DNA of 64,000 nucleotides, from NCBI GenBank assembly GCA_964610465.1, contig CAZSWA010000005.1, positions 8,456 through 72,455 of the forward strand. Direction: 5' to 3'. Of the stretch, positions 1-64,000 are shown piece by piece (positions within the stretch are counted from its first letter, which is position 1; each line of letters begins with the position of its first letter). The notes under the pieces were generated by a model. It was not told the DNA's origin and did not search any database. It saw only the letters and a list, made by a program, of their open reading frames with translations. The stretch comes from an uncultured Gammaproteobacteria bacterium (GTDB lineage Bacteria > Patescibacteriota > Microgenomatia > Levybacterales > UBA12049). The position numbers and the translations under genes were made by a program.

Positions 1-10
1 AAGTTTGGCT

Positions 11-703
11 ATGAATCAATCAGAGAAAGAAGCATATATGCAGTTGCATGACTCTCTTATGCAAGCTGGCCAACAAGGAGACCAAATTGCTTCGTCAATT
101 CTTTCTGTCACCGATAAAACTTCGATTACTGATATTACAAAGATAGAAGAGCAATTAAGAGAAGCAAAAGAAAAAGGTAATTCCAATGTGCAGGCAGTAC
201 TTGCTCAAACTGAAAGAAAAAAACCACTTAATCTTCCTAATTCCAACAGAATTCAAACAGTAAGCCTTGAGGATTATGAAGCAGTACGTAAAATGTGGGA
301 AGAAAATTATAAAACAGTTCCAGTTCCAGAAGGATGGAGTAATGATAAGAATGGAAGAAAAAGTTGGCTTAAGAAAGAAATTGAGAATATTATGGAAATA
401 ATTAACTTACTTATGTCCAGCGACCCGGAACAACAGGAAGAAGGTTTACGACGTGTACAACGTGTTTTGCCTTTCCTTATGCTTGGAGGTTTTTCAATTG
501 ATGAAATTGTTTCTTACCTGAAGTCAAAAATGGAAGCAGCTAAAGCAGTACTTACCATGCTTGAAGGAGAAGATAGCTCTGATGAAATGGTAGATGAGAA
601 AAATCATTCAGAAGTACCAAATACTATGACAATGTCCCAGGAAGTACCGGATACTACGTTACCTGAAAATACTATTTTGAACAAAAATGAGAATGAAAAA
701 TAA
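11..703 (+). CDS. Hypothetical protein with an N-terminal ~60-aa repeat domain (LHDxLMQ..QQG..IA..IL..T..T.D.D....QLEEAKE.G) shared with the C-terminus of the downstream Clp ATPase. The frame is open to the window edge, so the gene may be 5'-truncated; the ORF track starts at a TTG at 5 and the first ATG is at 11.
   Basis: Long ORF. Internal similarity to two repeats in ORF 753..4130 can be read directly from the translations. No recognisable catalytic motif. Confidence 0.5.
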   Translation: MNQSEKEAYMQLHDSLMQAGQQGDQIASSILSVTDKTSITDITKIEEQLREAKEKGNSNVQAVLAQTERKKPLNLPNSNRIQTVSLEDYEAVRKMWEENYKTVPVPEGWSNDKNGRKSWLKKEIENIMEIINLLMSSDPEQQEEGLRRVQRVLPFLMLGGFSIDEIVSYLKSKMEAAKAVLTMLEGEDSSDEMVDEKNHSEVPNTMTMSQEVPDTTLPENTILNKNENEK

Positions 704-752
704 ATAGATATTGATGTTTCCTGTTTTTTAGTATTTAATAAATAATGAGTCT

Positions 753-3700
753 ATGTTAGGTAGCCTATTTAATCAAAAGAAAAATCCTTCACAACCGCAA
801 GGGGACACGCAACAAATGTCTCCTAATGGGCAACCATATGGACAAAATTCTCAACAATTTGAGAACAATCAATATGCAAATCAGCAATATCAAAATCAAC
901 AGTACCCAAATCAACCGTATCCAAACCAAAACCCACAATATATGCCACAACAAATGCAACCAATGCCAATGCAACAGCAGTCTATGCCAGGGAATAATCC
1001 TCAGACAAATGTAATTAGCTCAAGAATGAACCCTGTGATGCGGCAGAATTTATCTGCATTATCTCATCTTGATACACGTACTACTCAGGCACTTACTCAT
1101 GCACAGGAGGAGACAAGAAGAATTCGTCAGCAATTTATTGAACCTGAACAGCTTTTGTATGGATTATTGTATGATCAGCAAGTATTCAAACTTCTTGAAG
1201 ATTTTAATGTCGATGTGGCCAAACTTTCAAAAGAACTCCAAACCAAAGAGAGAATTGGAACCTTTATGGGGCAGCCGACTCTTAGCAAGACATCACAAGA
1301 AGTATTTGAACAAGCATACAGAGATACTAAAATGAGAGGACAAAGTTTTGTTGTTCCTGAGGATGTATTAGTAACTCTTTTTAACATTAATTTGACTACG
1401 GCAAGTTATCTTCAAGCACAAGGAGTGAAAAAAGAGCAAGTAGTTGAAAAACTTTCCAAAACAATATCTGCGACATACGGCAAAAAAAGCGCACTTGATA
1501 AATATGGTACTGATCTTACAGAACAGGCACGTCAAGGGAAACTTGATCCAGTTGCAGGACGGGATAAAGAACTTGATAGATTGATTCATATTTTACTTCG
1601 TAGAACTAAAAATAATCCTATTATTATAGGGGAGCCGGGAGTTGGGAAAACTGCAATAGTTGAAGGACTTGCAGAAAAGATAGTTTCAGGAAGTGTCCCA
1701 AAGGAGCTTCAGGATAAAAGAATTTTTCAGCTGGATATTTCTGCATTAGTTGCAGGAGCAAGCCATAGAGGTGAGTTTGAAGAGAGACTGAAAGAAGTAA
1801 TTACTGATACACTGGCATCAGCAGGGCACACGATTCTTTTTATTGATGAGATACATACAATTATTGGTACAGGTGACAATGAAGGCTCACTTGACGCATC
1901 AAATATTATAAAACCATATTTAGCCCGGGGACAATTGCAAATTATTGGTGCTACTACAACAACAGAATTTAGAAAGAAATTTGAGAAGGATAAAGCATTT
2001 GAGAGACGTTTCCAGTCAGTACAAGCTGATGAACCGAGTGAAGAGAGCGCAATTGAGATGCTGAAAATTTTAAAACCAAAATATGAAATATTTCATAAAG
2101 TAACTTTTCCAGATGATACCTTAGAGGCAGCAGTAAAACTTTCCAAAAAATATGTCGGAGAGAGATTTTTGCCAGATAAAGCAGTAGATCTTCTTGATGA
2201 AGCAGCATCAGAAGTAAAGCTACAAATCGCAGCTGGAAAACGGCAGGATAACGTAGTGAAAAAAACAGATATCGAAACAGTAGTTAGTACCTGGACTGGA
2301 ATTCCAATTACCAAGTTGACAGAGGATGAAAGTGAAAAGCTCTTACGTCTTGAAGAGCGTATTCACAAACGTCTTGTCGATCAGGAAGAAGCATGCGTTG
2401 CAGTGGCAGAAGCAGTAAGAAGAGGACGTATTGGGCTTGCCAGTGCCAATAGGCCAATTGCTTCTTTTGTGTTCTTAGGTCCGACAGGTGTGGGGAAAAC
2501 AGAACTTGCCAAGACGCTTGCTGAAATACTTTTTGGGAGAGATGATGCAATGGTGAGACTTGATATGAGTGAGTACATGGAGAAACATGAAGTGGCAAAA
2601 CTTATTGGAGCGCCTCCTGGATATGTGGGGTATGAAGAAGGAGGACAATTAACAGAGGCTGTACGGAAAAAACCCTATTCTATTGTACTACTTGATGAAA
2701 TAGAAAAAGCCCACCCTGATGTATTTAATCTTTTGTTGCAGTTATTAGAGGATGGGAGACTGACTGATAATAAAGGGAATACTATCTCGTTTAAAAATAC
2801 TATTGTAATTTGTACTTCTAATATCGGAAGTGCACTTATCCAACAAAGATTAAGCCTTGAAGATCCAAAAATCAAGAAAACTCCTGAGGAATATAATAAA
2901 ACTTTTAAAGAGCTTAACGATGTAGTCAAAGAAGAACTTATCAAATTTTTCAGACCAGAGCTTCTTAATCGTTTTGATGAGGTAGTTATTTTTAAACCTC
3001 TACGGCTTGAACATATGTATGGTATTGCCAAGTTTAGTATCAAAAAAACTGCAGGACTTCTTAAAGAACAAGGGTTTGATTTACAAATTACCGATAAAGC
3101 AATTGAAAAGTTGGCAAAAGATGGCTATGACCCTGTATATGGAGCACGTCCTTTACGTCGTCTTGTGCAAACTGCAGTAGAAAATCCTATCGCCCTTGAA
3201 ATTATTTCCAAGAAATTCGCAGTGGGTGATACTATTGTTATAGATTACGACGAGAATACCAACCAATTTATATTTTCAAAGCCCAACGAAGGGAAAGTAG
3301 CAGCAACAGAAAAATATGATGCACTCGTATATCGCACTGCATTCCGGAGAATAGCAAGTCCTATGGATGTGCAAAATCCAGCTGAGCACAAAATGCTCAC
3401 TGAGCTTCATGATAAACTTATGGCACAAAGTCAACAAAATAATCAAATTGCAGCAGCTATCCTTGCAATTACAGAGATGACCTCAGATGGTGATGTATTG
3501 CGGATGAAACAACAGCTTGAGCAAACAAAAGAACAAGGTGACCCGTTGGCAACAGAAATTCTTCAAACAGTTGAGCAAACAATCATCATGGAAGAATTGT
3601 GGAATCTCAAAGTAGTACTTATGCAGATGATAAATCCTTTGACTGTCTCGAAAGAAAATAAAGAAACGTACACAAAACTACATGATACCGTATTACAGTT

Positions 3701-4130
3701 GAGCCAACAAGGGAATCCACTTGCAGGCGTATTACTTGCTATCAATGAAACAACTCCAGATGCAGATTTACAAAATATAAAACAGCAATTAGAGGAAGCA
3801 AAAGATCAAGGAGATACTACTGCTATTACAATTTTAACTTTAGCAAATCCTTTCCATGATCCAAACGTCAAAGTATCACAACAAGAACAAGCTTCACAAA
3901 ATAATCAAAATCCCCAACCAGTACCACAACAAATGCAACCAATGCCTTCTGACCAAACATATCCTTTTGGTTTGGGTCAGCAAGATGCAAATGCTCCTGA
4001 AACGCCATCTCAAGGTGATATAAGACAACAAATGCCTTTTGATGAAAATAATCAGACAAACCAGCCAATACAAAATGGTATGGCAAATATTTCCTCTTCA
4101 AATGGTATGATGCAATCGGGAAATAATTAG
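753..4130 (+). CDS. Clp/Hsp100-family AAA+ unfoldase with two NBDs. NBD2 is ClpB-like ([11 protein letters not shown]). The M-domain is deleted and there is no ClpP-binding [ILV]G[FL] loop. It has an N-terminal Q/N/Y/P-rich prion-like region, a Clp_N-like region, and a C-terminal extension with two ~60-aa repeats and a Q/N-rich tail. Most pipelines would annotate it as ClpC/ClpB.
   Basis: NBD1 Walker A GEPGVGKT and Walker [13 protein letters not shown]2 Walker A GPTGVGKT, Walker [11 protein letters not shown] and sensor-2 GARPLRR. Only ~14 aa lie between [11 protein letters not shown] and TWTGIP, where ClpB carries the ~120-aa M-domain. N-terminus: [33 protein letters not shown]. Confidence 0.85.
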
Positions 4131-4152
4131 TACTGATTGTATATGATGGTAA

Positions 4153-4181
4153 TTGACACATATTCTTTTTTCTACTAATGT
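4153..4181 (+). promoter_or_regulatory. Sigma70-like promoter candidate TTGACA-N17-TAATGT immediately upstream of the subtilisin gene. The ATG lies ~10 nt after the -10 box, so the mRNA would be near-leaderless.
   Basis: TTGACA at 4153-4158, 17-nt spacer, TAATGT at 4176-4181. Read directly from the sequence. Confidence 0.4.
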
Positions 4182-4190
4182 AGAAAGAGA

Positions 4191-5924
4191 ATGGAAGAGG
4201 TGAAAGAGAAAACAACTCCAGCGGAAAAATTCTTTTGGCTGTATTTTAAAAATAATAGAAAAGAAATTTCTCTAGGTGTTTTACTTCTATTTATATTGCT
4301 GTTTTTCATTCTTATCTTTTTTAGTAGAATACATAAGAAATCAACAAGTATTCCTGCACAACCAATACCAACACCTGCACAGACTTCAGAGAAAGTGCCA
4401 GGACAAATTTTGGTTAAATTCAAACGTGCAGTACCCGAGGCAGTTATAGCAGAACACTTACAAGTATATAACGCATCTGTTTCAGGAACGATTAAGGATA
4501 TTGGAGTAAGTATAGTACAGGTACCAAAAGGGCAAGAAGATGCTATACTTACTGCGCTTTCACATGATGCAATTGTTCAATATGTGGAAGCGGATTATTA
4601 TTCCCATGCATTCGCATTTCCAAATGATCCCTATTTCTCAAATCAGTGGGGACTTCATAATACTGCACAAGCCATACAAGGAAAAACAGGAGCATCAAAT
4701 GATGACATTCATGCAGTTGATGCATGGAATGTGACACAAGGTGATGGAATAAAAGTTGCGATTCTTGATACAGGTATTAATCAAAATCATCCTGACTTAG
4801 CATCAAAAATTGTACTACAAAAAATATTTTATACGAATTCTCTTGAAGATAACTTTGGACATGGAACGCATGTTGCCGGTATTATCTCAGCAGTAACCAA
4901 TAATTCTCAAGGAGTTGCAGGTGTTTGTCCAAATTGCCAGCTTATGATTGGGAGAGTATTGGATGATAATGGTAGCGGGCCAACTTCAAATATCGCCACA
5001 GGAGTAACATGGGCTGCAGACAATGGCGCCAAAGTCATCAATATTAGTGCTGGAGATACTGTTTTTGTACAAGCACTTGCAGATGCAATAACATATGCGT
5101 GGAATAAAGGCGTAGTAATTACCGCTGCAGCAGGTAATTCGAACACAACACAAAAATTTTATCCTGCTGCCTATCCTAATGTGATAGCAGTTGCCGCAAC
5201 CGATAATAATGATACAAAAGCGTCTTTTTCAAACTATGGAAGTTGGGTATTAGTAGCTGCTCCTGGAAGTAATATCTTTTCAACTCTTCCTGATCATACA
5301 TATAATATGCAAAAAATGAGCACTCTCAATTTAAATTATGATTATCTTTCTGGTACTTCAATGGCAAGTCCATTTGTTGCAGGTGCTGCTGCATTAGTTT
5401 GGGCATCGCCGTATGGCACATCAAATACAGCAGTCGTACAAAGACTTGAGAATACCGCAGATAAGATAACAGGAACTGGTACCTACTGGAAATATGGACG
5501 AATAAATGTGGCAAATGCAGTAGGTTTTAGTGTAACTACACCAACTGTACAGCCTTTAACTCCACCAACGTCTACTCCTACTCAACAACCAAAACAAACA
5601 ATTGCACCAACTATTCCTCATGTAACACCAACTCCTACCTTGCCTTTTGCAACTCCTACTTTTTATTGCGCTGGGGGAGTAAATTGCCTACCATCAACTA
5701 TTCCATCTCCTACTGTTCCAGTTATCCAAAATACTCCTCGCCCAACTCAAGTTTTTCAAAACGGAACTCCTACTTCAGTGATTACATTTGGAGTACCTAC
5801 TAATGTTCCAGGTATTTTAGGAGGAAGAAATCATGGTGGAAACAATAATAACTTCCAGCGACTTCGAAACTTTCTTATGCAGCTTGTTAAGCTACTCTTA
5901 AAAATGCTTTTTCCATTCTTCTAA
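4191..5924 (+). CDS. Subtilisin-like serine protease (peptidase S8) with an N-terminal TM anchor, an I9-like propeptide and a C-terminal P/T-rich region.
   Basis: Catalytic triad motifs: D (ILDTGI), H (HGTHVAGII), S (GTSMASPFVAGAAALV). Hydrophobic helix LGVLLLFILLFFILIFF near the N-terminus. P/T-rich linker TPPTSTPTQQPKQTIAPTIP. Confidence 0.85.
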   Translation: MEEVKEKTTPAEKFFWLYFKNNRKEISLGVLLLFILLFFILIFFSRIHKKSTSIPAQPIPTPAQTSEKVPGQILVKFKRAVPEAVIAEHLQVYNASVSGTIKDIGVSIVQVPKGQEDAILTALSHDAIVQYVEADYYSHAFAFPNDPYFSNQWGLHNTAQAIQGKTGASNDDIHAVDAWNVTQGDGIKVAILDTGINQNHPDLASKIVLQKIFYTNSLEDNFGHGTHVAGIISAVTNNSQGVAGVCPNCQLMIGRVLDDNGSGPTSNIATGVTWAADNGAKVINISAGDTVFVQALADAITYAWNKGVVITAAAGNSNTTQKFYPAAYPNVIAVAATDNNDTKASFSNYGSWVLVAAPGSNIFSTLPDHTYNMQKMSTLNLNYDYLSGTSMASPFVAGAAALVWASPYGTSNTAVVQRLENTADKITGTGTYWKYGRINVANAVGFSVTTPTVQPLTPPTSTPTQQPKQTIAPTIPHVTPTPTLPFATPTFYCAGGVNCLPSTIPSPTVPVIQNTPRPTQVFQNGTPTSVITFGVPTNVPGILGGRNHGGNNNNFQRLRNFLMQLVKLLLKMLFPFF

Positions 5925-5987
5925 GAACAACCTTATTTGTAATTTATATTTAAACTTTCTATACTAAAACTATACTCAAAAAAAATT

Positions 5988-6326
5988 ATGAGAGAATATA
6001 TGTTACTTCCTGGAGCATTTTTAAAATTTTGGTTTATTGAAGCGCCTTTGATAATGATAAAGTTTTTCGTATCTCTTAATCAAGCATTTTTCCAATTATT
6101 TTCCTTGTCATTATTTTTAAAAACTTTTTTTAAACCTCTTAAGAATGAATATCGGCCTGGTTTAGTACGGTTTTCAATTATCATGGGCATTGTAGTAAAA
6201 ACTGTATTTATTCTAGTTGACTTACTTTTATTTTCTTTATTACTTAGTGTTGAGCTAATAAGCCTCATTGTGTTTCTCATTTTCCCATTCGTATCTTTGA
6301 TTTTATTGATAATGCCAAACATATGA
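5988..6326 (+). CDS. Small, very hydrophobic predicted membrane protein. It could be an independent gene or the frameshifted N-terminal part of the downstream Clp paralogue.
   Basis: ORF of 112 aa made almost entirely of hydrophobic stretches (LIVFLIFPFVSLILLIM). It ends 4 nt into the next ORF, in a different frame. Confidence 0.3.
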   Translation: MREYMLLPGAFLKFWFIEAPLIMIKFFVSLNQAFFQLFSLSLFLKTFFKPLKNEYRPGLVRFSIIMGIVVKTVFILVDLLLFSLLLSVELISLIVFLIFPFVSLILLIMPNI

Positions 6327-8719
6327 TCACGTATGCCAGACTCTATCATTTCTACCGCACTGCAACACTCCGCAGTATAAGGCTATTAGTATTCTTTCTT
6401 TTACTTTTTGTAATAGTCAATGTAATATCAAGAGGTTTATTTCCTCGGTTTCCTCTTTTTTTGTTAAACCTTTTTATTATGAGTGAAATTTTTTTTCGTT
6501 TTAAAATCGCGCGAACTACACCATATATAAAAGTAACTGCGAATAAAGGAGAAAATCCGCTCATTTCTTTTAGTATGAATGCTCTTTATACGTACTTAGT
6601 GAATCAAAAGTCGTCATCCATTATTGCAAAGCTTATGAGTAATTCTCAAGTTCGTGCAATATTTGAGAAAGCAAATATTCAGGAGAAAGAGTTGTCTCTT
6701 CTTGACTATGAAAAAAATCTACTGGCAAAGACGGCATTTGATGTGGCAAGAAATAGAAATGGCCAATTTGTAACTACAATGGATTTGATAACTGCGTATC
6801 TTCTTGATACAGAAGGACAAACAAAACTACTCTTTAATAAGAAACTCAAGTCAGAAGAATTATATGCTATTTTGCATTGGGCAAGCAAGAATTTTCCTGA
6901 TGAAGAAATGCCCAAGCAGATAGCAATCCATTTATATGGTTCAGGAATTGGTGAATTTCTCACCACCGGATGGACTCCTGAAACAGAGAAATATACTCGT
7001 GAAGCAATATCAGGAGAAAAACCTCTTCTTATTGGCCGTGAAGGAGAATTTAAATCTCTTACTGATACATTATTGAAACCTGAAAACAACAATGTGTTAT
7101 TAGTAGGTGAACAAGGAGTTGGAAAAGAGACACTTGTACAAGCGCTTGCATATTATAGCATTGATAATGCTCTCTCTGCAAAATTAAATGATAAAAAAAT
7201 ACTCGAATTTCTCGTTGGACCATTTATTGCAGGCGCAAAGGAGAGAGGCGAATTGGAAGAACGATTACAGGCAATACTTGCTGAGCTTTCTCATTCAGGA
7301 CAGGTCATTATCTATATTCCTGAATTTCAAAATATTATTGGTGCATCGTCTTACAATCTTGATATTTCAGGAGCACTGCTTCCTTATCTTCATGATGGCA
7401 ATGTGCTTATTATTGCTACTATGACAAACGGGAATTACAAGAATTACATGGAGAAAAATCCCTTAAAGGAAGTATTTGGCATAATTGAATTGAGAGAACC
7501 TGATACACATACTGCATTACAAATGGTGTTTGAAAAAGCATCTGAGATAGAAAAGAAAACAGGTGTTATCCTGAGTTATCGCGCACTCGTTGCTGCAGTT
7601 GAATTTGCCAACCGCTACTTTCAGGATACTGTACTTCCAGGCAGTGCAATCTCACTTCTTGAAGATGTAGCAGCTAGTACTGCAGTATCAGGCAGCAGTC
7701 AGTATGGGAGTTCTCATCGAAAAATCGTTTTGGAGGAAGATGTCACTCGTAAAATAGAAGAGAAAATGCATGTCGCTATTTCAGCTCCTACTGGACAGGA
7801 AAAAGACTTACTCCTTCATCTAGAAGACAAATTACATGAACGGGTTATTGATCAAGTGGATGCAATTACTGCAATAGCAGAAGCAATGCGAAGAGTACGT
7901 TCCGGTATGATAACCTCAACACGGCCCATTTCATTTCTTTTCTTAGGTCCAACAGGTGTTGGGAAAACTGAAACTGCAAAGGCTTTGGCTGATTTATATT
8001 ATGGAGGAGAAAAAAATATGCTACGGCTTGATATGAGTGAATATGGAGACGAAGAGGGAGTAAAAAGACTTTTGGGTGCTGCACCTGGTGAAGGACGAGA
8101 ACGGGGAGAATTAACCGACAAAATTGCTGATAATCCTTCTTCTTTGGTGCTTCTTGATGAATTTGAAAAAGCACACCCTAAGATACTTGATCTTTTTTTA
8201 CAAGTTCTAGAAGATGGAAGACTTACTGATAATAAAGGACGAACAGTATCATTTATCAATACTATTATTATTGCAACATCCAATGCTGGAGCAGAATTCA
8301 TAAGAGAAGAAATCGAGAAGGGAACGCCAATTGATAAAAATTTCCAGCATAGGCTTTTTGAATATATACAATCCAAACTTATCTTCAAACCTGAACTTCT
8401 CAATAGATTTGATGATGTAGTTACTTTCAAGCCCTTGGGTGAAACAGAAGTCACACAAATAGTAAAACTTATGCTCAATAGCATCAGTAAAGCATTATAT
8501 GAACAGGATATTGATGTCGTATTTACTGACAAAGTTATTGCCAAAATTGCCAAAGAAGGATCTGATAAGGAATTTGGCGCTCGACCTCTTAGGCGTTATA
8601 TTCAGGATACAATCGAAGACGTATTGGCAAAGAAGAAACTTGCAGAAGAAATAAAGAGAGGAAACAGAGTATCTCTGACAACTGATGAAAATAATAACTT
8701 ACAGGTAGTTATTAGCTAA
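6323..8719 (+). CDS. Second Clp/Hsp100-family ATPase paralogue with a hydrophobic, possibly membrane-anchoring N-terminus and a Clp_N-like region. NBD1 is degenerate: Walker A is GEQGVGKET and the Walker B DE is replaced (IIYIPEF). NBD2 is intact. There is no M-domain and no ClpP loop.
   Basis: NBD2 Walker [17 protein letters not shown], Walker B LVLLDEFEKAHP, GARPLRR. The NBD1 motifs can be aligned by eye against ORF 753..4130 ([11 protein letters not shown] vs GEQGVGKETLV; ILFIDEIHT vs IIYIPEFQN). Confidence 0.8.
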   Translation: MITYARLYHFYRTATLRSIRLLVFFLLLFVIVNVISRGLFPRFPLFLLNLFIMSEIFFRFKIARTTPYIKVTANKGENPLISFSMNALYTYLVNQKSSSIIAKLMSNSQVRAIFEKANIQEKELSLLDYEKNLLAKTAFDVARNRNGQFVTTMDLITAYLLDTEGQTKLLFNKKLKSEELYAILHWASKNFPDEEMPKQIAIHLYGSGIGEFLTTGWTPETEKYTREAISGEKPLLIGREGEFKSLTDTLLKPENNNVLLVGEQGVGKETLVQALAYYSIDNALSAKLNDKKILEFLVGPFIAGAKERGELEERLQAILAELSHSGQVIIYIPEFQNIIGASSYNLDISGALLPYLHDGNVLIIATMTNGNYKNYMEKNPLKEVFGIIELREPDTHTALQMVFEKASEIEKKTGVILSYRALVAAVEFANRYFQDTVLPGSAISLLEDVAASTAVSGSSQYGSSHRKIVLEEDVTRKIEEKMHVAISAPTGQEKDLLLHLEDKLHERVIDQVDAITAIAEAMRRVRSGMITSTRPISFLFLGPTGVGKTETAKALADLYYGGEKNMLRLDMSEYGDEEGVKRLLGAAPGEGRERGELTDKIADNPSSLVLLDEFEKAHPKILDLFLQVLEDGRLTDNKGRTVSFINTIIIATSNAGAEFIREEIEKGTPIDKNFQHRLFEYIQSKLIFKPELLNRFDDVVTFKPLGETEVTQIVKLMLNSISKALYEQDIDVVFTDKVIAKIAKEGSDKEFGARPLRRYIQDTIEDVLAKKKLAEEIKRGNRVSLTTDENNNLQVVIS

Positions 8720-8769
8720 CGAAGAAATATTCCATCTACGAGCTATCTATGTTAGTCTATAAATAGGAT

Positions 8770-11700
8770 ATGAAAATAAGGAAAATTTTGCTTTTCATTA
8801 TCATAAGTTCTGTTCTCTTGTTTGTTTCAGAAATTTTTTCCCCTTCACAAGTAGTAGCACAAACGATAACCCCGACATCTACTTCCAGTTCAACATATAC
8901 TATAACAGGAAATTTTTTCTACGATACTAATGGAGATTTAAAGAAAGATAATGGAGAGGTGAATACGAACTATATAGATGTAGCCGGATGTAATAATGGA
9001 ACTCTTTCCTATACTACTCCAGGACAATACAGGATAAGTATAATAGGCGGAGGAACGTGTACCATCAATTACGGAAGTATTACATCGCCACCTGCCGGGT
9101 ATCAGATTACTTATCCTTCCGGAAATCCTCATAGTTTTACGGTAACTATTGGTTCTACCTGTAACGTGGATGGAACAACAGGAGGAACATGTAGTGGAGG
9201 AAATATCAGTAATCTTAATATTCCTCTTGGTGCTACTGCTGCACCTACGCTAACACCTACTCCTACATCAGTTCCCGCTACCTATAAAATTTCAGGTACT
9301 GTATTTGTGGATGCAAATAATGATGGAAAATTGGATAATGGAGAAAGTCCCTACAAAGCAAGCACTATTACTATTTCTCTTTCCGGTCCTGTAAATACAT
9401 TTACTACGACCGCAAATGGTGCATATACCTTCTCAAATTTACCTATAGGAACCTATACGCTAACTATGACGGTACCGGCAGGATATAATACAACTTCTGT
9501 TAATCCAGCAACAGTAACGGTGAACGCTAATGCAACGCAAAATTTTGGAGTTAGTAGTAATGTATGTACTGCGGGTAGTGGAGCTTCCGAGGTTATGCTT
9601 ATGTTTGATCATTCACAAAGTATGGCAGATAAAGACCCTGCAACAGGCAATACTAAAATAAGTGAAGCAATAAAAGCAGCACAAACATTTCTTAATCTGC
9701 TCAATCAAAATAATCCTGGGGTAAAAGTAGGTCTTATTGAATTTGCTGCCGCAGATAACTACCCCAATCTTGCTGATACCTCGGTTGTTGTGCCTCTCAT
9801 TCAACTCTCGAGTAACTATTCAAATCTTTCTAATGCTGTGAATCAAATGAAGATTGCATCAACACAGGGTACCTGTTTTGACTGTGCGGTTGATCTTCTC
9901 AACAAAGAACTGAAAGCCAATAGCACTCCCTCTGCAAAACATTTAGCAATTCTTCTCACAGACGGGAAGGCGAATGAAGATATTGCAAATGGTACCAATA
10001 ATGTCGATCCTACCACTGCAGAAAACGCTGCTATGAATTTAGTCAATTATGGTGATAATAATTTAAACATAGATTATTATACTGTTGGGGTTGGGAATGG
10101 GAATAATATCGACCCTGCATTTCTTCAGCAGATTGCAAACTCAACCGGTGGTCAATACTTTAACGATCCAACCAATGGTGATTTAACTTCTATTTACACA
10201 CAAATTGCCGGTAAACTAAATACTGCAGCAATTAAAGGTATGGTATATAAAGATGCCAATAATGATGGCAAGTACGACACAGGTGATACTCCACTGCAAG
10301 GATGGACAGTGCAAAATACTGGACCTTCAGGTAAGCAAACAGCAACAAGTGATAACAATGGCAAATTTTCATTTGGCAATCTCTGTATTGGACAATATAC
10401 TACTCAGGAGACTCTTCAGTCCGGGTGGATACAAACCCAACCGCAAAATCCCAATTTCTGGACTACGCTAGTAACGAGCGGAAATTCATTTAATAATATC
10501 AATTTTGGAAATTTACAAGGATATACTGTTTTAGGAAGTGTATTTGTAGATGTAAATAAAAATACTACTAAAGATAGTGGAGAACCAAATTACACAGGAT
10601 TACCTATACAGATTAACACGAGTGCTCCAGGAGCAACTGTGAGTTACCCAAGTCCTGGTACATTTAAAATAAGCGGAATAACTACAATTAGTGCACCAAT
10701 TAGTGTACAGTTTACAAACGCTTCTACAATACTGAATACAGGGTACCAAATGATTTACCCGTTAGGTACGCCTCCAGCTTTTTCTGTTACTGTAGGTCCG
10801 TCATGTAATATCAAGAGTGTATCAAACGGAGCACAATGTGACGCATCAGGCAATATCTCAAATCTCAATTTTGCTATCAGTAATTCATATCCTTGGATGC
10901 AATCTTCTGATTTAAATATCCGTGATGATTTCGGATTTAGTGACAATATCTCTTCTACTTCTTTGTGCACCGATTATACCTCAAAACCTGATGCATCATC
11001 AGCGAATCCCGGATATCCAGGAATAATTTTTTCTGGGCAAGTAAATGCGTTCTTCTGGCAGGGCAAGGCATCAAAAAAAAATTGGATAGTGGGAAGTTCA
11101 CTTTACCCTGAGGTATTCCAGAGTAGCAGTAATTTAAAAACAGAATACGATTATTTGCTCTCTACTATTAAGAATTCTGGAGCAACTATTACTGATTTTA
11201 CTGCGATTACTGATGCAAGTGGGAATCATACATGTAATAATCTTTCGAATTGTTCATTACCACCTAATCTGGCTCCAGGAGTGTATCAGGCATCAGGAGA
11301 TGTAATACTTACCGGGAGTGGGAGTCCTGTAGCCTATACGTTTTCTGCCAATAACGGACACTATATATTTCTCGTCAATGGAAACATAACGATAAAGGAA
11401 CGAATTGTTACCCCCAATGGGACCAATGCAATATTTTCATCGGCTGGTAATATTATCATTGATAAAACAGTTGGTGCTTCAAGTTTAACTTGCAATGATT
11501 CTCCGGGAGAAATTCAAGGAATTTATAGTGCTGATAACCAATTTATTGTCGATGGCTATCATGATTGTGTTACTCCTCAAGTTGATAGTATATTGACGAT
11601 TGAAGGAACAGTTATTGCCAACGCTGCAAGACAAAATACCCAAGAATCATTCATCTTTAACAATAGAGACTTGTGTGGTAATGACCCAAGTTATCCTGTT

Positions 11701-11790
11701 GTTTTCTTACGAGCTCGTCCTGACTTTATTCTTTCTGCACCTGATGTGGTAAAACAAAATACATTTGTTACACAAGAAGCCTTGCCATAG
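8770..11790 (+). CDS. Large secreted surface protein (~1000 aa). It has a signal peptide, three SdrD-B/Cna-B-like repeat units and a von Willebrand factor A domain with a MIDAS motif.
   Basis: N-terminus MKIRKILLFIIISSVLLFVSEIFSPSQVVAQ. Repeats GTVFVDANNDGKLDNGE, GMVYKDANNDGKYDTGD and GSVFVDVNKNTTKDSGE. vWA DxSxS motif (MFDHSQSM) and LLTDGKANED. Confidence 0.75.
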   Translation: MKIRKILLFIIISSVLLFVSEIFSPSQVVAQTITPTSTSSSTYTITGNFFYDTNGDLKKDNGEVNTNYIDVAGCNNGTLSYTTPGQYRISIIGGGTCTINYGSITSPPAGYQITYPSGNPHSFTVTIGSTCNVDGTTGGTCSGGNISNLNIPLGATAAPTLTPTPTSVPATYKISGTVFVDANNDGKLDNGESPYKASTITISLSGPVNTFTTTANGAYTFSNLPIGTYTLTMTVPAGYNTTSVNPATVTVNANATQNFGVSSNVCTAGSGASEVMLMFDHSQSMADKDPATGNTKISEAIKAAQTFLNLLNQNNPGVKVGLIEFAAADNYPNLADTSVVVPLIQLSSNYSNLSNAVNQMKIASTQGTCFDCAVDLLNKELKANSTPSAKHLAILLTDGKANEDIANGTNNVDPTTAENAAMNLVNYGDNNLNIDYYTVGVGNGNNIDPAFLQQIANSTGGQYFNDPTNGDLTSIYTQIAGKLNTAAIKGMVYKDANNDGKYDTGDTPLQGWTVQNTGPSGKQTATSDNNGKFSFGNLCIGQYTTQETLQSGWIQTQPQNPNFWTTLVTSGNSFNNINFGNLQGYTVLGSVFVDVNKNTTKDSGEPNYTGLPIQINTSAPGATVSYPSPGTFKISGITTISAPISVQFTNASTILNTGYQMIYPLGTPPAFSVTVGPSCNIKSVSNGAQCDASGNISNLNFAISNSYPWMQSSDLNIRDDFGFSDNISSTSLCTDYTSKPDASSANPGYPGIIFSGQVNAFFWQGKASKKNWIVGSSLYPEVFQSSSNLKTEYDYLLSTIKNSGATITDFTAITDASGNHTCNNLSNCSLPPNLAPGVYQASGDVILTGSGSPVAYTFSANNGHYIFLVNGNITIKERIVTPNGTNAIFSSAGNIIIDKTVGASSLTCNDSPGEIQGIYSADNQFIVDGYHDCVTPQVDSILTIEGTVIANAARQNTQESFIFNNRDLCGNDPSYPVVFLRARPDFILSAPDVVKQNTFVTQEALP

Positions 11791-11858
11791 AAATTGCTAC
11801 GTAAAAAACATCTATAAGGGTTGAAGGTTATGCCTCTATCTGGTATACTTACCTCACT

Positions 11859-12875
11859 ATGCCAGCGATACAAAGAAGCGAATTTGCATTAGCATTAAAT
11901 CAAGTTGCCTCAGAACGTGGAGTTGATGTAAATGTTGTGCTTGATACAGTAAAAAATGCTATTTTGGCAGCCTACAGAAAGGACCATCCTGGAATTGAAG
12001 TTACCGAATACACAGCAGAACTTAATCCCAATACCGGTGAAGCACGAATTCTTCATAATAGTGAAGATGTTACTCCCCCTGGATTTGGAAGAATTGCAGC
12101 TCAAACTGCAAAGCAGGTAATTCTTCAAAAGATACGAGAGAAAGAAAAGGAAGCAATTTTATCAGATTATAAAGTACGAATTGGGACAGTAGTGAATGGA
12201 ATGGTTCTCAGATTTGCAGGGCCAAATATCATTGTTGATATTGGGAAAACAGAGGCAATCATGCCTCCATCAGAACAAATTCCAAGTGAAAAGTATCATC
12301 TCAATCAACGTCTTTCATTTTATCTTCTTGATATTCGGGAAGGACTCAAAGGTGAGGAGGTTATCGTATCAAGAAGCCATAATGGTCTTATTGAAGGGCT
12401 TTTCAAAAGAGAAGTACCGGAAGTTTCTCAGGGCAGTGTAGAAATTAAAAACGTAGTTCGGGAAGCAGGAAATCGATCAAAAGTTGCAGTCTTTTCAAAA
12501 CAGCCTGGTATTGATCCTGTTGGGTCATGCGTTGGACAAAAAGGCGTACGTGTACAAGCAATCATTCAAGAATTAAATGGTGAAAAAATCGATATTATCC
12601 AATGGTCAGATGATGCCAAAACCTATATTGCTCAGGCACTTTCTCCTGCCAAAGATGTACAGGTAGAAGTAGATGAAGATGAAAAAACTGCTCATGTAAT
12701 GGTACCCAAAGAAGAATTATCTCTGGCAATAGGAAAAGATGGACAAAATGTACGCTTGGCATCAAAACTCACTGGCTTCAGGATTGAAATTGAAGGAAAA
12801 GGCGGCAGTGAAGTTAATGAACCATCGCATGAAGAAGCGAAAAGTACAGAACCTGTAGAAACACACCCGGCATAG
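11859..12875 (+). CDS. nusA: Transcription termination/antitermination factor NusA (N-terminal domain, S1, KH1 and KH2).
   Basis: The N-terminus (FALALNQVASERGVDVNVVLDTVKNAILAAYRK) is typical of NusA. KH region GSCVGQKGVRVQAIIQELNGEKIDII. Followed directly by infB in conserved synteny. Confidence 0.9.
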   Translation: MPAIQRSEFALALNQVASERGVDVNVVLDTVKNAILAAYRKDHPGIEVTEYTAELNPNTGEARILHNSEDVTPPGFGRIAAQTAKQVILQKIREKEKEAILSDYKVRIGTVVNGMVLRFAGPNIIVDIGKTEAIMPPSEQIPSEKYHLNQRLSFYLLDIREGLKGEEVIVSRSHNGLIEGLFKREVPEVSQGSVEIKNVVREAGNRSKVAVFSKQPGIDPVGSCVGQKGVRVQAIIQELNGEKIDIIQWSDDAKTYIAQALSPAKDVQVEVDEDEKTAHVMVPKEELSLAIGKDGQNVRLASKLTGFRIEIEGKGGSEVNEPSHEEAKSTEPVETHPA

Positions 12876-12920
12876 TATGAAGCAAGGAGTACTTTTAGAT
12901 ACAAGTGAAGAAGCAAAAGT

Positions 12921-14411
12921 ATGGATAGCAAGAAAAAGATTACTCACAATGAATCAGTTACCTCATTTCCTCCAGTAGTTGCAGTACTTGGTCATGTTGA
13001 CCATGGCAAAACCACCTTACTTGATGCAATACGCAAATCTTCAATCGCACAAAGAGAAATTGGAGGAATTACTCAAAAAATCGGCGCATCATCAATTGAA
13101 ATAATCCATGAAGGTAAAAAGAGAACAATCACATTTATTGACACTCCAGGTCATGAAGCGTTTTCAAAAATGAGAGGAAGAGGTGCCCAAGCAGCAGATG
13201 TCGCACTTCTTATTGTTTCTGTAACTGATGGAGTAATGCCGCAAACCAGAGAAAGTATTGAAATTCTTAGAGAAACAGAGACTCCTTTTATTGTAGTACT
13301 TACCAAAATCGACCTCCCAACCAAAAATCCTGATAAAGTAAAACACGATTTGCTCAAAGAACAGGTTATGCTTGAAGGTTATGGTGGAGAAGTGCCAGTC
13401 ATTGAAGTTTCTGCAAAAACCAATCAGAATGTAAAGGAGCTTTTGGATTTGATTCTTCTTATGTATGATTTTCGTAAAACGCCTGAATATGAAAAAGAAA
13501 TAACAAGCGATGCGTCTTTTCGTGCAGTCGTGATAGAGTCAAAAATGGATAAAAAAACCGGTCCTCTCGCCACAGTTGTGATAAAAAATGGAACAGTTCA
13601 TCTTCGTGATGAACTCCTGGTAGATAAGCAACTATTTAAAGTAAGAGCACTCATCACTACTCAAAACATACAAGTTCAGAAGGCAACTGTTGGTGAAGCA
13701 ATTGAAGTGTTGGGTTTTACAACGGTTCCCGCTGTTGGCAGTATTGTTTCATCCACGGCAAATGCATTACCTCTTGTACAAAACAACTTGCCGGCAACTA
13801 CAAAACAACTCAAAAGAGAACTCATCTATAAAAGAGATGAGACTAAATCCGGGATTTCCGCAATCCTTGTTGCTGATACCCAAGGATCACTCGAGGCAAT
13901 TATGAATGCACTTCCAAAAGATGTTGAGCTTCTTCTTTACAAAACAGGAGAGGTTACAGAAGCAGATATTCTGCTTGCGAAATCCACTGGCTCAATAGTG
14001 CTGAGTTTCAATACTAAAATCCGGCCGGAAGTCCAGAAGCTCGCAATTACTGAGAAAGTCCTTTTCCGCAATTATCAAATCATCTATGAGTTACTTGATG
14101 AGGTACAGGATGCCTTAGAAGGTAAGAAACTTGCTGAGATGGAGCAAGTCTTTGGCAAAGCCAAAGTTTTGGCCAAATTTCCCTTTGAGAAGACCAATGT
14201 ATTTGGCATATCAGTTTCAGACGGGCGTATCGCGCGTGGAGATAGGGTAAGGATTCTAAGAGGTGAGATTCTCATCGGAGAAAGCTCAATCTCATCCCTT
14301 AGAGTTGGGAAAAATCCTACTTCAAAAGTCGAAAAAGGACACGAAGCAGGCATACTTTTGTCTCCTTATCTTGACATACAAGTAGGGGATGTTATAATAC
14401 CCCATAGTTGA
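12921..14411 (+). CDS. infB: Translation initiation factor IF-2, a short form lacking the long N-terminal region.
   Basis: G-domain VVAVLGHVDHGKTTLLDAIRK and DTPGHEAF. nusA-infB synteny. 496 aa. Confidence 0.9.
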   Translation: MDSKKKITHNESVTSFPPVVAVLGHVDHGKTTLLDAIRKSSIAQREIGGITQKIGASSIEIIHEGKKRTITFIDTPGHEAFSKMRGRGAQAADVALLIVSVTDGVMPQTRESIEILRETETPFIVVLTKIDLPTKNPDKVKHDLLKEQVMLEGYGGEVPVIEVSAKTNQNVKELLDLILLMYDFRKTPEYEKEITSDASFRAVVIESKMDKKTGPLATVVIKNGTVHLRDELLVDKQLFKVRALITTQNIQVQKATVGEAIEVLGFTTVPAVGSIVSSTANALPLVQNNLPATTKQLKRELIYKRDETKSGISAILVADTQGSLEAIMNALPKDVELLLYKTGEVTEADILLAKSTGSIVLSFNTKIRPEVQKLAITEKVLFRNYQIIYELLDEVQDALEGKKLAEMEQVFGKAKVLAKFPFEKTNVFGISVSDGRIARGDRVRILRGEILIGESSISSLRVGKNPTSKVEKGHEAGILLSPYLDIQVGDVIIPHS

Positions 14412-15388
14412 TGAATTCAGTAGCTATGGATAACAATACAGTTCAACGGATAAAAGATATCATTGCAAAGGGTGAGAATCTCTCAATTGCGGTTGGGAAA
14501 AACCCTTCACTGGACGAGATGGCGGGAGCGCTATCTCTCTTTTTGGCCTTCAGAGAAGCAAATAAAAGAGTAAGTATTGCATGTCCAACAGACCCACTTG
14601 TTGAGATTTCCTCTCTTGTCGGAATTGACAAAGTCCAAAATAAACTCTCAGGAGATGGGGGAGATCTCACTGTTTCTTTTCCTTATCAGGAGGGAGAGAT
14701 AGAGAAGGTTTCCTACACTGTTGAAAATGGCTATCTCAATATTATTGTAAAAGCTGGCGAGCATGGACTTTCATTTGACGAACGGGATATTAAATATATC
14801 CGCGGTGGAGGATTAATTGATTTGCTTTTTATCGTTGGTACCCCAAGCCTTTCTGATCTTGAAGGATTATACGATGAAGAAAAATTCCGCGATACAACTG
14901 TTATCAATATCGACAATAAACAAAATAATCAAGGGTTTGGAGACGTAGTACTCGTATCTCCCAAATTCTCATCTGTGAGTGAACAGATTACCGATTTTAT
15001 CCTTTCTTTAGGTCTTCGAATTGATAAGGATACTGCACAAAATCTCTTAAGCGGTATTATACAGGCAACTGATAATTTTCAAAGCCCAAATACAAGTATG
15101 GTTGCATTTGAGATGTCAGCATTTCTCATGAGAAAAGGCGCACAAAGGCCAGGCGCTCGTGAACATCTTGAACAAAGAGAACAAAGACAACGTCCTCAAC
15201 TTTCTCAGAGGCAAAATCAACAGAGAAGGTTTGATGATACCAGACAACAGCATCAGTCTCAACCTCAACAGCAAGCTCAATCTAATCGACCTGCACCTGA
15301 AGAACCAGAAGAAAATCAACAAGATGAGGAAAATCCGCCATCTGACTGGCTGACTCCTAAAGTCTTTAAAGGCTCATCCAATGTCTAA
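14408..15388 (+). CDS. DHH-family (NrnA-like) protein with degenerate catalytic motifs and a Q/R-rich low-complexity C-terminal tail. Start overlaps the infB stop (ATGA).
   Basis: NrnA-like layout at the position NrnA/RbfA genes usually occupy after infB. Motif I reads KNPSLDEMAGALSL instead of HxNPDGDAxGS, and the DHH position reads IDNKQNNQGFGDVVLVSP. Confidence 0.4.
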   Translation: MMNSVAMDNNTVQRIKDIIAKGENLSIAVGKNPSLDEMAGALSLFLAFREANKRVSIACPTDPLVEISSLVGIDKVQNKLSGDGGDLTVSFPYQEGEIEKVSYTVENGYLNIIVKAGEHGLSFDERDIKYIRGGGLIDLLFIVGTPSLSDLEGLYDEEKFRDTTVINIDNKQNNQGFGDVVLVSPKFSSVSEQITDFILSLGLRIDKDTAQNLLSGIIQATDNFQSPNTSMVAFEMSAFLMRKGAQRPGAREHLEQREQRQRPQLSQRQNQQRRFDDTRQQHQSQPQQQAQSNRPAPEEPEENQQDEENPPSDWLTPKVFKGSSNV

Positions 15389-15440
15389 TCACAGTAGAGT
15401 ACTCTTGTGAATCTCCTTTTCGCATGATATAATACAGTTT

Positions 15441-15710
15441 ATGCCATTATCAACTACACAAAAGCAGGAAATTATAAAAGAATATCAAACCACAGACGGC
15501 GATACAGGAAGTCCTGAAGTGCAAATTGCTCTTTTGTCAAAAAGAATTGAGCGACTTGCAGGGCACTTAAAAGAGCACGATCATGATGTACACAGCAGAC
15601 GAGGTCTTCTTTCAATGATTGCCAAAAGACGACGCTTGATAAACTTTCTTAAAAAAGTTGATGAAACTAGAGTCCGTTCCATCTTAAAAAAAATTGGACT
15701 TTCGGATTAA
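15441..15710 (+). CDS. rpsO: 30S ribosomal protein S15
   Basis: Full-length match to the S15 consensus ([39 protein letters not shown]). rpsO-pnp synteny. Confidence 0.9.
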
Positions 15711-15714
15711 TTAA

Positions 15715-17985
15715 ATGGAAAAAACCTCAGTAACACTCGATTTTGCAGGAAAAACTTTAACACTTGAAACAGGTGATTTAGCAACTCAAGCAACATCTTC
15801 AGTACTTGCCAGACTTGGTGATACTATGGTATTGGTAACGGTAGTTGAAGGACTTGAGAGAAAAGATGTTGATTATTTCCCTCTTTCAGTTGAATACGTC
15901 GAAAGACTCTATGCAGGTGGACGCATCAAAGGAAGCAGATGGGTTAAGCGTGAAGGACGACCATCTGATGAAGCAATTCTTACTGGACGTTTAATTGACA
16001 GATCAATTCGTCCACTTTTTCCAAAAGAGTTCAAAAAGGATGTACAGGTAGTTATAACTGTACTTTCAGTTGATGGAGAAAATGAACCGGATATTTTGTC
16101 CCTTATCGCAGTATCTGCAGCGCTTAGTATTTCACGAATTCCTTGGAAAGGGCCAATTGGTGCAATACGAATAGGACTTGTCAAAGATGAAGAAGGAAAT
16201 ACAGAGTATCTTCTCAATCCAACAGTATCAGAACTCGAATTTTCAGAGCTTGATTTGGTAGTATCCCAAACAAAAAATAAAACACATATGATAGAGGCAG
16301 GGGGTTTGCAAGTTCCAGAAGAACAAGTGGAAGAAGCCATAAAAAGAGCTCACGCAGAAACTGAAAAAGTAATTGAGTTTATCGAAGACTTAACCAAAAA
16401 AATCGGACAGAAAAAAACTGCTGTTACTCCAAATGTACAACTTTCAGAAACAGTCGCACGTCTTGAAAAAACATACAAAGAAGAGATTCTTGAATTAGCG
16501 AAAGCACGCGCCAATAGAGAAACTGGACATGAGGAGACAGACGAACTTATTGATAGAATTTTTGAGCAGGAAAAACTTGCCAATCCATCACTTGAGATTG
16601 ACAAGAAAGTTATTGCCGCTGCAATTGAGTACATCATGTTTAAGCAAATCAGAAAAGATGTTGTTGAAAAAAGCAAAAGAATTGATGGAAGAAAAATTGA
16701 TGAGATTCGTCCATTGGGAGCACGAGTTTCCGTACTTCCTAGAACTCACGGTTCAGCACTTTTTCAGAGAGGATTAACACAAGCTTTAACTGTTGCAACA
16801 CTTGGTTCTCCCCGTCTTGAGCAGATTATTGAATCAGCAGAAGGAGAAGAAACCAAACGCTATATTCATCATTATTCAATGCCGCCATATTCAGTTGGAG
16901 AAACAGGAAGAATGGGGACTCCAAGTAGACGGGAAATAGGTCATGGAGCACTCGCAGAACGTGCACTGCTTCCGGTAATTCCAAGCAAAGAAAAATTTCC
17001 CTATACTATCCGGGTAGTTTCAGAAATTCTTTCATCAAACGGAAGTACGTCAATGGCATCAACATGTGGTTCAACCCTTGCATTAATGGATGCCGGAGTA
17101 CCAATTGAAAGTCCAGTTGCCGGTATCTCAATTGGCATGATGTCCAATGAAGAGAAATATGTACTTCTTACAGATATCATTGGACTTGAAGATTTTTCAG
17201 GAGATATGGACTTTAAAGTCGCAGGAACTGAAAAAGGAGTTACCGCAATTCAACTTGATGTAAAAATTCCAGGTCTTACACTTGAGCAAGTAAAAGAAAC
17301 CTTCAAACGCGCACGGGAAGCACGTATGATTATTTTGGAAAAAATGCTTTCTGTAATTCCTCAATCACGTGAAGCTGTATCTGAATATGCGCCAAAGATT
17401 GAACTTATCAAGATTCCTCTTGATAAAATCGGAGAAGTAATAGGCCCCGGAGGACGAAATGTCAGAAATATTATTGCCCAGACAGGTGCTACAGTTGATA
17501 TAGAAGATGATGGTACAGTTACTGTTACTGGTCTCTCGGAAGAAGAAGTCAAGAAAGCATCAGACTGGATTAAAGGCATGACAAGGGAGGTTACACCTGG
17601 AGAAGTATTTGAAGGAGAAGTAAAAAGAATTCTTCCTTTTGGTGCATTTGTTGAGTATTTGCCAGGAAGAGAAGGAATGGTACATGTTTCTAAAATGGGA
17701 CGCGGATTTATCAAAAGTCCTGAAGAAGTAGTATCAATCGGTCAAAGGGTCAAAGTAAGAGTGAGTGAAATTGATGATCAAGGAAGAATCAATCTCTCTA
17801 TGCTTTTTGGAGAAGACGCAGAACAAAAGCGTAGAGATGTGCATGAAGATAGAGGAGACAGAGGAGAACGCCGTCCACGACCTGGAAGTGGAACCGGCAT
17901 GCATCCTTTATCACGTCAATTCCAGAGAGAACGAAGTGGTAGCCGTACTAATAACCGTAATTCCGGCCGCAAACGCTTTAGATAG
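15715..17985 (+). CDS. pnp: Polynucleotide phosphorylase (two RNase PH domains, KH, S1) with a C-terminal R/G-rich tail.
   Basis: RNase PH core motifs, KH (GPGGRNVRNIIAQTGATVDI), S1 (GEVFEGEVKRILPFGAFVEY). Follows rpsO. Confidence 0.9.
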   Translation: MEKTSVTLDFAGKTLTLETGDLATQATSSVLARLGDTMVLVTVVEGLERKDVDYFPLSVEYVERLYAGGRIKGSRWVKREGRPSDEAILTGRLIDRSIRPLFPKEFKKDVQVVITVLSVDGENEPDILSLIAVSAALSISRIPWKGPIGAIRIGLVKDEEGNTEYLLNPTVSELEFSELDLVVSQTKNKTHMIEAGGLQVPEEQVEEAIKRAHAETEKVIEFIEDLTKKIGQKKTAVTPNVQLSETVARLEKTYKEEILELAKARANRETGHEETDELIDRIFEQEKLANPSLEIDKKVIAAAIEYIMFKQIRKDVVEKSKRIDGRKIDEIRPLGARVSVLPRTHGSALFQRGLTQALTVATLGSPRLEQIIESAEGEETKRYIHHYSMPPYSVGETGRMGTPSRREIGHGALAERALLPVIPSKEKFPYTIRVVSEILSSNGSTSMASTCGSTLALMDAGVPIESPVAGISIGMMSNEEKYVLLTDIIGLEDFSGDMDFKVAGTEKGVTAIQLDVKIPGLTLEQVKETFKRAREARMIILEKMLSVIPQSREAVSEYAPKIELIKIPLDKIGEVIGPGGRNVRNIIAQTGATVDIEDDGTVTVTGLSEEEVKKASDWIKGMTREVTPGEVFEGEVKRILPFGAFVEYLPGREGMVHVSKMGRGFIKSPEEVVSIGQRVKVRVSEIDDQGRINLSMLFGEDAEQKRRDVHEDRGDRGERRPRPGSGTGMHPLSRQFQRERSGSRTNNRNSGRKRFR

Positions 17986-18161
17986 TTTAAAATTAAGAAG
18001 CATCCCACAGGCCTCTGCGAGGGATCTTCGAAGAATCAAGAAATAAGGAAATAAAATCGTAAACCCCAAATACCAGGCTCTAAATAAATTCGAAATTACA
18101 AAAAACAAATATAAACTCCATCTCTCTTTTGTCTTTTTATAAAATCATGTAATATATTATT

Positions 18162-19289
18162 ATGGATATTAATGGGAAAACGCAGTCGTCTTCTGGAGAT
18201 TCTTCATCTCAAAATGCAGGTGATCACGGTGAATCATATGATCAGGTAAGACATCTTGGAGAACTTGTGGAAAATGCTGAGTTGCCAGATGATCTAAAGC
18301 AAACTTTAAATGATAGAATTTCGCGTCTTGCACTTATCCGCTCAAGCTCCGGCTTTATGAGTACTACGTACATATTGGAATATGAGAGCACATCTTCCTA
18401 TATAAACTGGATTGTTGGACTTCCCTGGGATAAAAGCAGCAAAGATATTCTTGATTTACAAAAAGCAAAGGAAATCCTTGATAAAAATCATTTTGGATTG
18501 GAAGGTATAAAAAGCAGAATTCTTGAATATCTTGCAACCATTATTCTTAATACCAAAAACAATACCAAAGAGAATTTGCAGCATGCGCCTATTCTTTGTA
18601 TCATCGGACTTGCAGGAACAGGAAAAACGACCTTGGCAAAATCAATTGCAGAAGCATTGGGGAGAAACTTTGAGAGAATTCCGTTTGGAGGTATGGCAGA
18701 CTCACGTGCTTTAAGAGGCCAATCGCGAGCCTTTGCGGATGCAGAACCTGGCTCAATTATCAAAAAATTGGTGCATGCCAAAACCAATAATCCCGTGATT
18801 CTTCTTGATGAACTGGATAGGGTTACTGAATCTGCACGTGCAGATATTATGGGAGTACTTCTTGAAGTGCTTGACCCTGGACAAAATACAGCATTTACTG
18901 ATCATTATATTGATTATCCATTTAATCTTTCTCAAGTTTTATTTGTCGCAACAGGGAATAATACTACTAATATTTCAACTGCTGTTCTTGATAGACTTGA
19001 TATTTTACAAATGCCTTCCTACACTGATGAAGAAAAACTGGTGATTGGGGAGAAATATCTTTTTGAGAGGATTCGTAGAGAAGTTGGGCTTACTCCACAA
19101 CAACTGCAAGTTGATGAAAATGTCTGGCCCAATGTCATCAGACCTCTTGGATTTGATTCAGGAATCAGAAGCTTAGAACGTACTATAAATGGAGTATGTA
19201 GAAAAGCAGCACGGCTTATTGTTGAAGGAAGTGCACAAAATATACGGATAACTCCTGAGAATGTGAAAGAATTTCTCCCGAGTTGGTAA
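18162..19289 (+). CDS. Lon-like AAA+ ATPase module only. It lacks the N-terminal LAN substrate-binding domain and the entire C-terminal S16 protease domain.
   Basis: Collinear with the Lon ATPase region: LPWDKSSKDILDLQKAKEILDKNHFGLEGIKSRILEYLA, Walker A GLAGTGKTTLAKSIAEALGRNFERIPFGGMADSRALRGQSRAF, Walker B ILLDELDRV. The ORF stops where the Lon protease domain would begin. The next gene is RNase J. Confidence 0.75.
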   Translation: MDINGKTQSSSGDSSSQNAGDHGESYDQVRHLGELVENAELPDDLKQTLNDRISRLALIRSSSGFMSTTYILEYESTSSYINWIVGLPWDKSSKDILDLQKAKEILDKNHFGLEGIKSRILEYLATIILNTKNNTKENLQHAPILCIIGLAGTGKTTLAKSIAEALGRNFERIPFGGMADSRALRGQSRAFADAEPGSIIKKLVHAKTNNPVILLDELDRVTESARADIMGVLLEVLDPGQNTAFTDHYIDYPFNLSQVLFVATGNNTTNISTAVLDRLDILQMPSYTDEEKLVIGEKYLFERIRREVGLTPQQLQVDENVWPNVIRPLGFDSGIRSLERTINGVCRKAARLIVEGSAQNIRITPENVKEFLPSW

Positions 19290-19350
19290 CTGGCGCCTTT
19301 TTTCTACTTGTGAAAGTTCAACGATATCAGTATACTGTACAACATAAAAT

Positions 19351-21036
19351 ATGGTTGATGAAATAACTACTGTTCCCCAAAAAGAAGATACTGTTTCATT
19401 TATCCCTCTTGGTGGAATTGAAGATGTAACTCGCAATATGTATCTGTATATTTACAAAGATCAAATACTGATAGTAGATTGTGGGCTAGGGTTTCCTGAT
19501 GAAACAATGCTTGGGGTTGATTTATTGCTTCCTGATATTTCTTATTTATTAAATACCACTAAAAAAATCGTTGGAATGGTTTTGACTCATGGACATGAAG
19601 ATCATATTGGCGGTTTGCCTTTTATCTTGCCGCAATTGCCGTCCTTTCCAATTTATGCCAGTCCGCTGACTGCAGCACTTGCCAATGAAAAACTAATAGA
19701 GTTTAGTCTAGCTCCATCCGTTCAAACAGTGCCATTTGATAGCGGAGATATAAAAATTGGTGATTTTACTACGTCTTTTCTTAGAGTAACCCATTCAGTT
19801 CCGGATAGTGCCAATATTGTCATTAAAACTCCTGTTGGGAATTTGTTTCATGGAAGTGACTTCAAATTTGATTTGACTCCTGCTGACGGGAAAAGAACGG
19901 AATTCTCAAAAATACTCAAAGCTTCAGAAGAACAAGTGCTTTGTCTTATGTCTGACTGTTTGGGAAGTGAAAGATCAGGATTTACACCATCTGAGGAAAT
20001 GCTTGAACAAAATTTTGAGCGGGAAATGCGTGAATGCAAAGGCAAATTTATCATTACTACCTATTCATCCAATGTCTCACGTCTTAATCAAGCCATACAA
20101 GTTGCACAAAGACTTAACAGAAAAGTATGTTTTGTAGGACGCTCGCTTGTGAAAGTCAAACTTATTGGACAAAAGATGGGGTACCTCGCCCTGAATAAAG
20201 GAACAGAGGTAGCAATTGATGAATTATATAAATATAAAGATAATCAACTTCTTCTTCTGGTTGCAGGAAGTCAAGGGCAGGAAAATTCCGCAATGTCGCG
20301 CATTGCAGAAGGTGAACATAAGGAAATAAAACTTACTCCACAGGATGTAGTAGTTTTTTCATCTGATCCAATACCAGGCAATGAAGTAGCAATTAATGCG
20401 CTCGTTGATACTATTTCCAAAAGGGGAGCACGTGTTGTCTCATCTGCTAATTCACACGAAATCTTTCATGTCTCAGGGCATGGCTCATCAGGTGATCATA
20501 TGCTTCTTATTGCCCTTACCAAACCTCGTTTTATGGTTCCAATATCAGGCACGTATCGGCAGATGGTCAACTATCGGGACCTGACCCAAAAAATGGGATA
20601 TAAAAGGAGTGACTTATTCCTTATTGAAAACGGCCAGGAAGTGGTATTTGGAAAAAATTCCATGAAACTTGGAAATTTAATTGATATTAAAAATGTATAT
20701 GTAGATGAAATGTCAGGAGAGGAACTTGAAAATTTCGTCATAAGAGATAGAGAAAAGCTTGGTAAGGAAGGAATCGTCATTGTAATGGCAGAAATTAATG
20801 CGTCAAACGGAAGACTTGCCAGCAAACCGGAATTTATTATGCGCGGGTTTGTATTGCAGGATGATAAACTCTCGTCATCTCTTATGAAAGAGATGGAGAA
20901 AAGTTTTGCAAACTACAAGGGAAGAGTATCTAATTGGCCGCATATGAGAAAACTGGTTGGTGATACCACAGAGCGGTTCCTCTACAAACGCTATCATCGC
21001 CGTCCACTCGTCATCCCCGTTATCATAGAGGTCTAA
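19351..21036 (+). CDS. rnj: Ribonuclease J (metallo-beta-lactamase / beta-CASP family)
   Basis: HxHxDH motif LTHGHEDHIGGLPF. Size and layout typical of RNase J. Confidence 0.85.
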   Translation: MVDEITTVPQKEDTVSFIPLGGIEDVTRNMYLYIYKDQILIVDCGLGFPDETMLGVDLLLPDISYLLNTTKKIVGMVLTHGHEDHIGGLPFILPQLPSFPIYASPLTAALANEKLIEFSLAPSVQTVPFDSGDIKIGDFTTSFLRVTHSVPDSANIVIKTPVGNLFHGSDFKFDLTPADGKRTEFSKILKASEEQVLCLMSDCLGSERSGFTPSEEMLEQNFEREMRECKGKFIITTYSSNVSRLNQAIQVAQRLNRKVCFVGRSLVKVKLIGQKMGYLALNKGTEVAIDELYKYKDNQLLLLVAGSQGQENSAMSRIAEGEHKEIKLTPQDVVVFSSDPIPGNEVAINALVDTISKRGARVVSSANSHEIFHVSGHGSSGDHMLLIALTKPRFMVPISGTYRQMVNYRDLTQKMGYKRSDLFLIENGQEVVFGKNSMKLGNLIDIKNVYVDEMSGEELENFVIRDREKLGKEGIVIVMAEINASNGRLASKPEFIMRGFVLQDDKLSSSLMKEMEKSFANYKGRVSNWPHMRKLVGDTTERFLYKRYHRRPLVIPVIIEV

Positions 21037-21063
21037 GACAAAATTTGATATAGTTAAGTAAGT

Positions 21064-23085
21064 ATGGAAAACCAGGATGCAGGTTTTGCGGTCGCTACAG
21101 CAGATAGACAAAAATCACATGAAACAGAAACTGATACAAAAGATTTCAATGGGTTCCATGCACGGCTTCTTATCGGTGGAGAAGCCATAAATCCTGACAA
21201 GACTGATTTACCTCTTTTATCAGAAGATTCTTTACATCCAGAAGGCACGTATACAGTTTTGCAAAAAGCTTCAGATAACGAGCGGCTAGAGCATTGGCAA
21301 AGGAAAGGTATTACCAAATTTGAAGATCAAAAGACAAATTGGATAGAGAGTTTTAAAAAATCGATAGATGCTAAAAAAGATTTTTTTACGAATGCAGGAA
21401 AAGAACAAGCTGACCTATATCTAAAGCTTGGAATAGATGTTCAAAGTTTTACTGATGAACAAGCGGAAAATTTTTATAAGAACTATTTCACCGGAGAAAA
21501 TAAAAACTCTCAAATAGATAAATTTATTAATGATATAAAGAATGCGTATACAGAAAATGGCACACTAAATCGTGAAGCTTTAATGCGAAATATTGAAGGG
21601 ATAAAATGGTTGGCAAATGTATTTGGGAGCAATTCTGCAGAAATTATAAAACACGTAACTGATTTTACCACGAGAAATGAAGAAGAAATACGTGAGTCTT
21701 TAAATAGTGTGAATAAAGAAGTAGAGGAAAATGGAAAAAAAGGGCCACGAATTAATATACTTAATTCGTATGAAAAAGAGTTGCTTGCATTTTTATGGAA
21801 ACATGGAAAACCAACTCCTCAGCCAGAACCACAAACAGCACAGCAACATCAACCTGAAGCCACACAAATGCAAAATCCAATTCCTCCAGAAGCAGCACCT
21901 GTAATACAGAATGTTGAGGAATCGTCAGTGTTGGAAGAATTTCCTGAAGCAGAACGTGCGAATGCAGCTTCATATATTGATACGTTAAAAATATTATTGA
22001 ATAATATGCCAGAAAAAAAGCAAGAAGAGTCCTTTCTATTTAAGAAAATATACGATGAGCATCAAGGGAATATGGAAGCATGGGTAAAATCTTTATTAGA
22101 ATTTTATAAAATTAGTTCAAACGGTTCAAGTTACGTGCTTTCAATTTTAAGAAACCATATAGGAGAAGTAACACAATTAGTTGGAGGAGAATTTAGGGCA
22201 AAAGCGCTTATCGCAGAGGTACATCGAAAAGAAAAATTAAGTAATCAGGAACCTCAAGAACAAACAGGTGAAGTAAGGAGAACAATAAAACGACATATAA
22301 GACATATTGCCAAAAAAATACTTCCAGCAGAACGCAGAGCTGCAGTTGATAGAAAAACAATCAAAGAAAATCTTCGCTATCTATTCGATAACTATGGAAT
22401 TATTGTAAATATTGGAAGCGCTACTCAAGGAGATGTTGCTCCAACATTTAAAGAAGTTGATATTTCAGAAGCAGCAAAGGCTTTAAGAGCATTAAAAGAA
22501 GAAATAGCAGAATACCCTCGTGAGTATATTGATAATTGTCATTTAGGAAGAATAAGAATTGGAAGTAAAGTTTCTATGACGACTGAAAAAAGTGCAGCAG
22601 AACCTGTAGGTGGTTTTGCAGATTGGCGAGAAGGAGAAAAAAGGCAACTATATTTAGCCTTAGAAGAGTCAGATTCAGCTGATTCAGATCATTTTAGATC
22701 TTCAGTTCATCATGAGCTCTTCCATATGAGTGATAAAAATTTAGAACATAGTTTTGAAGAAATTGATGAAGAGTGGAGTAGATTAAATCCTGGAGGGAAA
22801 TCTGATTATTTAAGACGCGGTTATAGCGTATGGCACGACCCCAACAGCACAACACAACAAACTGAGCGTTCGTCAGGGTTTGCAAATGCATACGGAAAAG
22901 AAAATGAATGGGAAGATAGAGCTACTGTTGCAGAACTCTTGATGACAAATCCGAAGGAAGCAGAACGATTAGCAGAAGAAGATCCGGTATTAAAAGCAAA
23001 AATTGAAAAAATAAAAGAACTCTATAAACAAAGAAGTAACGGGAAAATGGATGATGAATATTTTAGAAACCTTGCATATAAATAG
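21064..23085 (+). CDS. Hypothetical cytoplasmic protein with a C-terminal zincin-like HExxH motif (HHELFHMSDKNLEHSF), reminiscent of the DUF45/SprT/WLM pattern. Function unknown.
   Basis: Long ORF with no signal peptide. A single HELFH with a downstream EHS..F and acidic residues. Central P/Q-rich linker. Confidence 0.5.
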   Translation: MENQDAGFAVATADRQKSHETETDTKDFNGFHARLLIGGEAINPDKTDLPLLSEDSLHPEGTYTVLQKASDNERLEHWQRKGITKFEDQKTNWIESFKKSIDAKKDFFTNAGKEQADLYLKLGIDVQSFTDEQAENFYKNYFTGENKNSQIDKFINDIKNAYTENGTLNREALMRNIEGIKWLANVFGSNSAEIIKHVTDFTTRNEEEIRESLNSVNKEVEENGKKGPRINILNSYEKELLAFLWKHGKPTPQPEPQTAQQHQPEATQMQNPIPPEAAPVIQNVEESSVLEEFPEAERANAASYIDTLKILLNNMPEKKQEESFLFKKIYDEHQGNMEAWVKSLLEFYKISSNGSSYVLSILRNHIGEVTQLVGGEFRAKALIAEVHRKEKLSNQEPQEQTGEVRRTIKRHIRHIAKKILPAERRAAVDRKTIKENLRYLFDNYGIIVNIGSATQGDVAPTFKEVDISEAAKALRALKEEIAEYPREYIDNCHLGRIRIGSKVSMTTEKSAAEPVGGFADWREGEKRQLYLALEESDSADSDHFRSSVHHELFHMSDKNLEHSFEEIDEEWSRLNPGGKSDYLRRGYSVWHDPNSTTQQTERSSGFANAYGKENEWEDRATVAELLMTNPKEAERLAEEDPVLKAKIEKIKELYKQRSNGKMDDEYFRNLAYK

Positions 23086-23197
23086 TTTCATCTAAACGGG
23101 ATTTTCGAGATCTCTCGCTGATGCTCGAGATGACAAAATTATGTCAGAAGTGTGAACTTTTACAATACTCTGGAAATTTTGTCAAATTCGGCAATTT

Positions 23198-25393
23198 GTG
23201 TTATTATTTTTATCACTCTATAATAGGATTATGGGTTTTAAAAAGAGGAGTTCCAGAAGAAAAGGTAAGTTTAAGCTTAAGAAGAAAACTGTCTATACGA
23301 TATTTGGTATTGGTTTTATCATCGCAGGTATTATCCTCCTTGTTTCCTTTTTCAATACAGGTGATTCAGCAATGAGACTTCATACAAAACTGACTGACAG
23401 TTTTGGTTTCTTAGCTTTTTTTGCTCCTTTTGTCCTTATCTTTTTTGGTTTTCTTTTCTTGCATCTTAAAATGTATATCTCAAGACTCAATGTGCCAATT
23501 GGCTATACACTTTTTTTTGCTTCACTTCTTGGACTTATGCGGACAGGAGCAGTAGGAGATAGAGTCTCACAAGTGTTTACTGAAATTTTGACCAGAACAG
23601 GTGCTGATCTTATCTTTATCGGCGGACTTTTGGTTGGAACAATTGTATTTTTTGATACTTCAATGGATGATATTTTCCAAGTATTTATGTCTATTGGCAA
23701 GACGATTCCTAAATTATTTCCAAGAAAAGTATTTGTAGGCGGAAACGGGAAGAAAGAAAAAGCAATGCTTGATAGAAGCAAACCAATTACCATAAAAGGC
23801 GGAGGGCAAAAAGAAGAATTCGCTCCAGCAATGGCTGCTGTAAAAACAGCACGTGCAACAGTGCCTTTACCTAACATTAATAAAAAAGAAGTAGAGCTTC
23901 TTCCTGAAAAACTCGTGAGTAACGTCTTATCAGGAACTGCAGGAGGAATCTGGGAATATCCGCCTCTTTCACTTCTTTCAGATGATGCAGGAAAAAAAGC
24001 AGAAAGAGGAGATATTAATAAAATTGCATCAACGATTGAGAAAACGCTTCAGAGTTTTGGTATTGATGCGCGTGTTGCAGAAGTCAATCTTGGCCCTGCA
24101 GTTACTCAGTATGCACTCGAAATTGCATTAGGTACCAAAGTATCCAAAATCACCTCTCTTGCCAATGATTTAGCGCTTGCAACAGAGGCGCCCACAGGAC
24201 AAATCCGTATTGAAGCACCTATCCCAGGACGCAATCTAATCGGTATTGAAATCCCAAATCGCTCTTTGGAACTTGTACCGCTTCGGGTGATGCTTGCCTC
24301 AACTGTTATGCAAAAAAGCAAATCAAAACTTACGGTTTCTTTAGGTCTTGATGTATCTGGAAACCCAGTGGTCGCAGATATTGCCAAGATGCCACATGTA
24401 CTGGTTGCGGGAACTACGGGTTCCGGAAAATCAGTGCTTATCAATGCATTTATCTCTTCATTATTATTTAGAGCTTCTCCTCAAGAGGTAAGGCTTATTT
24501 TAATTGATCCAAAACGGGTTGAATTTACAGGATATAATGGGATTCCCCATCTTTTAACACCTGTCATTGTAGAACCTGAAAAAATTCTTTCAGCATTAAA
24601 ATGGGCAATGCATGAAATGGATAAGCGGTATAAATTATTTGCAGAACGCGGAGTCAGAAATATTGACGCATACAATGAATTATCAGGATTTCAAGCACTT
24701 CCGTATATTGTCATATTTATTGACGAACTTGCTGATCTTATGATGTTTGCGCCGGTTGAGGTCGAAGACGCTATCGCACGGCTTGCCCAAATGGCTCGTG
24801 CAACAGGAATTCATCTGGTTATTGCAACACAGAGACCATCTGTGAATGTAATTACAGGACTTATCAAAGCCAATATTCCCTGCCGTATTGCGTTTAGCGT
24901 TTCATCTATGATTGACTCACGTGTTATTATTGATTCACCAGGAGCTGAAAAATTATTAGGACGGGGAGATATGCTTTATATCCCTCCCGATCAAGCCAAA
25001 CCCACTCGTATTCAAGGTGCATATATTGAAAAAGAAGTCAAAAAGTTAGTTGATTATCTTAAATCCAAAAATTATCCTGTTGAATATACAGAAGAAGTGA
25101 CAAGTCAACCGCTCCCTCTCAAAAAAGGCGGAGCAGGCAGTACTTCATCAACAGGCGCTGATGGACGTGATGAACAGCTTGAGGAAGCAATACGAACGGT
25201 CTGTCAATTCAATACTGCCTCTGCATCATTTTTACAGCGAAAAATGTCAGTTGGATATGCGCGAGCAGCACGAATTCTTGATCAATTGGAGGAATTAGGA
25301 ATTGTCGGGCCTGCTGAAGGAGCAAAGCCAAGAGATGTATTGGTGAGAAACGCTGAAGAATATATCGCAAATTTACATCAACAGAACCAATAA
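23198..25393 (+). CDS. ftsK: DNA translocase FtsK/SpoIIIE (N-terminal TM helices, motor domain, C-terminal winged-helix gamma domain).
   Basis: Walker A VAGTTGSGKSVLINAFI, Walker B IVIFIDELADLMM, gamma domain FLQRKMSVGYARAARILDQLEELGIV. Confidence 0.9.
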   Translation: MLLFLSLYNRIMGFKKRSSRRKGKFKLKKKTVYTIFGIGFIIAGIILLVSFFNTGDSAMRLHTKLTDSFGFLAFFAPFVLIFFGFLFLHLKMYISRLNVPIGYTLFFASLLGLMRTGAVGDRVSQVFTEILTRTGADLIFIGGLLVGTIVFFDTSMDDIFQVFMSIGKTIPKLFPRKVFVGGNGKKEKAMLDRSKPITIKGGGQKEEFAPAMAAVKTARATVPLPNINKKEVELLPEKLVSNVLSGTAGGIWEYPPLSLLSDDAGKKAERGDINKIASTIEKTLQSFGIDARVAEVNLGPAVTQYALEIALGTKVSKITSLANDLALATEAPTGQIRIEAPIPGRNLIGIEIPNRSLELVPLRVMLASTVMQKSKSKLTVSLGLDVSGNPVVADIAKMPHVLVAGTTGSGKSVLINAFISSLLFRASPQEVRLILIDPKRVEFTGYNGIPHLLTPVIVEPEKILSALKWAMHEMDKRYKLFAERGVRNIDAYNELSGFQALPYIVIFIDELADLMMFAPVEVEDAIARLAQMARATGIHLVIATQRPSVNVITGLIKANIPCRIAFSVSSMIDSRVIIDSPGAEKLLGRGDMLYIPPDQAKPTRIQGAYIEKEVKKLVDYLKSKNYPVEYTEEVTSQPLPLKKGGAGSTSSTGADGRDEQLEEAIRTVCQFNTASASFLQRKMSVGYARAARILDQLEELGIVGPAEGAKPRDVLVRNAEEYIANLHQQNQ

Positions 25394-25424
25394 AGTTAAA
25401 GCTGCTGTTTAAGATTTTTACACT

Positions 25425-26054
25425 ATGATTACAGTAGGACAAAAATTGCGTGATGAACGCATCCATAGAAAACTTTCTCTTGAAGAAGTATCAGAAGCAA
25501 CCCGTATTCAGGAAAAATTTCTTGCTGCAATAGAAAAAGGAGAATATAATAAGCTTCCCTCTGCTGCCTATGCGCAAGGATTTGTCAAAAACTATGCACA
25601 GTATCTTGGTGTACCCAAAAAAGAAATAGGGGCACTTTTTAAACGTGAATTTGACGAAGAAAAAATCTACAGAGTTCTTCCTGAAAGTTTGGCAAGAGTG
25701 AAAGAATATCCGCTCAAGGGAATACGGGTACAACAATCATTTATCATTGCTGGTATTGTACTTATCGCAATAGCATTTTATTTACTTTTCCAGTATAGGT
25801 ATGTTTTTATCGCACCGCCTCTTTCACTTACTTCGCCTCAAGACACAAAAATTACCTCAAAAGTAGTAACTGTTTCAGGAACTACAGACTCTAATGCAAT
25901 AGTTTTTATTAATACCTATTCAGTACCGGTAAACACGAAAGGAGAATTTACCAAACGTTTTAATGTATTTCCGGGAAAAGTGACTATCACTGTTACAGCA
26001 AAGAGTAGATTTGGCAAAGAAGCAGTAGTGCAAAAAATACTTCAGGTACAATAA
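25425..26054 (+). CDS. rodZ: RodZ-like cytoskeleton protein (XRE-type HTH, single TM, C-terminal domain).
   Basis: N-terminus LRDERIHRKLSLEEVSEATRIQEKFLAAIEKGEYNKLPSAAYAQGFVKNYAQYLGV matches the RodZ HTH region. TM segment IIAGIVLIAIAFYLLF. Confidence 0.6.
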   Translation: MITVGQKLRDERIHRKLSLEEVSEATRIQEKFLAAIEKGEYNKLPSAAYAQGFVKNYAQYLGVPKKEIGALFKREFDEEKIYRVLPESLARVKEYPLKGIRVQQSFIIAGIVLIAIAFYLLFQYRYVFIAPPLSLTSPQDTKITSKVVTVSGTTDSNAIVFINTYSVPVNTKGEFTKRFNVFPGKVTITVTAKSRFGKEAVVQKILQVQ

Positions 26055-26094
26055 AACGTTCTTACCCTTCTCTTTCTTGACATAGTTAAGTTTC

Positions 26095-26412
26095 TTGCGA
26101 TATGGTATATATATGGACTCAGTTCAGCTTGTGTTACTTTTTGTGATAGTAGTACTTGCCATAATGCTGGTACTTCTGGGAGTACAGGTATTTTTTATCC
26201 TTATGGAAATTAGAAGAACGGTAATGAAGGCAAATAAACTTTTGGATAATGCTGATACAATAACTCAAAGTATTCAAGGTCCGCTTTCAGCATTCTCATC
26301 CATTGCGCTTGGGTTTAAGGCAACTTCATTTATTGCAGTGGCAAAAATTATCAAAAGTCTTCTTGGCAAAGAAGAAGATTCACATGAGGGGCATCATCAC
26401 CACAAGGAGTAA
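26095..26412 (+). CDS. Small membrane protein (DUF948-like) with a His-rich C-terminus
   Basis: N-terminal TM segment plus a coiled region. Ends EGHHHHKE. Paired with a YtxH-like ORF downstream, as ytxG/ytxH are in Firmicutes. Confidence 0.35.
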   Translation: MRYGIYMDSVQLVLLFVIVVLAIMLVLLGVQVFFILMEIRRTVMKANKLLDNADTITQSIQGPLSAFSSIALGFKATSFIAVAKIIKSLLGKEEDSHEGHHHHKE

Positions 26413-26417
26413 CTGCT

Positions 26418-26864
26418 ATGGATAACACACATCATGAGGGAAACAATCTAGGAAATGGTTTTGTATTGGGAGTAGTAGTAGGCGTAGTGATTGCGCTTCT
26501 TTTTAGTACCAAGAAAGGAAGGGAGATTTTACGGACACTTACTGAAGAGGGACTGAGTAAAGTGTCAAATCTTGAGGATTTGCTCAAAGAAGAATCAGAA
26601 CTGGAAGAAGAAGATACAGATGTTGATGGTGATGATTATATACAACCTGAAGAACAGAAAGAAATTCGTTACCTTGCATCTGAAGAAGCTCATCAGGAAA
26701 AAGAAGAACTTTCTGAGACACTAACACAAGCTGAGGAGAGACACAGTGTTCACGAAGCCCATGAAGAGAAAAGAGAGACTGAAAGTGAAAATAAAACAAA
26801 TGGAGGAGTACATAGAGTTAAAAAACTTCCCCGCTTCTTCAGAGGAATCCCAAAGAAAAGCTAA
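26418..26864 (+). CDS. YtxH-like membrane protein with an acidic coiled C-terminus
   Basis: GFVLGVVVGVVIALLFSTKKGREILR resembles the YtxH-domain N-terminus. Confidence 0.4.
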   Translation: MDNTHHEGNNLGNGFVLGVVVGVVIALLFSTKKGREILRTLTEEGLSKVSNLEDLLKEESELEEEDTDVDGDDYIQPEEQKEIRYLASEEAHQEKEELSETLTQAEERHSVHEAHEEKRETESENKTNGGVHRVKKLPRFFRGIPKKS

Positions 26865-26946
26865 AATTTTCTAACAAGACCTCCTCTTGTGTAACTATTT
26901 CAGGAATTGAAGAATTTGTTGATTTCAAAAATATTATTTGCTATAA

Positions 26947-27777
26947 ATGATCATTCCTTATCAAGAAGAACAACGTCTTCAATTTTCAAGAGAATCACAA
27001 GTAAGACAAGAAACTGAACTAAAACTTTCTCCGCAAACCTTTTACGCACTTAGAATTCATACACCTCAACAGATAAACATTGCAGAGCAAGTATCATCAT
27101 GGCATAGTAGATATGGGTACGACTCACGAAATGTAGAACAAATAGATGAAAAGACGTGGAAAATATGGGAAACAACTAAAGTCGTGGATGCAAATGAGGA
27201 AGGGATAATCTTAGAGCAAATTGGTATTAATGGAGAAAGACAACCTCTTAGACGAATGACGATAGAAAATACTTCTTATATTCGAGGAGAACAAAATAAA
27301 AAAGGAACAGATTTAACAATTGTTTCAGAAAACGAAGATGCAACGTTCTCAACGGAATCCTTTTTCAGAAATATCTATTACCCTACAAGAAGAGCTGGGT
27401 TAGATATAGTGAGGAAAAGAAATCAGGGAGCATCCCTTCAAGCAATACATTTATATAATGTGCAAACAGGTGATGAGAGAGATATATACTTAGGTAGGAG
27501 ACTAAAACTTGGTACTAGCGCAAAAATATATCCAGGACTTCGTGTCCTTGACTACACTATCGAAGCGGACGTTGATGAATCTCCTTTAAAAATGACAACA
27601 CTTAGTGTTGACAAATTGTCACAATCGATAGTATTTTCTGCAGACTCAAGTACTTTGTTTACCCCAAGCACTGAAGCAGCAATTATAAATAGCGCGTTTG
27701 CATTAACTGATAAAGTATATAGAGGTGAAAGAGTAATTGCGCCTAGGGGAGAAATATTTAATCCTTCAAATAAATAA
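26947..27777 (+). CDS. Hypothetical protein
   Basis: 276-aa ORF in a coding-dense context. No recognisable motif. Confidence 0.4.
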   Translation: MIIPYQEEQRLQFSRESQVRQETELKLSPQTFYALRIHTPQQINIAEQVSSWHSRYGYDSRNVEQIDEKTWKIWETTKVVDANEEGIILEQIGINGERQPLRRMTIENTSYIRGEQNKKGTDLTIVSENEDATFSTESFFRNIYYPTRRAGLDIVRKRNQGASLQAIHLYNVQTGDERDIYLGRRLKLGTSAKIYPGLRVLDYTIEADVDESPLKMTTLSVDKLSQSIVFSADSSTLFTPSTEAAIINSAFALTDKVYRGERVIAPRGEIFNPSNK

Positions 27778-27778
27778 T

Positions 27779-28750
27779 CTACAATCCGTATTTTTTGATA
27801 TTGGCAGCGTGTTCTTCAAATGTTTTTGCATAATGATTGTGGCCTGATTTGTCGGAGAGATAATACAGATAGGCAGTAGCCGGTGCATCAACAACTGCTT
27901 TTAATGCATCAAGACCAGGATTTGAAATTGGTGTTGGCGGAAGACCGGGATTGGCATAGGTATTAAAGGGAGAGCTAATTTTTAAATCATCCGCTGTTAA
28001 ATCCTTTTTCCACCAGGTTTTTTCTTCAGGTTGAAAACCCAACGCATATTGCACTGTTGCATCAATATCAAGTGCCATACCAAGATTGATTCTATTTAAA
28101 ATAACAGATGCAACAAGTGGCCTATCTTCTGCAAATTTTGCTTCCCGCTCGACAAGAGATGCAATTGTCACAATTTGCTGTTGTGATAAATTGCTATTTC
28201 TCCCATTGGGAATAGATGCATATTTTTTATCAAAATTATTTTTCAGTGTTGAGATTATCAAGTTAATATCAGCTTCTCTTGGGAAAAGATAGCTATCAGG
28301 GAAAAGATATCCTTCCTGTGTCTCAAGTTGTGCTCTCCAACTCTCCTGATAGGAGGAAAGTTTTTCTTTTAAAATATCTGCAATCTCATCAGCTCTTTTG
28401 CCTTCTGGAATAGTAACCCAGATATCAATCATCCCTTGAGTCAACCCTTGGGCAATATCTTTGGGAGACATGGAAGGAGAAAATTTAAAATCACCTACTT
28501 GAATTTTATTGCCAAGGTTTAGCTCTTTAACCAGGAGATAAAATATTATCGGGTCTTTTATCAAGCCTTCCTGTTTTAGTCCATTGGCAATTTCTCTGAC
28601 TCCTTCACCTTTTTGCACAGTAAATATTTTCTGCGTAGTATCTAAAGAATTTGCCGGTTTCAATCCATTTGCCCACCATAAATAGATACCAACAATTGCA
28701 ATACCAATAACTATAATGACCGTTATGATTTTATTCATATAATAATACAA
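27779..28750 (-). CDS. mltG: Endolytic murein transglycosylase MltG (YceG-like)
   Basis: N-terminal TM segment. YceG signature region LVEREAKFAEDRPLVASVILNRINLGMALDIDATVQYA ... YNTYANPGLPPTPISNPGLDALKAVVDAP. Confidence 0.8.
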   Translation of the reverse strand: MYYYMNKIITVIIVIGIAIVGIYLWWANGLKPANSLDTTQKIFTVQKGEGVREIANGLKQEGLIKDPIIFYLLVKELNLGNKIQVGDFKFSPSMSPKDIAQGLTQGMIDIWVTIPEGKRADEIADILKEKLSSYQESWRAQLETQEGYLFPDSYLFPREADINLIISTLKNNFDKKYASIPNGRNSNLSQQQIVTIASLVEREAKFAEDRPLVASVILNRINLGMALDIDATVQYALGFQPEEKTWWKKDLTADDLKISSPFNTYANPGLPPTPISNPGLDALKAVVDAPATAYLYYLSDKSGHNHYAKTFEEHAANIKKYGL

Positions 28751-30008
28751 GTGGAAAGTTTGGGATAGAGTCTACTGCTTCCTTGAGATTATATTCACTT
28801 TCTGCATATAATGTATAGAGGGTTTCTCCAATTTTTACTTCCTCGCCGATTTTTTTGTATAAATATATCCCGGCTTTTTTCACTTTTGGTGCACCCAGAA
28901 TTTTTGCAATACTGGAAGCATTTTTGCTATCAACTTTTTTTACTATTCCTTTTTTCTTTGCAAGTACCTGATAGGTATGTTTTCCTGGTTTAAGGTCATC
29001 ACTTTTTATACTGGAATTTCCACCTTGTACTTGTATTATCTCCATCATTTTTTTATAAGCGTGTCCGCTAGTAAGAATATACTCTGCCCATTTATAAGGA
29101 GTTTCAAATTCTTTTATGATTCTCTCTTTGAGTGTTTTGGGAGAATCATGGAGACATAACTCAAGAAGTATACTGGCAAGACCTAATGCTTTTTTCTCTA
29201 AATCATAGGGTTTGTCTTTGTGTTGTTCAAGTACCCGAAGTGCTTCACGAGCTTCAAGAACAGGGCCAATACCACGACCTGCAGGTTCATCAACTTTATG
29301 GACGAGAACTCTCAGTTTTACATGAAATCTTTCTGCCAGATACTCAAATCTCTTTTTCAATGCTTGCGCATCAGGAAGATTATGAACCTTTACATTATCA
29401 CCGTAAGGCAAGTCAATAACAATATGATTTGAGCTAAAGGCAATTTTCTTCGCCATAATAGACACAAGTATTTTATCAAAGCTTTCAAAAGACAAAGGTT
29501 TTTCAACTTCAATAAGAATATCATCAGCTGGTGCGATATCAACACTTCCGCCCCACACAATACACCCATTGGTTTTCTCAACAATACGATAAATTTCTTC
29601 TTTTGAGAAAGTAACAGGGCACAAGACTTCCATATCATCTGCTGTCCCGCCCGGAGTAGTGATTGCGCGCGAGGAACTTTTGGGAATGGTAAATCCGGCT
29701 GATGCGACAATTGGAATGACAATCATAGAAGTTCTTGTGCCAGGTACTCCGCCAATTGAATGTTTATCAGCAACAATACCTTTGAATGATAATGTATCAC
29801 CGGTGTCAATCATGGCTTTTGTAAGATAGTAGATTTCTTCGTTACTAAACCCTTTTGAGTAACCTGATGCGGCAAAATAAGTTGTGAGAACAGGACTAAA
29901 TTTTTTGTGGGCAATCTCATCCATTACCGCAAAAATTTCCTTATAGGTAAGTTGTTGGCCAACTAATTTCTTGCGTATTGCTTCAAGGGCTAATTCGTCC
30001 TCTGTCAT
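28731..30008 (-). CDS. Thymidine/pyrimidine-nucleoside phosphorylase family (glycosyltransferase family 3). It could be an AMP/thymidine phosphorylase of a nucleoside salvage pathway.
   Basis: HSIGGVPGTRTSMIVIPIVASAGFTIPKSSSRAITTPGGTADDMEVL matches the TP phosphate-binding and active-site core. Confidence 0.8.
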   Translation of the reverse strand: MTEDELALEAIRKKLVGQQLTYKEIFAVMDEIAHKKFSPVLTTYFAASGYSKGFSNEEIYYLTKAMIDTGDTLSFKGIVADKHSIGGVPGTRTSMIVIPIVASAGFTIPKSSSRAITTPGGTADDMEVLCPVTFSKEEIYRIVEKTNGCIVWGGSVDIAPADDILIEVEKPLSFESFDKILVSIMAKKIAFSSNHIVIDLPYGDNVKVHNLPDAQALKKRFEYLAERFHVKLRVLVHKVDEPAGRGIGPVLEAREALRVLEQHKDKPYDLEKKALGLASILLELCLHDSPKTLKERIIKEFETPYKWAEYILTSGHAYKKMMEIIQVQGGNSSIKSDDLKPGKHTYQVLAKKKGIVKKVDSKNASSIAKILGAPKVKKAGIYLYKKIGEEVKIGETLYTLYAESEYNLKEAVDSIPNFPLVLLYE

Positions 30009-30185
30009 AGATTACAAGCCTTTTATCTGATCCAGTGCAGATTTTACTGAAACCTTAATAAGATTAATAAGAAAATAGAAAGAAGTAGTAATAGCTTTAG
30101 AAATGTAAGGCCAAATTTTTACTGCAATTGACATGATTTGTCCTCTGTGGACTCGTTCATCAAAATCTGGCATATATTCTCCTTT

Positions 30186-30926
30186 TTACATTTTCTCAAG
30201 TTTTGCTTTAATAATCAACCTTTTCCATGTAGTTCCAGGAGGTGTGCAAGTAACAAGAGTGAGATAGCTATCAGTAAAGTCTTGAATGAGTGGAGAAGTG
30301 TCTGTGGCATCAACAATAGTTATAGAAAATATTCTATAGCTATAGGTAACATCTGCGACATGAGCCATGATAATATCATCTATTTTTAATGTATGAGCAG
30401 TTGCAAAAATCGCAGTATAGTCTTTGGGATTAAACCATTGAGGAAGAGTGGAATGTCCAAAAATTACTGCATTGCCTTTATTGGGTGGAATTGCCGTACC
30501 TGCATAATTTACCAGATGGTCTTTTAAATTATTATCAACTGTTGTGACTTCTGCATTTTCAATATTCAATTTTGGTATTGAGATTGTATATGATGAAACC
30601 TGTGAATCAACAGAACCATCCTCATATCCATTTTTTGCGGTAGGAAACCAGTTTTTCGCGTTGTTATAATCAATTCCGCGTAGAGAATTTTCAGTTGCTT
30701 CAAAAAGACTTTTTATAATATTGGGAGTCAAAATGGTAGTTCTTGGAATTGGTGCAACAATTTCCTCTGATGCAAACGCGGGCTGTAAGTAGAGTTGCCA
30801 TGAGATAAGAGGAAAAAACAAATAAAGTCCCAACACCAAACCCGTTATGATAAGACCAAGTCCTAAAAAATGGAGTACTTTTTTTGTAAAAAGTGTATCT
30901 CTTTTTGTGTAGATATATTTACTCAT
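30186..30926 (-). CDS. Sortase-family transpeptidase
   Basis: N-terminal TM anchor. Catalytic His region AVIFGHST. Signature TLxTC (YLTLVTCTPPG) with the catalytic Cys. Confidence 0.8.
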   Translation of the reverse strand: MSKYIYTKRDTLFTKKVLHFLGLGLIITGLVLGLYLFFPLISWQLYLQPAFASEEIVAPIPRTTILTPNIIKSLFEATENSLRGIDYNNAKNWFPTAKNGYEDGSVDSQVSSYTISIPKLNIENAEVTTVDNNLKDHLVNYAGTAIPPNKGNAVIFGHSTLPQWFNPKDYTAIFATAHTLKIDDIIMAHVADVTYSYRIFSITIVDATDTSPLIQDFTDSYLTLVTCTPPGTTWKRLIIKAKLEKM

Positions 30927-33333
30927 CAGATTTTATGGAAAGCGTTATATGTGAACTACTATGAGGAAGAGACTTTGGAATAAAAGGAATATAAGGGGAT
31001 AATTTGATATCACTGCTTTCAATTTGGGGAAGTGCTGAAAGGAGAGTAAGTGCATCTTTATATGATTTTCCTGCAAGTTTATTAATAATATCTTGTTGGT
31101 TGATATTGGGCAAAATACCAGCTTGTACGGCAATGGATGCGGCAATCTCTTTCTCATTTTTTTGTTTCATATTAGTAAATGAACTTTTAATACTTTTATC
31201 TGAGAAGGATGTGTCTGATGCATAATGTTTTCTTAAGAATTGTTGTGCAAAAGTTAGGACATCATCATTTTTGTATGCGATTCCCTGAAAGGTTACATCA
31301 GCGGTAAGTTTGACAGTAGTTGCCTGATCGCCTATATTTTTATCAACATTTGTTTTGCCAAGCGAACTGTTTATAATAATAGGAAGTACAGTTTGCCCGC
31401 TTTGCGCTTTTGAAGAAATATCGCTTTGCGCTTTATCCTGTAGGCTATTAATCACATCAGTTTTTAATTTATCAATATCAGCTTTGGCTACCACCGTTAC
31501 TGTCTTCTTGGTTCCTCCTGAAAAGGCACTGTCATTTTTCCCAGCAAGTGAACTGCTGCTTGCCACAGTAAATTTTGTTGCAGAAGGCAGATTGTAATCT
31601 GTTCCAATATCTTTGGCTGTCACTGTAACTTGTGCAGTTCCAGGTTTGGTTCCTGAAAAGATATCGCCAGAGGCTGAAGCAACATTTATGTCTTTATCTA
31701 AAGTAAATAACAAACCATTTGATGATTTAATTTGGGTTCCTGCACTTAATTGAGCATTAGAAGATACATCACTGTTATATATTGTGACAGTTCCCTTCGC
31801 AGGTGTTCCAACTTCCGTTTTGCCTGTTGCATTGGTTGAATCTGATCCACTTAATGTATCTGAAACGGATTGAGCAGCGATGATGTTATTGCCAAAATCA
31901 TTGGTACCATCAGTATTGAAAATCACTGAATCAGTTTGCTCAACTATTTTTGGCTTTATTGAAACAATGACACTCGCTTGTAATTTTGAACTATACAGAT
32001 AGTAAGCGCCTATAATTAAGAGAACAAGGATAACAATTCCTGCGATTGGTAATATGACACTATTTTTGCCGAAAGGGAGAGAAGGAAGGCGAGGGAGAGA
32101 AATTTTGTCCTTGAGTGACAAAAGATTAGATAAAAATGCAAAGTTTGCTGTTTTGCTTTTATAATCCCCACTACCAATTCGTGTTCTATTAGTTGATTGA
32201 ACAGTTTCATCAAATTGTTTGGGTTGCATATGCAATGTATTAGTATCTTCTTCATCCTCATCAGTTTCTTCTTTTTGTTCAGAGGATGAGTGGATAGTAA
32301 AATGAGGTTCTGTATCAATGGTATCTTCATCAATAGCATCTTTTCTTTCTGGATTTTCTTCATAGACTTCTTCAATATCTTTATCCATTACAAAACCAAA
32401 ATTATCCGAAGCGATATTTTTAGGAAGAGTATCTACTGGAGTTGTACTTGATAGAACCGGCGCATCTTTTATTTTCACCGGTTGTGAGGTATCAGACCCT
32501 AGAGGTGTTTCCGGTCTGGTTGCTACTTTCTGGTCGTAATTTTTGATTGTTTCAGACGGAGCATCAGACATGGAAGGCAGCATTTCAAGCCCCATTTGAT
32601 TTGCAGCACCCGCGACAACTGCTTTTGCATCAAAGTCAACAGGAAGTACGGTTATCTGAGGCATATGAAGGAAGGGAAGACTTTTACTCCACTGAAAGGA
32701 AATAAATTGTTGAGCGATATCTTCTGAATTTTGGGTGTGAAAAAGAATAATGCGGGAAGGGAGGACATCAATAGTGAAATGTTTAAGCTGCGTATCTACT
32801 GTCTGGGTAACTGATTCCTCTATAGGTCCGCTTATTGTTTCAAGATTTTTTCCGCCTCTTACAAGAGTAAGAGTTGTATTGGTATTTCCTATCTCAACGA
32901 GAACTGCTGAAATAGGTGCTCCTTCTTCTTCTTGCATGAGGTTGGCAATTGCCTCACTTATCACAATAAACCCCATGGGAGACAAATCAAGACTATTACA
33001 GACCTTTTTCAGTTTTGCAAGATACTCTTTTTTTATCTTTTTTTCTTCAACCCAATTTTCTTTGACGCCAAAAACCGTTTTGTGAGTTTCGATATGAGGA
33101 GGAAGTATCTCTTCTGCATGACTTATCGTCTTATCAATAGTTTCAATTAAGTCTTCAAGTTCAATTTCTTCAATTGACTTGCTGAACTTTTCGGTTTGCT
33201 TACTTAAGACTTTTATTTTACCTTCTGTTTCTTCAAGAATAACAGCACTTACTTTCTCATCATTGAGTAAGAGCGTGAGGTAATAGTCTGATTTGTCCTT
33301 ATTATTTCCAAATGAAGGTATAGGCAGTTTCAT
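30919..33333 (-). CDS. Bitopic membrane protein. The N-terminal cytoplasmic domain is actin-like (PilM/FtsA-like). It is followed by a single TM helix and a large S/T-rich extracellular region. Its last 8 nt overlap the start of the sortase gene.
   Basis: PilM/FtsA-like phosphate-2 region AVLVEIGNTNTTLTLVRGGKNLETISGPIEE. N-terminal DYYLTLLLNDEKVSAVILEE. TM segment ILPIAGIVILVLLIIGAYYLY. Confidence 0.45.
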   Translation of the reverse strand: MKLPIPSFGNNKDKSDYYLTLLLNDEKVSAVILEETEGKIKVLSKQTEKFSKSIEEIELEDLIETIDKTISHAEEILPPHIETHKTVFGVKENWVEEKKIKKEYLAKLKKVCNSLDLSPMGFIVISEAIANLMQEEEGAPISAVLVEIGNTNTTLTLVRGGKNLETISGPIEESVTQTVDTQLKHFTIDVLPSRIILFHTQNSEDIAQQFISFQWSKSLPFLHMPQITVLPVDFDAKAVVAGAANQMGLEMLPSMSDAPSETIKNYDQKVATRPETPLGSDTSQPVKIKDAPVLSSTTPVDTLPKNIASDNFGFVMDKDIEEVYEENPERKDAIDEDTIDTEPHFTIHSSSEQKEETDEDEEDTNTLHMQPKQFDETVQSTNRTRIGSGDYKSKTANFAFLSNLLSLKDKISLPRLPSLPFGKNSVILPIAGIVILVLLIIGAYYLYSSKLQASVIVSIKPKIVEQTDSVIFNTDGTNDFGNNIIAAQSVSDTLSGSDSTNATGKTEVGTPAKGTVTIYNSDVSSNAQLSAGTQIKSSNGLLFTLDKDINVASASGDIFSGTKPGTAQVTVTAKDIGTDYNLPSATKFTVASSSSLAGKNDSAFSGGTKKTVTVVAKADIDKLKTDVINSLQDKAQSDISSKAQSGQTVLPIIINSSLGKTNVDKNIGDQATTVKLTADVTFQGIAYKNDDVLTFAQQFLRKHYASDTSFSDKSIKSSFTNMKQKNEKEIAASIAVQAGILPNINQQDIINKLAGKSYKDALTLLSALPQIESSDIKLSPYIPFIPKSLPHSSSHITLSIKSDE

Positions 33334-33343
33334 ACTATTGTTG

Positions 33344-35263
33344 TTATCCCTCGACCGTCATATAAATTCTTCGTTGATTTTTGCCGAGGTTCTCCTGTCT
33401 TTCTATTTTAACTGATTTTAGCTCACCTGTAAAATTTACATGCGGTCCGCCGCAAAATTCAATTGAATATGCTTTCTGTGGCTCATTTTCCGAACCATCT
33501 TGTAGTGAGCCTGCCGAACCGCCAATAAAGTAAATTTTCACTTTATCACCATAGCTTTCTTCAAATAAACCAATAGCTCCCAGTTTGTACGCTTCTTCCT
33601 TTGGAAGTAATTTGTAATAGACTAGGAGATTCTCTTTTATTTTCTTATTGATGATATCTTCCACTTTTTTTATTTCCTCATCAGTGAGTTTTTTGTCATA
33701 ATTAAAATCAAAACGTACTCTTTCTGTTGTGATATTACTTCCAGTCTGATGAACTTTATTGCCCAAAATATCACGAAGCGCTTGATGGAGGAGGTGAGTT
33801 GCGGTATGTCCCATGATAGTTTTCTTCTCATGATCTGCCAAACCACCTCTGAATTTTTTCTCAATGCTTGCTCTTGAAACTTTCTGATGTTCCTGCTGCC
33901 ATAGCTGGATTGTTTTTCGCGCTTGCTCTTCTTTAAATTCGCTACCTAATTTTTGTTGAGCCAGATTAAAACTTTGATCAAACGGAAATCCTTGTGAAGA
34001 TTTTTCCTCAAAGGCTATAGTACCAGCTGCAACCGTAGCAAGAGAACTTAAACTATGAAGAGTAAGAAAAGATTCAAGAGGTATATCTATTCTAAACTTA
34101 TCCAATTGTGATTGGATATATATTGGATATTTATCTTCTGCTTCTAATAATTTTTCAACTCGGGGTGTTCCCTTAGCTATTGTTTCTCCATATAATTTTA
34201 ATTCATTTTCTATGACATCTACTATATTGTTTGTAAATTCATATCTTCCTGAATATACTTGTTTAAAATGCTCAAATGCTTTTCTCCACCAATTGAATGT
34301 ATTAGTGTGCTTTTTATCAGAAAGAAGAATGGTAAGTTGATCATTGGCTGTTCTAATTAATCGTCTCAGGACTGATTCCCGTTCATTTTTTCCAGGGAGA
34401 ATCCCATCATTAATAAGAAAAATTGAAGCTCTTGAATGATCGAGAAAAACCCTGATTCTTCTTTCTCTCGTTTCGTTAATTTCCTGATTGATTGATTTCT
34501 TTAATTCCTCATATAATGGGAGAAATAAGTCTGTTTGATAATTATTTTGTTTACCTTCAAGAACTGTAGTAATTCTTTCAAGCCCCATTCCTGTATCAAC
34601 ATTTCTTTGCTTGAGATGCTCATATGTCCCATCTTCTTTTTTATTAAATTCCATAAAAACATCATTCCATATCTCAACCCAGTTTGGATTTTTGTTTGGT
34701 TCTCCATGCGGTTTGTTTTTTCCTGTCCAGATAAACATTTCAGTATCAGGTCCACATGGACCTGTTTTGCCTACAGGTCCCCACCAGTTGTCTTTTTTAG
34801 TTCCTAAGAAAATTCTATCTTTTGGCATTCCAACTTTTCTCCAAATTTGAAAAGAGTCCTCATCCTTTGGAACGTCTTTATCTCCTGCAAAGACAGTAAC
34901 TGCTAATTTTTCTAATGGGATGTTGAGTTCTTTTGTTAAAAACTCAAAAGACCAGGTTATAGCATCTTCTTTCCAATAATCACCCAATGACCAATTCCCA
35001 AGCATTTCATAAAAGGTATGGTGAGTTGCATCGCCAACCTCAGCAATATCATCTGTTCTTAGGCATTTTTGTACATCTACTAGTTTTTTTCCTAAAGGAT
35101 GTGGTTTACCTAATAAATAAGGAACAAGAGGTTGCATCCCCGCTGTTATAAAAAGTGTTGTGCGGTCATTTTCCGGTGGAACAAGAGGAGCACTTGGAAT
35201 TCTTTTATGTCCTTTTTCTTCAAAAAAAGCAATATATTTGTCAATGATATCCTTTGCCGTCAC
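33344..35263 (-). CDS. alaS: Alanyl-tRNA synthetase, a short form. It has the catalytic, tRNA-binding and editing domains but no C-terminal C-Ala/DHHA1 domain. The start is probably the GTG at 35263 (minus strand) rather than the ATG at 35362 that the ORF track uses.
   Basis: TTLFITAGMQPLVPYLLGK, WNDVFMEFNKKEDGTYEHLKQRNVDTGMGLERI, editing HxxxH (GHTATHLLHQA) and CGGPHV. The first ~30 residues of the tracked ORF do not match AlaRS. The AlaRS-like N-terminus begins at TAKDIIDKYIAFFEEKGH. Confidence 0.85.
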   Translation of the reverse strand: MTAKDIIDKYIAFFEEKGHKRIPSAPLVPPENDRTTLFITAGMQPLVPYLLGKPHPLGKKLVDVQKCLRTDDIAEVGDATHHTFYEMLGNWSLGDYWKEDAITWSFEFLTKELNIPLEKLAVTVFAGDKDVPKDEDSFQIWRKVGMPKDRIFLGTKKDNWWGPVGKTGPCGPDTEMFIWTGKNKPHGEPNKNPNWVEIWNDVFMEFNKKEDGTYEHLKQRNVDTGMGLERITTVLEGKQNNYQTDLFLPLYEELKKSINQEINETRERRIRVFLDHSRASIFLINDGILPGKNERESVLRRLIRTANDQLTILLSDKKHTNTFNWWRKAFEHFKQVYSGRYEFTNNIVDVIENELKLYGETIAKGTPRVEKLLEAEDKYPIYIQSQLDKFRIDIPLESFLTLHSLSSLATVAAGTIAFEEKSSQGFPFDQSFNLAQQKLGSEFKEEQARKTIQLWQQEHQKVSRASIEKKFRGGLADHEKKTIMGHTATHLLHQALRDILGNKVHQTGSNITTERVRFDFNYDKKLTDEEIKKVEDIINKKIKENLLVYYKLLPKEEAYKLGAIGLFEESYGDKVKIYFIGGSAGSLQDGSENEPQKAYSIEFCGGPHVNFTGELKSVKIERQENLGKNQRRIYMTVEG

Positions 35264-35332
35264 ACACGTATTATAACATGAGCGTAAGCGTACATGTACT
35301 ATTATATATAGAGATAAAAAAGAAATGGGGGC

Positions 35333-35361
35333 TTGACAAATTAAAACGAGTATAGTATACA
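35333..35361 (+). promoter_or_regulatory. Sigma70-like promoter candidate TTGACA-N17-TATACA upstream of rpoB. It lies in the divergent alaS/rpoB control region.
   Basis: TTGACA at 35333-35338 and TATACA at 35356-35361, read directly. On the opposite strand a TGnTATAAT extended -10 sits ~7 nt upstream of the proposed alaS GTG start. Confidence 0.4.
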
Positions 35362-35431
35362 TACTATACGCTCTTACTTTTTAGATACAAGGGTAAAGCC
35401 CTGTGTATCTTTTATTGCTGTAATTAGAGTC

Positions 35432-38400
35432 GTGCCTGCCCAAGAGAGTTCAACGATGCCTAGGCAATCAGAAGTAAAAAACAACAAGACGAGTATAGTT
35501 AGACAAAACTGGGGAAAGACGTATTCAGTATTACCACCTCTTGATTTGTTGGAAGTACAAAGACAATCATATACATGGTTTGAAAATCATGGTATAAGAG
35601 AAGTACTGCAAGAAATTTCACCTGTTGATGATTTTACGGGCAAAAATTGGAGCCTTAGTTTTCATGAACACAAAATCGGCAAGCCTTCCATTACTCCAAA
35701 GACCGCACTTGCAAAAGGTCTCACCTACGATGCGCCTCTTACCGTCAAAGTTTCCCTCACCAATAAAAAAACCGGACACACAGAAACCACAGAAGTATTT
35801 TTAGGCGATATTCCTCAAATGACAGATAGAGGGACATTTATTGTCAATGGTATTGAAAGAGCTGTAGTAAATCAGCTTGTTCGTTCTCCTGGGGTTTTCT
35901 TCACCGGAAATCAAGATCCAATCACAGGCAAAACACTTTATTCTACAGAAATTCGTCCAATTCATGGTTCATGGCTTGAATTTTCAACTACAAGATACGG
36001 AACTATTACTGTCAAAATTGACAGAAGAAGAAAATTCTTAGTTACTACATTTTTACGCGCATTAGGACTTTCCGATAATGATGCAATCAAAGCAAAATTC
36101 CAGGAAGTCGAAGCAGGAGATAGAGCAGAATCATTTATTGAAAATACCCTTCAAAAAGATGAGACAGGGAGTGAGACAGAAGCAATTGTTGAGATATTTA
36201 AAAAAATGCATCCTGGAGAACCAATTGTCTTGGATAAAGTAAGAGAATACTTCACCAATCTTTTCTTTAACAACAGAAGATATGATTTGGGAGTTGTGGG
36301 AAGATACAAGATTAACAAGAGACTCAAATCAGTTCCTGGATTTAATTCCTCAGAAGAGAGAGTTTTAACCATTGATGATATTTTTGCAACAATTTCCTAT
36401 CTTATTATGCTTGAGCAAGGCCGTGGTGATGTCGATGATATTGATAGTCTTGCCAACAGACGTGTGAGAAGTGTTGGAGAACTCGTTACTATCAATGCCT
36501 TTAGAGTCGGAGTATTGAGAATTGAGAGAAGTATTAAAGAAAGAATGAGTCTTCTGCAGGCAGATGGTACCGTATCTGTTTCAAATCTTATTAATGCACG
36601 TCCTATCATGGCAGCAATTAATGAATTCTTTAGAACTTCACAACTTTCAACTATTCTTGATCAAACCAATCCGCTCTCAGAAATTGATAATTTAAACCGC
36701 TTAACTGTCATGGGAACCGGTGGTATTTCAAGAGAGAGAGCAGCCTTCTCAATTCGTGATATCAACAGCTCACAATATGGGAGAATTGACCCAATCAGAA
36801 GCCCAGAAGGTCCAAACATAGGACTTGTAACCTACATGTCACTTTATTCACGAGTTAACGATTACGGATTTCTTGAAGCACCATATAGAAAAGTAGAAAA
36901 AAGAAAAGTCGGAAATAAAGAGAAAGTATTTGTTACTGATGAAATTGTTTATCTTGATGCAGCTGATGAAAGAAGTAATTATATTACTCATGCAGGTATT
37001 ACTGTAGGTGACGATAACGAAATTCTCGATGAGAGAGTACCAGCACGCTACCATGGTGATTTTATGGAAGTTGATAGACAAATGATTAATTATATTGATG
37101 TTGTTCCACGACAAGTAGTTGGAACTTCTGCGTCTCTTATTCCTTTTATTGCTCATGATGAAGCAAACCGCGCACTCATGGGAACTCATATGCAATGTCA
37201 GGCAGTACCACTCGTGAAACCTTCAAGTCCAGTTGTAGGGACTGGAATGGAAACCACAATTTCTGAAGTAATGGGAAGAGTAGTAAAAGCACCATTTGAT
37301 GGAAAAGTAACCTTTGTTGATTCAGATAAAATAATTCTCGAAGGACAAAAAGGAGAAAAAGCGACTTTCTCTCTTGAAACATTCAGTAGAACTTCTCAAG
37401 CAACCTGTTATACCCAAAGACCACTTGTGAATGAAGGACAAATTGTCAAAAAAGGTGATGCGCTTATTGATGGTCCTTCCAGTCAAAATGGAGAACTCGC
37501 ACTTGGACAAAATCTTCTTATCGCGTATGCATCTCTTGACGGGTTAGGCTATGAAGATGCTATCGTTATTTCAGACAAGCTTGTCAAACAGGACGCGTTA
37601 TCATCAATTCATATTGAAAAATATGAAGCAGCAGTGGTTGAAACCAAACTTGGACCTGAGGAAACAACTCGAGATATTCCAAACATTTCAGAGGAAGATT
37701 TAGCCAACTTGGATGAGGAAGGAATTGTAGTTGTCGGAAGTGAAGTCGGTCCTGGAGATATATTAGTTGGTAAGATTGCGCCAAAAGGTGAAACAGAACT
37801 TACTGCAGAAGAAAGATTACTTCGCGCAATCTTTGGGGAACAAGCCCGTGAAGTACGGGATACTAGTCTTCGCATGCCACATGGTGAGCGTGGAACGGTA
37901 ATTAGTGTACAAATTCTTGATAGAAAAGAAGGCGATGAACTCGAGCCTGGAACTATTCGAAAAATTCTTGTAGAAGTTGCCCAATTCCGTCATGTAGTCG
38001 TAGGAGATAAACTTGCAGGACGACATGGCAACAAAGGTATTATTTCTCGTATTCTCCCAGTTGCTGATATGCCATACCTGACTGATGGAACTCCAGTTGA
38101 TATTGTTATTTCACCAATTTCAGTACTTGCTCGTATGAATTTAGGACAACTTCTTGAAGCACATCTTGGATGGGCTGCACAAAAATTGAATACAAAAATC
38201 GGTGTACCGGTATTTGAAAAAATAGATGAAGAGAAGATTGTTTCTCTCCTCACCCAGGCAGGACTTCCAGTCAATGGGAAAGCCCAACTTTTTGATGGAA
38301 GAACAGGAAGAGCATATGAAAATCCAGTTGTTGTCGGAATTGAATACATGATGAAACTTATTCACATGGTTGAAGATAAAACCCATGCACGTTCAACTGG

Positions 38401-38875
38401 TCCATACTCTTTGGTTACTCAGCAGCCACTTGGAGGAAAAGCGCAAATGGGAGGACAGAGACTTGGAGAGATGGAAGTATGGGCACTTGAAGCACATAGA
38501 GCACGATATATCTTGCAAGAAATGCTTACTATCAAATCAGATGATGTAGTCGGACGTGCCAAAGCATTTGAAGCAATTGTCAAAGGAACCGATATCCCAA
38601 CACCAAAAGTTCCTGAATCATTTAAAGTACTTATCAAAGAATTACAATCATTAGGTCTTAATGTCGTTCCAATGGGAGCAACGGTGTATAATGAGGAAAT
38701 CGAAGAGAAGGCAGAAGCACAGGCTGAAGCAGAAGGAGTACGTCAAGAGGCACAGCAATTGCAGGAAAGTTTAGAAGGCGGAAATGTTCCTGATGGTGCA
38801 ACAGAAGGTACATCTGAACCAGAGACAGTAGATTCTGAAACAACAGAAACAGAACCAGGGGAGGTAGCAGCATAA
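35432..38875 (+). CDS. rpoB: DNA-directed RNA polymerase subunit beta
   Basis: Full-length match to the conserved beta-subunit regions. Immediately followed by rpoC, overlapping as TAATG. Confidence 0.95.
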   Translation: MPAQESSTMPRQSEVKNNKTSIVRQNWGKTYSVLPPLDLLEVQRQSYTWFENHGIREVLQEISPVDDFTGKNWSLSFHEHKIGKPSITPKTALAKGLTYDAPLTVKVSLTNKKTGHTETTEVFLGDIPQMTDRGTFIVNGIERAVVNQLVRSPGVFFTGNQDPITGKTLYSTEIRPIHGSWLEFSTTRYGTITVKIDRRRKFLVTTFLRALGLSDNDAIKAKFQEVEAGDRAESFIENTLQKDETGSETEAIVEIFKKMHPGEPIVLDKVREYFTNLFFNNRRYDLGVVGRYKINKRLKSVPGFNSSEERVLTIDDIFATISYLIMLEQGRGDVDDIDSLANRRVRSVGELVTINAFRVGVLRIERSIKERMSLLQADGTVSVSNLINARPIMAAINEFFRTSQLSTILDQTNPLSEIDNLNRLTVMGTGGISRERAAFSIRDINSSQYGRIDPIRSPEGPNIGLVTYMSLYSRVNDYGFLEAPYRKVEKRKVGNKEKVFVTDEIVYLDAADERSNYITHAGITVGDDNEILDERVPARYHGDFMEVDRQMINYIDVVPRQVVGTSASLIPFIAHDEANRALMGTHMQCQAVPLVKPSSPVVGTGMETTISEVMGRVVKAPFDGKVTFVDSDKIILEGQKGEKATFSLETFSRTSQATCYTQRPLVNEGQIVKKGDALIDGPSSQNGELALGQNLLIAYASLDGLGYEDAIVISDKLVKQDALSSIHIEKYEAAVVETKLGPEETTRDIPNISEEDLANLDEEGIVVVGSEVGPGDILVGKIAPKGETELTAEERLLRAIFGEQAREVRDTSLRMPHGERGTVISVQILDRKEGDELEPGTIRKILVEVAQFRHVVVGDKLAGRHGNKGIISRILPVADMPYLTDGTPVDIVISPISVLARMNLGQLLEAHLGWAAQKLNTKIGVPVFEKIDEEKIVSLLTQAGLPVNGKAQLFDGRTGRAYENPVVVGIEYMMKLIHMVEDKTHARSTGPYSLVTQQPLGGKAQMGGQRLGEMEVWALEAHRARYILQEMLTIKSDDVVGRAKAFEAIVKGTDIPTPKVPESFKVLIKELQSLGLNVVPMGATVYNEEIEEKAEAQAEAEGVRQEAQQLQESLEGGNVPDGATEGTSEPETVDSETTETEPGEVAA

Positions 38876-41800
38876 TGAATTCAAGAAACAGTAAAAACAG
38901 CTTAACAAAAGATCTTAATATTTCCGACTTTAAGTCACTCAAACTTCTTTTGGCAAAGAAAGAGGATATCCTTTCATGGTCTTATGGTGAAGTGACCAAA
39001 CCTGAAACTATTAACTATAGAACCCTTAGACCTGAGAAAGATGGATTATTTGATGAAAGAATTTTTGGTCCAACCAAAGATTGGGAATGTTACTGCGGAA
39101 AATACAAGAGAATACGATACAGAGGTATTATCTGCGACAAATGTGGAGTTGAAGTTACTCTTTCCAGAGTGAGACGCGAAAGGCTGGGACATATTACGAT
39201 TGCATCTCCGGTTGCTCATGTGTGGTTCTTCAAAGGAGCATCATCTGCAATGTCACTTCTTTTGGATATTCAGCAAAAGAGCTTGGAATCAATCATTTAT
39301 TATGCATCATATCTAATTACCAAAATTGATGAAGACAAAAAAAGAGAGGCGCTTGATATATTTTCTCAAAATATTGAAAAGAGAAAAGAAGCGCTCCAAA
39401 AACGTGGAAAGGATGATGAAGAAAAAGTTACCAAAGAAGCTGATGAAAAAGCAAAAGATATAAAAGCAAGCAAAACAAGTGCCGAACAAAAACAACTTAT
39501 CTTACAGGAAATTGAACTCGCCAAACGTCAAAAACACACTCAACTTCAAGAATCTCTTGAAACCGAATCAAAGAAGATAGATGAAATTGCTGATACCTTT
39601 ACCAAGCTTCTCAAAGGCTTGCGCGTTGGAAGTGTGCTTTCAGAAGATGAATACTTCAAACTTCTTGAATATGATATTCCAGTCTTCTTTACCATCAAAA
39701 CCGGTTCTGAAGCACTCTATGAAGTAATCAATAATCTTGATTTATCAACTCTTATTGCGAACTTGAGAAGCGAATCTGAGAAAGCATCAGGACAAAGATA
39801 TCTAAGAATTGTCAAAAGACTCAGACTTATTGAAAACATGAGAAAAGCCGGAGTGACGCCATCCGCAATGATTCTTTCTGTACTTCCGGTTATCCCGCCA
39901 GATCTTCGACCAATGGTACAACTCTCAGGCGGAAGATTTGCAACATCTGATTTAAATGATTTATATAGAAGAGTTATCAATAGAAATAACCGTCTGAAAC
40001 ATCTTTTAGCACTTGGTGCGCCTGAAATCATTCTTCGCAATGAGAAAAGAATGTTACAAGAATCAGTTGATGCCCTTATTGATTCAACCCAAAGAGGAGG
40101 AACTGCAACTGCGTCACCACTTCGCTCACTTTCTGACATGCTTCGAGGGAAACAAGGACGATTTAGACAAAATCTTTTGGGTAAAAGAGTTGATTATTCA
40201 GGCCGTTCAGTTATCGTAGTTGGACCAGAACTTAAGCTTTCCCAGTGTGGATTGCCAAAGGAAATGGCGCTTGAAATGTTTAAACCATTTGTTCTTCGTG
40301 AAGTAATTGTTAGAGGACTTGCGACCAATATCAAATCAGCCAAGCGCTATATTGAGAAAAGACCACCGGAAGTATTTGATATTCTTGAAGAAATCACAAA
40401 GAACCATCCGGTACTCTTAAATCGTGCACCCACTCTTCACAAACTTGGTATACAGGCATTCTATCCAGTGCTTATTGAAGGTGCAGCAATTCAACTTCAT
40501 CCTTGTGTCTGTAACGGATACAACGCAGACTTTGATGGAGATCAAATGGCCGTCCATATTCCACTTTCAACAAAAGCGCAGGAAGAAGCAGCAGAACTCA
40601 TGATGCCACGCAACAATCTCTTAAAGCCAGCTGATGGAAGTCCAATTACTCTGCCAAACAAGGAAATGGCACTTGGAATTTATTACTTGACTACTCTTGA
40701 TGAATCTTTGAGAAAAAGTGAAGAGGAACAAAAGTACTTTAGCAATATGAACAACGCACTTTTGGCATTTGATTTAGGAAAAGTAGGTCTTCGGGAACCA
40801 ATCAAAGTACGTATCGGACAAAACGGCACTGGCAAACTTATTGAGACCAATATCGGAAGACTTCGCTTTAACGAACTTCTTCCTGAGGATTTTGGTTTTA
40901 TCAATGAAAGTATTAACGCAGCAGGAATCAAGAAAATTATCACGCGAGCAATGAAAACCTACTCTTCACATGAGGTAGCAGAACTTATTGATAAAGTGAA
41001 AAATCTTGGATTCTATGGCGCAACTATCTCAGGAGTCAGTGTATCAGTATTTGATAATGAAATTATTCCTGAAAAAGACAAAATGATAGAAGATGCAGAG
41101 CAAAAAGTAGCAGGAATTGATGATGAATACCAGCAAGGACTTATCACTCTTGAAGAGAAGAAAAGACTTTCAAATGAAGTCTGGCTTAAAGTTACCGATG
41201 CAATTTCCAGTCTTACGTGGAAGACACTCAAGCCTTCCAATCCAATAAAAATCAGTATTGATTCCGGAGGATCTCGTGCAGGTATTGAACAGCTCAAACA
41301 GCTTTCTGCAATGAGAGGACTTATTATTGACCCTCTTGGAAAGATTGTTGAGCTTCCAATTAAATCCAATTTCCGTGAAGGTCTCTCAATCTTTGAGTAT
41401 GTAGCATCAGCCAGAGGTTCCAGAAAAGGACTTACTGATTCAGCACTTAAGACCGCAAACGCAGGATATCTCACTCGAAGACTCGTTGATGTTACCCATG
41501 ATGTGATTGTCAGAGAAGAGGATTGCGGCACAACTGAAGGAGTTACTATTCCATACACTGAAAAAGATAGAACATCAGCCTTTGCGGATAGATTAATAGG
41601 AAGAGTTTTGGCAGCCAATGCGGTTTCTTCAAAAACCAAGAAGATTGTATTAAAAGCAGGAGAAGAAATTAATGAAGAAACTGCAGCGTTTATATCTGCA
41701 AGTGATGTCCAGGAAGTAGTCGTACGTTCTCCTCTTACGTGTAAACTGACGTACGGTATTTGTGTAGCATGTTATGGATGGGATTTTTCAATCAAGAAGA

Positions 41801-42684
41801 AAGTAGATTTGGGTGTTCCAGTTGGAGTAGTTGCAGCCCAAAGTATTGGAGAGCCAGGTACACAGCTTACTATGCGTGTTCGACATTTCGGAGGAGTTGT
41901 TATGTCTGATGTGACACAAGGTCTTCCACGTGTTGAGGAACTCTTTGAAATGAGAACTCCCAAGAATCTGGCTCCTGTATCTGAGATTACCGGAAAAGTA
42001 AAGATTGAAAAAACGGATGAAGGATACAGAATTCAGGTACGAAACGCGCGTATTAAACCAATTGAAGTGCAAGAATATTTTGTACCTCTTTCTGCAACAC
42101 TTTCAGTAGCAGACGGTGACGAAATAACAGCCGGTACTCCACTTGCTGAAGGATATCTTGATCCAAAGGAAGTTCTAAAAATTGGCGGTCTTACTATGGT
42201 ACAAAGATATCTGGTTACTGAAATTCAAAAAGTATATGAGTCCCAGGGAATTGCAATTAATGACAAACATTTTGAAGTAATTATCCGCAAAATGTCTGAT
42301 AAAGTAATTGTTGAGAGTGTTGGTGATACGTCACTTATTCCTGGAGATTTTGTCAGTAAAGCACGCTTTGAGGAAATGAATGCAGAAGTTCTCTCAGAAG
42401 GTGGAGAACCAGCAACCGGAAGACAAGTAGTATTGGGTATTACCAAAGCTGCATTATTCTCAGATAGCTGGCTTTCAGCAGCTTCATTCCAGGAAACAAC
42501 CAAAGTTTTGACCGAAGCAGCACTTGAAGGACGCGAAGATAAATTGGTTGGACTTAAGGAAAATGTTATTATTGGAAGACTTATCCCGGTTGAAAGTAAA
42601 AATCTTTTACCTGAGCTTCAACCTGAGTCTGAACAAAGTAGTGACACACCGTCTGAGCCTGCCAGTGCCAGTGAGATAGTATAA
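38875..42684 (+). CDS. rpoC: DNA-directed RNA polymerase subunit beta'
   Basis: Zinc-binding CxxC...CxxC N-terminus, catalytic NADFDGD motif and the conserved trigger-loop region. Confidence 0.95.
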   Translation: MNSRNSKNSLTKDLNISDFKSLKLLLAKKEDILSWSYGEVTKPETINYRTLRPEKDGLFDERIFGPTKDWECYCGKYKRIRYRGIICDKCGVEVTLSRVRRERLGHITIASPVAHVWFFKGASSAMSLLLDIQQKSLESIIYYASYLITKIDEDKKREALDIFSQNIEKRKEALQKRGKDDEEKVTKEADEKAKDIKASKTSAEQKQLILQEIELAKRQKHTQLQESLETESKKIDEIADTFTKLLKGLRVGSVLSEDEYFKLLEYDIPVFFTIKTGSEALYEVINNLDLSTLIANLRSESEKASGQRYLRIVKRLRLIENMRKAGVTPSAMILSVLPVIPPDLRPMVQLSGGRFATSDLNDLYRRVINRNNRLKHLLALGAPEIILRNEKRMLQESVDALIDSTQRGGTATASPLRSLSDMLRGKQGRFRQNLLGKRVDYSGRSVIVVGPELKLSQCGLPKEMALEMFKPFVLREVIVRGLATNIKSAKRYIEKRPPEVFDILEEITKNHPVLLNRAPTLHKLGIQAFYPVLIEGAAIQLHPCVCNGYNADFDGDQMAVHIPLSTKAQEEAAELMMPRNNLLKPADGSPITLPNKEMALGIYYLTTLDESLRKSEEEQKYFSNMNNALLAFDLGKVGLREPIKVRIGQNGTGKLIETNIGRLRFNELLPEDFGFINESINAAGIKKIITRAMKTYSSHEVAELIDKVKNLGFYGATISGVSVSVFDNEIIPEKDKMIEDAEQKVAGIDDEYQQGLITLEEKKRLSNEVWLKVTDAISSLTWKTLKPSNPIKISIDSGGSRAGIEQLKQLSAMRGLIIDPLGKIVELPIKSNFREGLSIFEYVASARGSRKGLTDSALKTANAGYLTRRLVDVTHDVIVREEDCGTTEGVTIPYTEKDRTSAFADRLIGRVLAANAVSSKTKKIVLKAGEEINEETAAFISASDVQEVVVRSPLTCKLTYGICVACYGWDFSIKKKVDLGVPVGVVAAQSIGEPGTQLTMRVRHFGGVVMSDVTQGLPRVEELFEMRTPKNLAPVSEITGKVKIEKTDEGYRIQVRNARIKPIEVQEYFVPLSATLSVADGDEITAGTPLAEGYLDPKEVLKIGGLTMVQRYLVTEIQKVYESQGIAINDKHFEVIIRKMSDKVIVESVGDTSLIPGDFVSKARFEEMNAEVLSEGGEPATGRQVVLGITKAALFSDSWLSAASFQETTKVLTEAALEGREDKLVGLKENVIIGRLIPVESKNLLPELQPESEQSSDTPSEPASASEIV

Positions 42685-42761
42685 TACATGCTCATAGTTT
42701 GCCTCTTTTTTCTCTAGTTTTAAGTATCGAATGAGGCAAAATATGATATAATACGAGAATT

Positions 42762-43208
42762 ATGCCAACATTATCACAGTTAGCAAAAAGAGGCAGAAAA
42801 AGAAGAACCAAGAAGTCACGTTCGATGGCTTTACGAAGGCTCTTCAATGCAAAAGATAGAGAATACAAGGACCTTAGTGCTCCACAAAAACGTGGTGTGG
42901 TAACGCTTGTCAAAACCATGACTCCTAAGAAACCAAATTCAGCACTTCGCAAAGTCGCAAGAGTCAAGCTTTCCAACAAAATGGAAGTTACGGCCTACAT
43001 TCAAGGAGTTGGACATTCGCTTTCAGAACACGGTATAGTCCTTGTTCGCGGAGGAAGGGTCAAAGATTTACCAGGAGTGAAATATCATTTGGTACGTGGC
43101 AAATTTGATTTGCTCGGAGTTGAAGGACGCAAAACTTCACGAAGTACCTATGGTACCAAATTACAAAAAGGGGGAGGCGCAGGAGCTAAAGCTGCTCCAG
43201 CTGCATAA
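42762..43208 (+). CDS. rpsL: 30S ribosomal protein S12, with a Gly/Ala/Lys-rich C-terminal extension
   Basis: [13 protein letters not shown]...[18 protein letters not shown]...[19 protein letters not shown]. An extra ~20 aa ([15 protein letters not shown]) at the C-terminus. Confidence 0.95.
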
Positions 43209-43215
43209 GTAACAT

Positions 43216-43689
43216 ATGAGACACGCAAAAGTAGCAAAAAGAAAAATTGAAGGAGATGTAATGTACAACAATCTTCTCGTGGCCAAGCTTATCAACTATG
43301 TTATGGAAAGCGGCAAAAAGACAGTTGCACAAGAACAAGTCTACAAAGCATTCCAACTCTTAACAGATAAAGGTCAAGATCCTCTTAAAGCCTTTGAAAA
43401 AGCGATTCAAAATGTCGGTCCAAAAGTAGAAGTAAGAGCACGACGTGTCGGCGGAGCCAATTATCAGGTTCCTGTTGAAGTTCGATACGAAAGACGTATT
43501 GCCTTGGCACTTCGATGGATGCTTGAGGCAGCACGCAAACGATCAAACAAGGATTTCCATACCTTCTCAGAAAAACTCGCAGCAGAGATTCTTGATGCCA
43601 ATAACAATATGGGAGAAGCAATCAGAAAACGTGATATTACCCTCAAACAGGCAGAAGCCAATCGCGCCTTTGCACATTTTAGATGGTAG
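43216..43689 (+). CDS. rpsG: 30S ribosomal protein S7
   Basis: Matches S7 along its whole length (ARRVGGANYQVPVEVRYERRIALALRWMLEAARKRS). rpsL-rpsG synteny. Confidence 0.95.
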   Translation: MRHAKVAKRKIEGDVMYNNLLVAKLINYVMESGKKTVAQEQVYKAFQLLTDKGQDPLKAFEKAIQNVGPKVEVRARRVGGANYQVPVEVRYERRIALALRWMLEAARKRSNKDFHTFSEKLAAEILDANNNMGEAIRKRDITLKQAEANRAFAHFRW

Positions 43690-43852
43690 ATTTGCAAAGA
43701 TCTTCGACCTTCGCACACTTCAGGTGGTAAACCTCATTATATATAGTATCTCATCTATGACCCTATAGTATTGACAAATTGTCCAGTTTATGATATGTTT
43801 TATACTGTACGTTGACAATGTGCGGTGTGAAGTACCCTTAAAGGAGGGGAAA

Positions 43853-44560
43853 ATGTTGGCCGGTACGTTTGGCTCTGACAGTTCTGTAGCGCGTATTGAA
43901 GCTGCTCTCAAGGTAGTTTCAGATCGAGTCGAAGAAGAGATAGGGTTATCCTATCTTGGAGTAGGCCGTCGCCGTCGTTTTCAAGACGGGCACACAGAAC
44001 CAGATTACCTCTGGGAAATTTGTACATACTGTGGCTACCATGGCCATGGTATAGCTTTCTCAGGAAGCAAGGAGAGCCGTGATTGGACGATGTATAACCT
44101 AAGGCGCCAGCACGTCAGGGAAAATCCCTGGTGTGAACACCCATTGAGTGTGAGCGATTTTAGCATAGGTTGGATTGCATGTCCTCAACTCTCTCACGAA
44201 GAGGCAGAAGGAGTGCACCGACCTATGGCGGAGTACATCTATGGTATGGATAATGTTTGGGGGGTCACGGAAGACCTCTATAAGGCTTATGCTCGGCATC
44301 TTACAAGATGCCAGGCATGCCAACAAGCATACCATACTGAAGTAGTGGACGTTATAGACAACAGCGAGGAGTTCCTCTTCCTCAAAATGGCAGAAGAAGA
44401 TTGCCTTGAAGCTGCTGAAGAAGCAGCTAAGGAAGAGCGTCGTCTTCAAAAAGAGGAGGAGATACTCATGGATTCACCGGAGGACATGTTTCCTTTTGCA
44501 CATAGCAATCGGAAAAGCAAACAAAAGCCACAAAAAGCTCGACAAAAGAGCTTGAGGTAA
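43853..44560 (+). CDS. Orphan Cys/His/Trp-rich hypothetical protein in a GC-rich segment, with an acidic/basic C-terminal tail. Possibly a zinc-binding protein of foreign origin. The start is probably the ATG at 43853 behind a strong AGGAGG RBS, not the upstream ATG at 43790 used in the ORF track.
   Basis: Local GC is visibly higher than the flanks. AAAGGAGGGGAAAATG lies upstream. CxxC/HxH clusters (CTYCGYHGHG, WCEHP, CQACQQAYH). It sits where fusA would normally follow rpsG. Confidence 0.5.
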   Translation: MLAGTFGSDSSVARIEAALKVVSDRVEEEIGLSYLGVGRRRRFQDGHTEPDYLWEICTYCGYHGHGIAFSGSKESRDWTMYNLRRQHVRENPWCEHPLSVSDFSIGWIACPQLSHEEAEGVHRPMAEYIYGMDNVWGVTEDLYKAYARHLTRCQACQQAYHTEVVDVIDNSEEFLFLKMAEEDCLEAAEEAAKEERRLQKEEEILMDSPEDMFPFAHSNRKSKQKPQKARQKSLR

Positions 44561-44733
44561 CACCAACAACCGCACAAAGGAATGTGCATAAAGCACGGTA
44601 AGGGCGAAAGGATTCGCCCATTTGACTCATTCACCCTCATTTATTGCGAGGGTTAAAATGGAAAGAGCCATTGGGCAAACATCATTTCATCAAAACCCCC
44701 AACGTGCTTTTTCCATGGGAAAAATTTGTTTAC

Positions 44734-44845
44734 ATTCTAAATCATAAATGCCAAATACCAAATTACAAAAAACAAATACAAAATTATTTGTTTGAAATTT
44801 GGAATCTTGAAATTTATTTGGATTTTGGGATTTGTAATTTAGAAT
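44734..44845. repeat. Cluster of nested/adjacent inverted repeats in an AT-rich spacer: attctaaat/atttagaat, aaattacaaa/tttgtaattt and aaacaaata/tatttgttt.
   Basis: Read directly: 44734-44742 vs 44837-44845, 44760-44769 vs 44831-44840, 44770-44778 vs 44785-44793. Confidence 0.5.
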
Positions 44846-44913
44846 TTTATTTAACCCCTTGATTCTTTACTGAGATGACAAAGAAGAGGGTTAAAGCAAC
44901 AACGTGGAGAATA

Positions 44914-45552
44914 TTACTGAATAGTTATTCCGAGGATTGTGTCGCCGATTTGGATTTTATTTACTACATCCATTCCTGATTTTACTATTCCAAAATTGGT
45001 ATATTGTTTATTCAGCCAGGAGGCATCGGTTTTGGTAATGAAAAATTGCGCATCATTTTGTGTTTTGCCGTCTCCTCTACTGGCAACACCAAGAGAACCG
45101 ACTACAAATGGTTTGCTATTAAATTCGACAGGCATACTACCACCGCCTGTGCCATTGCCAAGCGGGTCACCGCCCTGGATTACCCAATCTTCAACGCGAT
45201 GGAAAGTAAGGTTGTTATAGAATCCGCTTTTGGCTTTATTCACAAAATTTTTGACAGTGTTAGGAGCATCTTTTGGATAGAGTTCAAGTATGATATCTCC
45301 TTTTGCGGTTTTGATAGTTGCAGTTGTTGCATTCACATGAGCTATTGTAGCAGAAGAAGGGGTAGGTGTAAAAGCAGCAGATGTCGAAGATGGACTTATT
45401 TTAAGAGAAATGCCTGATGGAACAATGGAAAGTTTTGAAAGTTTATCCAAAGCACTATTTTGAGAAGGACTTTTGGCAGGTTGGAAAGAATAATAGAGAG
45501 CGGCACATACAATTATTACAATAGCAATAAGTGCAGCATAGAATAGTTTCAT
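44914..45552 (-). CDS. Cyclophilin-type peptidyl-prolyl cis-trans isomerase, membrane-anchored or secreted (paralogue 1)
   Basis: Cyclophilin signature NNLTFHRVEDWVIQGGDPLGNGTGGGS. N-terminal hydrophobic segment. Confidence 0.85.
   Translation of the reverse strand: MKLFYAALIAIVIIVCAALYYSFQPAKSPSQNSALDKLSKLSIVPSGISLKISPSSTSAAFTPTPSSATIAHVNATTATIKTAKGDIILELYPKDAPNTVKNFVNKAKSGFYNNLTFHRVEDWVIQGGDPLGNGTGGGSMPVEFNSKPFVVGSLGVASRGDGKTQNDAQFFITKTDASWLNKQYTNFGIVKSGMDVVNKIQIGDTILGITIQ
45174..45237. repeat. ~65-bp tract identical to 45937-46001 inside the two tandem cyclophilin genes (recent duplication or gene conversion).
   Basis: ccctggattacccaatcttcaacgcgatggaaagtaaggttgttatagaatccgcttttggcttt is present at both positions. 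Confidence 0.8.
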
Positions 45553-45677
45553 AGGATTTTTATTGTATCATGTTGCCGATGATTTTCAACCCTCCTTCGC
45601 TAAAGTTTCGGAAGGGCAAGGAGTTTTGTTCTCAGGCTGAAAAATTGTCAAAATAGAATTTTTTGAATTTTGACTAG

Positions 45678-46382
45678 TTATTCTACCGTAATGCCTAGAA
45701 TTTTATCTCCGATTTGAATCTTATTTACCACATCCATACCGCTTGTGACCTGGCCAAAATTGGTATATTGCTGATTAAGCCAGGATGCGTCTTGTTTAGT
45801 GATAAAAAACTGTGAGTCATTGGAAACTTTGATATCGCTTCCACGAGCTACACCCAACGAACCAGTGATAAACGGCACATTGTTAATCTCTGTTGGCATA
45901 AGGCCGCCGCCTGTGCCGTTACCTAATGGGTCGCCACCCTGGATTACCCAATCTTCAACGCGATGGAAAGTAAGGTTGTTATAGAATCCGCTTTTGGCTT
46001 TGATAATAAAATTCTTCACTGTATTGGGAGCGTCTTTCCCGTCAAGCGTTAAGACTATATCTCCTTTGCTTGTTTTAATCGTTGCTGAATAAGAAGCTTT
46101 AATACCATCTTCAACTCCAAATGTTGGTGCAATACCAGTTGGAGTTGGCGGAAGTGCCTGTCTATTTGTTTCTTGTCCTTGTTTTTGGGGAAATGCCTGC
46201 TGCAGTTTCATTTTATCAGCACCTAGAGTCGGTATTTCATAGGGTTGTGAGAGAGATGCGCGCAGTGAATTTCCTTGAGTAGAAAAGTAAATACCTACAG
46301 AAACCAATGCCAAAAGCACAAAAAGCAGAATATACGATTTATTCATTACATAGTATTTTAGCATAAAGAAAGATTTTGCCAA
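45678..46382 (-). CDS. Cyclophilin-type peptidyl-prolyl cis-trans isomerase, membrane-anchored or secreted (paralogue 2)
   Basis: Same cyclophilin signature. Shares a ~65-bp stretch of identical DNA with paralogue 1. Confidence 0.85.
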   Translation of the reverse strand: MAKSFFMLKYYVMNKSYILLFVLLALVSVGIYFSTQGNSLRASLSQPYEIPTLGADKMKLQQAFPQKQGQETNRQALPPTPTGIAPTFGVEDGIKASYSATIKTSKGDIVLTLDGKDAPNTVKNFIIKAKSGFYNNLTFHRVEDWVIQGGDPLGNGTGGGLMPTEINNVPFITGSLGVARGSDIKVSNDSQFFITKQDASWLNQQYTNFGQVTSGMDVVNKIQIGDKILGITVE

Positions 46383-46439
46383 CAGTTTTACTAAGTCCTA
46401 AATTCGTACTTCTTTTGACTTTCTGGTACAATAAGGAGC

Positions 46440-48176
46440 ATGAATAGGCTTGAATTAATACGAAATTTTGCAATTATTGCCCATATCGATCATGGCAAAT
46501 CAACTTTGTCTGACAGGTTCCTGGAGATTACCAATACAATTCCAAAAGATAAATTACAGGAGCAATTTCTTGATCAAAATATTATCAGTAGAAAACGGGG
46601 AATTACCATAAAGCTCGCACCGGTACGCATGAATTATATTTTTGATGGTCAGACCTATACGCTTAATCTTATCGATACGCCAGGTCATGTTGATTTTTCT
46701 TATGAAGTATCACGGACTCTGGCAGCATGCGAAGGAGTTGTGTTATTGGTAGATGCAACGCAAGGAATTCAGGCGCAAACTGTCGCACATTACTTTGCCG
46801 CCAAAAAAGAAAACCTTGTGATGATACCAGTTATCAATAAAATTGATTTACCAAATGCTCAAACTCAGGCTGTGATAAAAGAGTTGCATGATGTGTTTGG
46901 ATTTGAAGAGGAAGAAATTCTTCTTATCTCTGCCAAAACAGGTGAAAATGCTGAAAAATTATTACAAACTATTATCCATAAAATTCCAGCTCCCAAAGGC
47001 TCAAGTGATGCGCCGTTGCGCGCACTTATTTTTGATGCTGTTTATGATGAGTATAGAGGAGTTATTGCCTATATACGGGTAATTGACGGAGAGGTAAAAA
47101 CGGGAGATAAGATTGAATTTTATCAAAATAACATTGGAGCAGATGTTACAGAAGTAGGTTTTTTTACTCCTTTTTTGAAAAAGTCAGATAGGCTTGCAAC
47201 AGGGGAAATAGGATATATAGTAGCAGGTATAAAAGATATTCGGCAAACAAGAGTAGGAGATACACTTATGCTGCAAAATCATCCTACACAACCTCTGCCA
47301 GGCTACACGACTCCTAAGCCAATGGTTTTTTTTGGTATGTACCCAAAGTCAGCAGATGATTATGTGAGTCTTAAAGAATCTCTTGGGAAACTTACGCTCA
47401 ATGATACCTCGCTTGCTTACACAGATGAGTATTCTGCGTATCTGGGAAGCGGCTTTCGGGTCGGATTCTTGGGATTGCTACATGCTGAGATTATAAAAGA
47501 ACGGCTCAAACAGGAGTTTGGATTGGATTTACTTTTGACTATGCCACAAGTACTCTATGAGAGGAAAGACGGTGAGAGAATATTTGAACCATATATGATG
47601 TTGCATATTTATACCCCAAAGGAGTATGTAGGAGGTATTATGACAGTTTGTCAAAAAAGAAAAGGAATGCTTATTGATATGGCTTATCATGATACCTATG
47701 CAGTACTTTCATATGAAATTCCTTACACAATGTTTATTAGAGGACTCGCTGCAGAACTAAAATCCATATCAGCCGGATTTGCCAGTATTGATTATGAACT
47801 TACGGACTATAAAGAAGCAGATCTGGTTTCTCTTGAAATTCGTATCAATGACAATCCAATTGATGTATTATCTGAACTTGTGTATAGGGATGAAGCAGCA
47901 TATATTGCCCGTATAAAAGCGACCAAATTAAAAGAAGTATTGCCGCGGCAACAGGTACGTCAGATTATTCAAGCATTGGTGAATAATACTATTGTTGCTA
48001 GAGAAGAAATTCCGCCATTTCGAAAAGACGTATTAGCCAAAATGAGCGGAGGAGATAGAACACGGAAAGATAAGCTACTTGAAAAACAGAAAAAAGGCAA
48101 AGCCAAAATGCAATCAACTGCAAAAGTATCATTACCGCAAGAGGCACTGTTTTCTTTGATTAGTGATTCTAAGTAA
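46440..48176 (+). CDS. lepA: Elongation factor 4 (LepA)
   Basis: N-terminus IRNFAIIAHIDHGKSTLSDRFLE, DTPGHVDFSYEVSR and a LepA-specific C-terminal domain. Confidence 0.9.
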   Translation: MNRLELIRNFAIIAHIDHGKSTLSDRFLEITNTIPKDKLQEQFLDQNIISRKRGITIKLAPVRMNYIFDGQTYTLNLIDTPGHVDFSYEVSRTLAACEGVVLLVDATQGIQAQTVAHYFAAKKENLVMIPVINKIDLPNAQTQAVIKELHDVFGFEEEEILLISAKTGENAEKLLQTIIHKIPAPKGSSDAPLRALIFDAVYDEYRGVIAYIRVIDGEVKTGDKIEFYQNNIGADVTEVGFFTPFLKKSDRLATGEIGYIVAGIKDIRQTRVGDTLMLQNHPTQPLPGYTTPKPMVFFGMYPKSADDYVSLKESLGKLTLNDTSLAYTDEYSAYLGSGFRVGFLGLLHAEIIKERLKQEFGLDLLLTMPQVLYERKDGERIFEPYMMLHIYTPKEYVGGIMTVCQKRKGMLIDMAYHDTYAVLSYEIPYTMFIRGLAAELKSISAGFASIDYELTDYKEADLVSLEIRINDNPIDVLSELVYRDEAAYIARIKATKLKEVLPRQQVRQIIQALVNNTIVAREEIPPFRKDVLAKMSGGDRTRKDKLLEKQKKGKAKMQSTAKVSLPQEALFSLISDSK

Positions 48177-48323
48177 TAATCTATTTCTTCTGTGAAAGCA
48201 TTAAAGAGTGCAAAACATAAAATACAATGTGCAAAAAACAACTAAAAAATTTAAAGCAAATTTCATTAAATTCAAACTTTTTGTTTTAAATTTTAAACTG
48301 TAGTTTTTCGCTTTACGCTTATT

Positions 48324-49535
48324 TTAGAAGATAAAGAAGAGTAATCCTCCGCCCAAGATAAGAATTGCTGCAAGTGTTCCAGCTCCCAGTGCTACGTCAG
48401 ATGAACCAGTCGGTGCTAAAGTTGGGGAGGGATTAATATTTCCTGAACTACTGCCAGTGTTGCTTCCATTATTGTTACCTCCTGCAATAATAGTAGGTTG
48501 TGGACCTCCTGATGCGGGAGTTGGTGTGTTAGTTGAAGTGACTGTTACTGTTTGTTTACATGACGTAGAATTACTAAGATTGCCCGCGTTATCTGTTAGC
48601 ACAGCAGATACTTGATAGGTACCTCCATTTTGATAGGTATGAGCAGCTTGTGCATTTACTGAGTTGGATCCAACTCCGCCTGAATCAGTTACATCTACTG
48701 TTTGACCGTCACCGAAGTTAAATGTCACTTTATTAATAACACCTGTCGTACTTGTTCCATTTGCAGTTGTGGTAATTGAGAAAGGTGCAGGTCCTGAAGT
48801 AGAAGGATTGATTGCAAGATTACTACAAACAGGAGGCGTGCCGGTACCCCCGCCACCAGTTGGTACAGGAGTTGAAGTTGGAAAATTTTGTGTAGGAATT
48901 GGAATTGGTGTACTGGTAGGAGTCGGTACGCCTCCTGATGGAGTTGGCGTTGAGAAATTATCTGTAATTAAGATATACGCAGGATTTGCAGTTGAAAGTA
49001 CATTCTCACTGAACGTATCAGATGAACCAATAGAGAGCACTTCAGTATTTGGACTCGGGCCGAAAGTTACTTGTGAAGGAGTATCTGCAGGAGTTGCTGC
49101 AAGAGCTATAAGCGTTAATGTTCCTGCTTTGGCTATTTGTTGAATAGCCTTTGTTGGGTCTGAGCCAACAGAAAGCGTTAAATCAATTTTTCCTTGAGAA
49201 TAAAATGGTCCAGAAACTGTCGGAAAGACAGCGGTATTGGCTACAAAGCCATTGGCACTTGCAGTTGCAAATTTATCAGAATTATAATTAATTTCCAATT
49301 TTACAAATGAAACTAAATTTTGTCCTGGATTTATCATAATATCCAGAGGAATAACATCTGATACCTTATGTTGCAATGGATTTGTTTGACTAGAGTCAGG
49401 GGTAATTGAAATTGTCGTTGATTTTTGGGCTCGGCTTCGTATCTCTTGCTGTTGCTGCAGAAAATAAAGAGTGATAGGTATACCTACCAGAAGCACCAGG
49501 ATAAATCCAAACAAAAATAATCTTTTAATACTCAT
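48324..49535 (-). CDS. Cell-surface protein with an N-terminal signal/TM, a PKD domain, P/T-rich linkers and a C-terminal LAPTG motif followed by a hydrophobic segment. Candidate sortase substrate (LAxTG type).
   Basis: PKD hallmarks FNFGDGQTVDV ... HTYQNGGTYQVSAVLTDNAGN. C-terminus ...PTLAPTGSSDVALGAGTLAAILILGGGLLFFIF. LAPTG is encoded at 48405-48419. Confidence 0.7.
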   Translation of the reverse strand: MSIKRLFLFGFILVLLVGIPITLYFLQQQQEIRSRAQKSTTISITPDSSQTNPLQHKVSDVIPLDIMINPGQNLVSFVKLEINYNSDKFATASANGFVANTAVFPTVSGPFYSQGKIDLTLSVGSDPTKAIQQIAKAGTLTLIALAATPADTPSQVTFGPSPNTEVLSIGSSDTFSENVLSTANPAYILITDNFSTPTPSGGVPTPTSTPIPIPTQNFPTSTPVPTGGGGTGTPPVCSNLAINPSTSGPAPFSITTTANGTSTTGVINKVTFNFGDGQTVDVTDSGGVGSNSVNAQAAHTYQNGGTYQVSAVLTDNAGNLSNSTSCKQTVTVTSTNTPTPASGGPQPTIIAGGNNNGSNTGSSSGNINPSPTLAPTGSSDVALGAGTLAAILILGGGLLFFIF

Positions 49536-49697
49536 ATAATTTGGTACTCTTTTTTATCGTATAGAAGAAAAATAGATGTGTCAAGCCTTATTGCAGATGT
49601 TCACCCTTCTTAGACACAAAATGATAGATGTAAGATAGAGTAAAGGAGATAAAAATTTTGCCAATTTAGAATAAAAGAAGAGTTTAACTATAGGTTA

Positions 49698-49727
49698 TTG
49701 ACAAGACTAACATACTTGTTGTATAAA
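49698..49727 (+). promoter_or_regulatory. Sigma70-like promoter candidate TTGACA-N18-TATAAA upstream of groES. No CIRCE element was recognised.
   Basis: TTGACA at 49698-49703 and TATAAA at 49722-49727. Confidence 0.35.
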
Positions 49728-49775
49728 TTAGCAGAAGAAACATGTAAGTGATTACTTAACAATAAATATATTGCT

Positions 49776-51747
<1,972 letters not shown>

Positions 51748-51874
51748 AATTAGTTCTAAGTTCTTAGTTAAAAGCTCTAAGTTTATAATATTCGCTGAGA
51801 GGCGGTTTTTTTTGTGGAAACCATTCAAACAGAAAACTGAATAAGTTACGAAACATATTAGACAATTCATAATT

Positions 51875-52303
51875 ATGGAAAAGATACGTCAGGAATTGAG
51901 AGAACCTGTCAGGCAAGAAGATGGATTAGGATGCGCAGTTGCTTCTACAGCATTTGTGCTTGGAATTCCATATCAAGAAGCACTAAAACTTTTCAAAGAC
52001 GATGAAAGACGGGTAAAGGAAGAAGCTAACTTCTATTGTCCTGAGTTAGTGAGTATTTTAAATAGTCAAGGTTTACAGTATTCATGGAAAAAACTTGAAG
52101 AGAGTGATACCCAAATTATTAACAAAGACTTTACAATTATATTTATTGATACATCTCCTCAATACCCATTTGGTCACTTTTTGGCAAGATATAAAAATAA
52201 ATGGATGGACCCTTGGATAAATTTACCTGACTCAAAAATAGCAGCAGGATTTAGAGAAGAGCTACCTGGAAAACCTACTTATGCAGTATTCAAGAGTAAG
52301 TAA
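51875..52303 (+). CDS. Small hypothetical protein with a Cys...His arrangement suggestive of a papain-fold (C39-like) peptidase domain
   Basis: GLGCAVASTAFVLG (Cys in a Gly-rich context) and a downstream GHFLARY. Weak pattern-level evidence only. Confidence 0.3.
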   Translation: MEKIRQELREPVRQEDGLGCAVASTAFVLGIPYQEALKLFKDDERRVKEEANFYCPELVSILNSQGLQYSWKKLEESDTQIINKDFTIIFIDTSPQYPFGHFLARYKNKWMDPWINLPDSKIAAGFREELPGKPTYAVFKSK

Positions 52304-52325
52304 CCATTAAAGACAATGTGAATTG

Positions 52326-53993
52326 TTATGGATTGATTCTGTTGCCGTCGATAATTTCTCCACTCTTGGATAGAATTTCTCTCCAGTTTCCTAGTTTGCG
52401 AAGAACCAGAATATAGGTTTGGGCTTCTTTTACGTTGAAAAGCCAAGTGAGGAAAAGATAAAGTATAAGTCCGGCAAAGCTTGAAATGCCGGTCAGGAAA
52501 ATAAGATTGATGGTGCGGGTTGTATCAAATACTAATTTATCCAAAAGTTTAAGAGGAATATAAAGAGCAAAGGCAGTAAAGAAGGATGAAACAAAAAATT
52601 TCCCCCAGGATGAAAGAAGAGCAAGTTTATCAAATCCTCCAATTTTTTTGCCAAGTAAAATAACGAGTACTAAAAGCTGTATCATGCTCGCAAGAGAGTA
52701 AGCAATCGCAAGGCTTTCAATTCCCATATGAGAGAGGAGTATAAAAATATATGCTAAAATAAGCATGAGTATCGTTGAGATTATGCCAACGATAAAAGGA
52801 AGTTTCGTATCATGGAGCGCATAGAATGCGCGAAGAAGTAACGCTATAAGCGCCTGCGCAAAGATAGATACACTGAAAAACGCTAATGTCCTGCCGGTTA
52901 CTACTGTTGCAGCCCAGTCAAATTTTTCCGCTCCAAACACAAGACGAACTAGAGGAATACGTAAAACTAATATCAAGACAGATATTGGTAAGACAAGATA
53001 CAACATTTGATTGAAGCTATTGATAAAAGTAGTTTTGAATTCCTGAGGTTTGTCTTTCTCACGGGCAAGTACTGGAAATGCCGCTTGAGCTATCGTTTGT
53101 CCAAATAACGCAACAGGAGCAAATGCCAAAGTTTGGGCAAAATCAAATAACACATTCATACGTCCAGGTGATGGAAGAAAAGAAATAAATGAAGCGATGG
53201 CAATAGTTCCAAACTGGAATACTATTATAGAAAGCGTTCTTGGCCACATCAGTTTTCCGATTTTTTTCACACCAGGAGAGCTTATACTATCCATAGAAAA
53301 TTTCAAACGGAATCCTACTTTTGTTGCAAGCGGAATTTGAATAATTACAAAAATTAATGCACCAAGGATAGTTCCAATTGCTGCAGAATATATTCCAAGC
53401 ATTGATGAAAAAAGAAGTACCCCTAAAATAATGCCTGGATTATAAAGTGCTAAAGCGATCCCTGGTATAAAAAAGTGATTATATGATTGAAGAAGTGCGG
53501 TAAAGAAAGTTCCTACAATAAAAAGCATTTGGCCAATGATAATAATGCGCATAAGGTTCACCATCATGTTCATATCATGGTGTGAAAAGTTAGCGCCGAG
53601 ATTGAATATCTGAAGGAAGAACTGGGCAAAAATACAAAGGATAAGCGAGAGTGCCATAAATATGACAAGACCTACAAAAAGCAACGTTGATGCCATTTTA
53701 TGTGCTTCTTCTTCTTTTCCTTTGGCAAGATATTCTGAGAATACAGGAATAAAGGCAGAAGATAAGGCAGCCGCGATAGTCAGTTGAAATATGGCATCAG
53801 GAAGCCTGAATGCATAAAAGTAAATACCAAGCGTATTTGACGCACCAAAAATTCCAACAAGTAATCTTTGACGAACCAGGCCAAGCAGTTGGGAAAGGAT
53901 AACAGTCGCCATGATGACGAAAGCAGCTGAAAGGATATTCGTTTGCCGCTTCGTAATCAAATCAAGGCTTTTTTTTAAGAAGTCAGTAGGCAT
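52326..53993 (-). CDS. murJ: Lipid II flippase MurJ (MviN)
   Basis: ~555 aa polytopic membrane protein. The N-terminus (LSAAFVIMATVILSQLLGLVRQRLLVGIFGAS) matches the MurJ consensus. Confidence 0.8.
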   Translation of the reverse strand: MPTDFLKKSLDLITKRQTNILSAAFVIMATVILSQLLGLVRQRLLVGIFGASNTLGIYFYAFRLPDAIFQLTIAAALSSAFIPVFSEYLAKGKEEEAHKMASTLLFVGLVIFMALSLILCIFAQFFLQIFNLGANFSHHDMNMMVNLMRIIIIGQMLFIVGTFFTALLQSYNHFFIPGIALALYNPGIILGVLLFSSMLGIYSAAIGTILGALIFVIIQIPLATKVGFRLKFSMDSISSPGVKKIGKLMWPRTLSIIVFQFGTIAIASFISFLPSPGRMNVLFDFAQTLAFAPVALFGQTIAQAAFPVLAREKDKPQEFKTTFINSFNQMLYLVLPISVLILVLRIPLVRLVFGAEKFDWAATVVTGRTLAFFSVSIFAQALIALLLRAFYALHDTKLPFIVGIISTILMLILAYIFILLSHMGIESLAIAYSLASMIQLLVLVILLGKKIGGFDKLALLSSWGKFFVSSFFTAFALYIPLKLLDKLVFDTTRTINLIFLTGISSFAGLILYLFLTWLFNVKEAQTYILVLRKLGNWREILSKSGEIIDGNRINP

Positions 53994-54044
53994 GGGAAGT
54001 TCAGTAATATTGTTTTTTTAAGTATATCATGCTAAAATAACAGA

Positions 54045-54374
54045 ATGCCAGTACTAAAACACGCAAAAAAGAAACTACAACAAGACAAAGCAAGATTGGC
54101 TCGTAATGCAAAAGTAAAGGAGACCTTTAAAGAGCTCGTAAAGAGTGCAAAGGCAAATCCTTCAGCTGATGCTTTGAGTAAGGCATTTAGTGGTCTTGAT
54201 AAAGCAGTAAAAGAGAATGTAATTCATAAAAACAAAGCAGCAAGAATGAAATCATCTCTTTCAAGACTTGTTGCAGGTGCCGGCGTTGAGAAGCGTGAGA
54301 ACAAGACATCTGAGCATAAAACAACTGAAAAGAAAACCAGCAAGAAAGCTAAAACAACTTCTAAAAAGAGCTAA
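54045..54374 (+). CDS. rpsT: 30S ribosomal protein S20 with a Lys/Thr-rich C-terminal extension
   Basis: MPVLKHAKKKLQQDKARLARNAKVKETFKELVK is typical of S20. Confidence 0.85.
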   Translation: MPVLKHAKKKLQQDKARLARNAKVKETFKELVKSAKANPSADALSKAFSGLDKAVKENVIHKNKAARMKSSLSRLVAGAGVEKRENKTSEHKTTEKKTSKKAKTTSKKS

Positions 54375-54421
54375 ATTGACCACCTAAGTTAAAAGCGATA
54401 TAATCTCCTCAAGACTAATCT

Positions 54422-55669
54422 ATGATTGATATAAAAGCCCTAAGAGAGAACCCAAAAATAATAGAACATGCTGCAAAAATTAAAGGTGTGGATATCGATA
54501 TTCAACAAGTCTTAGAGGTAGACCGGAAGTATCAGGAACTTCAGCAAACAATACAAAAACTCCGAGAAGATAGAAACGCAGCAGCAAAAGAACGAGATAT
54601 TGAAAAAGGGAAAGAAATAAAAACACAACTGGACGAAGCAGAGCAGGAACTTCAAGAGATTACCGCACGAAGAAACTTACTTCTTCTTAATATTCCCAAT
54701 TTCCCAAAGCCGGATGTAAAAGTAGGCAAAGATGAATCAGAAAATGATGTCATACGAACCTACAAAACTCCAACCAAATTTGATTTTAATCCCAAAGATC
54801 ATTTAACACTTGGACAAGCCTTAGACATTATTGATGTTGAAAGAGCGACAAAAGTATCGGGAAGCCGTTTTGCATATCTTAAAAATGAAGGAGTGCTTTT
54901 GGAGTTTGCTCTTGTTGAATTTGCACTGCATACATTACTCAAGGAAGGATTTACTCCGATAGTGCCGCCAGTACTTATTAAAAAAGAAATTACAGAAGGG
55001 CTTGGGTATTGGCAAGCTGGGGGAAGTGAAGATTATTTCTGGGTCAACAGCGGTGAGAAAGATGAAGGATTTTATCTTATTGGTACTGCAGAACATGCAT
55101 TAGTTCCGATGTTGAAAGATGAAGTAGTAGATGCTTCCAAAATGCCGCTTCGTTTTGTCGGATTTTCAACTGCGTTTAGACGTGAAGCAGGTTCATATGG
55201 CAAGGATACCAAAGGAATTTTAAGAGTCCATCAATTCGATAAAGTCGAGATGGTTTCCTTTGTTGAGAAGGGAAAAGATGATAGTGAACATGAATTTTTG
55301 TTATCTCTTGAAGAAAAATTATTTAAAGCACTTGATATTCCATATCAGGTTATTAAAATGTGTACCGGTGATTTGGGTTTTCCGGCAGCCCGCAAGTACG
55401 ATATTGAAGCCTGGATGCCTGGACAGAACAAATACAGAGAAGTGACGTCTGTCTCAACAGTTACTGATTTCCAATCAAGAAGATTAAAAATTCGTTATAA
55501 GAAAGAAGGACAAACAGAATTTGTCTATATATTAAATGGCACTGCATTTGCCATAGGACGAACTATTATCGCAATTTTGGAAAACTATCAACAAAAAGAT
55601 GGATCAGTTGAAATTCCCAAAGTGCTGCAAAAATACATTGGCAAAAAAGTAATAAAACCAAAGAGCTGA
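54422..55669 (+). CDS. serS: Seryl-tRNA synthetase
   Basis: N-terminal coiled coil MIDIKALRENP. Class II motifs FRREAGSYGKDTKGILRVHQFDKVE and GTAFAIGRTIIAILENYQ. Confidence 0.9.
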   Translation: MIDIKALRENPKIIEHAAKIKGVDIDIQQVLEVDRKYQELQQTIQKLREDRNAAAKERDIEKGKEIKTQLDEAEQELQEITARRNLLLLNIPNFPKPDVKVGKDESENDVIRTYKTPTKFDFNPKDHLTLGQALDIIDVERATKVSGSRFAYLKNEGVLLEFALVEFALHTLLKEGFTPIVPPVLIKKEITEGLGYWQAGGSEDYFWVNSGEKDEGFYLIGTAEHALVPMLKDEVVDASKMPLRFVGFSTAFRREAGSYGKDTKGILRVHQFDKVEMVSFVEKGKDDSEHEFLLSLEEKLFKALDIPYQVIKMCTGDLGFPAARKYDIEAWMPGQNKYREVTSVSTVTDFQSRRLKIRYKKEGQTEFVYILNGTAFAIGRTIIAILENYQQKDGSVEIPKVLQKYIGKKVIKPKS

Positions 55670-55733
55670 TTTTCCACAAATATTTCAGATTTGCTGACTT
55701 GCAATTTTTCCCCCTTTATCTCATGATTAATTT

Positions 55734-58235
55734 ATGTCAGGGAAAAACGTTTTCTTAGCTTCCACGTTCTTTGTTTTCGTGCTATTTATTACAGTTTTTA
55801 TTCCTTATACAAAAAGTGTAACGCAAAAATATTTTTCCTTCGCGAGTAATGAGAATACTAACATTCCTATTACTATTACTCCAATCCCAACATTTACAAA
55901 ATTAAATCTAACGAATTTGAATGATATACAAATAAATGAAGACAGACTCAAGAAATATTTAACTGTTGAAGCAGTACTTTTAGGAGTAATAGAGCATATA
56001 AGTTTATATTTTCAGGATTTAAACCATGCTACAACAATTGCATTTGATCCAACACGTTCTTGGATTCCTGCAAGTACGATAAAATCTTACGTCGTTCTTG
56101 AAGCATTTCGCCAAAAACGAGTAGGAATGATTGATTTCAACAATATAATAACGATAAAAGCAGAAAATGTTGTCCCTACTGAACTTGAAACCGATGAATT
56201 TCCTCGTTTGCGTGAAGGTATGCAAGTTACTATCAAACAGCTTGTTGAAGCAATGATCATCCAAAGTGATAATACTGCTTATAATACCTTGCTAGATATT
56301 TTAGATAGAAGAAATATTAATGCAACTCTTCGTAATTTAGGAATAACAGAAACTGTAGTTGGAGAAAAACTCAATCTGGATGATTCGCAGTTCCAGCTAG
56401 ATCTTACAGTACCCGGACGGCAATCCAATACAACAACGGCAAAAGACTTAGCTTCTTTTTTTCATATCTTATATAGTCACGAAGTCCCTGATGCTGATGA
56501 GATTTTAGGAATTTTTAAGCAACAAAAGATTAATAGTATGATTCCCGCTCTTCTTCCTTTTCAAGTAGCTATCGCACATAAAACCGGAGATTGGGCACCT
56601 ATTTATCATGATGGGGGATTAGTATATAAACCTCAGGATCCATTTATACTTGTTATTTTTTCTAATAGTAATGATCCCTCAATTATAGCGAAGCTAGCAA
56701 AAGTTGCATACTATCAGAATGCCGATGCAGTTGGAAAAGATGTCTCATTTCAGACACCACAAAGGAATACAAAAAGTATCTCTTATCAGTATATTCTTGA
56801 TGATACATATAAAAAAGTTTTAGCGGCAAGTACTGTTGTCACTCACAATAGTATTTATACAATTCAACCTGGTGATAGTTTGTGGGATATCTCAAACAAA
56901 TTTTACAATACCGGAGATAGATGGGATGATATTGCAAAGCGTAATTATATTACCGACCCACTTAATCTTACTCCTGGCCAACGTCTTGTCATTCCTCTTC
57001 TTCAGAATATGACGCAAGTTCCTCAAACTCAAACATTTCCCGACATAACTGCTGCAGATTTAGGTATCACACAGGAAGATGTAAGTACGAGTAATCAAAA
57101 AGCAAATACCATAAGGAGTGCGCTCATTACCCCTAATTCACCGATTTACTGGTTAAAACGGAATTTTGAATCTATGCAATTACACAATGCAAAAACAGAT
57201 AGCGAAAAAATGAAGGTATATTTAGATTTTTCCAGAAATCGATTATCAGAAATAAAAAGAAATTTGCAGGAAAATAATATACAGAACTTAGATATACTCC
57301 TTAACGATTCAGAAGAAAGCCTTCGCCAAGCAGCATTACTTGTACAGAAAGGGAAAGTAAGTGACTTACAAGCATTGAATCTAAAACAGGTAGCTGATCT
57401 CCACTTCTCAGTATTTGCAAACATGCTTTCTCATATTAGTCTTTCCAATAAAGAGAAATATATCGATGAAATATATACCTTTTACTCAAAGGATAAAAAA
57501 GACATCATACCTGTAACAAATACTTCATCTCTTGCAAATCCTTTACAACAAAAACCAGTTATAGGTACAATTAAAGATATAAACGCAAATACTGTTACAT
57601 TACAATTTGATGATGGTACAAGTAAGGAGATGGTAGTTTCAACAGAAACTACTACACGTGATTTTACTAAGCCACGAAGTAATGAAGACCGAGAATTATA
57701 TATAGGACTACGAATAGCAGTCATTGGACAAAAAACAGATGATGCAAAACTATTTCCGCTTATGATTTTAAAAAACATCCCAAAAGAATTACCAGATGAG
57801 CATCAAGGAAAGGTAGTACAAATTGATAAAAGTACTAATAAAATAGAAATTGAAAATAACAATGGATATAAGGAAGATATAAAAATCAATAACAATACTA
57901 TTATTAAATCAAGCGATACAGGAGTTACACTTGATGGTATTAAAGCTGGTTCTCAAGTAACAGTTTTTGGCCAGTTACAGAATACTCAATCGATTAGTCC
58001 CACACAATCTTTATCAAAAGAAACTCAAACTCAAACAGTACCAATAATAAATGCAACTTCTATATCTGTTACTAATAATAGCTCAGGAGCACAAGAAAAA
58101 ACAGTAATTCCTTCCGTCTCTCCTCAACAAAATACCAACCAAGATTCTACCACACATGATGACAATAAAAAGTCAAATAATACGAATAAAAATACTCCAC
58201 CAAGCCAGGTTCAAGAGAAAGGAGAGAAAAAGTGA
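55734..58235 (+). CDS. Membrane-anchored serine hydrolase of the class-A beta-lactamase / DD-peptidase fold, fused to a LysM domain and a long Ser/Thr/Asn-rich C-terminal region. Probably a peptidoglycan DD-carboxypeptidase or endopeptidase.
   Basis: SxxK (PASTIKSYV), SDN (IIQSDNTAYN), KTG (AHKTGDW). LysM YTIQPGDSLWDISNKFYNTGDRWDDIAKRNYITDPLNLTPGQRLVIP. Confidence 0.7.
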   Translation: MSGKNVFLASTFFVFVLFITVFIPYTKSVTQKYFSFASNENTNIPITITPIPTFTKLNLTNLNDIQINEDRLKKYLTVEAVLLGVIEHISLYFQDLNHATTIAFDPTRSWIPASTIKSYVVLEAFRQKRVGMIDFNNIITIKAENVVPTELETDEFPRLREGMQVTIKQLVEAMIIQSDNTAYNTLLDILDRRNINATLRNLGITETVVGEKLNLDDSQFQLDLTVPGRQSNTTTAKDLASFFHILYSHEVPDADEILGIFKQQKINSMIPALLPFQVAIAHKTGDWAPIYHDGGLVYKPQDPFILVIFSNSNDPSIIAKLAKVAYYQNADAVGKDVSFQTPQRNTKSISYQYILDDTYKKVLAASTVVTHNSIYTIQPGDSLWDISNKFYNTGDRWDDIAKRNYITDPLNLTPGQRLVIPLLQNMTQVPQTQTFPDITAADLGITQEDVSTSNQKANTIRSALITPNSPIYWLKRNFESMQLHNAKTDSEKMKVYLDFSRNRLSEIKRNLQENNIQNLDILLNDSEESLRQAALLVQKGKVSDLQALNLKQVADLHFSVFANMLSHISLSNKEKYIDEIYTFYSKDKKDIIPVTNTSSLANPLQQKPVIGTIKDINANTVTLQFDDGTSKEMVVSTETTTRDFTKPRSNEDRELYIGLRIAVIGQKTDDAKLFPLMILKNIPKELPDEHQGKVVQIDKSTNKIEIENNNGYKEDIKINNNTIIKSSDTGVTLDGIKAGSQVTVFGQLQNTQSISPTQSLSKETQTQTVPIINATSISVTNNSSGAQEKTVIPSVSPQQNTNQDSTTHDDNKKSNNTNKNTPPSQVQEKGEKK

Positions 58236-59194
58236 TCCATTTTGAAGAAATAGCCGATAAGGATTTTCATATCTTTTTAAAAGACTTAACTAGTCATTTT
58301 ATCTATACATTGGGAATAATTTTTGTTTCATCAATCATTACCTACGTTGCCGTTATCTTTTTTCTCAAAAGCAATATTAAACTTTTGTCTTCACCAAAGA
58401 TAACAAACACTGTTGTTCTTCCTAATCCGAAAGAAGATTTATATGTTGAGAAGGGAAGCCCTTATGACGATAGAACAGTGGGAAGTGAAAGCGCAGATGT
58501 CATTTTTCATGGCCCAAGGAACAAAAAACAAATTGCAATTACATTTGATGCAGAGATGACAGACGGGATGAAGGCTGCATATCTTTCAGGACAAGTAAAA
58601 AGCTCATATGATAAACGCATTATTGATATTCTCAATAAGACTCATACCAAAGCAACACTTTTCTTAACAGGCATGTGGATTGAGTTGTATCCTAATGAAA
58701 CGAAAGAGTTTTCTGAAAATCCATTATTTGAGTTGGGGAGTCATTCATATACTGATAGTTCATATCACGGATTTTGTTATGGCTTAAAACAGATTCCATC
58801 AACTCTAGCAATTGAAGAAATCGGTGCAACTGAAAAACTTCTTAGAGAACATGCTGGAATTGATAATAGACTTTTTCGATTTCCAGGAGGATGTTATACT
58901 CCAGATGACGTAAAACTGGTCAATCAAGCCAATGATATCGTAGTGCATTGGGATGTAGTTGGAGCAGATGGATTTAATACAAATACCAGTCAAATTATCA
59001 GAAATGTTGTTGATAATACTCAAAATGGGTCCATTATTGTTCTTCATATGAACGGAGCACCAACAGCACCAAAAACAGCAGATGCATTACCGGAAATAAT
59101 TTCAGAGCTGAAAGCAAAAGGGTTTGAATTTGTCAAAGTAAATGAATTATTAGGTATGCCTCCTGAGCCACATGATAGAAATTATTACAAATAG
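58232..59194 (+). CDS. Polysaccharide deacetylase (NodB homology domain), membrane-anchored. GTG start overlapping the upstream stop.
   Basis: NodB-like motifs ITFDAEM(TDG), GSHSYTD, LFRFPGG, IVLHMNG. N-terminal TM segment. Confidence 0.7.
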   Translation: MIHFEEIADKDFHIFLKDLTSHFIYTLGIIFVSSIITYVAVIFFLKSNIKLLSSPKITNTVVLPNPKEDLYVEKGSPYDDRTVGSESADVIFHGPRNKKQIAITFDAEMTDGMKAAYLSGQVKSSYDKRIIDILNKTHTKATLFLTGMWIELYPNETKEFSENPLFELGSHSYTDSSYHGFCYGLKQIPSTLAIEEIGATEKLLREHAGIDNRLFRFPGGCYTPDDVKLVNQANDIVVHWDVVGADGFNTNTSQIIRNVVDNTQNGSIIVLHMNGAPTAPKTADALPEIISELKAKGFEFVKVNELLGMPPEPHDRNYYK

Positions 59195-59227
59195 AAGAGG
59201 CTAAGATTTTAATTAAATCTTTTTCTT

Positions 59228-59428
59228 TTAAGTTTGAGGTGAACCTTTCCATGCTTTTCCCAGTTTTCTTCGTTGTCTTTCAGGATTCGCCAGCGGTAAT
59301 TGATTATCCTGTCTCAAATTGTAATAATCTTTTTTTCCGAAATACGTGTTCGTGCGAAGTTTCTGGAGATTTTTATATGCTGTAGCAGAAAAATCAAGCC
59401 CCGAATATTTATATTGTTCCTTTGCCAT
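59228..59428 (-). CDS. Possible small basic protein (66 aa) of unknown function
   Basis: Only an ORF in an otherwise non-coding 330-bp spacer. Basic composition. No recognisable motif. Confidence 0.25.
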   Translation of the reverse strand: MAKEQYKYSGLDFSATAYKNLQKLRTNTYFGKKDYYNLRQDNQLPLANPERQRRKLGKAWKGSPQT

Positions 59429-59523
59429 AACTCATAAATAATATTTTATACCAAAATATTTAAAACACGCAACTGGTAAATATTCCTTTTGAAGCTAATT
59501 TATGGTAAGATAGAAAGACTCAT

Positions 59524-62244
59524 ATGAATATTTTAGCCAAATTTTTTGATACCAACTCACGAGAAATTACCCGATTTAAACCAATTATTGAGAGAATAAA
59601 TAATCTTGAGGAACAGTATAAAAAATTAAAGCCTACTGATTTTCCTAAAAAAACAGAAGAGTTTAAAGACAGAATCGCAAATGGACAATCACTTGATATG
59701 GTATTGCCTGAAGCCTTTGCATTAGTCCGGGAAGCAGCAAGACGCACAATTAGTCTTCGGCATTTTGATGTGCAGCTTATGGCAGCAATTACCTTGGCTG
59801 AAGGGAAAATCGCAGAACAAAAAACAGGAGAAGGAAAAACACTTTCCGCAATCCCAGCACTCTATTTGCATAGCCTGACTGGAAAAGGAGTACATCTTGT
59901 CACAGTCAATGATTATCTGGCACGACGTGACGCAGGATGGATGGGACCAATTCTTCATTTTCTAGGAGTATCAGTTGCATCAATTATCAATGAAACGTCC
60001 TACCTCTTTGACCCGGAATATACTGACACCCAGGCGATTGATTATCGACTCCTTCATCTTAGACAAATAAGCCGTCAGGAAGCATATAAGGCAGATATTG
60101 TCTATGGCATCAATTCAGAATTTGGTTTTGATTACTTGCGGGACAACATGGAACAAGATATCCACAATCTTCGACAGCGTGACTATTATTATGCAATTGT
60201 TGATGAAGTTGATTCAGTACTTATTGATGAAGCAAGAACTCCTCATATTATTTCAGCACCCGACGAAGCGCCATCTCAACGCTATTATGAATATGCTAAA
60301 GTAGTTGAAAAGCTTGTCCCAGATACTGATTATAAAATTGATGAGAAATTACGAACAGCCCATTTGACTGATCATGGCATAGGCAAGATTGAAAAACTCT
60401 ATGGTATTGCGGATATTTATGAGAAAGATTTTGATACTGTCTATCATTTGGAAGCAGCGCTCAAAGCTCGTGCCCTTTTCCATCGCGAGAAAGATTATAT
60501 TGTGAGAGACAATCAAGTAATCCTTGTTGATGAATTCACGGGTCGTCTTATGGAAGGTCGCAGACTTTCAGAAGGAATTCATCAGGCAATAGAGGCAAAA
60601 GAACGAGTCTCCATTCAAAGAGAATCAAAAACTCTGGCAACTGTGTCTCTTCAGAATTATTTCCGAATGTACGAGAAACTTGCGGGCATGACTGGAACTG
60701 CAGTGACAGAGGCAGAGGAGTTTAAAAAAATCTACAAACTTGATGTCGTAGTTATCCCAACGCACCGTCAAGTAACCCGTATCGATAATGCTGATGCAGT
60801 CTACAAAACAACCCGAGCCAAATATTCAGCAGTAGCAGTAGAGATTGAAAAAACGCACAGACGCGGACAACCGGTACTTGTCGGAACTACATCAATTGAA
60901 AAAAATGAAATTATTTCAGAGCTTCTCAAAAGAAAAGGGATAAAACATGAAGTATTAAACGCCAAGAATCATCCACGGGAAGCACAAATTATTGCCCAAG
61001 CCGGTAAAAAAGGCGCAGTAACGGTTGCAACCAACATGGCAGGCCGGGGTGTTGATATTATTTTAGGCGGAGATACGCCAAAACAAGATAATGGTTCTGC
61101 AAAGCAGAATACGCCGGAATGGAAAGCATGGGAGAAAGAGCATGAGGAAGTACTAAAGCTTGGGGGATTGTATGTTATCGGTACAGAGCGCCATGAATCA
61201 CGCCGCATTGATAATCAGCTTAGAGGTCGTGCAGGACGTCAGGGAGATCCAGGAACTTCACGTTTTTTTGTCGCCTTGGATGATGAGATCATGAGACTTT
61301 TTGGAGGAGATAGAATCGCCGGTATTATGACACGTTTTAATATGCCGGAAGATGTTCCTCTTGAGCATCCATTAGTGTCTCGAGCAATAGAGAACGCTCA
61401 GGTAAAAGTAGAAGGATTTTATTTTGATTCCCGTAAACATCTTGTTGAATATGATGATGTACTTAATAAACAAAGAGAAATTGTCTATAAATTGAGAAGA
61501 AAAGTATTAGAAACAGCAGCAGAATCAGGTGAAGCAATAAAGCTTGAAGTAAAAAAGAGATTGTCAGATGCAATTACGACCCTTGTTACTATTTCTCCTG
61601 CCAATGCATATGATGGGCATGCATCAGTGAATGAAAAAATTATTTCAGATTTTATCACGATAATTCCTTTTGATGAGATATCACAAAAACAGCTCGTAAC
61701 GCAGCTTGAACAACTGCATACATCAGAACAAAAAATCGACTTTCTCAATAAACTGACAAATGATGTATATGAACAAAAGGAAAAACAAGTGGGCGAAACG
61801 CTTATGCGGCAAATTGAACGGTTTGTGATGCTTTCTGTGATTGATAATTTGTGGATGAATCATCTGGATGCGATGGATAATTTGCGACAAGGTATTGGTC
61901 TTCGAGGATACGCACAAAAAGATCCGTTAGTTGAATACAAAAATGAAGGATTCCGTATGTTTGAACAACTGATGTGGGGAATAGATGATGAAATAGTTCA
62001 TAGAATCTTTAAGTTCCAAGTACAACCATCTGATGCTCCAGCTCCACAACCTCAACCTACTCATATAGATATTCATGCGATAACAAATGCACCGGCGAGT
62101 GAAATAGGAGAAGATGCAGCACAAAAGGCAAGACAATTACAACAACAGCATTCTTCAGAAAAAAAACTCGGCCGCAATGACCCTTGCTGGTGCGGAAGCG
62201 GCAAGAAATGGAAAAAGTGTCACTACCCATCCCTTGGACAATGA
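59524..62244 (+). CDS. secA: Preprotein translocase ATPase SecA with a C-terminal zinc-binding motif
   Basis: MNILAKFFDTNSREI..., Walker A GEGKTL, DEVDSVLIDEARTPHIIS and C-terminal CWCGSGKKWKKCH. Confidence 0.95.
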   Translation: MNILAKFFDTNSREITRFKPIIERINNLEEQYKKLKPTDFPKKTEEFKDRIANGQSLDMVLPEAFALVREAARRTISLRHFDVQLMAAITLAEGKIAEQKTGEGKTLSAIPALYLHSLTGKGVHLVTVNDYLARRDAGWMGPILHFLGVSVASIINETSYLFDPEYTDTQAIDYRLLHLRQISRQEAYKADIVYGINSEFGFDYLRDNMEQDIHNLRQRDYYYAIVDEVDSVLIDEARTPHIISAPDEAPSQRYYEYAKVVEKLVPDTDYKIDEKLRTAHLTDHGIGKIEKLYGIADIYEKDFDTVYHLEAALKARALFHREKDYIVRDNQVILVDEFTGRLMEGRRLSEGIHQAIEAKERVSIQRESKTLATVSLQNYFRMYEKLAGMTGTAVTEAEEFKKIYKLDVVVIPTHRQVTRIDNADAVYKTTRAKYSAVAVEIEKTHRRGQPVLVGTTSIEKNEIISELLKRKGIKHEVLNAKNHPREAQIIAQAGKKGAVTVATNMAGRGVDIILGGDTPKQDNGSAKQNTPEWKAWEKEHEEVLKLGGLYVIGTERHESRRIDNQLRGRAGRQGDPGTSRFFVALDDEIMRLFGGDRIAGIMTRFNMPEDVPLEHPLVSRAIENAQVKVEGFYFDSRKHLVEYDDVLNKQREIVYKLRRKVLETAAESGEAIKLEVKKRLSDAITTLVTISPANAYDGHASVNEKIISDFITIIPFDEISQKQLVTQLEQLHTSEQKIDFLNKLTNDVYEQKEKQVGETLMRQIERFVMLSVIDNLWMNHLDAMDNLRQGIGLRGYAQKDPLVEYKNEGFRMFEQLMWGIDDEIVHRIFKFQVQPSDAPAPQPQPTHIDIHAITNAPASEIGEDAAQKARQLQQQHSSEKKLGRNDPCWCGSGKKWKKCHYPSLGQ

Positions 62245-62278
62245 TCCTGAAAGAATTAGTAAAGAATAGCTATTGTTT

Positions 62279-63976
62279 TTATCTTGAAGATTTTACCGTA
62301 ATACTTTTAGATGCTGTATTGCCTGTTGGATCAAATGCTCTTGCAGTAATCGTATAAGTAATACTGGATTTATTAGGGACATTCCATCCACAATTATATG
62401 GTGATAGTATGTCAGTACATAAGAGAGTTCCATTTACCAGTATTTGTACTTGTGTAACATTGACATCATCAGTTGCAGAGACTTTTATTACTATTTTTGT
62501 ACCTTTTGTCACAATACTATTATTTGTAGGATTGGTAATAGCTACTATTGGTGGTGTTGTGTCAGGAGGAATCGGAGTAGGTGTTGGCGTATTTGTCGGC
62601 ATTGGTGTACTAGTTGGAGTATTTGTTGGGATAGGTGTAGGAGTGAAAGTTGGAGTATTTGTTGGGATAGGTGTAGGAGTGAAGAATGGTGTTGGAGTCG
62701 GAATACCATTAGTACAATATCCAGGGGGTGGAGTTTGGATACCATTTGTATAGTTATAGAGTGTATCTAAGGATGGCCAATTCGCACTATTATTAAGTAC
62801 ATTCGCATACCATTCAATTGCTGATGTACGGTAACAATAAGCTAATTGAATAGTGGCCGGTAAATCGGAAGTAGTTAGACCGGATTGTGTCTGCCATTGA
62901 ATGAAATAGTCTGTTGGCCAGGAAGTTCCATCAGTTGCTTGTTGACCTGCATGCGCATAAGCATATTGGATACTGGAACAGGTCTGAGCAAAATCACACA
63001 CTCCTCCTGATAAACTCTGCGTTCCAAAGCCAAACCCTTTCTCAAGTGCCCAGAAACTTGCTGTTTGCTGCCAGCTCTCACCACTTACTCCTGTTACCGG
63101 GTCAACCCCACTATTTTTTGCTCCCCAGAAGCTATTAATCCCAAAAACTGTCTGAGTGGCACCATGATGTGTCCCTTTCCCAAACTGGCTAAAATCATTT
63201 TGACAAGTCGGTAAGGCATAATGCTGCCAGTTAGTAATATACTTATCCCAAGTGAACCCAAAAGTTGTATTGAAGTAATTCCATCGAGTATTTTGTGGAC
63301 CGTGACGAAGAGGGAATGATTCTCCGCCAAAACCAATAGCGCATCTGTCATACAATAATCTATCTTGATAATTCTGTGGAAGTGTTGCTATCCAAGATGC
63401 AACCTGGTCGACAAAATTCGTTTTCCAATCTTGTTGCCAAGTACCAGACCAATAGGCTGGTACTGCAGAGCCATCGTCTGTATCGCAAAAAAGTGCAGAC
63501 TGACTTGCTAATTTTTGTACTTCATAATCAGGGATTTCTTGTACTCCCCAGGAAGTATCTGAAGTACAGCCCGTGCTTTGTCCATTGTCTGCAATATCTT
63601 CTGTAACAATTGACCAAAATATAGGATGATTTGCACTAGTCATCAATTTATCAAGTTCATAACGATACATTGAAAAATCATAAACTCCAGGAGAAGGGTT
63701 TACTCTCGCCCAAATAACTTTCATCATAGCATAATTTCCGTCAGGATTAGTAAGAATTGCTTGATTAAAGTTCAAAGGATCTGTTGAAGCTGAATCAAAC
63801 TGTCCATTTACTTGAATAGGAGTCTGGGGATTCGAGCTTGCTGCTGCTCTTAAGGAAAGAGGTTTATTTCCATGAAAAGTACGCATTAAGAAAAGTATCG
63901 TGAGAGAAAAAAACGCAACAATAAAAAAACTTGACAGATATTTAAAGTTTATATTATCTTTTTGAGGTTTCTTCAC
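62279..63976 (-). CDS. Secreted or membrane-anchored protein with a large N-terminal domain of unknown function (possibly carbohydrate-active), a tandem P/T-rich linker and a C-terminal Ig-like domain. The N-terminus lies close to the window edge.
   Basis: N-terminal TM/signal segment FIVAFFSLTILFLM. PT repeats TPTPIPTNTPTFTPTPIPTNTPTSTP. C-terminal beta-rich domain VTKGTKIVIKVSATDDVNVTQVQILVNGT. Confidence 0.6.
   Translation of the reverse strand: MKKPQKDNINFKYLSSFFIVAFFSLTILFLMRTFHGNKPLSLRAAASSNPQTPIQVNGQFDSASTDPLNFNQAILTNPDGNYAMMKVIWARVNPSPGVYDFSMYRYELDKLMTSANHPIFWSIVTEDIADNGQSTGCTSDTSWGVQEIPDYEVQKLASQSALFCDTDDGSAVPAYWSGTWQQDWKTNFVDQVASWIATLPQNYQDRLLYDRCAIGFGGESFPLRHGPQNTRWNYFNTTFGFTWDKYITNWQHYALPTCQNDFSQFGKGTHHGATQTVFGINSFWGAKNSGVDPVTGVSGESWQQTASFWALEKGFGFGTQSLSGGVCDFAQTCSSIQYAYAHAGQQATDGTSWPTDYFIQWQTQSGLTTSDLPATIQLAYCYRTSAIEWYANVLNNSANWPSLDTLYNYTNGIQTPPPGYCTNGIPTPTPFFTPTPIPTNTPTFTPTPIPTNTPTSTPMPTNTPTPTPIPPDTTPPIVAITNPTNNSIVTKGTKIVIKVSATDDVNVTQVQILVNGTLLCTDILSPYNCGWNVPNKSSITYTITARAFDPTGNTASKSITVKSSR
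62560..62720. repeat. Tandem ~33-bp DNA repeats encoding the P/T-rich linker of ORF 62279..63976
   Basis: gttggagtatttgttgggataggtgtaggagtgaa occurs twice in tandem, with related flanking copies. Confidence 0.7.
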
Positions 63977-64000
63977 AAAATTATAAGCTATATATTTTTA

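Follow-up and report, generated by a model that had tools for sequence, protein, structure and literature searches.

The gene lonAAA, located in the 64 kb stretch of DNA analysed here (hereafter the window), appears to encode a functional, vertically inherited stand-alone ATPase derived from LonA, most likely a ring-forming, ATP-driven remodeller or chaperone without a peptidase of its own (rough probability 0.55). Judged from its sequence, the protein is the ATP-driven motor half of Lon without the cutting domain, and it has lost both its LAN substrate-binding and its S16 peptidase domain. Since a peptidase domain is missing, proteolysis by lonAAA alone is impossible. The gene and the protein comprise the following features:

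18162..19289, + strand: lonAAA, complete coding sequence of a stand-alone LonA-type AAA+ ATPase (375 aa, ATG start, TAA stop)
18162..18224, + strand: N-terminal tail, residues 1-21, disordered and of low complexity (pLDDT <50), variable in length within the family
18225..18419, + strand: three-helix bundle, residues 22-86 (helices 22-38, 43-63 and 68-86 in the AF2 model), aligning to Lon from about position 245
18420..18428, + strand: Lon 'LPW' signature L87-P88-W89, followed by DKSSK; P88 and W89 invariant across the family (120 members) and canonical Lon (52 sequences)
18606..18629, + strand: Walker A GLAGTGKT, residues 149-156; G149 through T157 invariant in the family
18714..18752, + strand: pore loop 1 RGQSRAFADAEPG, residues 185-197; canonical form RGHRRTY[VI]GA[LM]PG
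18795..18812, + strand: Walker B VILLDE, residues 212-217; D216 and E217 invariant
18819..18854, + strand: pore loop 2 region RVTESARADIMG, residues 220-231, aligning to KMSSDFRGDPSS of B. subtilis; aromatic-free
18957..18959, + strand: sensor-1 N266, invariant in both alignments
18993..18995, + strand: arginine finger R278, equivalent to Mta/Ec R484, invariant
19026..19274, + strand: AAA+ lid (small alpha) domain, residues 289-371 (Pfam Lon_lid, E=3.3e-11), containing sensor-2
19167-19169, + strand: sensor-2 R336, invariant
19260..19289, + strand: C-terminal tail NVKEFLPSW, followed by TAA; conserved in close homologs

The NCBIfam profile of Lon, TIGR00763 (lon), matches the protein with E=6.6e-98, but only over positions 245-571 of the 795 in the profile; at 329.1 bits it stays below the curated cutoff of 608.05 for the whole-protein family, and likewise NF008053 reaches 258.6 against a cutoff of 891. 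Pfam domains found are AAA (residues 145-282, E=3.3e-19) and Lon_lid (residues 307-358, E=3.3e-11), and Lon_C and LON_substr_bdg are absent from the protein. The closest PDB sequence is B. subtilis Lon (3m6a, E=4e-77), in which residues 7-338 of the 543-residue chain align to residues 26-372 of lonAAA, so that the end point falls at the start of the P domain. The LonA homology, beginning around Lon position 245, runs from the three-helix bundle, the counterpart of the final three HI(CC) helices in LonA, to the AAA+ lid. Many bundle columns are invariant in the family, including R52, R55, R60, Y70, E73, E75 and W83, and the N-terminal stretch ahead of LPW is 68 to 196 aa long in 120 homologs. 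The AF2 monomer model (pLDDT 87, pTM 0.80) has LonA AAA+ modules as top Foldseek matches, with TM-scores to 6n2i of 0.82 (query) and 0.90 (target). The profile and the 3m6a alignment bear out what the original prediction had read from the sequence, namely collinearity with Lon between the LPW motif and the end of the AAA+ domain and a stop at the A/P boundary without an S16 domain; the missing LAN domain, also proposed there, agrees with the absence of LON_substr_bdg and with a negative LAN HMM.

Compared with LonA proteases (MEROPS S16, TIGR00763; e.g., LonA of B. subtilis, E. coli and M. taiwanensis and human LONP1), lonAAA is about 40% identical over bundle and AAA+ module and shares the Walker A-to-B spacing, sensor-1, arginine finger, sensor-2, the LDPEQN base loop, the fold and the Lon lid. 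It differs from them by the lack of the S16 Ser-Lys peptidase (PS[AG]G motif), of the LAN (PUA-like) domain and of the long coiled-coil helix, by an insertion of about eight residues in the helical bundle, and by three replacements: the family-specific GLAG instead of GPPG (GPPGVGKTS) in Walker A, F-P-D-A-E instead of Y-[VI]-G-A-[LM] in pore loop 1 and LGFD instead of YTRE ahead of sensor-2. According to the published definition, every Lon has its A and P domains, in this order, on a single chain (PMC9569914). Our literature searches found no account of a protease-less Lon, nor of Lon in Patescibacteria/CPR. Assignment to LonB/LonBA does not fit, as the continuous alignment to LonA leaves no membrane-anchor insertion and the spacing is 60 and not 82 residues. 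Within the AAA+ proteins, lonAAA fits the HCLR clade (HslU/ClpX, ClpABC-D2, Lon, RuvB) by its P-loop core, pre-sensor-1 base loop and sensor-2 Arg.

For the missing protease domain, S16 and LAN HMMs were made from 52 full-length Lons. Neither domain was found in the six frames of the whole 64 kb window, searched from stop to stop (best E >1), and none of 31 short-family loci (±10 kb) was matched, whereas 131 of 133 canonical lon loci were, the two misses being cut by contig ends. A hidden or frameshifted protease domain is rejected on the empty six-frame search, and an adjacent split-Lon partner because none lies within ±10 kb of the 31 loci. UGA recoding and read-through are likewise rejected, as no stop other than TAA or TAG occurs among those examined and the next gene starts at a spacing of -7 to about 66 nt. 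As the original prediction had stated, the next gene is a complete RNase J (19351-21036, three Pfam domains).

More than 120 database clusters at 66-76% identity share the short architecture (357-485 aa, AAA + Lon_lid, no Lon_C), and short representatives farther away are found at 41-64% identity. In 116 of 120 close homologs the protein ends at the same residue, nine residues past a conserved Asn, in N-[LIV]-K-x-[FY]-L-P-[TSH]-[WY]. The short proteins are monophyletic against canonical Lon (50/50 bootstraps) and group with Lon, not with Clp; named members come from Levybacteria, Shapirobacteria and Dojkabacteria (Patescibacteria). We define them as a hitherto unnamed patescibacterial short Lon-AAA family, i.e., monophyletic proteins of about 350-450 aa with a G[LVI][AQV]G.GKT Walker A and an acidic pore loop 1 of the form ..P[DE]AEPG and without S16/LAN, to which lonAAA belongs by its GLAGTGKT and RGQSRAFADAEPG. 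By these sequence comparisons, the family is strongly conserved and common to many ultra-small Patescibacteria (CPR bacteria). Ten of the top-scoring canonical Lon representatives are uninformative on Patescibacteria, as their source-named clusters are Deltaproteobacteria, Clostridiales and fish peroxisomal Lon.

This conservation bears directly on whether lonAAA could be a lon pseudogene in decay, or an artefact of misassembly or of a frameshift; the only arguments for this are the truncated architecture and the 329 versus 608 bits on TIGR00763. The same architecture occurs in the >120 clusters from independent assemblies and in the 31 loci, stop position and catalytic residues are conserved, a remnant of S16 appears in no frame of the window, and the exact protein sequence is present on four contigs. 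Moreover, the identity of lonAAA to its orthologs in L001/L005 (71-72%) is similar to that of other window genes (pnp 65-66%, rnj 55-57%, infB 60-61%, ftsK 70-72%), so that the gene diverges at a housekeeping rate like its neighbours. We consider a pseudogene or artefact refuted for practical purposes. The original prediction had left the choice between a Lon remnant and a genuine unfoldase. Its remnant reading falls because short architecture and stop position are conserved and the catalytic residues invariant; the genuine-gene reading is supported by the conservation of the short form in relatives, which the prediction had asked to be checked, and by the negative outcome of the two findings it had named as contrary, an S16 domain in another frame (none in the six frames of the window) and full-length Lon at this locus in relatives (which carry the same short gene instead). 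The unfoldase activity itself is presumed.

The ATPase centre is intact throughout. K155, T156, D216, E217, N266, R278 and R336 are invariant even across a diverse alignment of 18 sequences, in agreement with the good Walker A and B motifs noted earlier (GLAGTGKT, 149-156; LLDE, 214-217), and the pre-sensor-1 base loop LDP[EG]QN is conserved in the family. K155 and D216 are 60 residues apart; this Walker A-to-B spacing is of the LonA type, while 82 residues are typical of LonBA (PMC9569914). Roles of these ATPase residues, including the arginine finger, are documented for MtaLonA (PMC8503904).

The pore loops deviate from canonical Lon. In pore loop 1, 104 of 120 homologs have F, 8 have Y and 6 have L at position 191, 110 have P and 10 have A at position 192, and D193 and E195 are invariant; the aromatic is missing from distant subclades (RGESRIHPDAEPG, RGMSKTSPESEPG, RGRSRGEIDAEPG, KTSPEAEPG). 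In pore loop 2, A225 is aligned with a B. subtilis Phe; at this position 89 of 120 homologs have A, 24 have S and 3 have E. From this B. subtilis alignment, and not from one to the Mta protein itself, we infer that A225 occupies the position of Mta Trp431, which contacts substrate and is needed for degradation (PMC8503904). A requirement for the pore-loop 1 Tyr and the pore-loop 2 aromatic is documented for MtaLonA only (PMC8503904). Since Ala or Ser replaces the aromatic in pore loop 2 and distant subclades have lost that of pore loop 1, threading in the classical hand-over-hand manner may have become weaker or have been lost. The acidic pore loop 1 together with the aromatic-free pore loop 2 suggests a client range narrower than that of Lon, perhaps of basic proteins.

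Such loops could also belong to an ATP-dependent switch or assembly factor, whose ring would engage one specific partner and let it go again untranslocated, with no threading of polypeptide. The subclades without a pore-loop 1 aromatic, the aromatic-free pore loop 2 and the conservation, within the loop, of Pro, Asp and Glu instead of an aromatic-hydrophobic pair would be consistent with this. We nevertheless regard it as improbable, as Phe or Tyr is kept at pore loop 1 in 112 of 120 members of the close family, lonAAA included, pore loop 2 of E. coli Lon is also non-aromatic (Met in the alignment), and LDP[EG]QN and the ATPase residues of the translocation cycle are all intact.

In the remodeller reading, lonAAA proteins would assemble into a Lon-like hexameric ring, ATP hydrolysis would drive gripping and the remodelling or unfolding of clients via the central pore, and the protein would work as a proteolysis-free chaperone or unfoldase, by analogy to ClpB or to ClpX alone. 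Counted for this reading are the conserved short form, the invariant catalytic residues, LonA-type spacing and fold, monophyly, the housekeeping rate, the lack of a protease domain and the genomic context. The nearest structural counterpart is EcLon(235-584) (PDB 6n2i), which has nearly the same boundaries and fold as lonAAA and packs in the crystal as an open hexameric spiral ring without the P domain (PMC6722904); it differs in being an engineered truncation, no natural gene, and in keeping canonical pore loops. In EcLon, order sets in at residue 245 with a three-helix bundle (PMC8244335). Counted against a ring, the N-terminal region of canonical Lon, missing in lonAAA, has been implicated in oligomerisation (PMC8244335). 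Hsp100/Clp proteins (ClpB; ClpX or ClpC without ClpP) offer a functional analogy, i.e., remodelling by a hexameric AAA+ ring without proteolysis, and the case has been made that the LonA AAA+ module plus HI(CC) is similar to NB2 plus H1(M) of ClpB (PMC6722904). The similarity to them is, however, distant (ClpA/ClpB NCBIfam E 1e-9 to 1e-4), and lonAAA is a single AAA+ module with neither Clp_N nor M domain.

Alternatively, lonAAA could supply the unfolding part of a protease made of two components, its C-tail docking a separate peptidase, either a split-Lon S16 protein or an unrelated ring peptidase. The protein ends where the P domain of Lon attaches, and its C-terminus is sharply conserved with the aromatic end …FLP[TSH][WY]-COOH (116/120). 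C-terminal tails are used for docking on peptidases by HslU and PAN/Mpa. Against this, the 64 kb window and the ±10 kb around the 31 loci contain no S16 domain, the neighbourhoods examined show no peptidase gene co-varying with lonAAA, and the distant subfamilies end differently (e.g., …FVLPDQGPLS), which argues against one docking motif family-wide. Neither ClpP nor HslV nor an S16 peptidase was detected among the 34 Pfam-scanned window ORFs of at least 120 aa, a set without pnp, rpoB, rpoC, rpsL and rpsG. The description of lonAAA as the third Hsp100/Lon-like ATPase of the window without a cognate peptidase, made in the original prediction, is thereby upheld, the other two being Clp/Hsp100-type ATPases at 753-4130 and 6323-8719. 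The sole peptidase found in the window is an S8 subtilase (4191-5924). A 673-aa ORF after rnj was rejected as partner peptidase: it is missing from orthologous loci and therefore not a conserved partner. This ORF carries an HHELFH motif, matches weakly to a LIC13305 lipoprotein-like family and has no PDB relative. Stand-alone Lon-like proteases without a working ATPase (LonC and Lon-like proteases such as MtaLonC and TTC1975) would fit a two-component system and are likewise Lon relatives minus one activity, although as a mirror image: there the protease is kept and the ATPase dead or absent, whereas lonAAA keeps the ATPase and has no protease (PMC3391209, PMC13069640). Taken together, we hold a two-component protease to be rather unlikely.

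Apart from the protein itself, the neighbourhood on the + strand gives further hints:

15715..17985, + strand: pnp (PNPase), conserved upstream neighbour by synteny
17986..18161, + strand: pnp-lonAAA intergenic region; weak sigma-70-like sites at 18129-18163, with 9/12 consensus matches only
19290..19350, + strand: lonAAA-rnj spacer of 61 nt; no terminator predicted
19351..21036, + strand: rnj (RNase J), conserved downstream neighbour, complete with Lactamase_B, beta-CASP and RNase_J_C (Pfam)

The usual setting of the gene is rpsO-pnp-lonAAA-rnj-ftsK. Downstream of lonAAA, rnj is found in 22 of 27 informative loci, with spacers of -7 to about 66 nt in 9 of 11 loci measured. Probably, lonAAA is co-transcribed with rnj, and often with pnp too. 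A weak match to an NrnA-like DHH protein lies upstream (14408-15388). A role as accessory of RNA decay, i.e., as ATP-driven remodeller assembling, regulating or recycling RNase J and/or PNPase, would explain the fixed place between pnp and rnj. For this speak the rpsO-pnp-lonAAA-rnj order kept down to about 50% identity, the short spacers to rnj with an overlap in L014, the lack of a predicted + strand terminator between the three genes and, as a weak match, the NrnA-like neighbour. However, the linkage to pnp/rnj is broken in five loci (L007, L013, L090, L095, L097), two of which have the gene beside groESL, and the sequence gives no hint of RNA binding, the pore loops being acidic. Moreover, the order nusA-infB…rpsO-pnp…rnj…ftsK, judging from the maps of B. 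subtilis and M. tuberculosis, is presumably ancestral in Firmicutes and Actinobacteria, so that the synteny of lonAAA may be inherited and not functional. An RNA-decay role is unlikely in our view.

In L007 and L013, which are 60% identical to each other and represent one subclade only, lonAAA is divergent (head-to-head) from groES-groEL, an adjacency which ties the gene to proteostasis. Control by CIRCE/HrcA in the heat-shock response is not backed: the window contains no match to the CIRCE operator at up to three mismatches, and between groES and lonAAA in L007 and L013 there is no convincing element either.

In a wider and more tentative proposal, of which we are doubtful, a whole bacterial radiation might have turned Lon into a proteolysis-free, ATP-driven machine, either as an autonomous chaperone or as a ring whose aromatic C-tail docks on a partner other than Lon, either a peptidase or RNase J/PNPase. 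The protease-independent chaperone activity of Lon has long been debated. If the autonomous version were true, this activity could be the sole selected function; if the docking version were true, a hybrid machine of an undescribed kind would result.

For annotation, automatic pipelines routinely mislabel the family as Lon protease: its members are named "ATP-dependent Lon protease" in JGI/IMG. NCBI calls them only "AAA family ATPase". Metabolic reconstructions of Patescibacteria using such names may consequently credit a Lon protease which is absent at this locus. In turn, a natural protease-less LonA represents a ready system for studying what the Lon motor does alone and whether it can assemble without P and N domains. 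Finally, the three Hsp100/Lon-type ATPases of this one 64 kb window, with no ring peptidase found among the scanned ORFs, hint that protein quality control in Patescibacteria leans to remodelling, which is perhaps favoured over ATP-dependent degradation.

At window positions 18162-19289, where the original prediction had placed it, we confirmed the open reading frame of lonAAA, which encodes a stand-alone LonA-type AAA+ ATPase and is followed by a complete gene for RNase J, as had likewise been claimed:

18162-19289, + strand: lonAAA, 375 aa, ATG start, TAA stop
19351-21036, + strand: rnj, complete RNase J, directly after lonAAA

The NCBIfam profile of endopeptidase La (TIGR00763) is matched at E=6.6e-98, at positions 245-571 of 795 only, and the score of 329 bits lies below the family cutoff of 608 bits. 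Pfam recognised AAA (residues 145-282) and Lon_lid (307-358), with both Lon_C and the N-terminal Lon domain missing. In the closest solved structure, B. subtilis Lon (3m6a, E=4e-77), chain residues 7-338 of 543 align with residues 26-372 of lonAAA, which thus ends at the AAA+/protease boundary. The predicted lack of a protease and of a LAN domain was therefore borne out.

Whether such a protein is a Lon remnant or a genuine gene had been left open, and only the second reading stood. A search of 5.8 billion proteins yielded more than 120 clusters at 66-76% identity (named sources: Levybacteria, "Patescibacteria group" and Parcubacteria), all of 357-485 aa with AAA and Lon_lid and without Lon_C. 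An exhaustive search of 50%-identity representatives added short members at 41-64% identity, one from Dojkabacteria, while canonical full-length Lons, i.e., those carrying the S16 protease (P) domain, appeared only at ~40%; the short form is hence conserved in relatives. Invariant in 120 members, and also in a diverse 18-sequence alignment, are K155/T156 of Walker A, D216/E217 of Walker B, N266 (sensor-1), R278 (Arg finger) and R336 (sensor-2); for MtaLonA, the functions of their counterparts have been documented (PMC8503904). Walker A and Walker B lie 60 residues apart, a spacing of LonA type (PMC9569914). The end residue is the same in 116 of the 120 members, whose tail reads N-[LIV]-K-x-[FY]-L-P-[TSH]-[WY]-COOH, and stop-codon recoding was ruled out, only TAA and TAG having been seen among the stops examined. 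Judged by identity between the window and orthologous loci, lonAAA (71-72%) is constrained as much as its housekeeping neighbours (PNPase 65-66%, RNase J 55-57%, IF2 60-61%, FtsK 70-72%). Moreover, when the AAA+ cores of 20 short and 45 canonical representatives were compared over 287 columns, the short family was monophyletic in 50/50 neighbour-joining bootstraps. Taken together, these features indicate purifying selection and, with the conserved short architecture, reject the remnant; a pseudogene is exceedingly improbable. With a probability of about 0.9, the family represents functional, conserved, LonA-derived AAA+ ATPases without a protease domain.

Separately, P0122, P0124-P0135, P0139, P0140 and P0142 are proteins of 900-1700 aa in which two or three Lon-type AAA+ modules stand in tandem, and they resemble Lon proteases of a multi-AAA kind; in most, a PS[AG]G Ser motif lies close to the C-terminus, at the expected S16 position.

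A missing protease domain was searched for with HMMs of the S16 domain and the Lon N-terminal region, built from 52 full-length Lons. Neither gave more than matches at E>1 in any stop-to-stop frame of the 64 kb window, including the alternative frames in which a displaced S16 domain might have been expected. Loci were sampled, rather than counted exhaustively, from GTDB species genomes and JGI metagenomes, including those found via encoding contigs (at least 31 short-family and at least 133 canonical lon loci). Among the loci listed, the S16 HMM matched 131 of 133 canonical ones, the two missed being cut by contig ends, and in all 15 individually inspected the match shared an ORF with the AAA+ module. 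The conserved aromatic C-terminus of the short family suggests that lonAAA could serve as unfoldase for a peptidase encoded elsewhere, but none of the 31 short-family loci listed has an S16 match within ±10 kb, and we regard this option as unlikely. The window holds two further Clp/Hsp100-type ATPases, and no ClpP, HslV or S16 peptidase was found among 34 ORFs scanned with Pfam, so that lonAAA is indeed the third such ATPase lacking a cognate peptidase there. The Hsp100-subtilase-Hsp100 arrangement without ClpP at 753-8719 is itself unusual:

753-4130: ClpC/ClpB-like ATPase, 1125 aa; Clp_N, two AAA modules, D2-small; ~295 C-terminal residues without Pfam match
4191-5924: S8 subtilase with fervidolysin-like prodomain
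6323-8719: second Clp/Hsp100-like ATPase, 798 aa; clear match in D2 only

Compared with canonical Lon, near-invariant changes of the short family are concentrated near the axial pore and the nucleotide site. Walker A reads GLAG instead of GPPG, pore loop 1 RGQS[RK]AFPDAEPG instead of RGHRRTY[VI]GA[LM]PG (A192 of the window's lonAAA being a minority variant), and LGFD replaces YTRE before sensor-2. In pore loop 2, the Phe of B. subtilis Lon is Ala or Ser, presumably at the position of MtaLonA Trp431, which together with Tyr397 contacts substrate and is needed for degradation (PMC8503904). More distant subclades have lost the pore-loop 1 aromatic, e.g., RGESRIHPDAEPG and KTSPEAEPG, despite retaining the acidic P-[DE]-A-E-P-G. 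That lonAAA acts as a non-threading ATP switch is nevertheless quite improbable in our estimation.

The confident AlphaFold2 model of lonAAA (120-sequence alignment; pLDDT 87, pTM 0.80) comprises:

residues 1-21: disordered tail
residues 22-86: three-helix bundle
remainder: alpha/beta nucleotide-binding domain, then helical lid

Its best Foldseek matches are LonA AAA+ modules, including E. coli Lon(235-584) (PDB 6n2i; TM-score 0.82 query-normalised, 0.90 target-normalised), an engineered fragment that lacks a P domain altogether and packs into an open hexameric ring (PMC6722904). In EcLon, the ordered part begins at residue 245 with a three-helix bundle (PMC8244335), and the homology of lonAAA to Lon starts at that point. 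Fold and shared start point thus place this natural protein, of near-equal extent, close to the laboratory "A-domain" construct.

The usual gene order in the loci compared is nusA-infB-(NrnA-like)-rpsO-pnp-lonAAA-rnj-ftsK, with rnj downstream in 22 of 27 informative distinct loci among those listed. Spacers between lonAAA and rnj are short (61, 19, 36, 13, 7, ~66, 19, 4 and -7 nt) and terminator prediction on the + strand of the window gave none between pnp, lonAAA and rnj, which fits co-transcription. This neighbourhood could point to an accessory of RNA decay that acts on RNase J or PNPase; however, the order pnp…rnj…ftsK presumably also occurs in Bacillus and Mycobacterium, and lonAAA may thus owe its place simply to inheritance; we consider the RNA-decay role rather unlikely. 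In some relatives an extra gene is inserted between pnp and lonAAA, a SAM-dependent methyltransferase gene in locus L003 (5619-6479) and ~1 kb of uncharacterised sequence in L014 (~8976-9977), yet both keep the tight lonAAA-rnj junction. The window's 326-aa protein between infB and rpsO (14408-15388), kept there in most related loci, resembles DHH/NrnA proteins only weakly (Pfam E=1e-3, NCBIfam E=1e-6) and has a long Q/R/E-rich low-complexity C-terminal tail. Between rnj and ftsK, a 673-aa ORF (21064-23085) with an HHELFH (HExxH-like) motif has no match in Pfam or PDB and a weak one, below cutoff, to the LIC13305 lipoprotein family (residues 475-652, E=3e-18); being missing at the orthologous position in L001-L015, it looks like a lineage-specific insertion. 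At 30186-33333 (- strand), a sortase gene adjoins that of an 804-aa protein whose Baseplate_J-like match is weak (E=7.5e-6), a combination that is odd for a housekeeping region.

Six MAG records (L005, CAZERI01; L006, CAYVKP01; L009, CAYIBX01; L010, CAZGFG01; L011, CAYSMC01; L013, CAZOSM01; all GTDB) are titled "uncultured Gammaproteobacteria" or "uncultured Pseudomonadales", yet carry the Patescibacteria-type short Lon gene; four of them (L005, L006, L009 and L010) additionally share the nusA-infB-rpsO-pnp-lonAAA-rnj-ftsK block, their neighbour genes showing 42-81% identity to the window. The taxonomy in these titles seems to be a placeholder or wrong.

A role in proteostasis is independently hinted at by L007 and L013, the two GTDB-scan loci without pnp and rnj (one subclade, 60% identity), where lonAAA stands head-to-head with groES-groEL (7784-11056 and 7914-11062, respectively), the divergent genes being separated by a common intergenic region of 90-160 bp. 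Both regions carry TTGTCAAG shortly upstream of the lonAAA start, and no CIRCE element was recognised in these intergenic regions. The window encodes groEL at 50104-51747, and CIRCE, the HrcA operator, is absent from all 64 kb with as many as 3 mismatches allowed; the source organism probably relies on a different signal to regulate its heat-shock response.

According to current definitions, every Lon has A and P domains in one chain (PMC9569914), and our literature search found no description of a protease-less Lon protein of this type. Databases list short-family proteins as "AAA family ATPase" or "ATP-dependent Lon protease", the latter name being wrong. As for mechanism, we infer, with slightly better than even confidence, that lonAAA would form a ring and, lacking a peptidase of its own, act as an ATP-driven chaperone or protein remodeller with an altered client range.

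Follow-up and report, generated by a model that had tools for sequence, protein, structure and literature searches.

An orphan Cys/His-rich gene with a strongly folded predicted transcript in a variable slot downstream of rpsG in a Patescibacteria genome

Obelisks are viroid-like, rod-like RNAs of about 1 kb that encode Oblin-1. Many large noncoding RNAs (ncRNAs) of bacteria have been found by searching GC-rich intergenic regions (PMC6429828, PMC11109978). The zinc-binding anti-sigma factors (class I ASD/ZAS), such as RsrA, RslA, ChrR, and RsiW, are characterized by the ZAS motif, H-x3-C-x2-C, which spans helix 2 and helix 3 (PMC7406223, PMC2877774); most zinc-type cytoplasmic ASDs are soluble (PMC7406223), and a fourth zinc ligand (His or Cys) lies in helix 1, about 25 residues before the motif histidine, RslA using His25 and His50 (PMC2877774). 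The gene described here, found in a 64-kb stretch of Patescibacteria DNA that was analysed as a whole (hereafter, the window), can be compared with all of these and with the ORFan accessory genes that occupy variable chromosomal slots. With the balance of probability slightly in its favor, we regard it as a stand-alone accessory gene, horizontally acquired, which would encode a protein with two zinc sites from a hyper-structured mRNA whose fold would bear on its stability and translation.

The genes rpoB (35432-38875), rpoC (38875-42684), and rpsL (42762-43208), identified by Pfam/NCBIfam, are followed by rpsG, coding for ribosomal protein S7 (43216-43689, + strand; TIGR01029, 187.8 bits against a cutoff of 135.85; Pfam Ribosomal_S7), which is the last gene of the array and lies directly upstream of the orphan ORF (43853-44560, + strand). 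An earlier note on this DNA had placed the ORF after these four genes and a spacer of about 160 bp, and so it lies, the spacer being exactly 163 nt long (43690-43852, + strand); the length then given, 236 aa, is the number of codons with the stop, and the protein has 235 residues. On the other side, an AT-rich 3' spacer (44561-44913, + strand) separates the ORF from a convergent gene for a cyclophilin-type peptidyl-prolyl isomerase (PPIase), copy 1 (44914-45552, - strand; PF00160, E 6.9e-36). In three independent Logan assemblies, up to 45.7 kb long, the segment continues into rpsG on one side and into the PPIase gene on the other, with 100% identity.

In 54 of the 59 loci fetched, fusA comes directly after rpsG, and the five exceptions (L005, L006, L007, L009, and L053) are all Patescibacteria-type loci. 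Among them are the three closest relatives (L005, L006, and L007), whose S7 proteins are 63-73% identical to that encoded here and in which fusA is not adjacent to rpsG. The slot is occupied by a HicB-like ORF and a gene for a 419-aa membrane protein in L005 and by LanC-like and radical-SAM genes in L006, while that of L007 contains no ORF of at least 90 aa except one running out of rpsG. In L005 and L007 the slot likewise ends at a cyclophilin orthologue, and the cyclophilin gene is the only part conserved at the nucleotide level among the relatives compared. The slot between rpsG and the cyclophilin gene is variable, and since it holds different cargo in the nearest relatives, the orphan gene did not displace fusA-tuf. 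An insertion inside the core operon, in the place of fusA-tuf, as the earlier note had it, is contradicted by these relatives, which already have no fusA beside rpsG; the orphan gene was also rejected as a remnant or replacement of fusA-tuf. Neither fusA nor tuf was found anywhere in the window, where tblastn with EF-G as the query picks up nothing beyond lepA, at 46440-48176, and a GTPase (12978-13313), and the orphan ORF, which matches no NCBIfam or Pfam GTPase, is not a continuation of the str operon. In the comparison with relatives that the earlier note had proposed, the gene is absent from the slot in the three nearest genomes; these are, however, so distant (S7 identity of at most 73%) that their lacking it says little about its time of arrival and is weak evidence for a recent acquisition.

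The orphan ORF is a real gene. Its ATG is preceded, at a distance of 5 nt, by the perfect Shine-Dalgarno (SD) AGGAGG already recognized in the earlier note (43842-43847), and an alternative 256-aa reading from the ATG at 43790 lacks an SD. None of 5000 dinucleotide shuffles of the region gave an ORF of this length (the longest had 223 codons; mean 86), and there is a homologue with conserved Cys and His residues, described below. In composition, the ORF is an outlier. Its GC content is 0.479, against 0.377 for the window; just 0.17% of 708-nt windows are as rich in GC, and the richest of all (0.486) shares sequence with the ORF, so that a visibly higher and nonuniform GC is what the actual computation gave. 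Its GC3 (0.436) exceeds both the 0.20-0.34 of the other 35 ORFs and the 0.273 ± 0.027 expected for the same protein under the codon usage of the window, and its codon-usage log-likelihood (z -7.5) makes it the most deviant gene in codon usage as well, the next worst being at -3.2. The shift is not simply toward GC, as Arg AGA falls from 45% to 6%, while Ser AGC rises from 9% to 47% and Ile ATA from 23% to 56%; GC1, GC2, and the amino acid composition are also displaced. Judged from composition and codon usage, the gene is probably foreign and horizontally acquired.

Cysteine makes up 3.0% of the orphan protein versus 0.4% of the window proteome (7.5-fold), and histidine 4.3% versus 1.5% (threefold). 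The CxxC, HxH, and WCEHP clusters seen at first reading are located at C57xxC60, H63xH65, W-C94-E-H96-P, and C153xxC156, and the charged tail consists of an acidic stretch (161-215) followed by a basic one (218-235). An N-terminal helix (about residues 9-30) with an RRRR patch precedes the Cys/His core (about 45-165), and the acidic stretch would also be helical (about 165-215), both helices being taken from low-confidence AlphaFold2 (AF2) models. The protein is hydrophilic and soluble, with a pI of 5.3. Those models, made from a two-sequence alignment, are unusable as structures (pLDDT 45.8 for the full length and 50.1 for the core), and their best Foldseek match in the PDB has an E value of 2.1. 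An exhaustive HMMER search of 1.84 billion proteins detected a single homologue, P0002 (31% identity, E 4e-4; pairwise E 3e-12), and when 5.8e9 clusters were searched by word index, first with the protein and afterwards with the profile, only the orphan protein itself and P0002 came back; with a single distant homologue in some 15 billion proteins, the designation of orphan in the earlier note is essentially upheld. Profile locus scans of IMG/VR and JGI metagenomes yielded no further family member, a PDB sequence search with the two-sequence profile found nothing at E ≤ 10, and nothing significant was obtained in Pfam or NCBIfam, a weak zf-PHD-like match (E 0.007) being below the cutoff of that model. 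The zinc motifs of HNH, SWIM, and DksA type were rejected, as their spacings, judged by eye, do not fit.

All five core cysteines of P0002 align with those of the orphan protein, and three histidines are also kept, so that C57, C60, H87, C94, H115, H149, C153, and C156 stand out as conserved candidate metal ligands. Five Cys and three His common to both members are enough for two zinc sites, and on this two-sequence alignment the orphan protein probably binds zinc. By their sequences, the two proteins constitute a two-member family with an eight-ligand Cys/His signature. The P0002 gene (locus L085) comes with a promoter-like site, an SD, and a terminator-like hairpin of its own, a GC content ordinary for its genome (0.409 versus 0.407), and a place among housekeeping cell-wall genes (MurT/GatD), with GatD adjoining it and the contig ending 72 nt past the gene.

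The spacer upstream of the orphan ORF contains two sigma-70-like candidate sites by promoter scan, TTGACA-17-TATGTT with TGn (43771-43799) and TTGTCC-16-TATACT (43779-43806), and no terminator-like site after rpsG; as a whole, it is not unusually folded (z +0.27). The 5' leader is predicted to form a 15-bp stem-loop (43799-43831, + strand), present in the minimum free energy (MFE) fold of 43790-44900 and in the centroid structure, which would form only in + strand RNA because it holds five G-U pairs. In the predicted fold, a small hairpin, CCCUU/GAGGG (43835-43848, + strand), would half-bury the SD, and the translation-initiation region of the ORF (-30 to +33), at -16.1 kcal/mol, ranks first in stability among 35 genes, whose mean is -6.1 ± 3.6. 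The downstream spacer (44561-44913) was rightly described in the earlier note as AT-rich and filled with hairpins, for it has a GC content of 0.31-0.32 and a fold z of -4.7, with 0 of 100 shuffles equally stable. The helix list and inverted repeats place + strand hairpins at 44602-44619 (GGGCGAA/UUCGCCC), 44633-44653, 44658-44716, and 44850-44895, the last being the inverted repeat TTTAACCC...GGGTTAAA. A long imperfect AT-rich hairpin (44734-44853, + strand; arms 44734-44763 and 44816-44845), supported by inverted repeats, fold, and sequence and followed by TTTATTTA, probably serves the + strand transcript as its intrinsic terminator; the consensus scan does not list it because that scan demands at least three G-C pairs. 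The AT-rich palindrome was also considered as part of a repeated element and rejected, since only a 19-nt core recurs in the window, once (18093-18111). Likewise, an integron-cassette (attC) reading of the terminal inverted repeat, based on the R''/R' consensus, was discarded given the single site, the possible promoter of its own, and the lack of an integron platform.

Leader, ORF, and 3' UTR together make up a predicted hyper-structured RNA (about 43800-44850, + strand) with 65% of its bases paired and some 19 hairpins, most of them local. In the MFE structure of 43790-44900, a thermodynamic prediction on a single sequence, base pairs reach across 23 nt in the median, and 6.7% of them across more than 200 nt. 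The 300-nt + strand windows of the region have z values of -4.6 to -5.4, against 0 ± 1.2 elsewhere, and from 43800 to 44550 every one of them is at about -5, while the first 450 nt of the - strand remain between about 0 and -1. For the whole ORF, the folding z is -8.2 versus dinucleotide shuffles, and under synonymous-codon shuffles it is -6.2 and -6.4 for the sense and -3.2 for the antisense, a signal about twice as strong in the sense direction. An excess of predicted folding in the orphan transcript region is clear from these scans, and its limits coincide with the inferred transcript ends. The P0002 gene in L085 has no excess structure, so this is not a family trait, and the slots of the relatives are not over-structured either. 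GC3 at paired versus unpaired positions does not differ from that of synonymous shuffles, which makes the stem GC3 test uninformative. In Rfam 15, the stretch 42600-46500 has no match even at E ≤ 1 and the window as a whole has none that reaches a gathering score, and searches of Logan, JGI metagenomes, and INPHARED yielded no nucleotide-level relatives of the locus for covariation. The structured mRNA had escaped the earlier note, and it offers a second contribution to the odd composition, one other than horizontal gene transfer (HGT); codon usage could be skewed by the very selection that maintains an RNA fold, and this weakens the case for HGT.

As we envisage the preferred reading, fusA would have been lost from the slot between rpsG and the convergent cyclophilin gene in this Saccharimonadia-like Patescibacteria lineage, leaving a site whose cargo differs from genome to genome, and the orphan gene would have entered it horizontally, with no trace of a vehicle left. 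Two Zn(II) sites, structural or regulatory, may be formed, one by C57, C60, H87, and C94 on a beta-hairpin and helix and the other by H115 (or H122), H149, C153, and C156 on a helix-helix-helix unit whose HxxxCxxC signature is also used by zinc-binding anti-sigma domains. The product would most likely act nonenzymatically, by binding a protein or nucleic acid in a zinc-dependent and perhaps redox-sensitive manner. Its transcript of about 1.05 kb would be packed with local sense-strand hairpins, largely encoded at synonymous sites, that half-bury the ribosome-binding site and extend to the long AT-rich terminator hairpin, and this structure may stabilize the mRNA and throttle or gate translation of the foreign protein. 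Horizontal transfer, zinc binding, partner binding, and a role for the RNA structure are all steps that we infer.

Several other explanations were weighed. That the gene is a moron derived from a phage, plasmid, or defence system, or a selfish zinc-finger gene, the origin suggested in the earlier note, would suit a compositional outlier that stands as a unit of one gene, perhaps equipped with a promoter and terminator for itself, in a slot that in L005 holds a HicB-like antitoxin gene. However, PHROGs and PADLOC gave no match for the protein, INPHARED (blastn) no phage DNA match, PLSDB (tblastn) no plasmid match, and IMG/VR no viral-contig relative; partner genes are lacking and P0002 sits among housekeeping genes, so we hold this origin to be highly improbable. 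No integrase, tRNA (tRNA scan), flanking direct repeats, or target-site duplication was found at the gene, and the broader proposal of horizontal acquisition stands as far as foreign composition, codon usage, and absence in relatives go, while no mobility signature, donor, or vehicle was found for it. A bona fide anti-sigma factor sequestering a sigma factor, encoded beside rpoBC, is very unlikely, even though the orphan protein carries H149-LTR-C153-QA-C156 and P0002 the counterpart H-LRQ-C-PT-C, in keeping with the ZAS motif. The helices predicted with low confidence by AF2 (115-131, 136-152, and 154-168) agree with a motif that spans helix 2 and helix 3, hhalign brings residues 139-162 into exact register with the ZAS motif in five sequences validated by Pfam (P 0.001), and the protein is soluble, as are most zinc-type cytoplasmic ASDs (PMC7406223). 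Yet the hhalign probability is just 21.6% over 24 columns, and zf-HC2 (PF13490; gathering score 22.2 bits) has no match to the orphan protein at E ≤ 10 or to P0002 at E ≤ 0.01, whereas the five references score 24.9-40.6 bits in the same library. Moreover, the candidate domain begins at about residue 110 of 235 and is not N-terminal, the conserved H115 lies at -34 from the motif His (-37 in P0002) instead of about -25, H122, at -27, is not conserved in P0002, and no sigma gene adjoins either family member, the neighbors being rpsG and the PPIase gene here and GatD in L085.

Three further readings concern the RNA. The gene may be native, fast-evolving, and lineage-specific, in which case selection on the fold of the mRNA, and not transfer, would account for its unusual GC and codon usage. 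Orphan genes are common in Patescibacteria, the synonymous codon arrangement is clearly nonrandom with respect to folding, no mobility genes or repeats flank the gene, and P0002 is compositionally ordinary at home; but the displacement of GC1, GC2, and amino acid composition, codon changes (ATA, GCT, CGT) that do not simply add G-C pairs, the GC3 of stems being that of synonymous shuffles, and the absence from the three nearest genomes leave this reading rather doubtful. It is unlikely that the structured RNA of about 1.05 kb is the primary product, with the ORF secondary or both functional. In an AT-rich genome, a large ncRNA is classically recognized as a GC-rich island whose folding is strand-specific. 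Many such RNAs were revealed by GC-rich intergenic searches (PMC6429828, PMC11109978), and the region here is the highest-GC stretch of the window, with a folding signal that is strand-specific, survives synonymous shuffling, and matches the inferred transcript ends. Against it, the ORF, headed by a canonical SD, is statistically and comparatively real, with Cys and His conserved in P0002, the homologous gene in L085 lacks excess structure, and there are neither Rfam families, even at E ≤ 1, nor nucleotide-level relatives for covariation. Decidedly unlikely, finally, is a bifunctional gene whose RNA fold, selected at synonymous sites, acts itself as scaffold, decoy, or sensor while serving as mRNA for the new two-zinc-site family, or else an endogenized chromosomal gene copy from a highly structured RNA replicon.

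At the least, the orphan gene is one more piece of the dark matter of the Patescibacteria. The rpsG-fusA junction, near-universal elsewhere, is broken in this lineage and has become a cargo slot, and the two-member family with its anti-sigma-like HxxxCxxC is encoded here beside RNA polymerase and ribosomal genes, in an organism with very few known regulators. The coding region is among the most over-folded mRNAs likely to be met (z of -8, and of -6 under synonymous permutation). If this predicted structure is functional, it would provide a natural case in which strong selection at the RNA level is superimposed on a protein code, and a warning that codon usage of "foreign" appearance may in part be due to RNA structure and not to HGT.

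Compared with known systems, the partly sequestered SD recalls the toxin mRNAs of type I toxin-antitoxin systems, which were rejected as a match since they encode hydrophobic toxins of less than 60 aa and the product here is long and hydrophilic. With Obelisks, the locus shares a structured RNA of about 1 kb with one ORF of about 200-235 aa that has no known homologues; an Obelisk-like replicon was nevertheless rejected, because in the three assemblies the segment is part of chromosomal DNA, flanked by bacterial genes, and its RNA is a series of local hairpins and not a rod; nor was a ribozyme found, or any relative but P0002, although the proteins searched included those of Logan assemblies of public sequencing runs. 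The large GC-rich ncRNAs of AT-rich bacteria (OLE, GOLLD, ROOL, HEARO, and raiA) are similar in being GC-rich islands of about 1 kb with strong, strand-specific predicted folding, and they differ in that the orphan locus has a supported ORF with an SD, lacks an Rfam match or related copies, and has a string of local hairpins in place of a conserved multi-domain fold. Like class I ASD/ZAS proteins, both family members have H-x3-C-x2-C with a hydrophobic or aromatic residue at +4, at a predicted helix-to-helix junction with an upstream helix carrying a His, but the orphan protein fails the Pfam model, its motif is at 149-156 of 235 and not near the N-terminus, and an extra N-terminal CxxC...H...C module is present. 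ORFan accessory genes of variable chromosomal slots resemble the orphan gene in their atypical GC and codon usage, in being single-gene units with their own expression signals and no annotated homologues, and in a slot that differs between related genomes; what sets this one apart is that no mobility vehicle is visible, that its slot lies directly downstream of the rpoBC-rpsLG core array, and that the mRNAs of ordinary acquired genes have far less structure than is predicted for this one.

The orphan gene lies behind rpoB (35432-38875), rpoC (38875-42684), rpsL (42762-43208, plus strand) and rpsG (43216-43689), all assigned by Pfam/NCBIfam. After a spacer of 163 nt, close to the 160 bp given in the earlier note, its ORF (43853-44560, plus strand) begins with an ATG preceded by 5 nt and a perfect AGGAGG Shine-Dalgarno (SD) sequence at 43842-47, and encodes 235 aa, not the 236 originally counted. 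It is followed by a 353-nt AT-rich spacer, two tandem minus-strand genes for cyclophilin-type PPIases (44914-45552 and 45678-46382), lepA (EF4; 46440-48176, plus strand; TIGR01393, 728 bits), a PKD-domain protein gene and groES-groEL; neither fusA nor tuf is present within the 64-kb window. The rpsG-ORF-PPIase junction was recovered at 100% identity in three independent Logan assemblies, which excludes a one-off misassembly. The whole window (1-64000) is devoid of tRNA genes and, at gathering thresholds, of Rfam matches. The rpsL product has 148 aa against a 124-position model; its residues 1-136 correspond to model positions 1-123, pointing to an internal insertion, and its Gly/Ala-rich C-terminal extension (16 residues) is shorter in the relatives L005 and L006.

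The ORF is a real gene, longer than the longest ORF in all 5000 dinucleotide shuffles (maximum 223 codons), and a compositional outlier, as had been suspected by eye. Its GC content (0.479; whole window, 0.377) is reached in only 0.17% of 708-nt windows, and the global GC maximum overlaps it. GC3 is 0.436, compared with 0.20-0.34 in the other 35 ORFs and with the 0.273 +/- 0.027 expected for the same protein under window codon usage, and the codon-usage log-likelihood gives z -7.5 (next most deviant gene, -3.2). The shifts in codon dialect are not merely GC-ward: Arg AGA falls from 45% to 6%, while Ser AGC (9% to 47%), Leu CTC (11% to 44%), Lys AAG (18% to 55%) and Ile ATA (23% to 56%) all rise. 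The protein is indeed rich in Cys (3.0% vs 0.4%) and His (4.3% vs 1.5%), and also in Trp (2.1% vs 0.7%).

Among 59 S7-probed loci that extend 2.5 kb or more beyond rpsG, fusA starts less than 400 nt from rpsG in 54, in agreement with the gene order taken as normal in the earlier note, and the five exceptions are all Patescibacteria-type loci, with no others. In L005 (S7 identity 73%) rpsG is followed by a HicB-like 84-aa ORF, a 419-aa multi-TM protein and the minus-strand cyclophilin gene; in L006 (Saccharimonadales, 71%) by LanC-like and radical-SAM genes on the minus strand; in L007 (63%) by about 500 nt, cyclophilin (minus strand) and then fusA; and in L009 (56%) and L053 (55%) by gaps of 639 and 448 nt before fusA. 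Only the cyclophilin gene is conserved with the window at nucleotide level in these slots, and the orphan is absent from all five loci, although these relatives are distant and its absence is thus weak evidence on the timing of arrival. The rpsG-fusA junction was therefore already broken in this lineage, the orphan did not displace fusA-tuf as the earlier note had proposed, and the interval between rpsG and cyclophilin behaves as a cargo slot.

Several observations concern these relatives. The antitoxin-like ORF of L005 (4314-6059 for both genes) matches PF15919 at 28 bits and its multi-TM neighbor has no Pfam match; the LanC-like gene (PF05147) and the 609-aa radical-SAM protein of L006 (6485-12083) are a possible RiPP cluster; and the 500 nt of L007 (723-1223) have slightly raised GC (0.437), their sole ORF of at least 90 aa (601-987) starting inside rpsG. 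L005 (DASQPC010000080.1) is labelled Candidatus Methylomirabilota, but its gene order agrees with that of the Patescibacteria relatives, its rpoC is 76% nucleotide-identical to that of the window (S7, 73%); the contig probably belongs to Patescibacteria and was mis-binned. lepA (46440-48176, plus strand) occupies the position of fusA in L007, and the translational-GTPase neighbor of the locus differs between the two genomes. The tandem PPIase copies have 55% protein and about 73% DNA identity and share one exact 65-nt stretch (45173-45237 = 45937-46001), within which Logan contigs break, at 45202 and 45972; this is the mark of either a recent gene conversion or an assembly join made through the repeat. 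The gene is single-copy in L005 and L007, and in codon usage copy 2 (z -3.2) is the window's most deviant gene after the orphan.

The sense-strand RNA of the orphan is predicted to be over-folded, with the fold encoded at synonymous sites. The whole ORF reaches -261 kcal/mol against -208.9 +/- 6.4 in dinucleotide shuffles (z -8.2), and all 300-nt plus-strand windows from 43800 to 44550 give z -4.6 to -5.4 (-2.3 at 44700), while flanking genes lie at about 0, the minus strand of the first 450 nt at -0.3 to -1.0, and the 416 windows of the remaining background at a mean of -0.12 (sd 1.18, minimum -4.0). When synonymous codons were permuted with protein and codon counts fixed, the native ORF was 47 kcal/mol more stable (z -6.2, n=60; -6.4, n=100) and the closest shuffle still fell more than 26 kcal/mol short; its antisense strand gave z -3.2 and six control genes or segments +1.4 to -1.7. 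The predicted structure rests solely on thermodynamics and well-controlled shuffles, the orphan having no nucleotide-level relatives for covariation. In its MFE form about 19 local hairpins follow one another (paired bases 65%, median span 23 nt, 49 of 359 pairs G-U), the first being a 15-bp G-U-rich stem-loop at 43799-43831, and a small predicted hairpin half-covers the SD. The translation-initiation region (-16.1 vs -6.1 +/- 3.6 kcal/mol) is the most structured among 35 genes. The 3' spacer, whose hairpins the earlier note had pointed out, folds with z -4.7 and ends with a long AT-rich hairpin (44734-44845) and TTTATTTA, which together would form a plus-strand terminator, and the folded region is coextensive with a plausible transcript, some 1.05 kb long. 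Rfam gave no match to this transcript region, and neither the gene of the sole homologue, P0002, nor the relatives' slots show excess folding.

Beside the CCAAATACCA motif, the AT-rich imperfect palindrome at 44734-44853 carries a 19-nt core, AAATTACAAAAAACAAATA, whose second copy, at 18093-18111, is also intergenic (region 18063-18111); it may be an AT-rich element that recurs in this genome, as a terminator or between genes. Three adjacent 300-nt windows at 13801-14700 (plus strand), where a GTPase-like ORF (12921-14411) ends and the next, overlapping it (14408-15388), begins, show moderate excess folding (z -3.7, -3.5, -2.95) and no Rfam match. The sole window reaching z -4 outside the orphan locus, 63301-63600, is over-folded on both strands (-4.0, -3.4) inside ORF 62279-63976 (minus strand).

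Base composition and codon dialect favor horizontal acquisition, which we consider somewhat more probable than not and which is in line with that part of the earlier proposal. A native gene whose odd composition was shaped by selection for RNA structure would accord with a fold encoded at synonymous sites; in view of the dialect we regard it as unlikely. A mobile-element or defence moron, as first suggested, would suit an atypical gene in a cargo slot, but the locus showed no integrase, tRNA or flanking direct repeats, and searches for similarity to phages, plasmids, viruses or defence systems were negative; with no vehicle visible, such an origin is unsupported and very improbable. The exceptional folding could also mark an RNA-first or dual-function element, which we find improbable for an ORF that is a real gene with a protein homologue. 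An Obelisk-like reading was rejected, the fold being not rod-like and the segment being chromosomal DNA in several assemblies; in addition, the protein library, Logan assemblies of public sequencing runs included, yielded no relative other than P0002.

Database searches showed the protein to be nearly an orphan. Pfam, NCBIfam, PHROGs, PADLOC and PDB sequence searches gave no significant match, the sole match in a word-indexed search of 5.8 billion clusters was the protein itself, and HMMER, run exhaustively against 1.84 billion representatives, added a single protein, P0002 (185 aa; library-wide E 4e-4, pairwise E 3e-12, 31% identity over residues 45-160). A profile built from both found no additional members, nor did scans of viral and metagenome contigs. 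Their alignment keeps C57, C60, H87, P92, C94, H115-E-E-A, Y128, Y130 and H149-L-x-x-C153-x-x-C156-x-Q-A-Y; each of the five core cysteines in P0002 aligns with one in the orphan, the first two being spaced CxC where the orphan has CxxC, and in both proteins an acidic stretch after the core precedes a basic tail. The P0002 gene follows those for an M48 peptidase, MurT and GatD on a 4.6-kb contig, where its composition is ordinary, and has a promoter-like site, an SD and a terminator-like hairpin of its own. The family is thus real, tiny and without conserved gene neighborhood. On the same contig (L085), the minus strand of 151-600, a region that includes the intergenic gap at 294-463, is over-folded (z -4.7 and -5.3) without an Rfam match and may be an unannotated structured RNA.

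The eight conserved Cys/His are candidate ligands, sufficient for two tetrahedral zinc sites, and this pattern makes it likely that the protein binds two Zn(II), at C57/C60/H87/C94 and at H115 (or H122)/H149/C153/C156. It would be non-enzymatic and act by partner binding, while the RNA structure, which we think somewhat more probably functional than not, might stabilize the message and gate its translation. Site 2 contains H-x3-C-x2-C, the signature of zinc-binding anti-sigma (ZAS) domains (PMC2877774, PMC7406223), and by hhalign residues 139-162 align exactly on the motif of five Pfam-validated ZAS sequences (24 columns, 21.6% probability). Unlike these, however, the orphan has no zf-HC2 match, its candidate domain does not sit at the N-terminus, the conserved upstream candidate ligand lies 34-37 residues before the motif in its family rather than about 25, and no sigma gene adjoins either locus. 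With so short a profile match, family membership fails, and a true ZAS anti-sigma factor is quite improbable; we propose only, by analogy and tentatively, that the protein might operate as a zinc or redox switch in the manner of ZAS domains. As an accessory gene in a variable slot, the orphan belongs to an already known kind of gene; what sets it apart is a new conserved two-site Cys/His signature together with a message predicted to be exceptionally over-folded.
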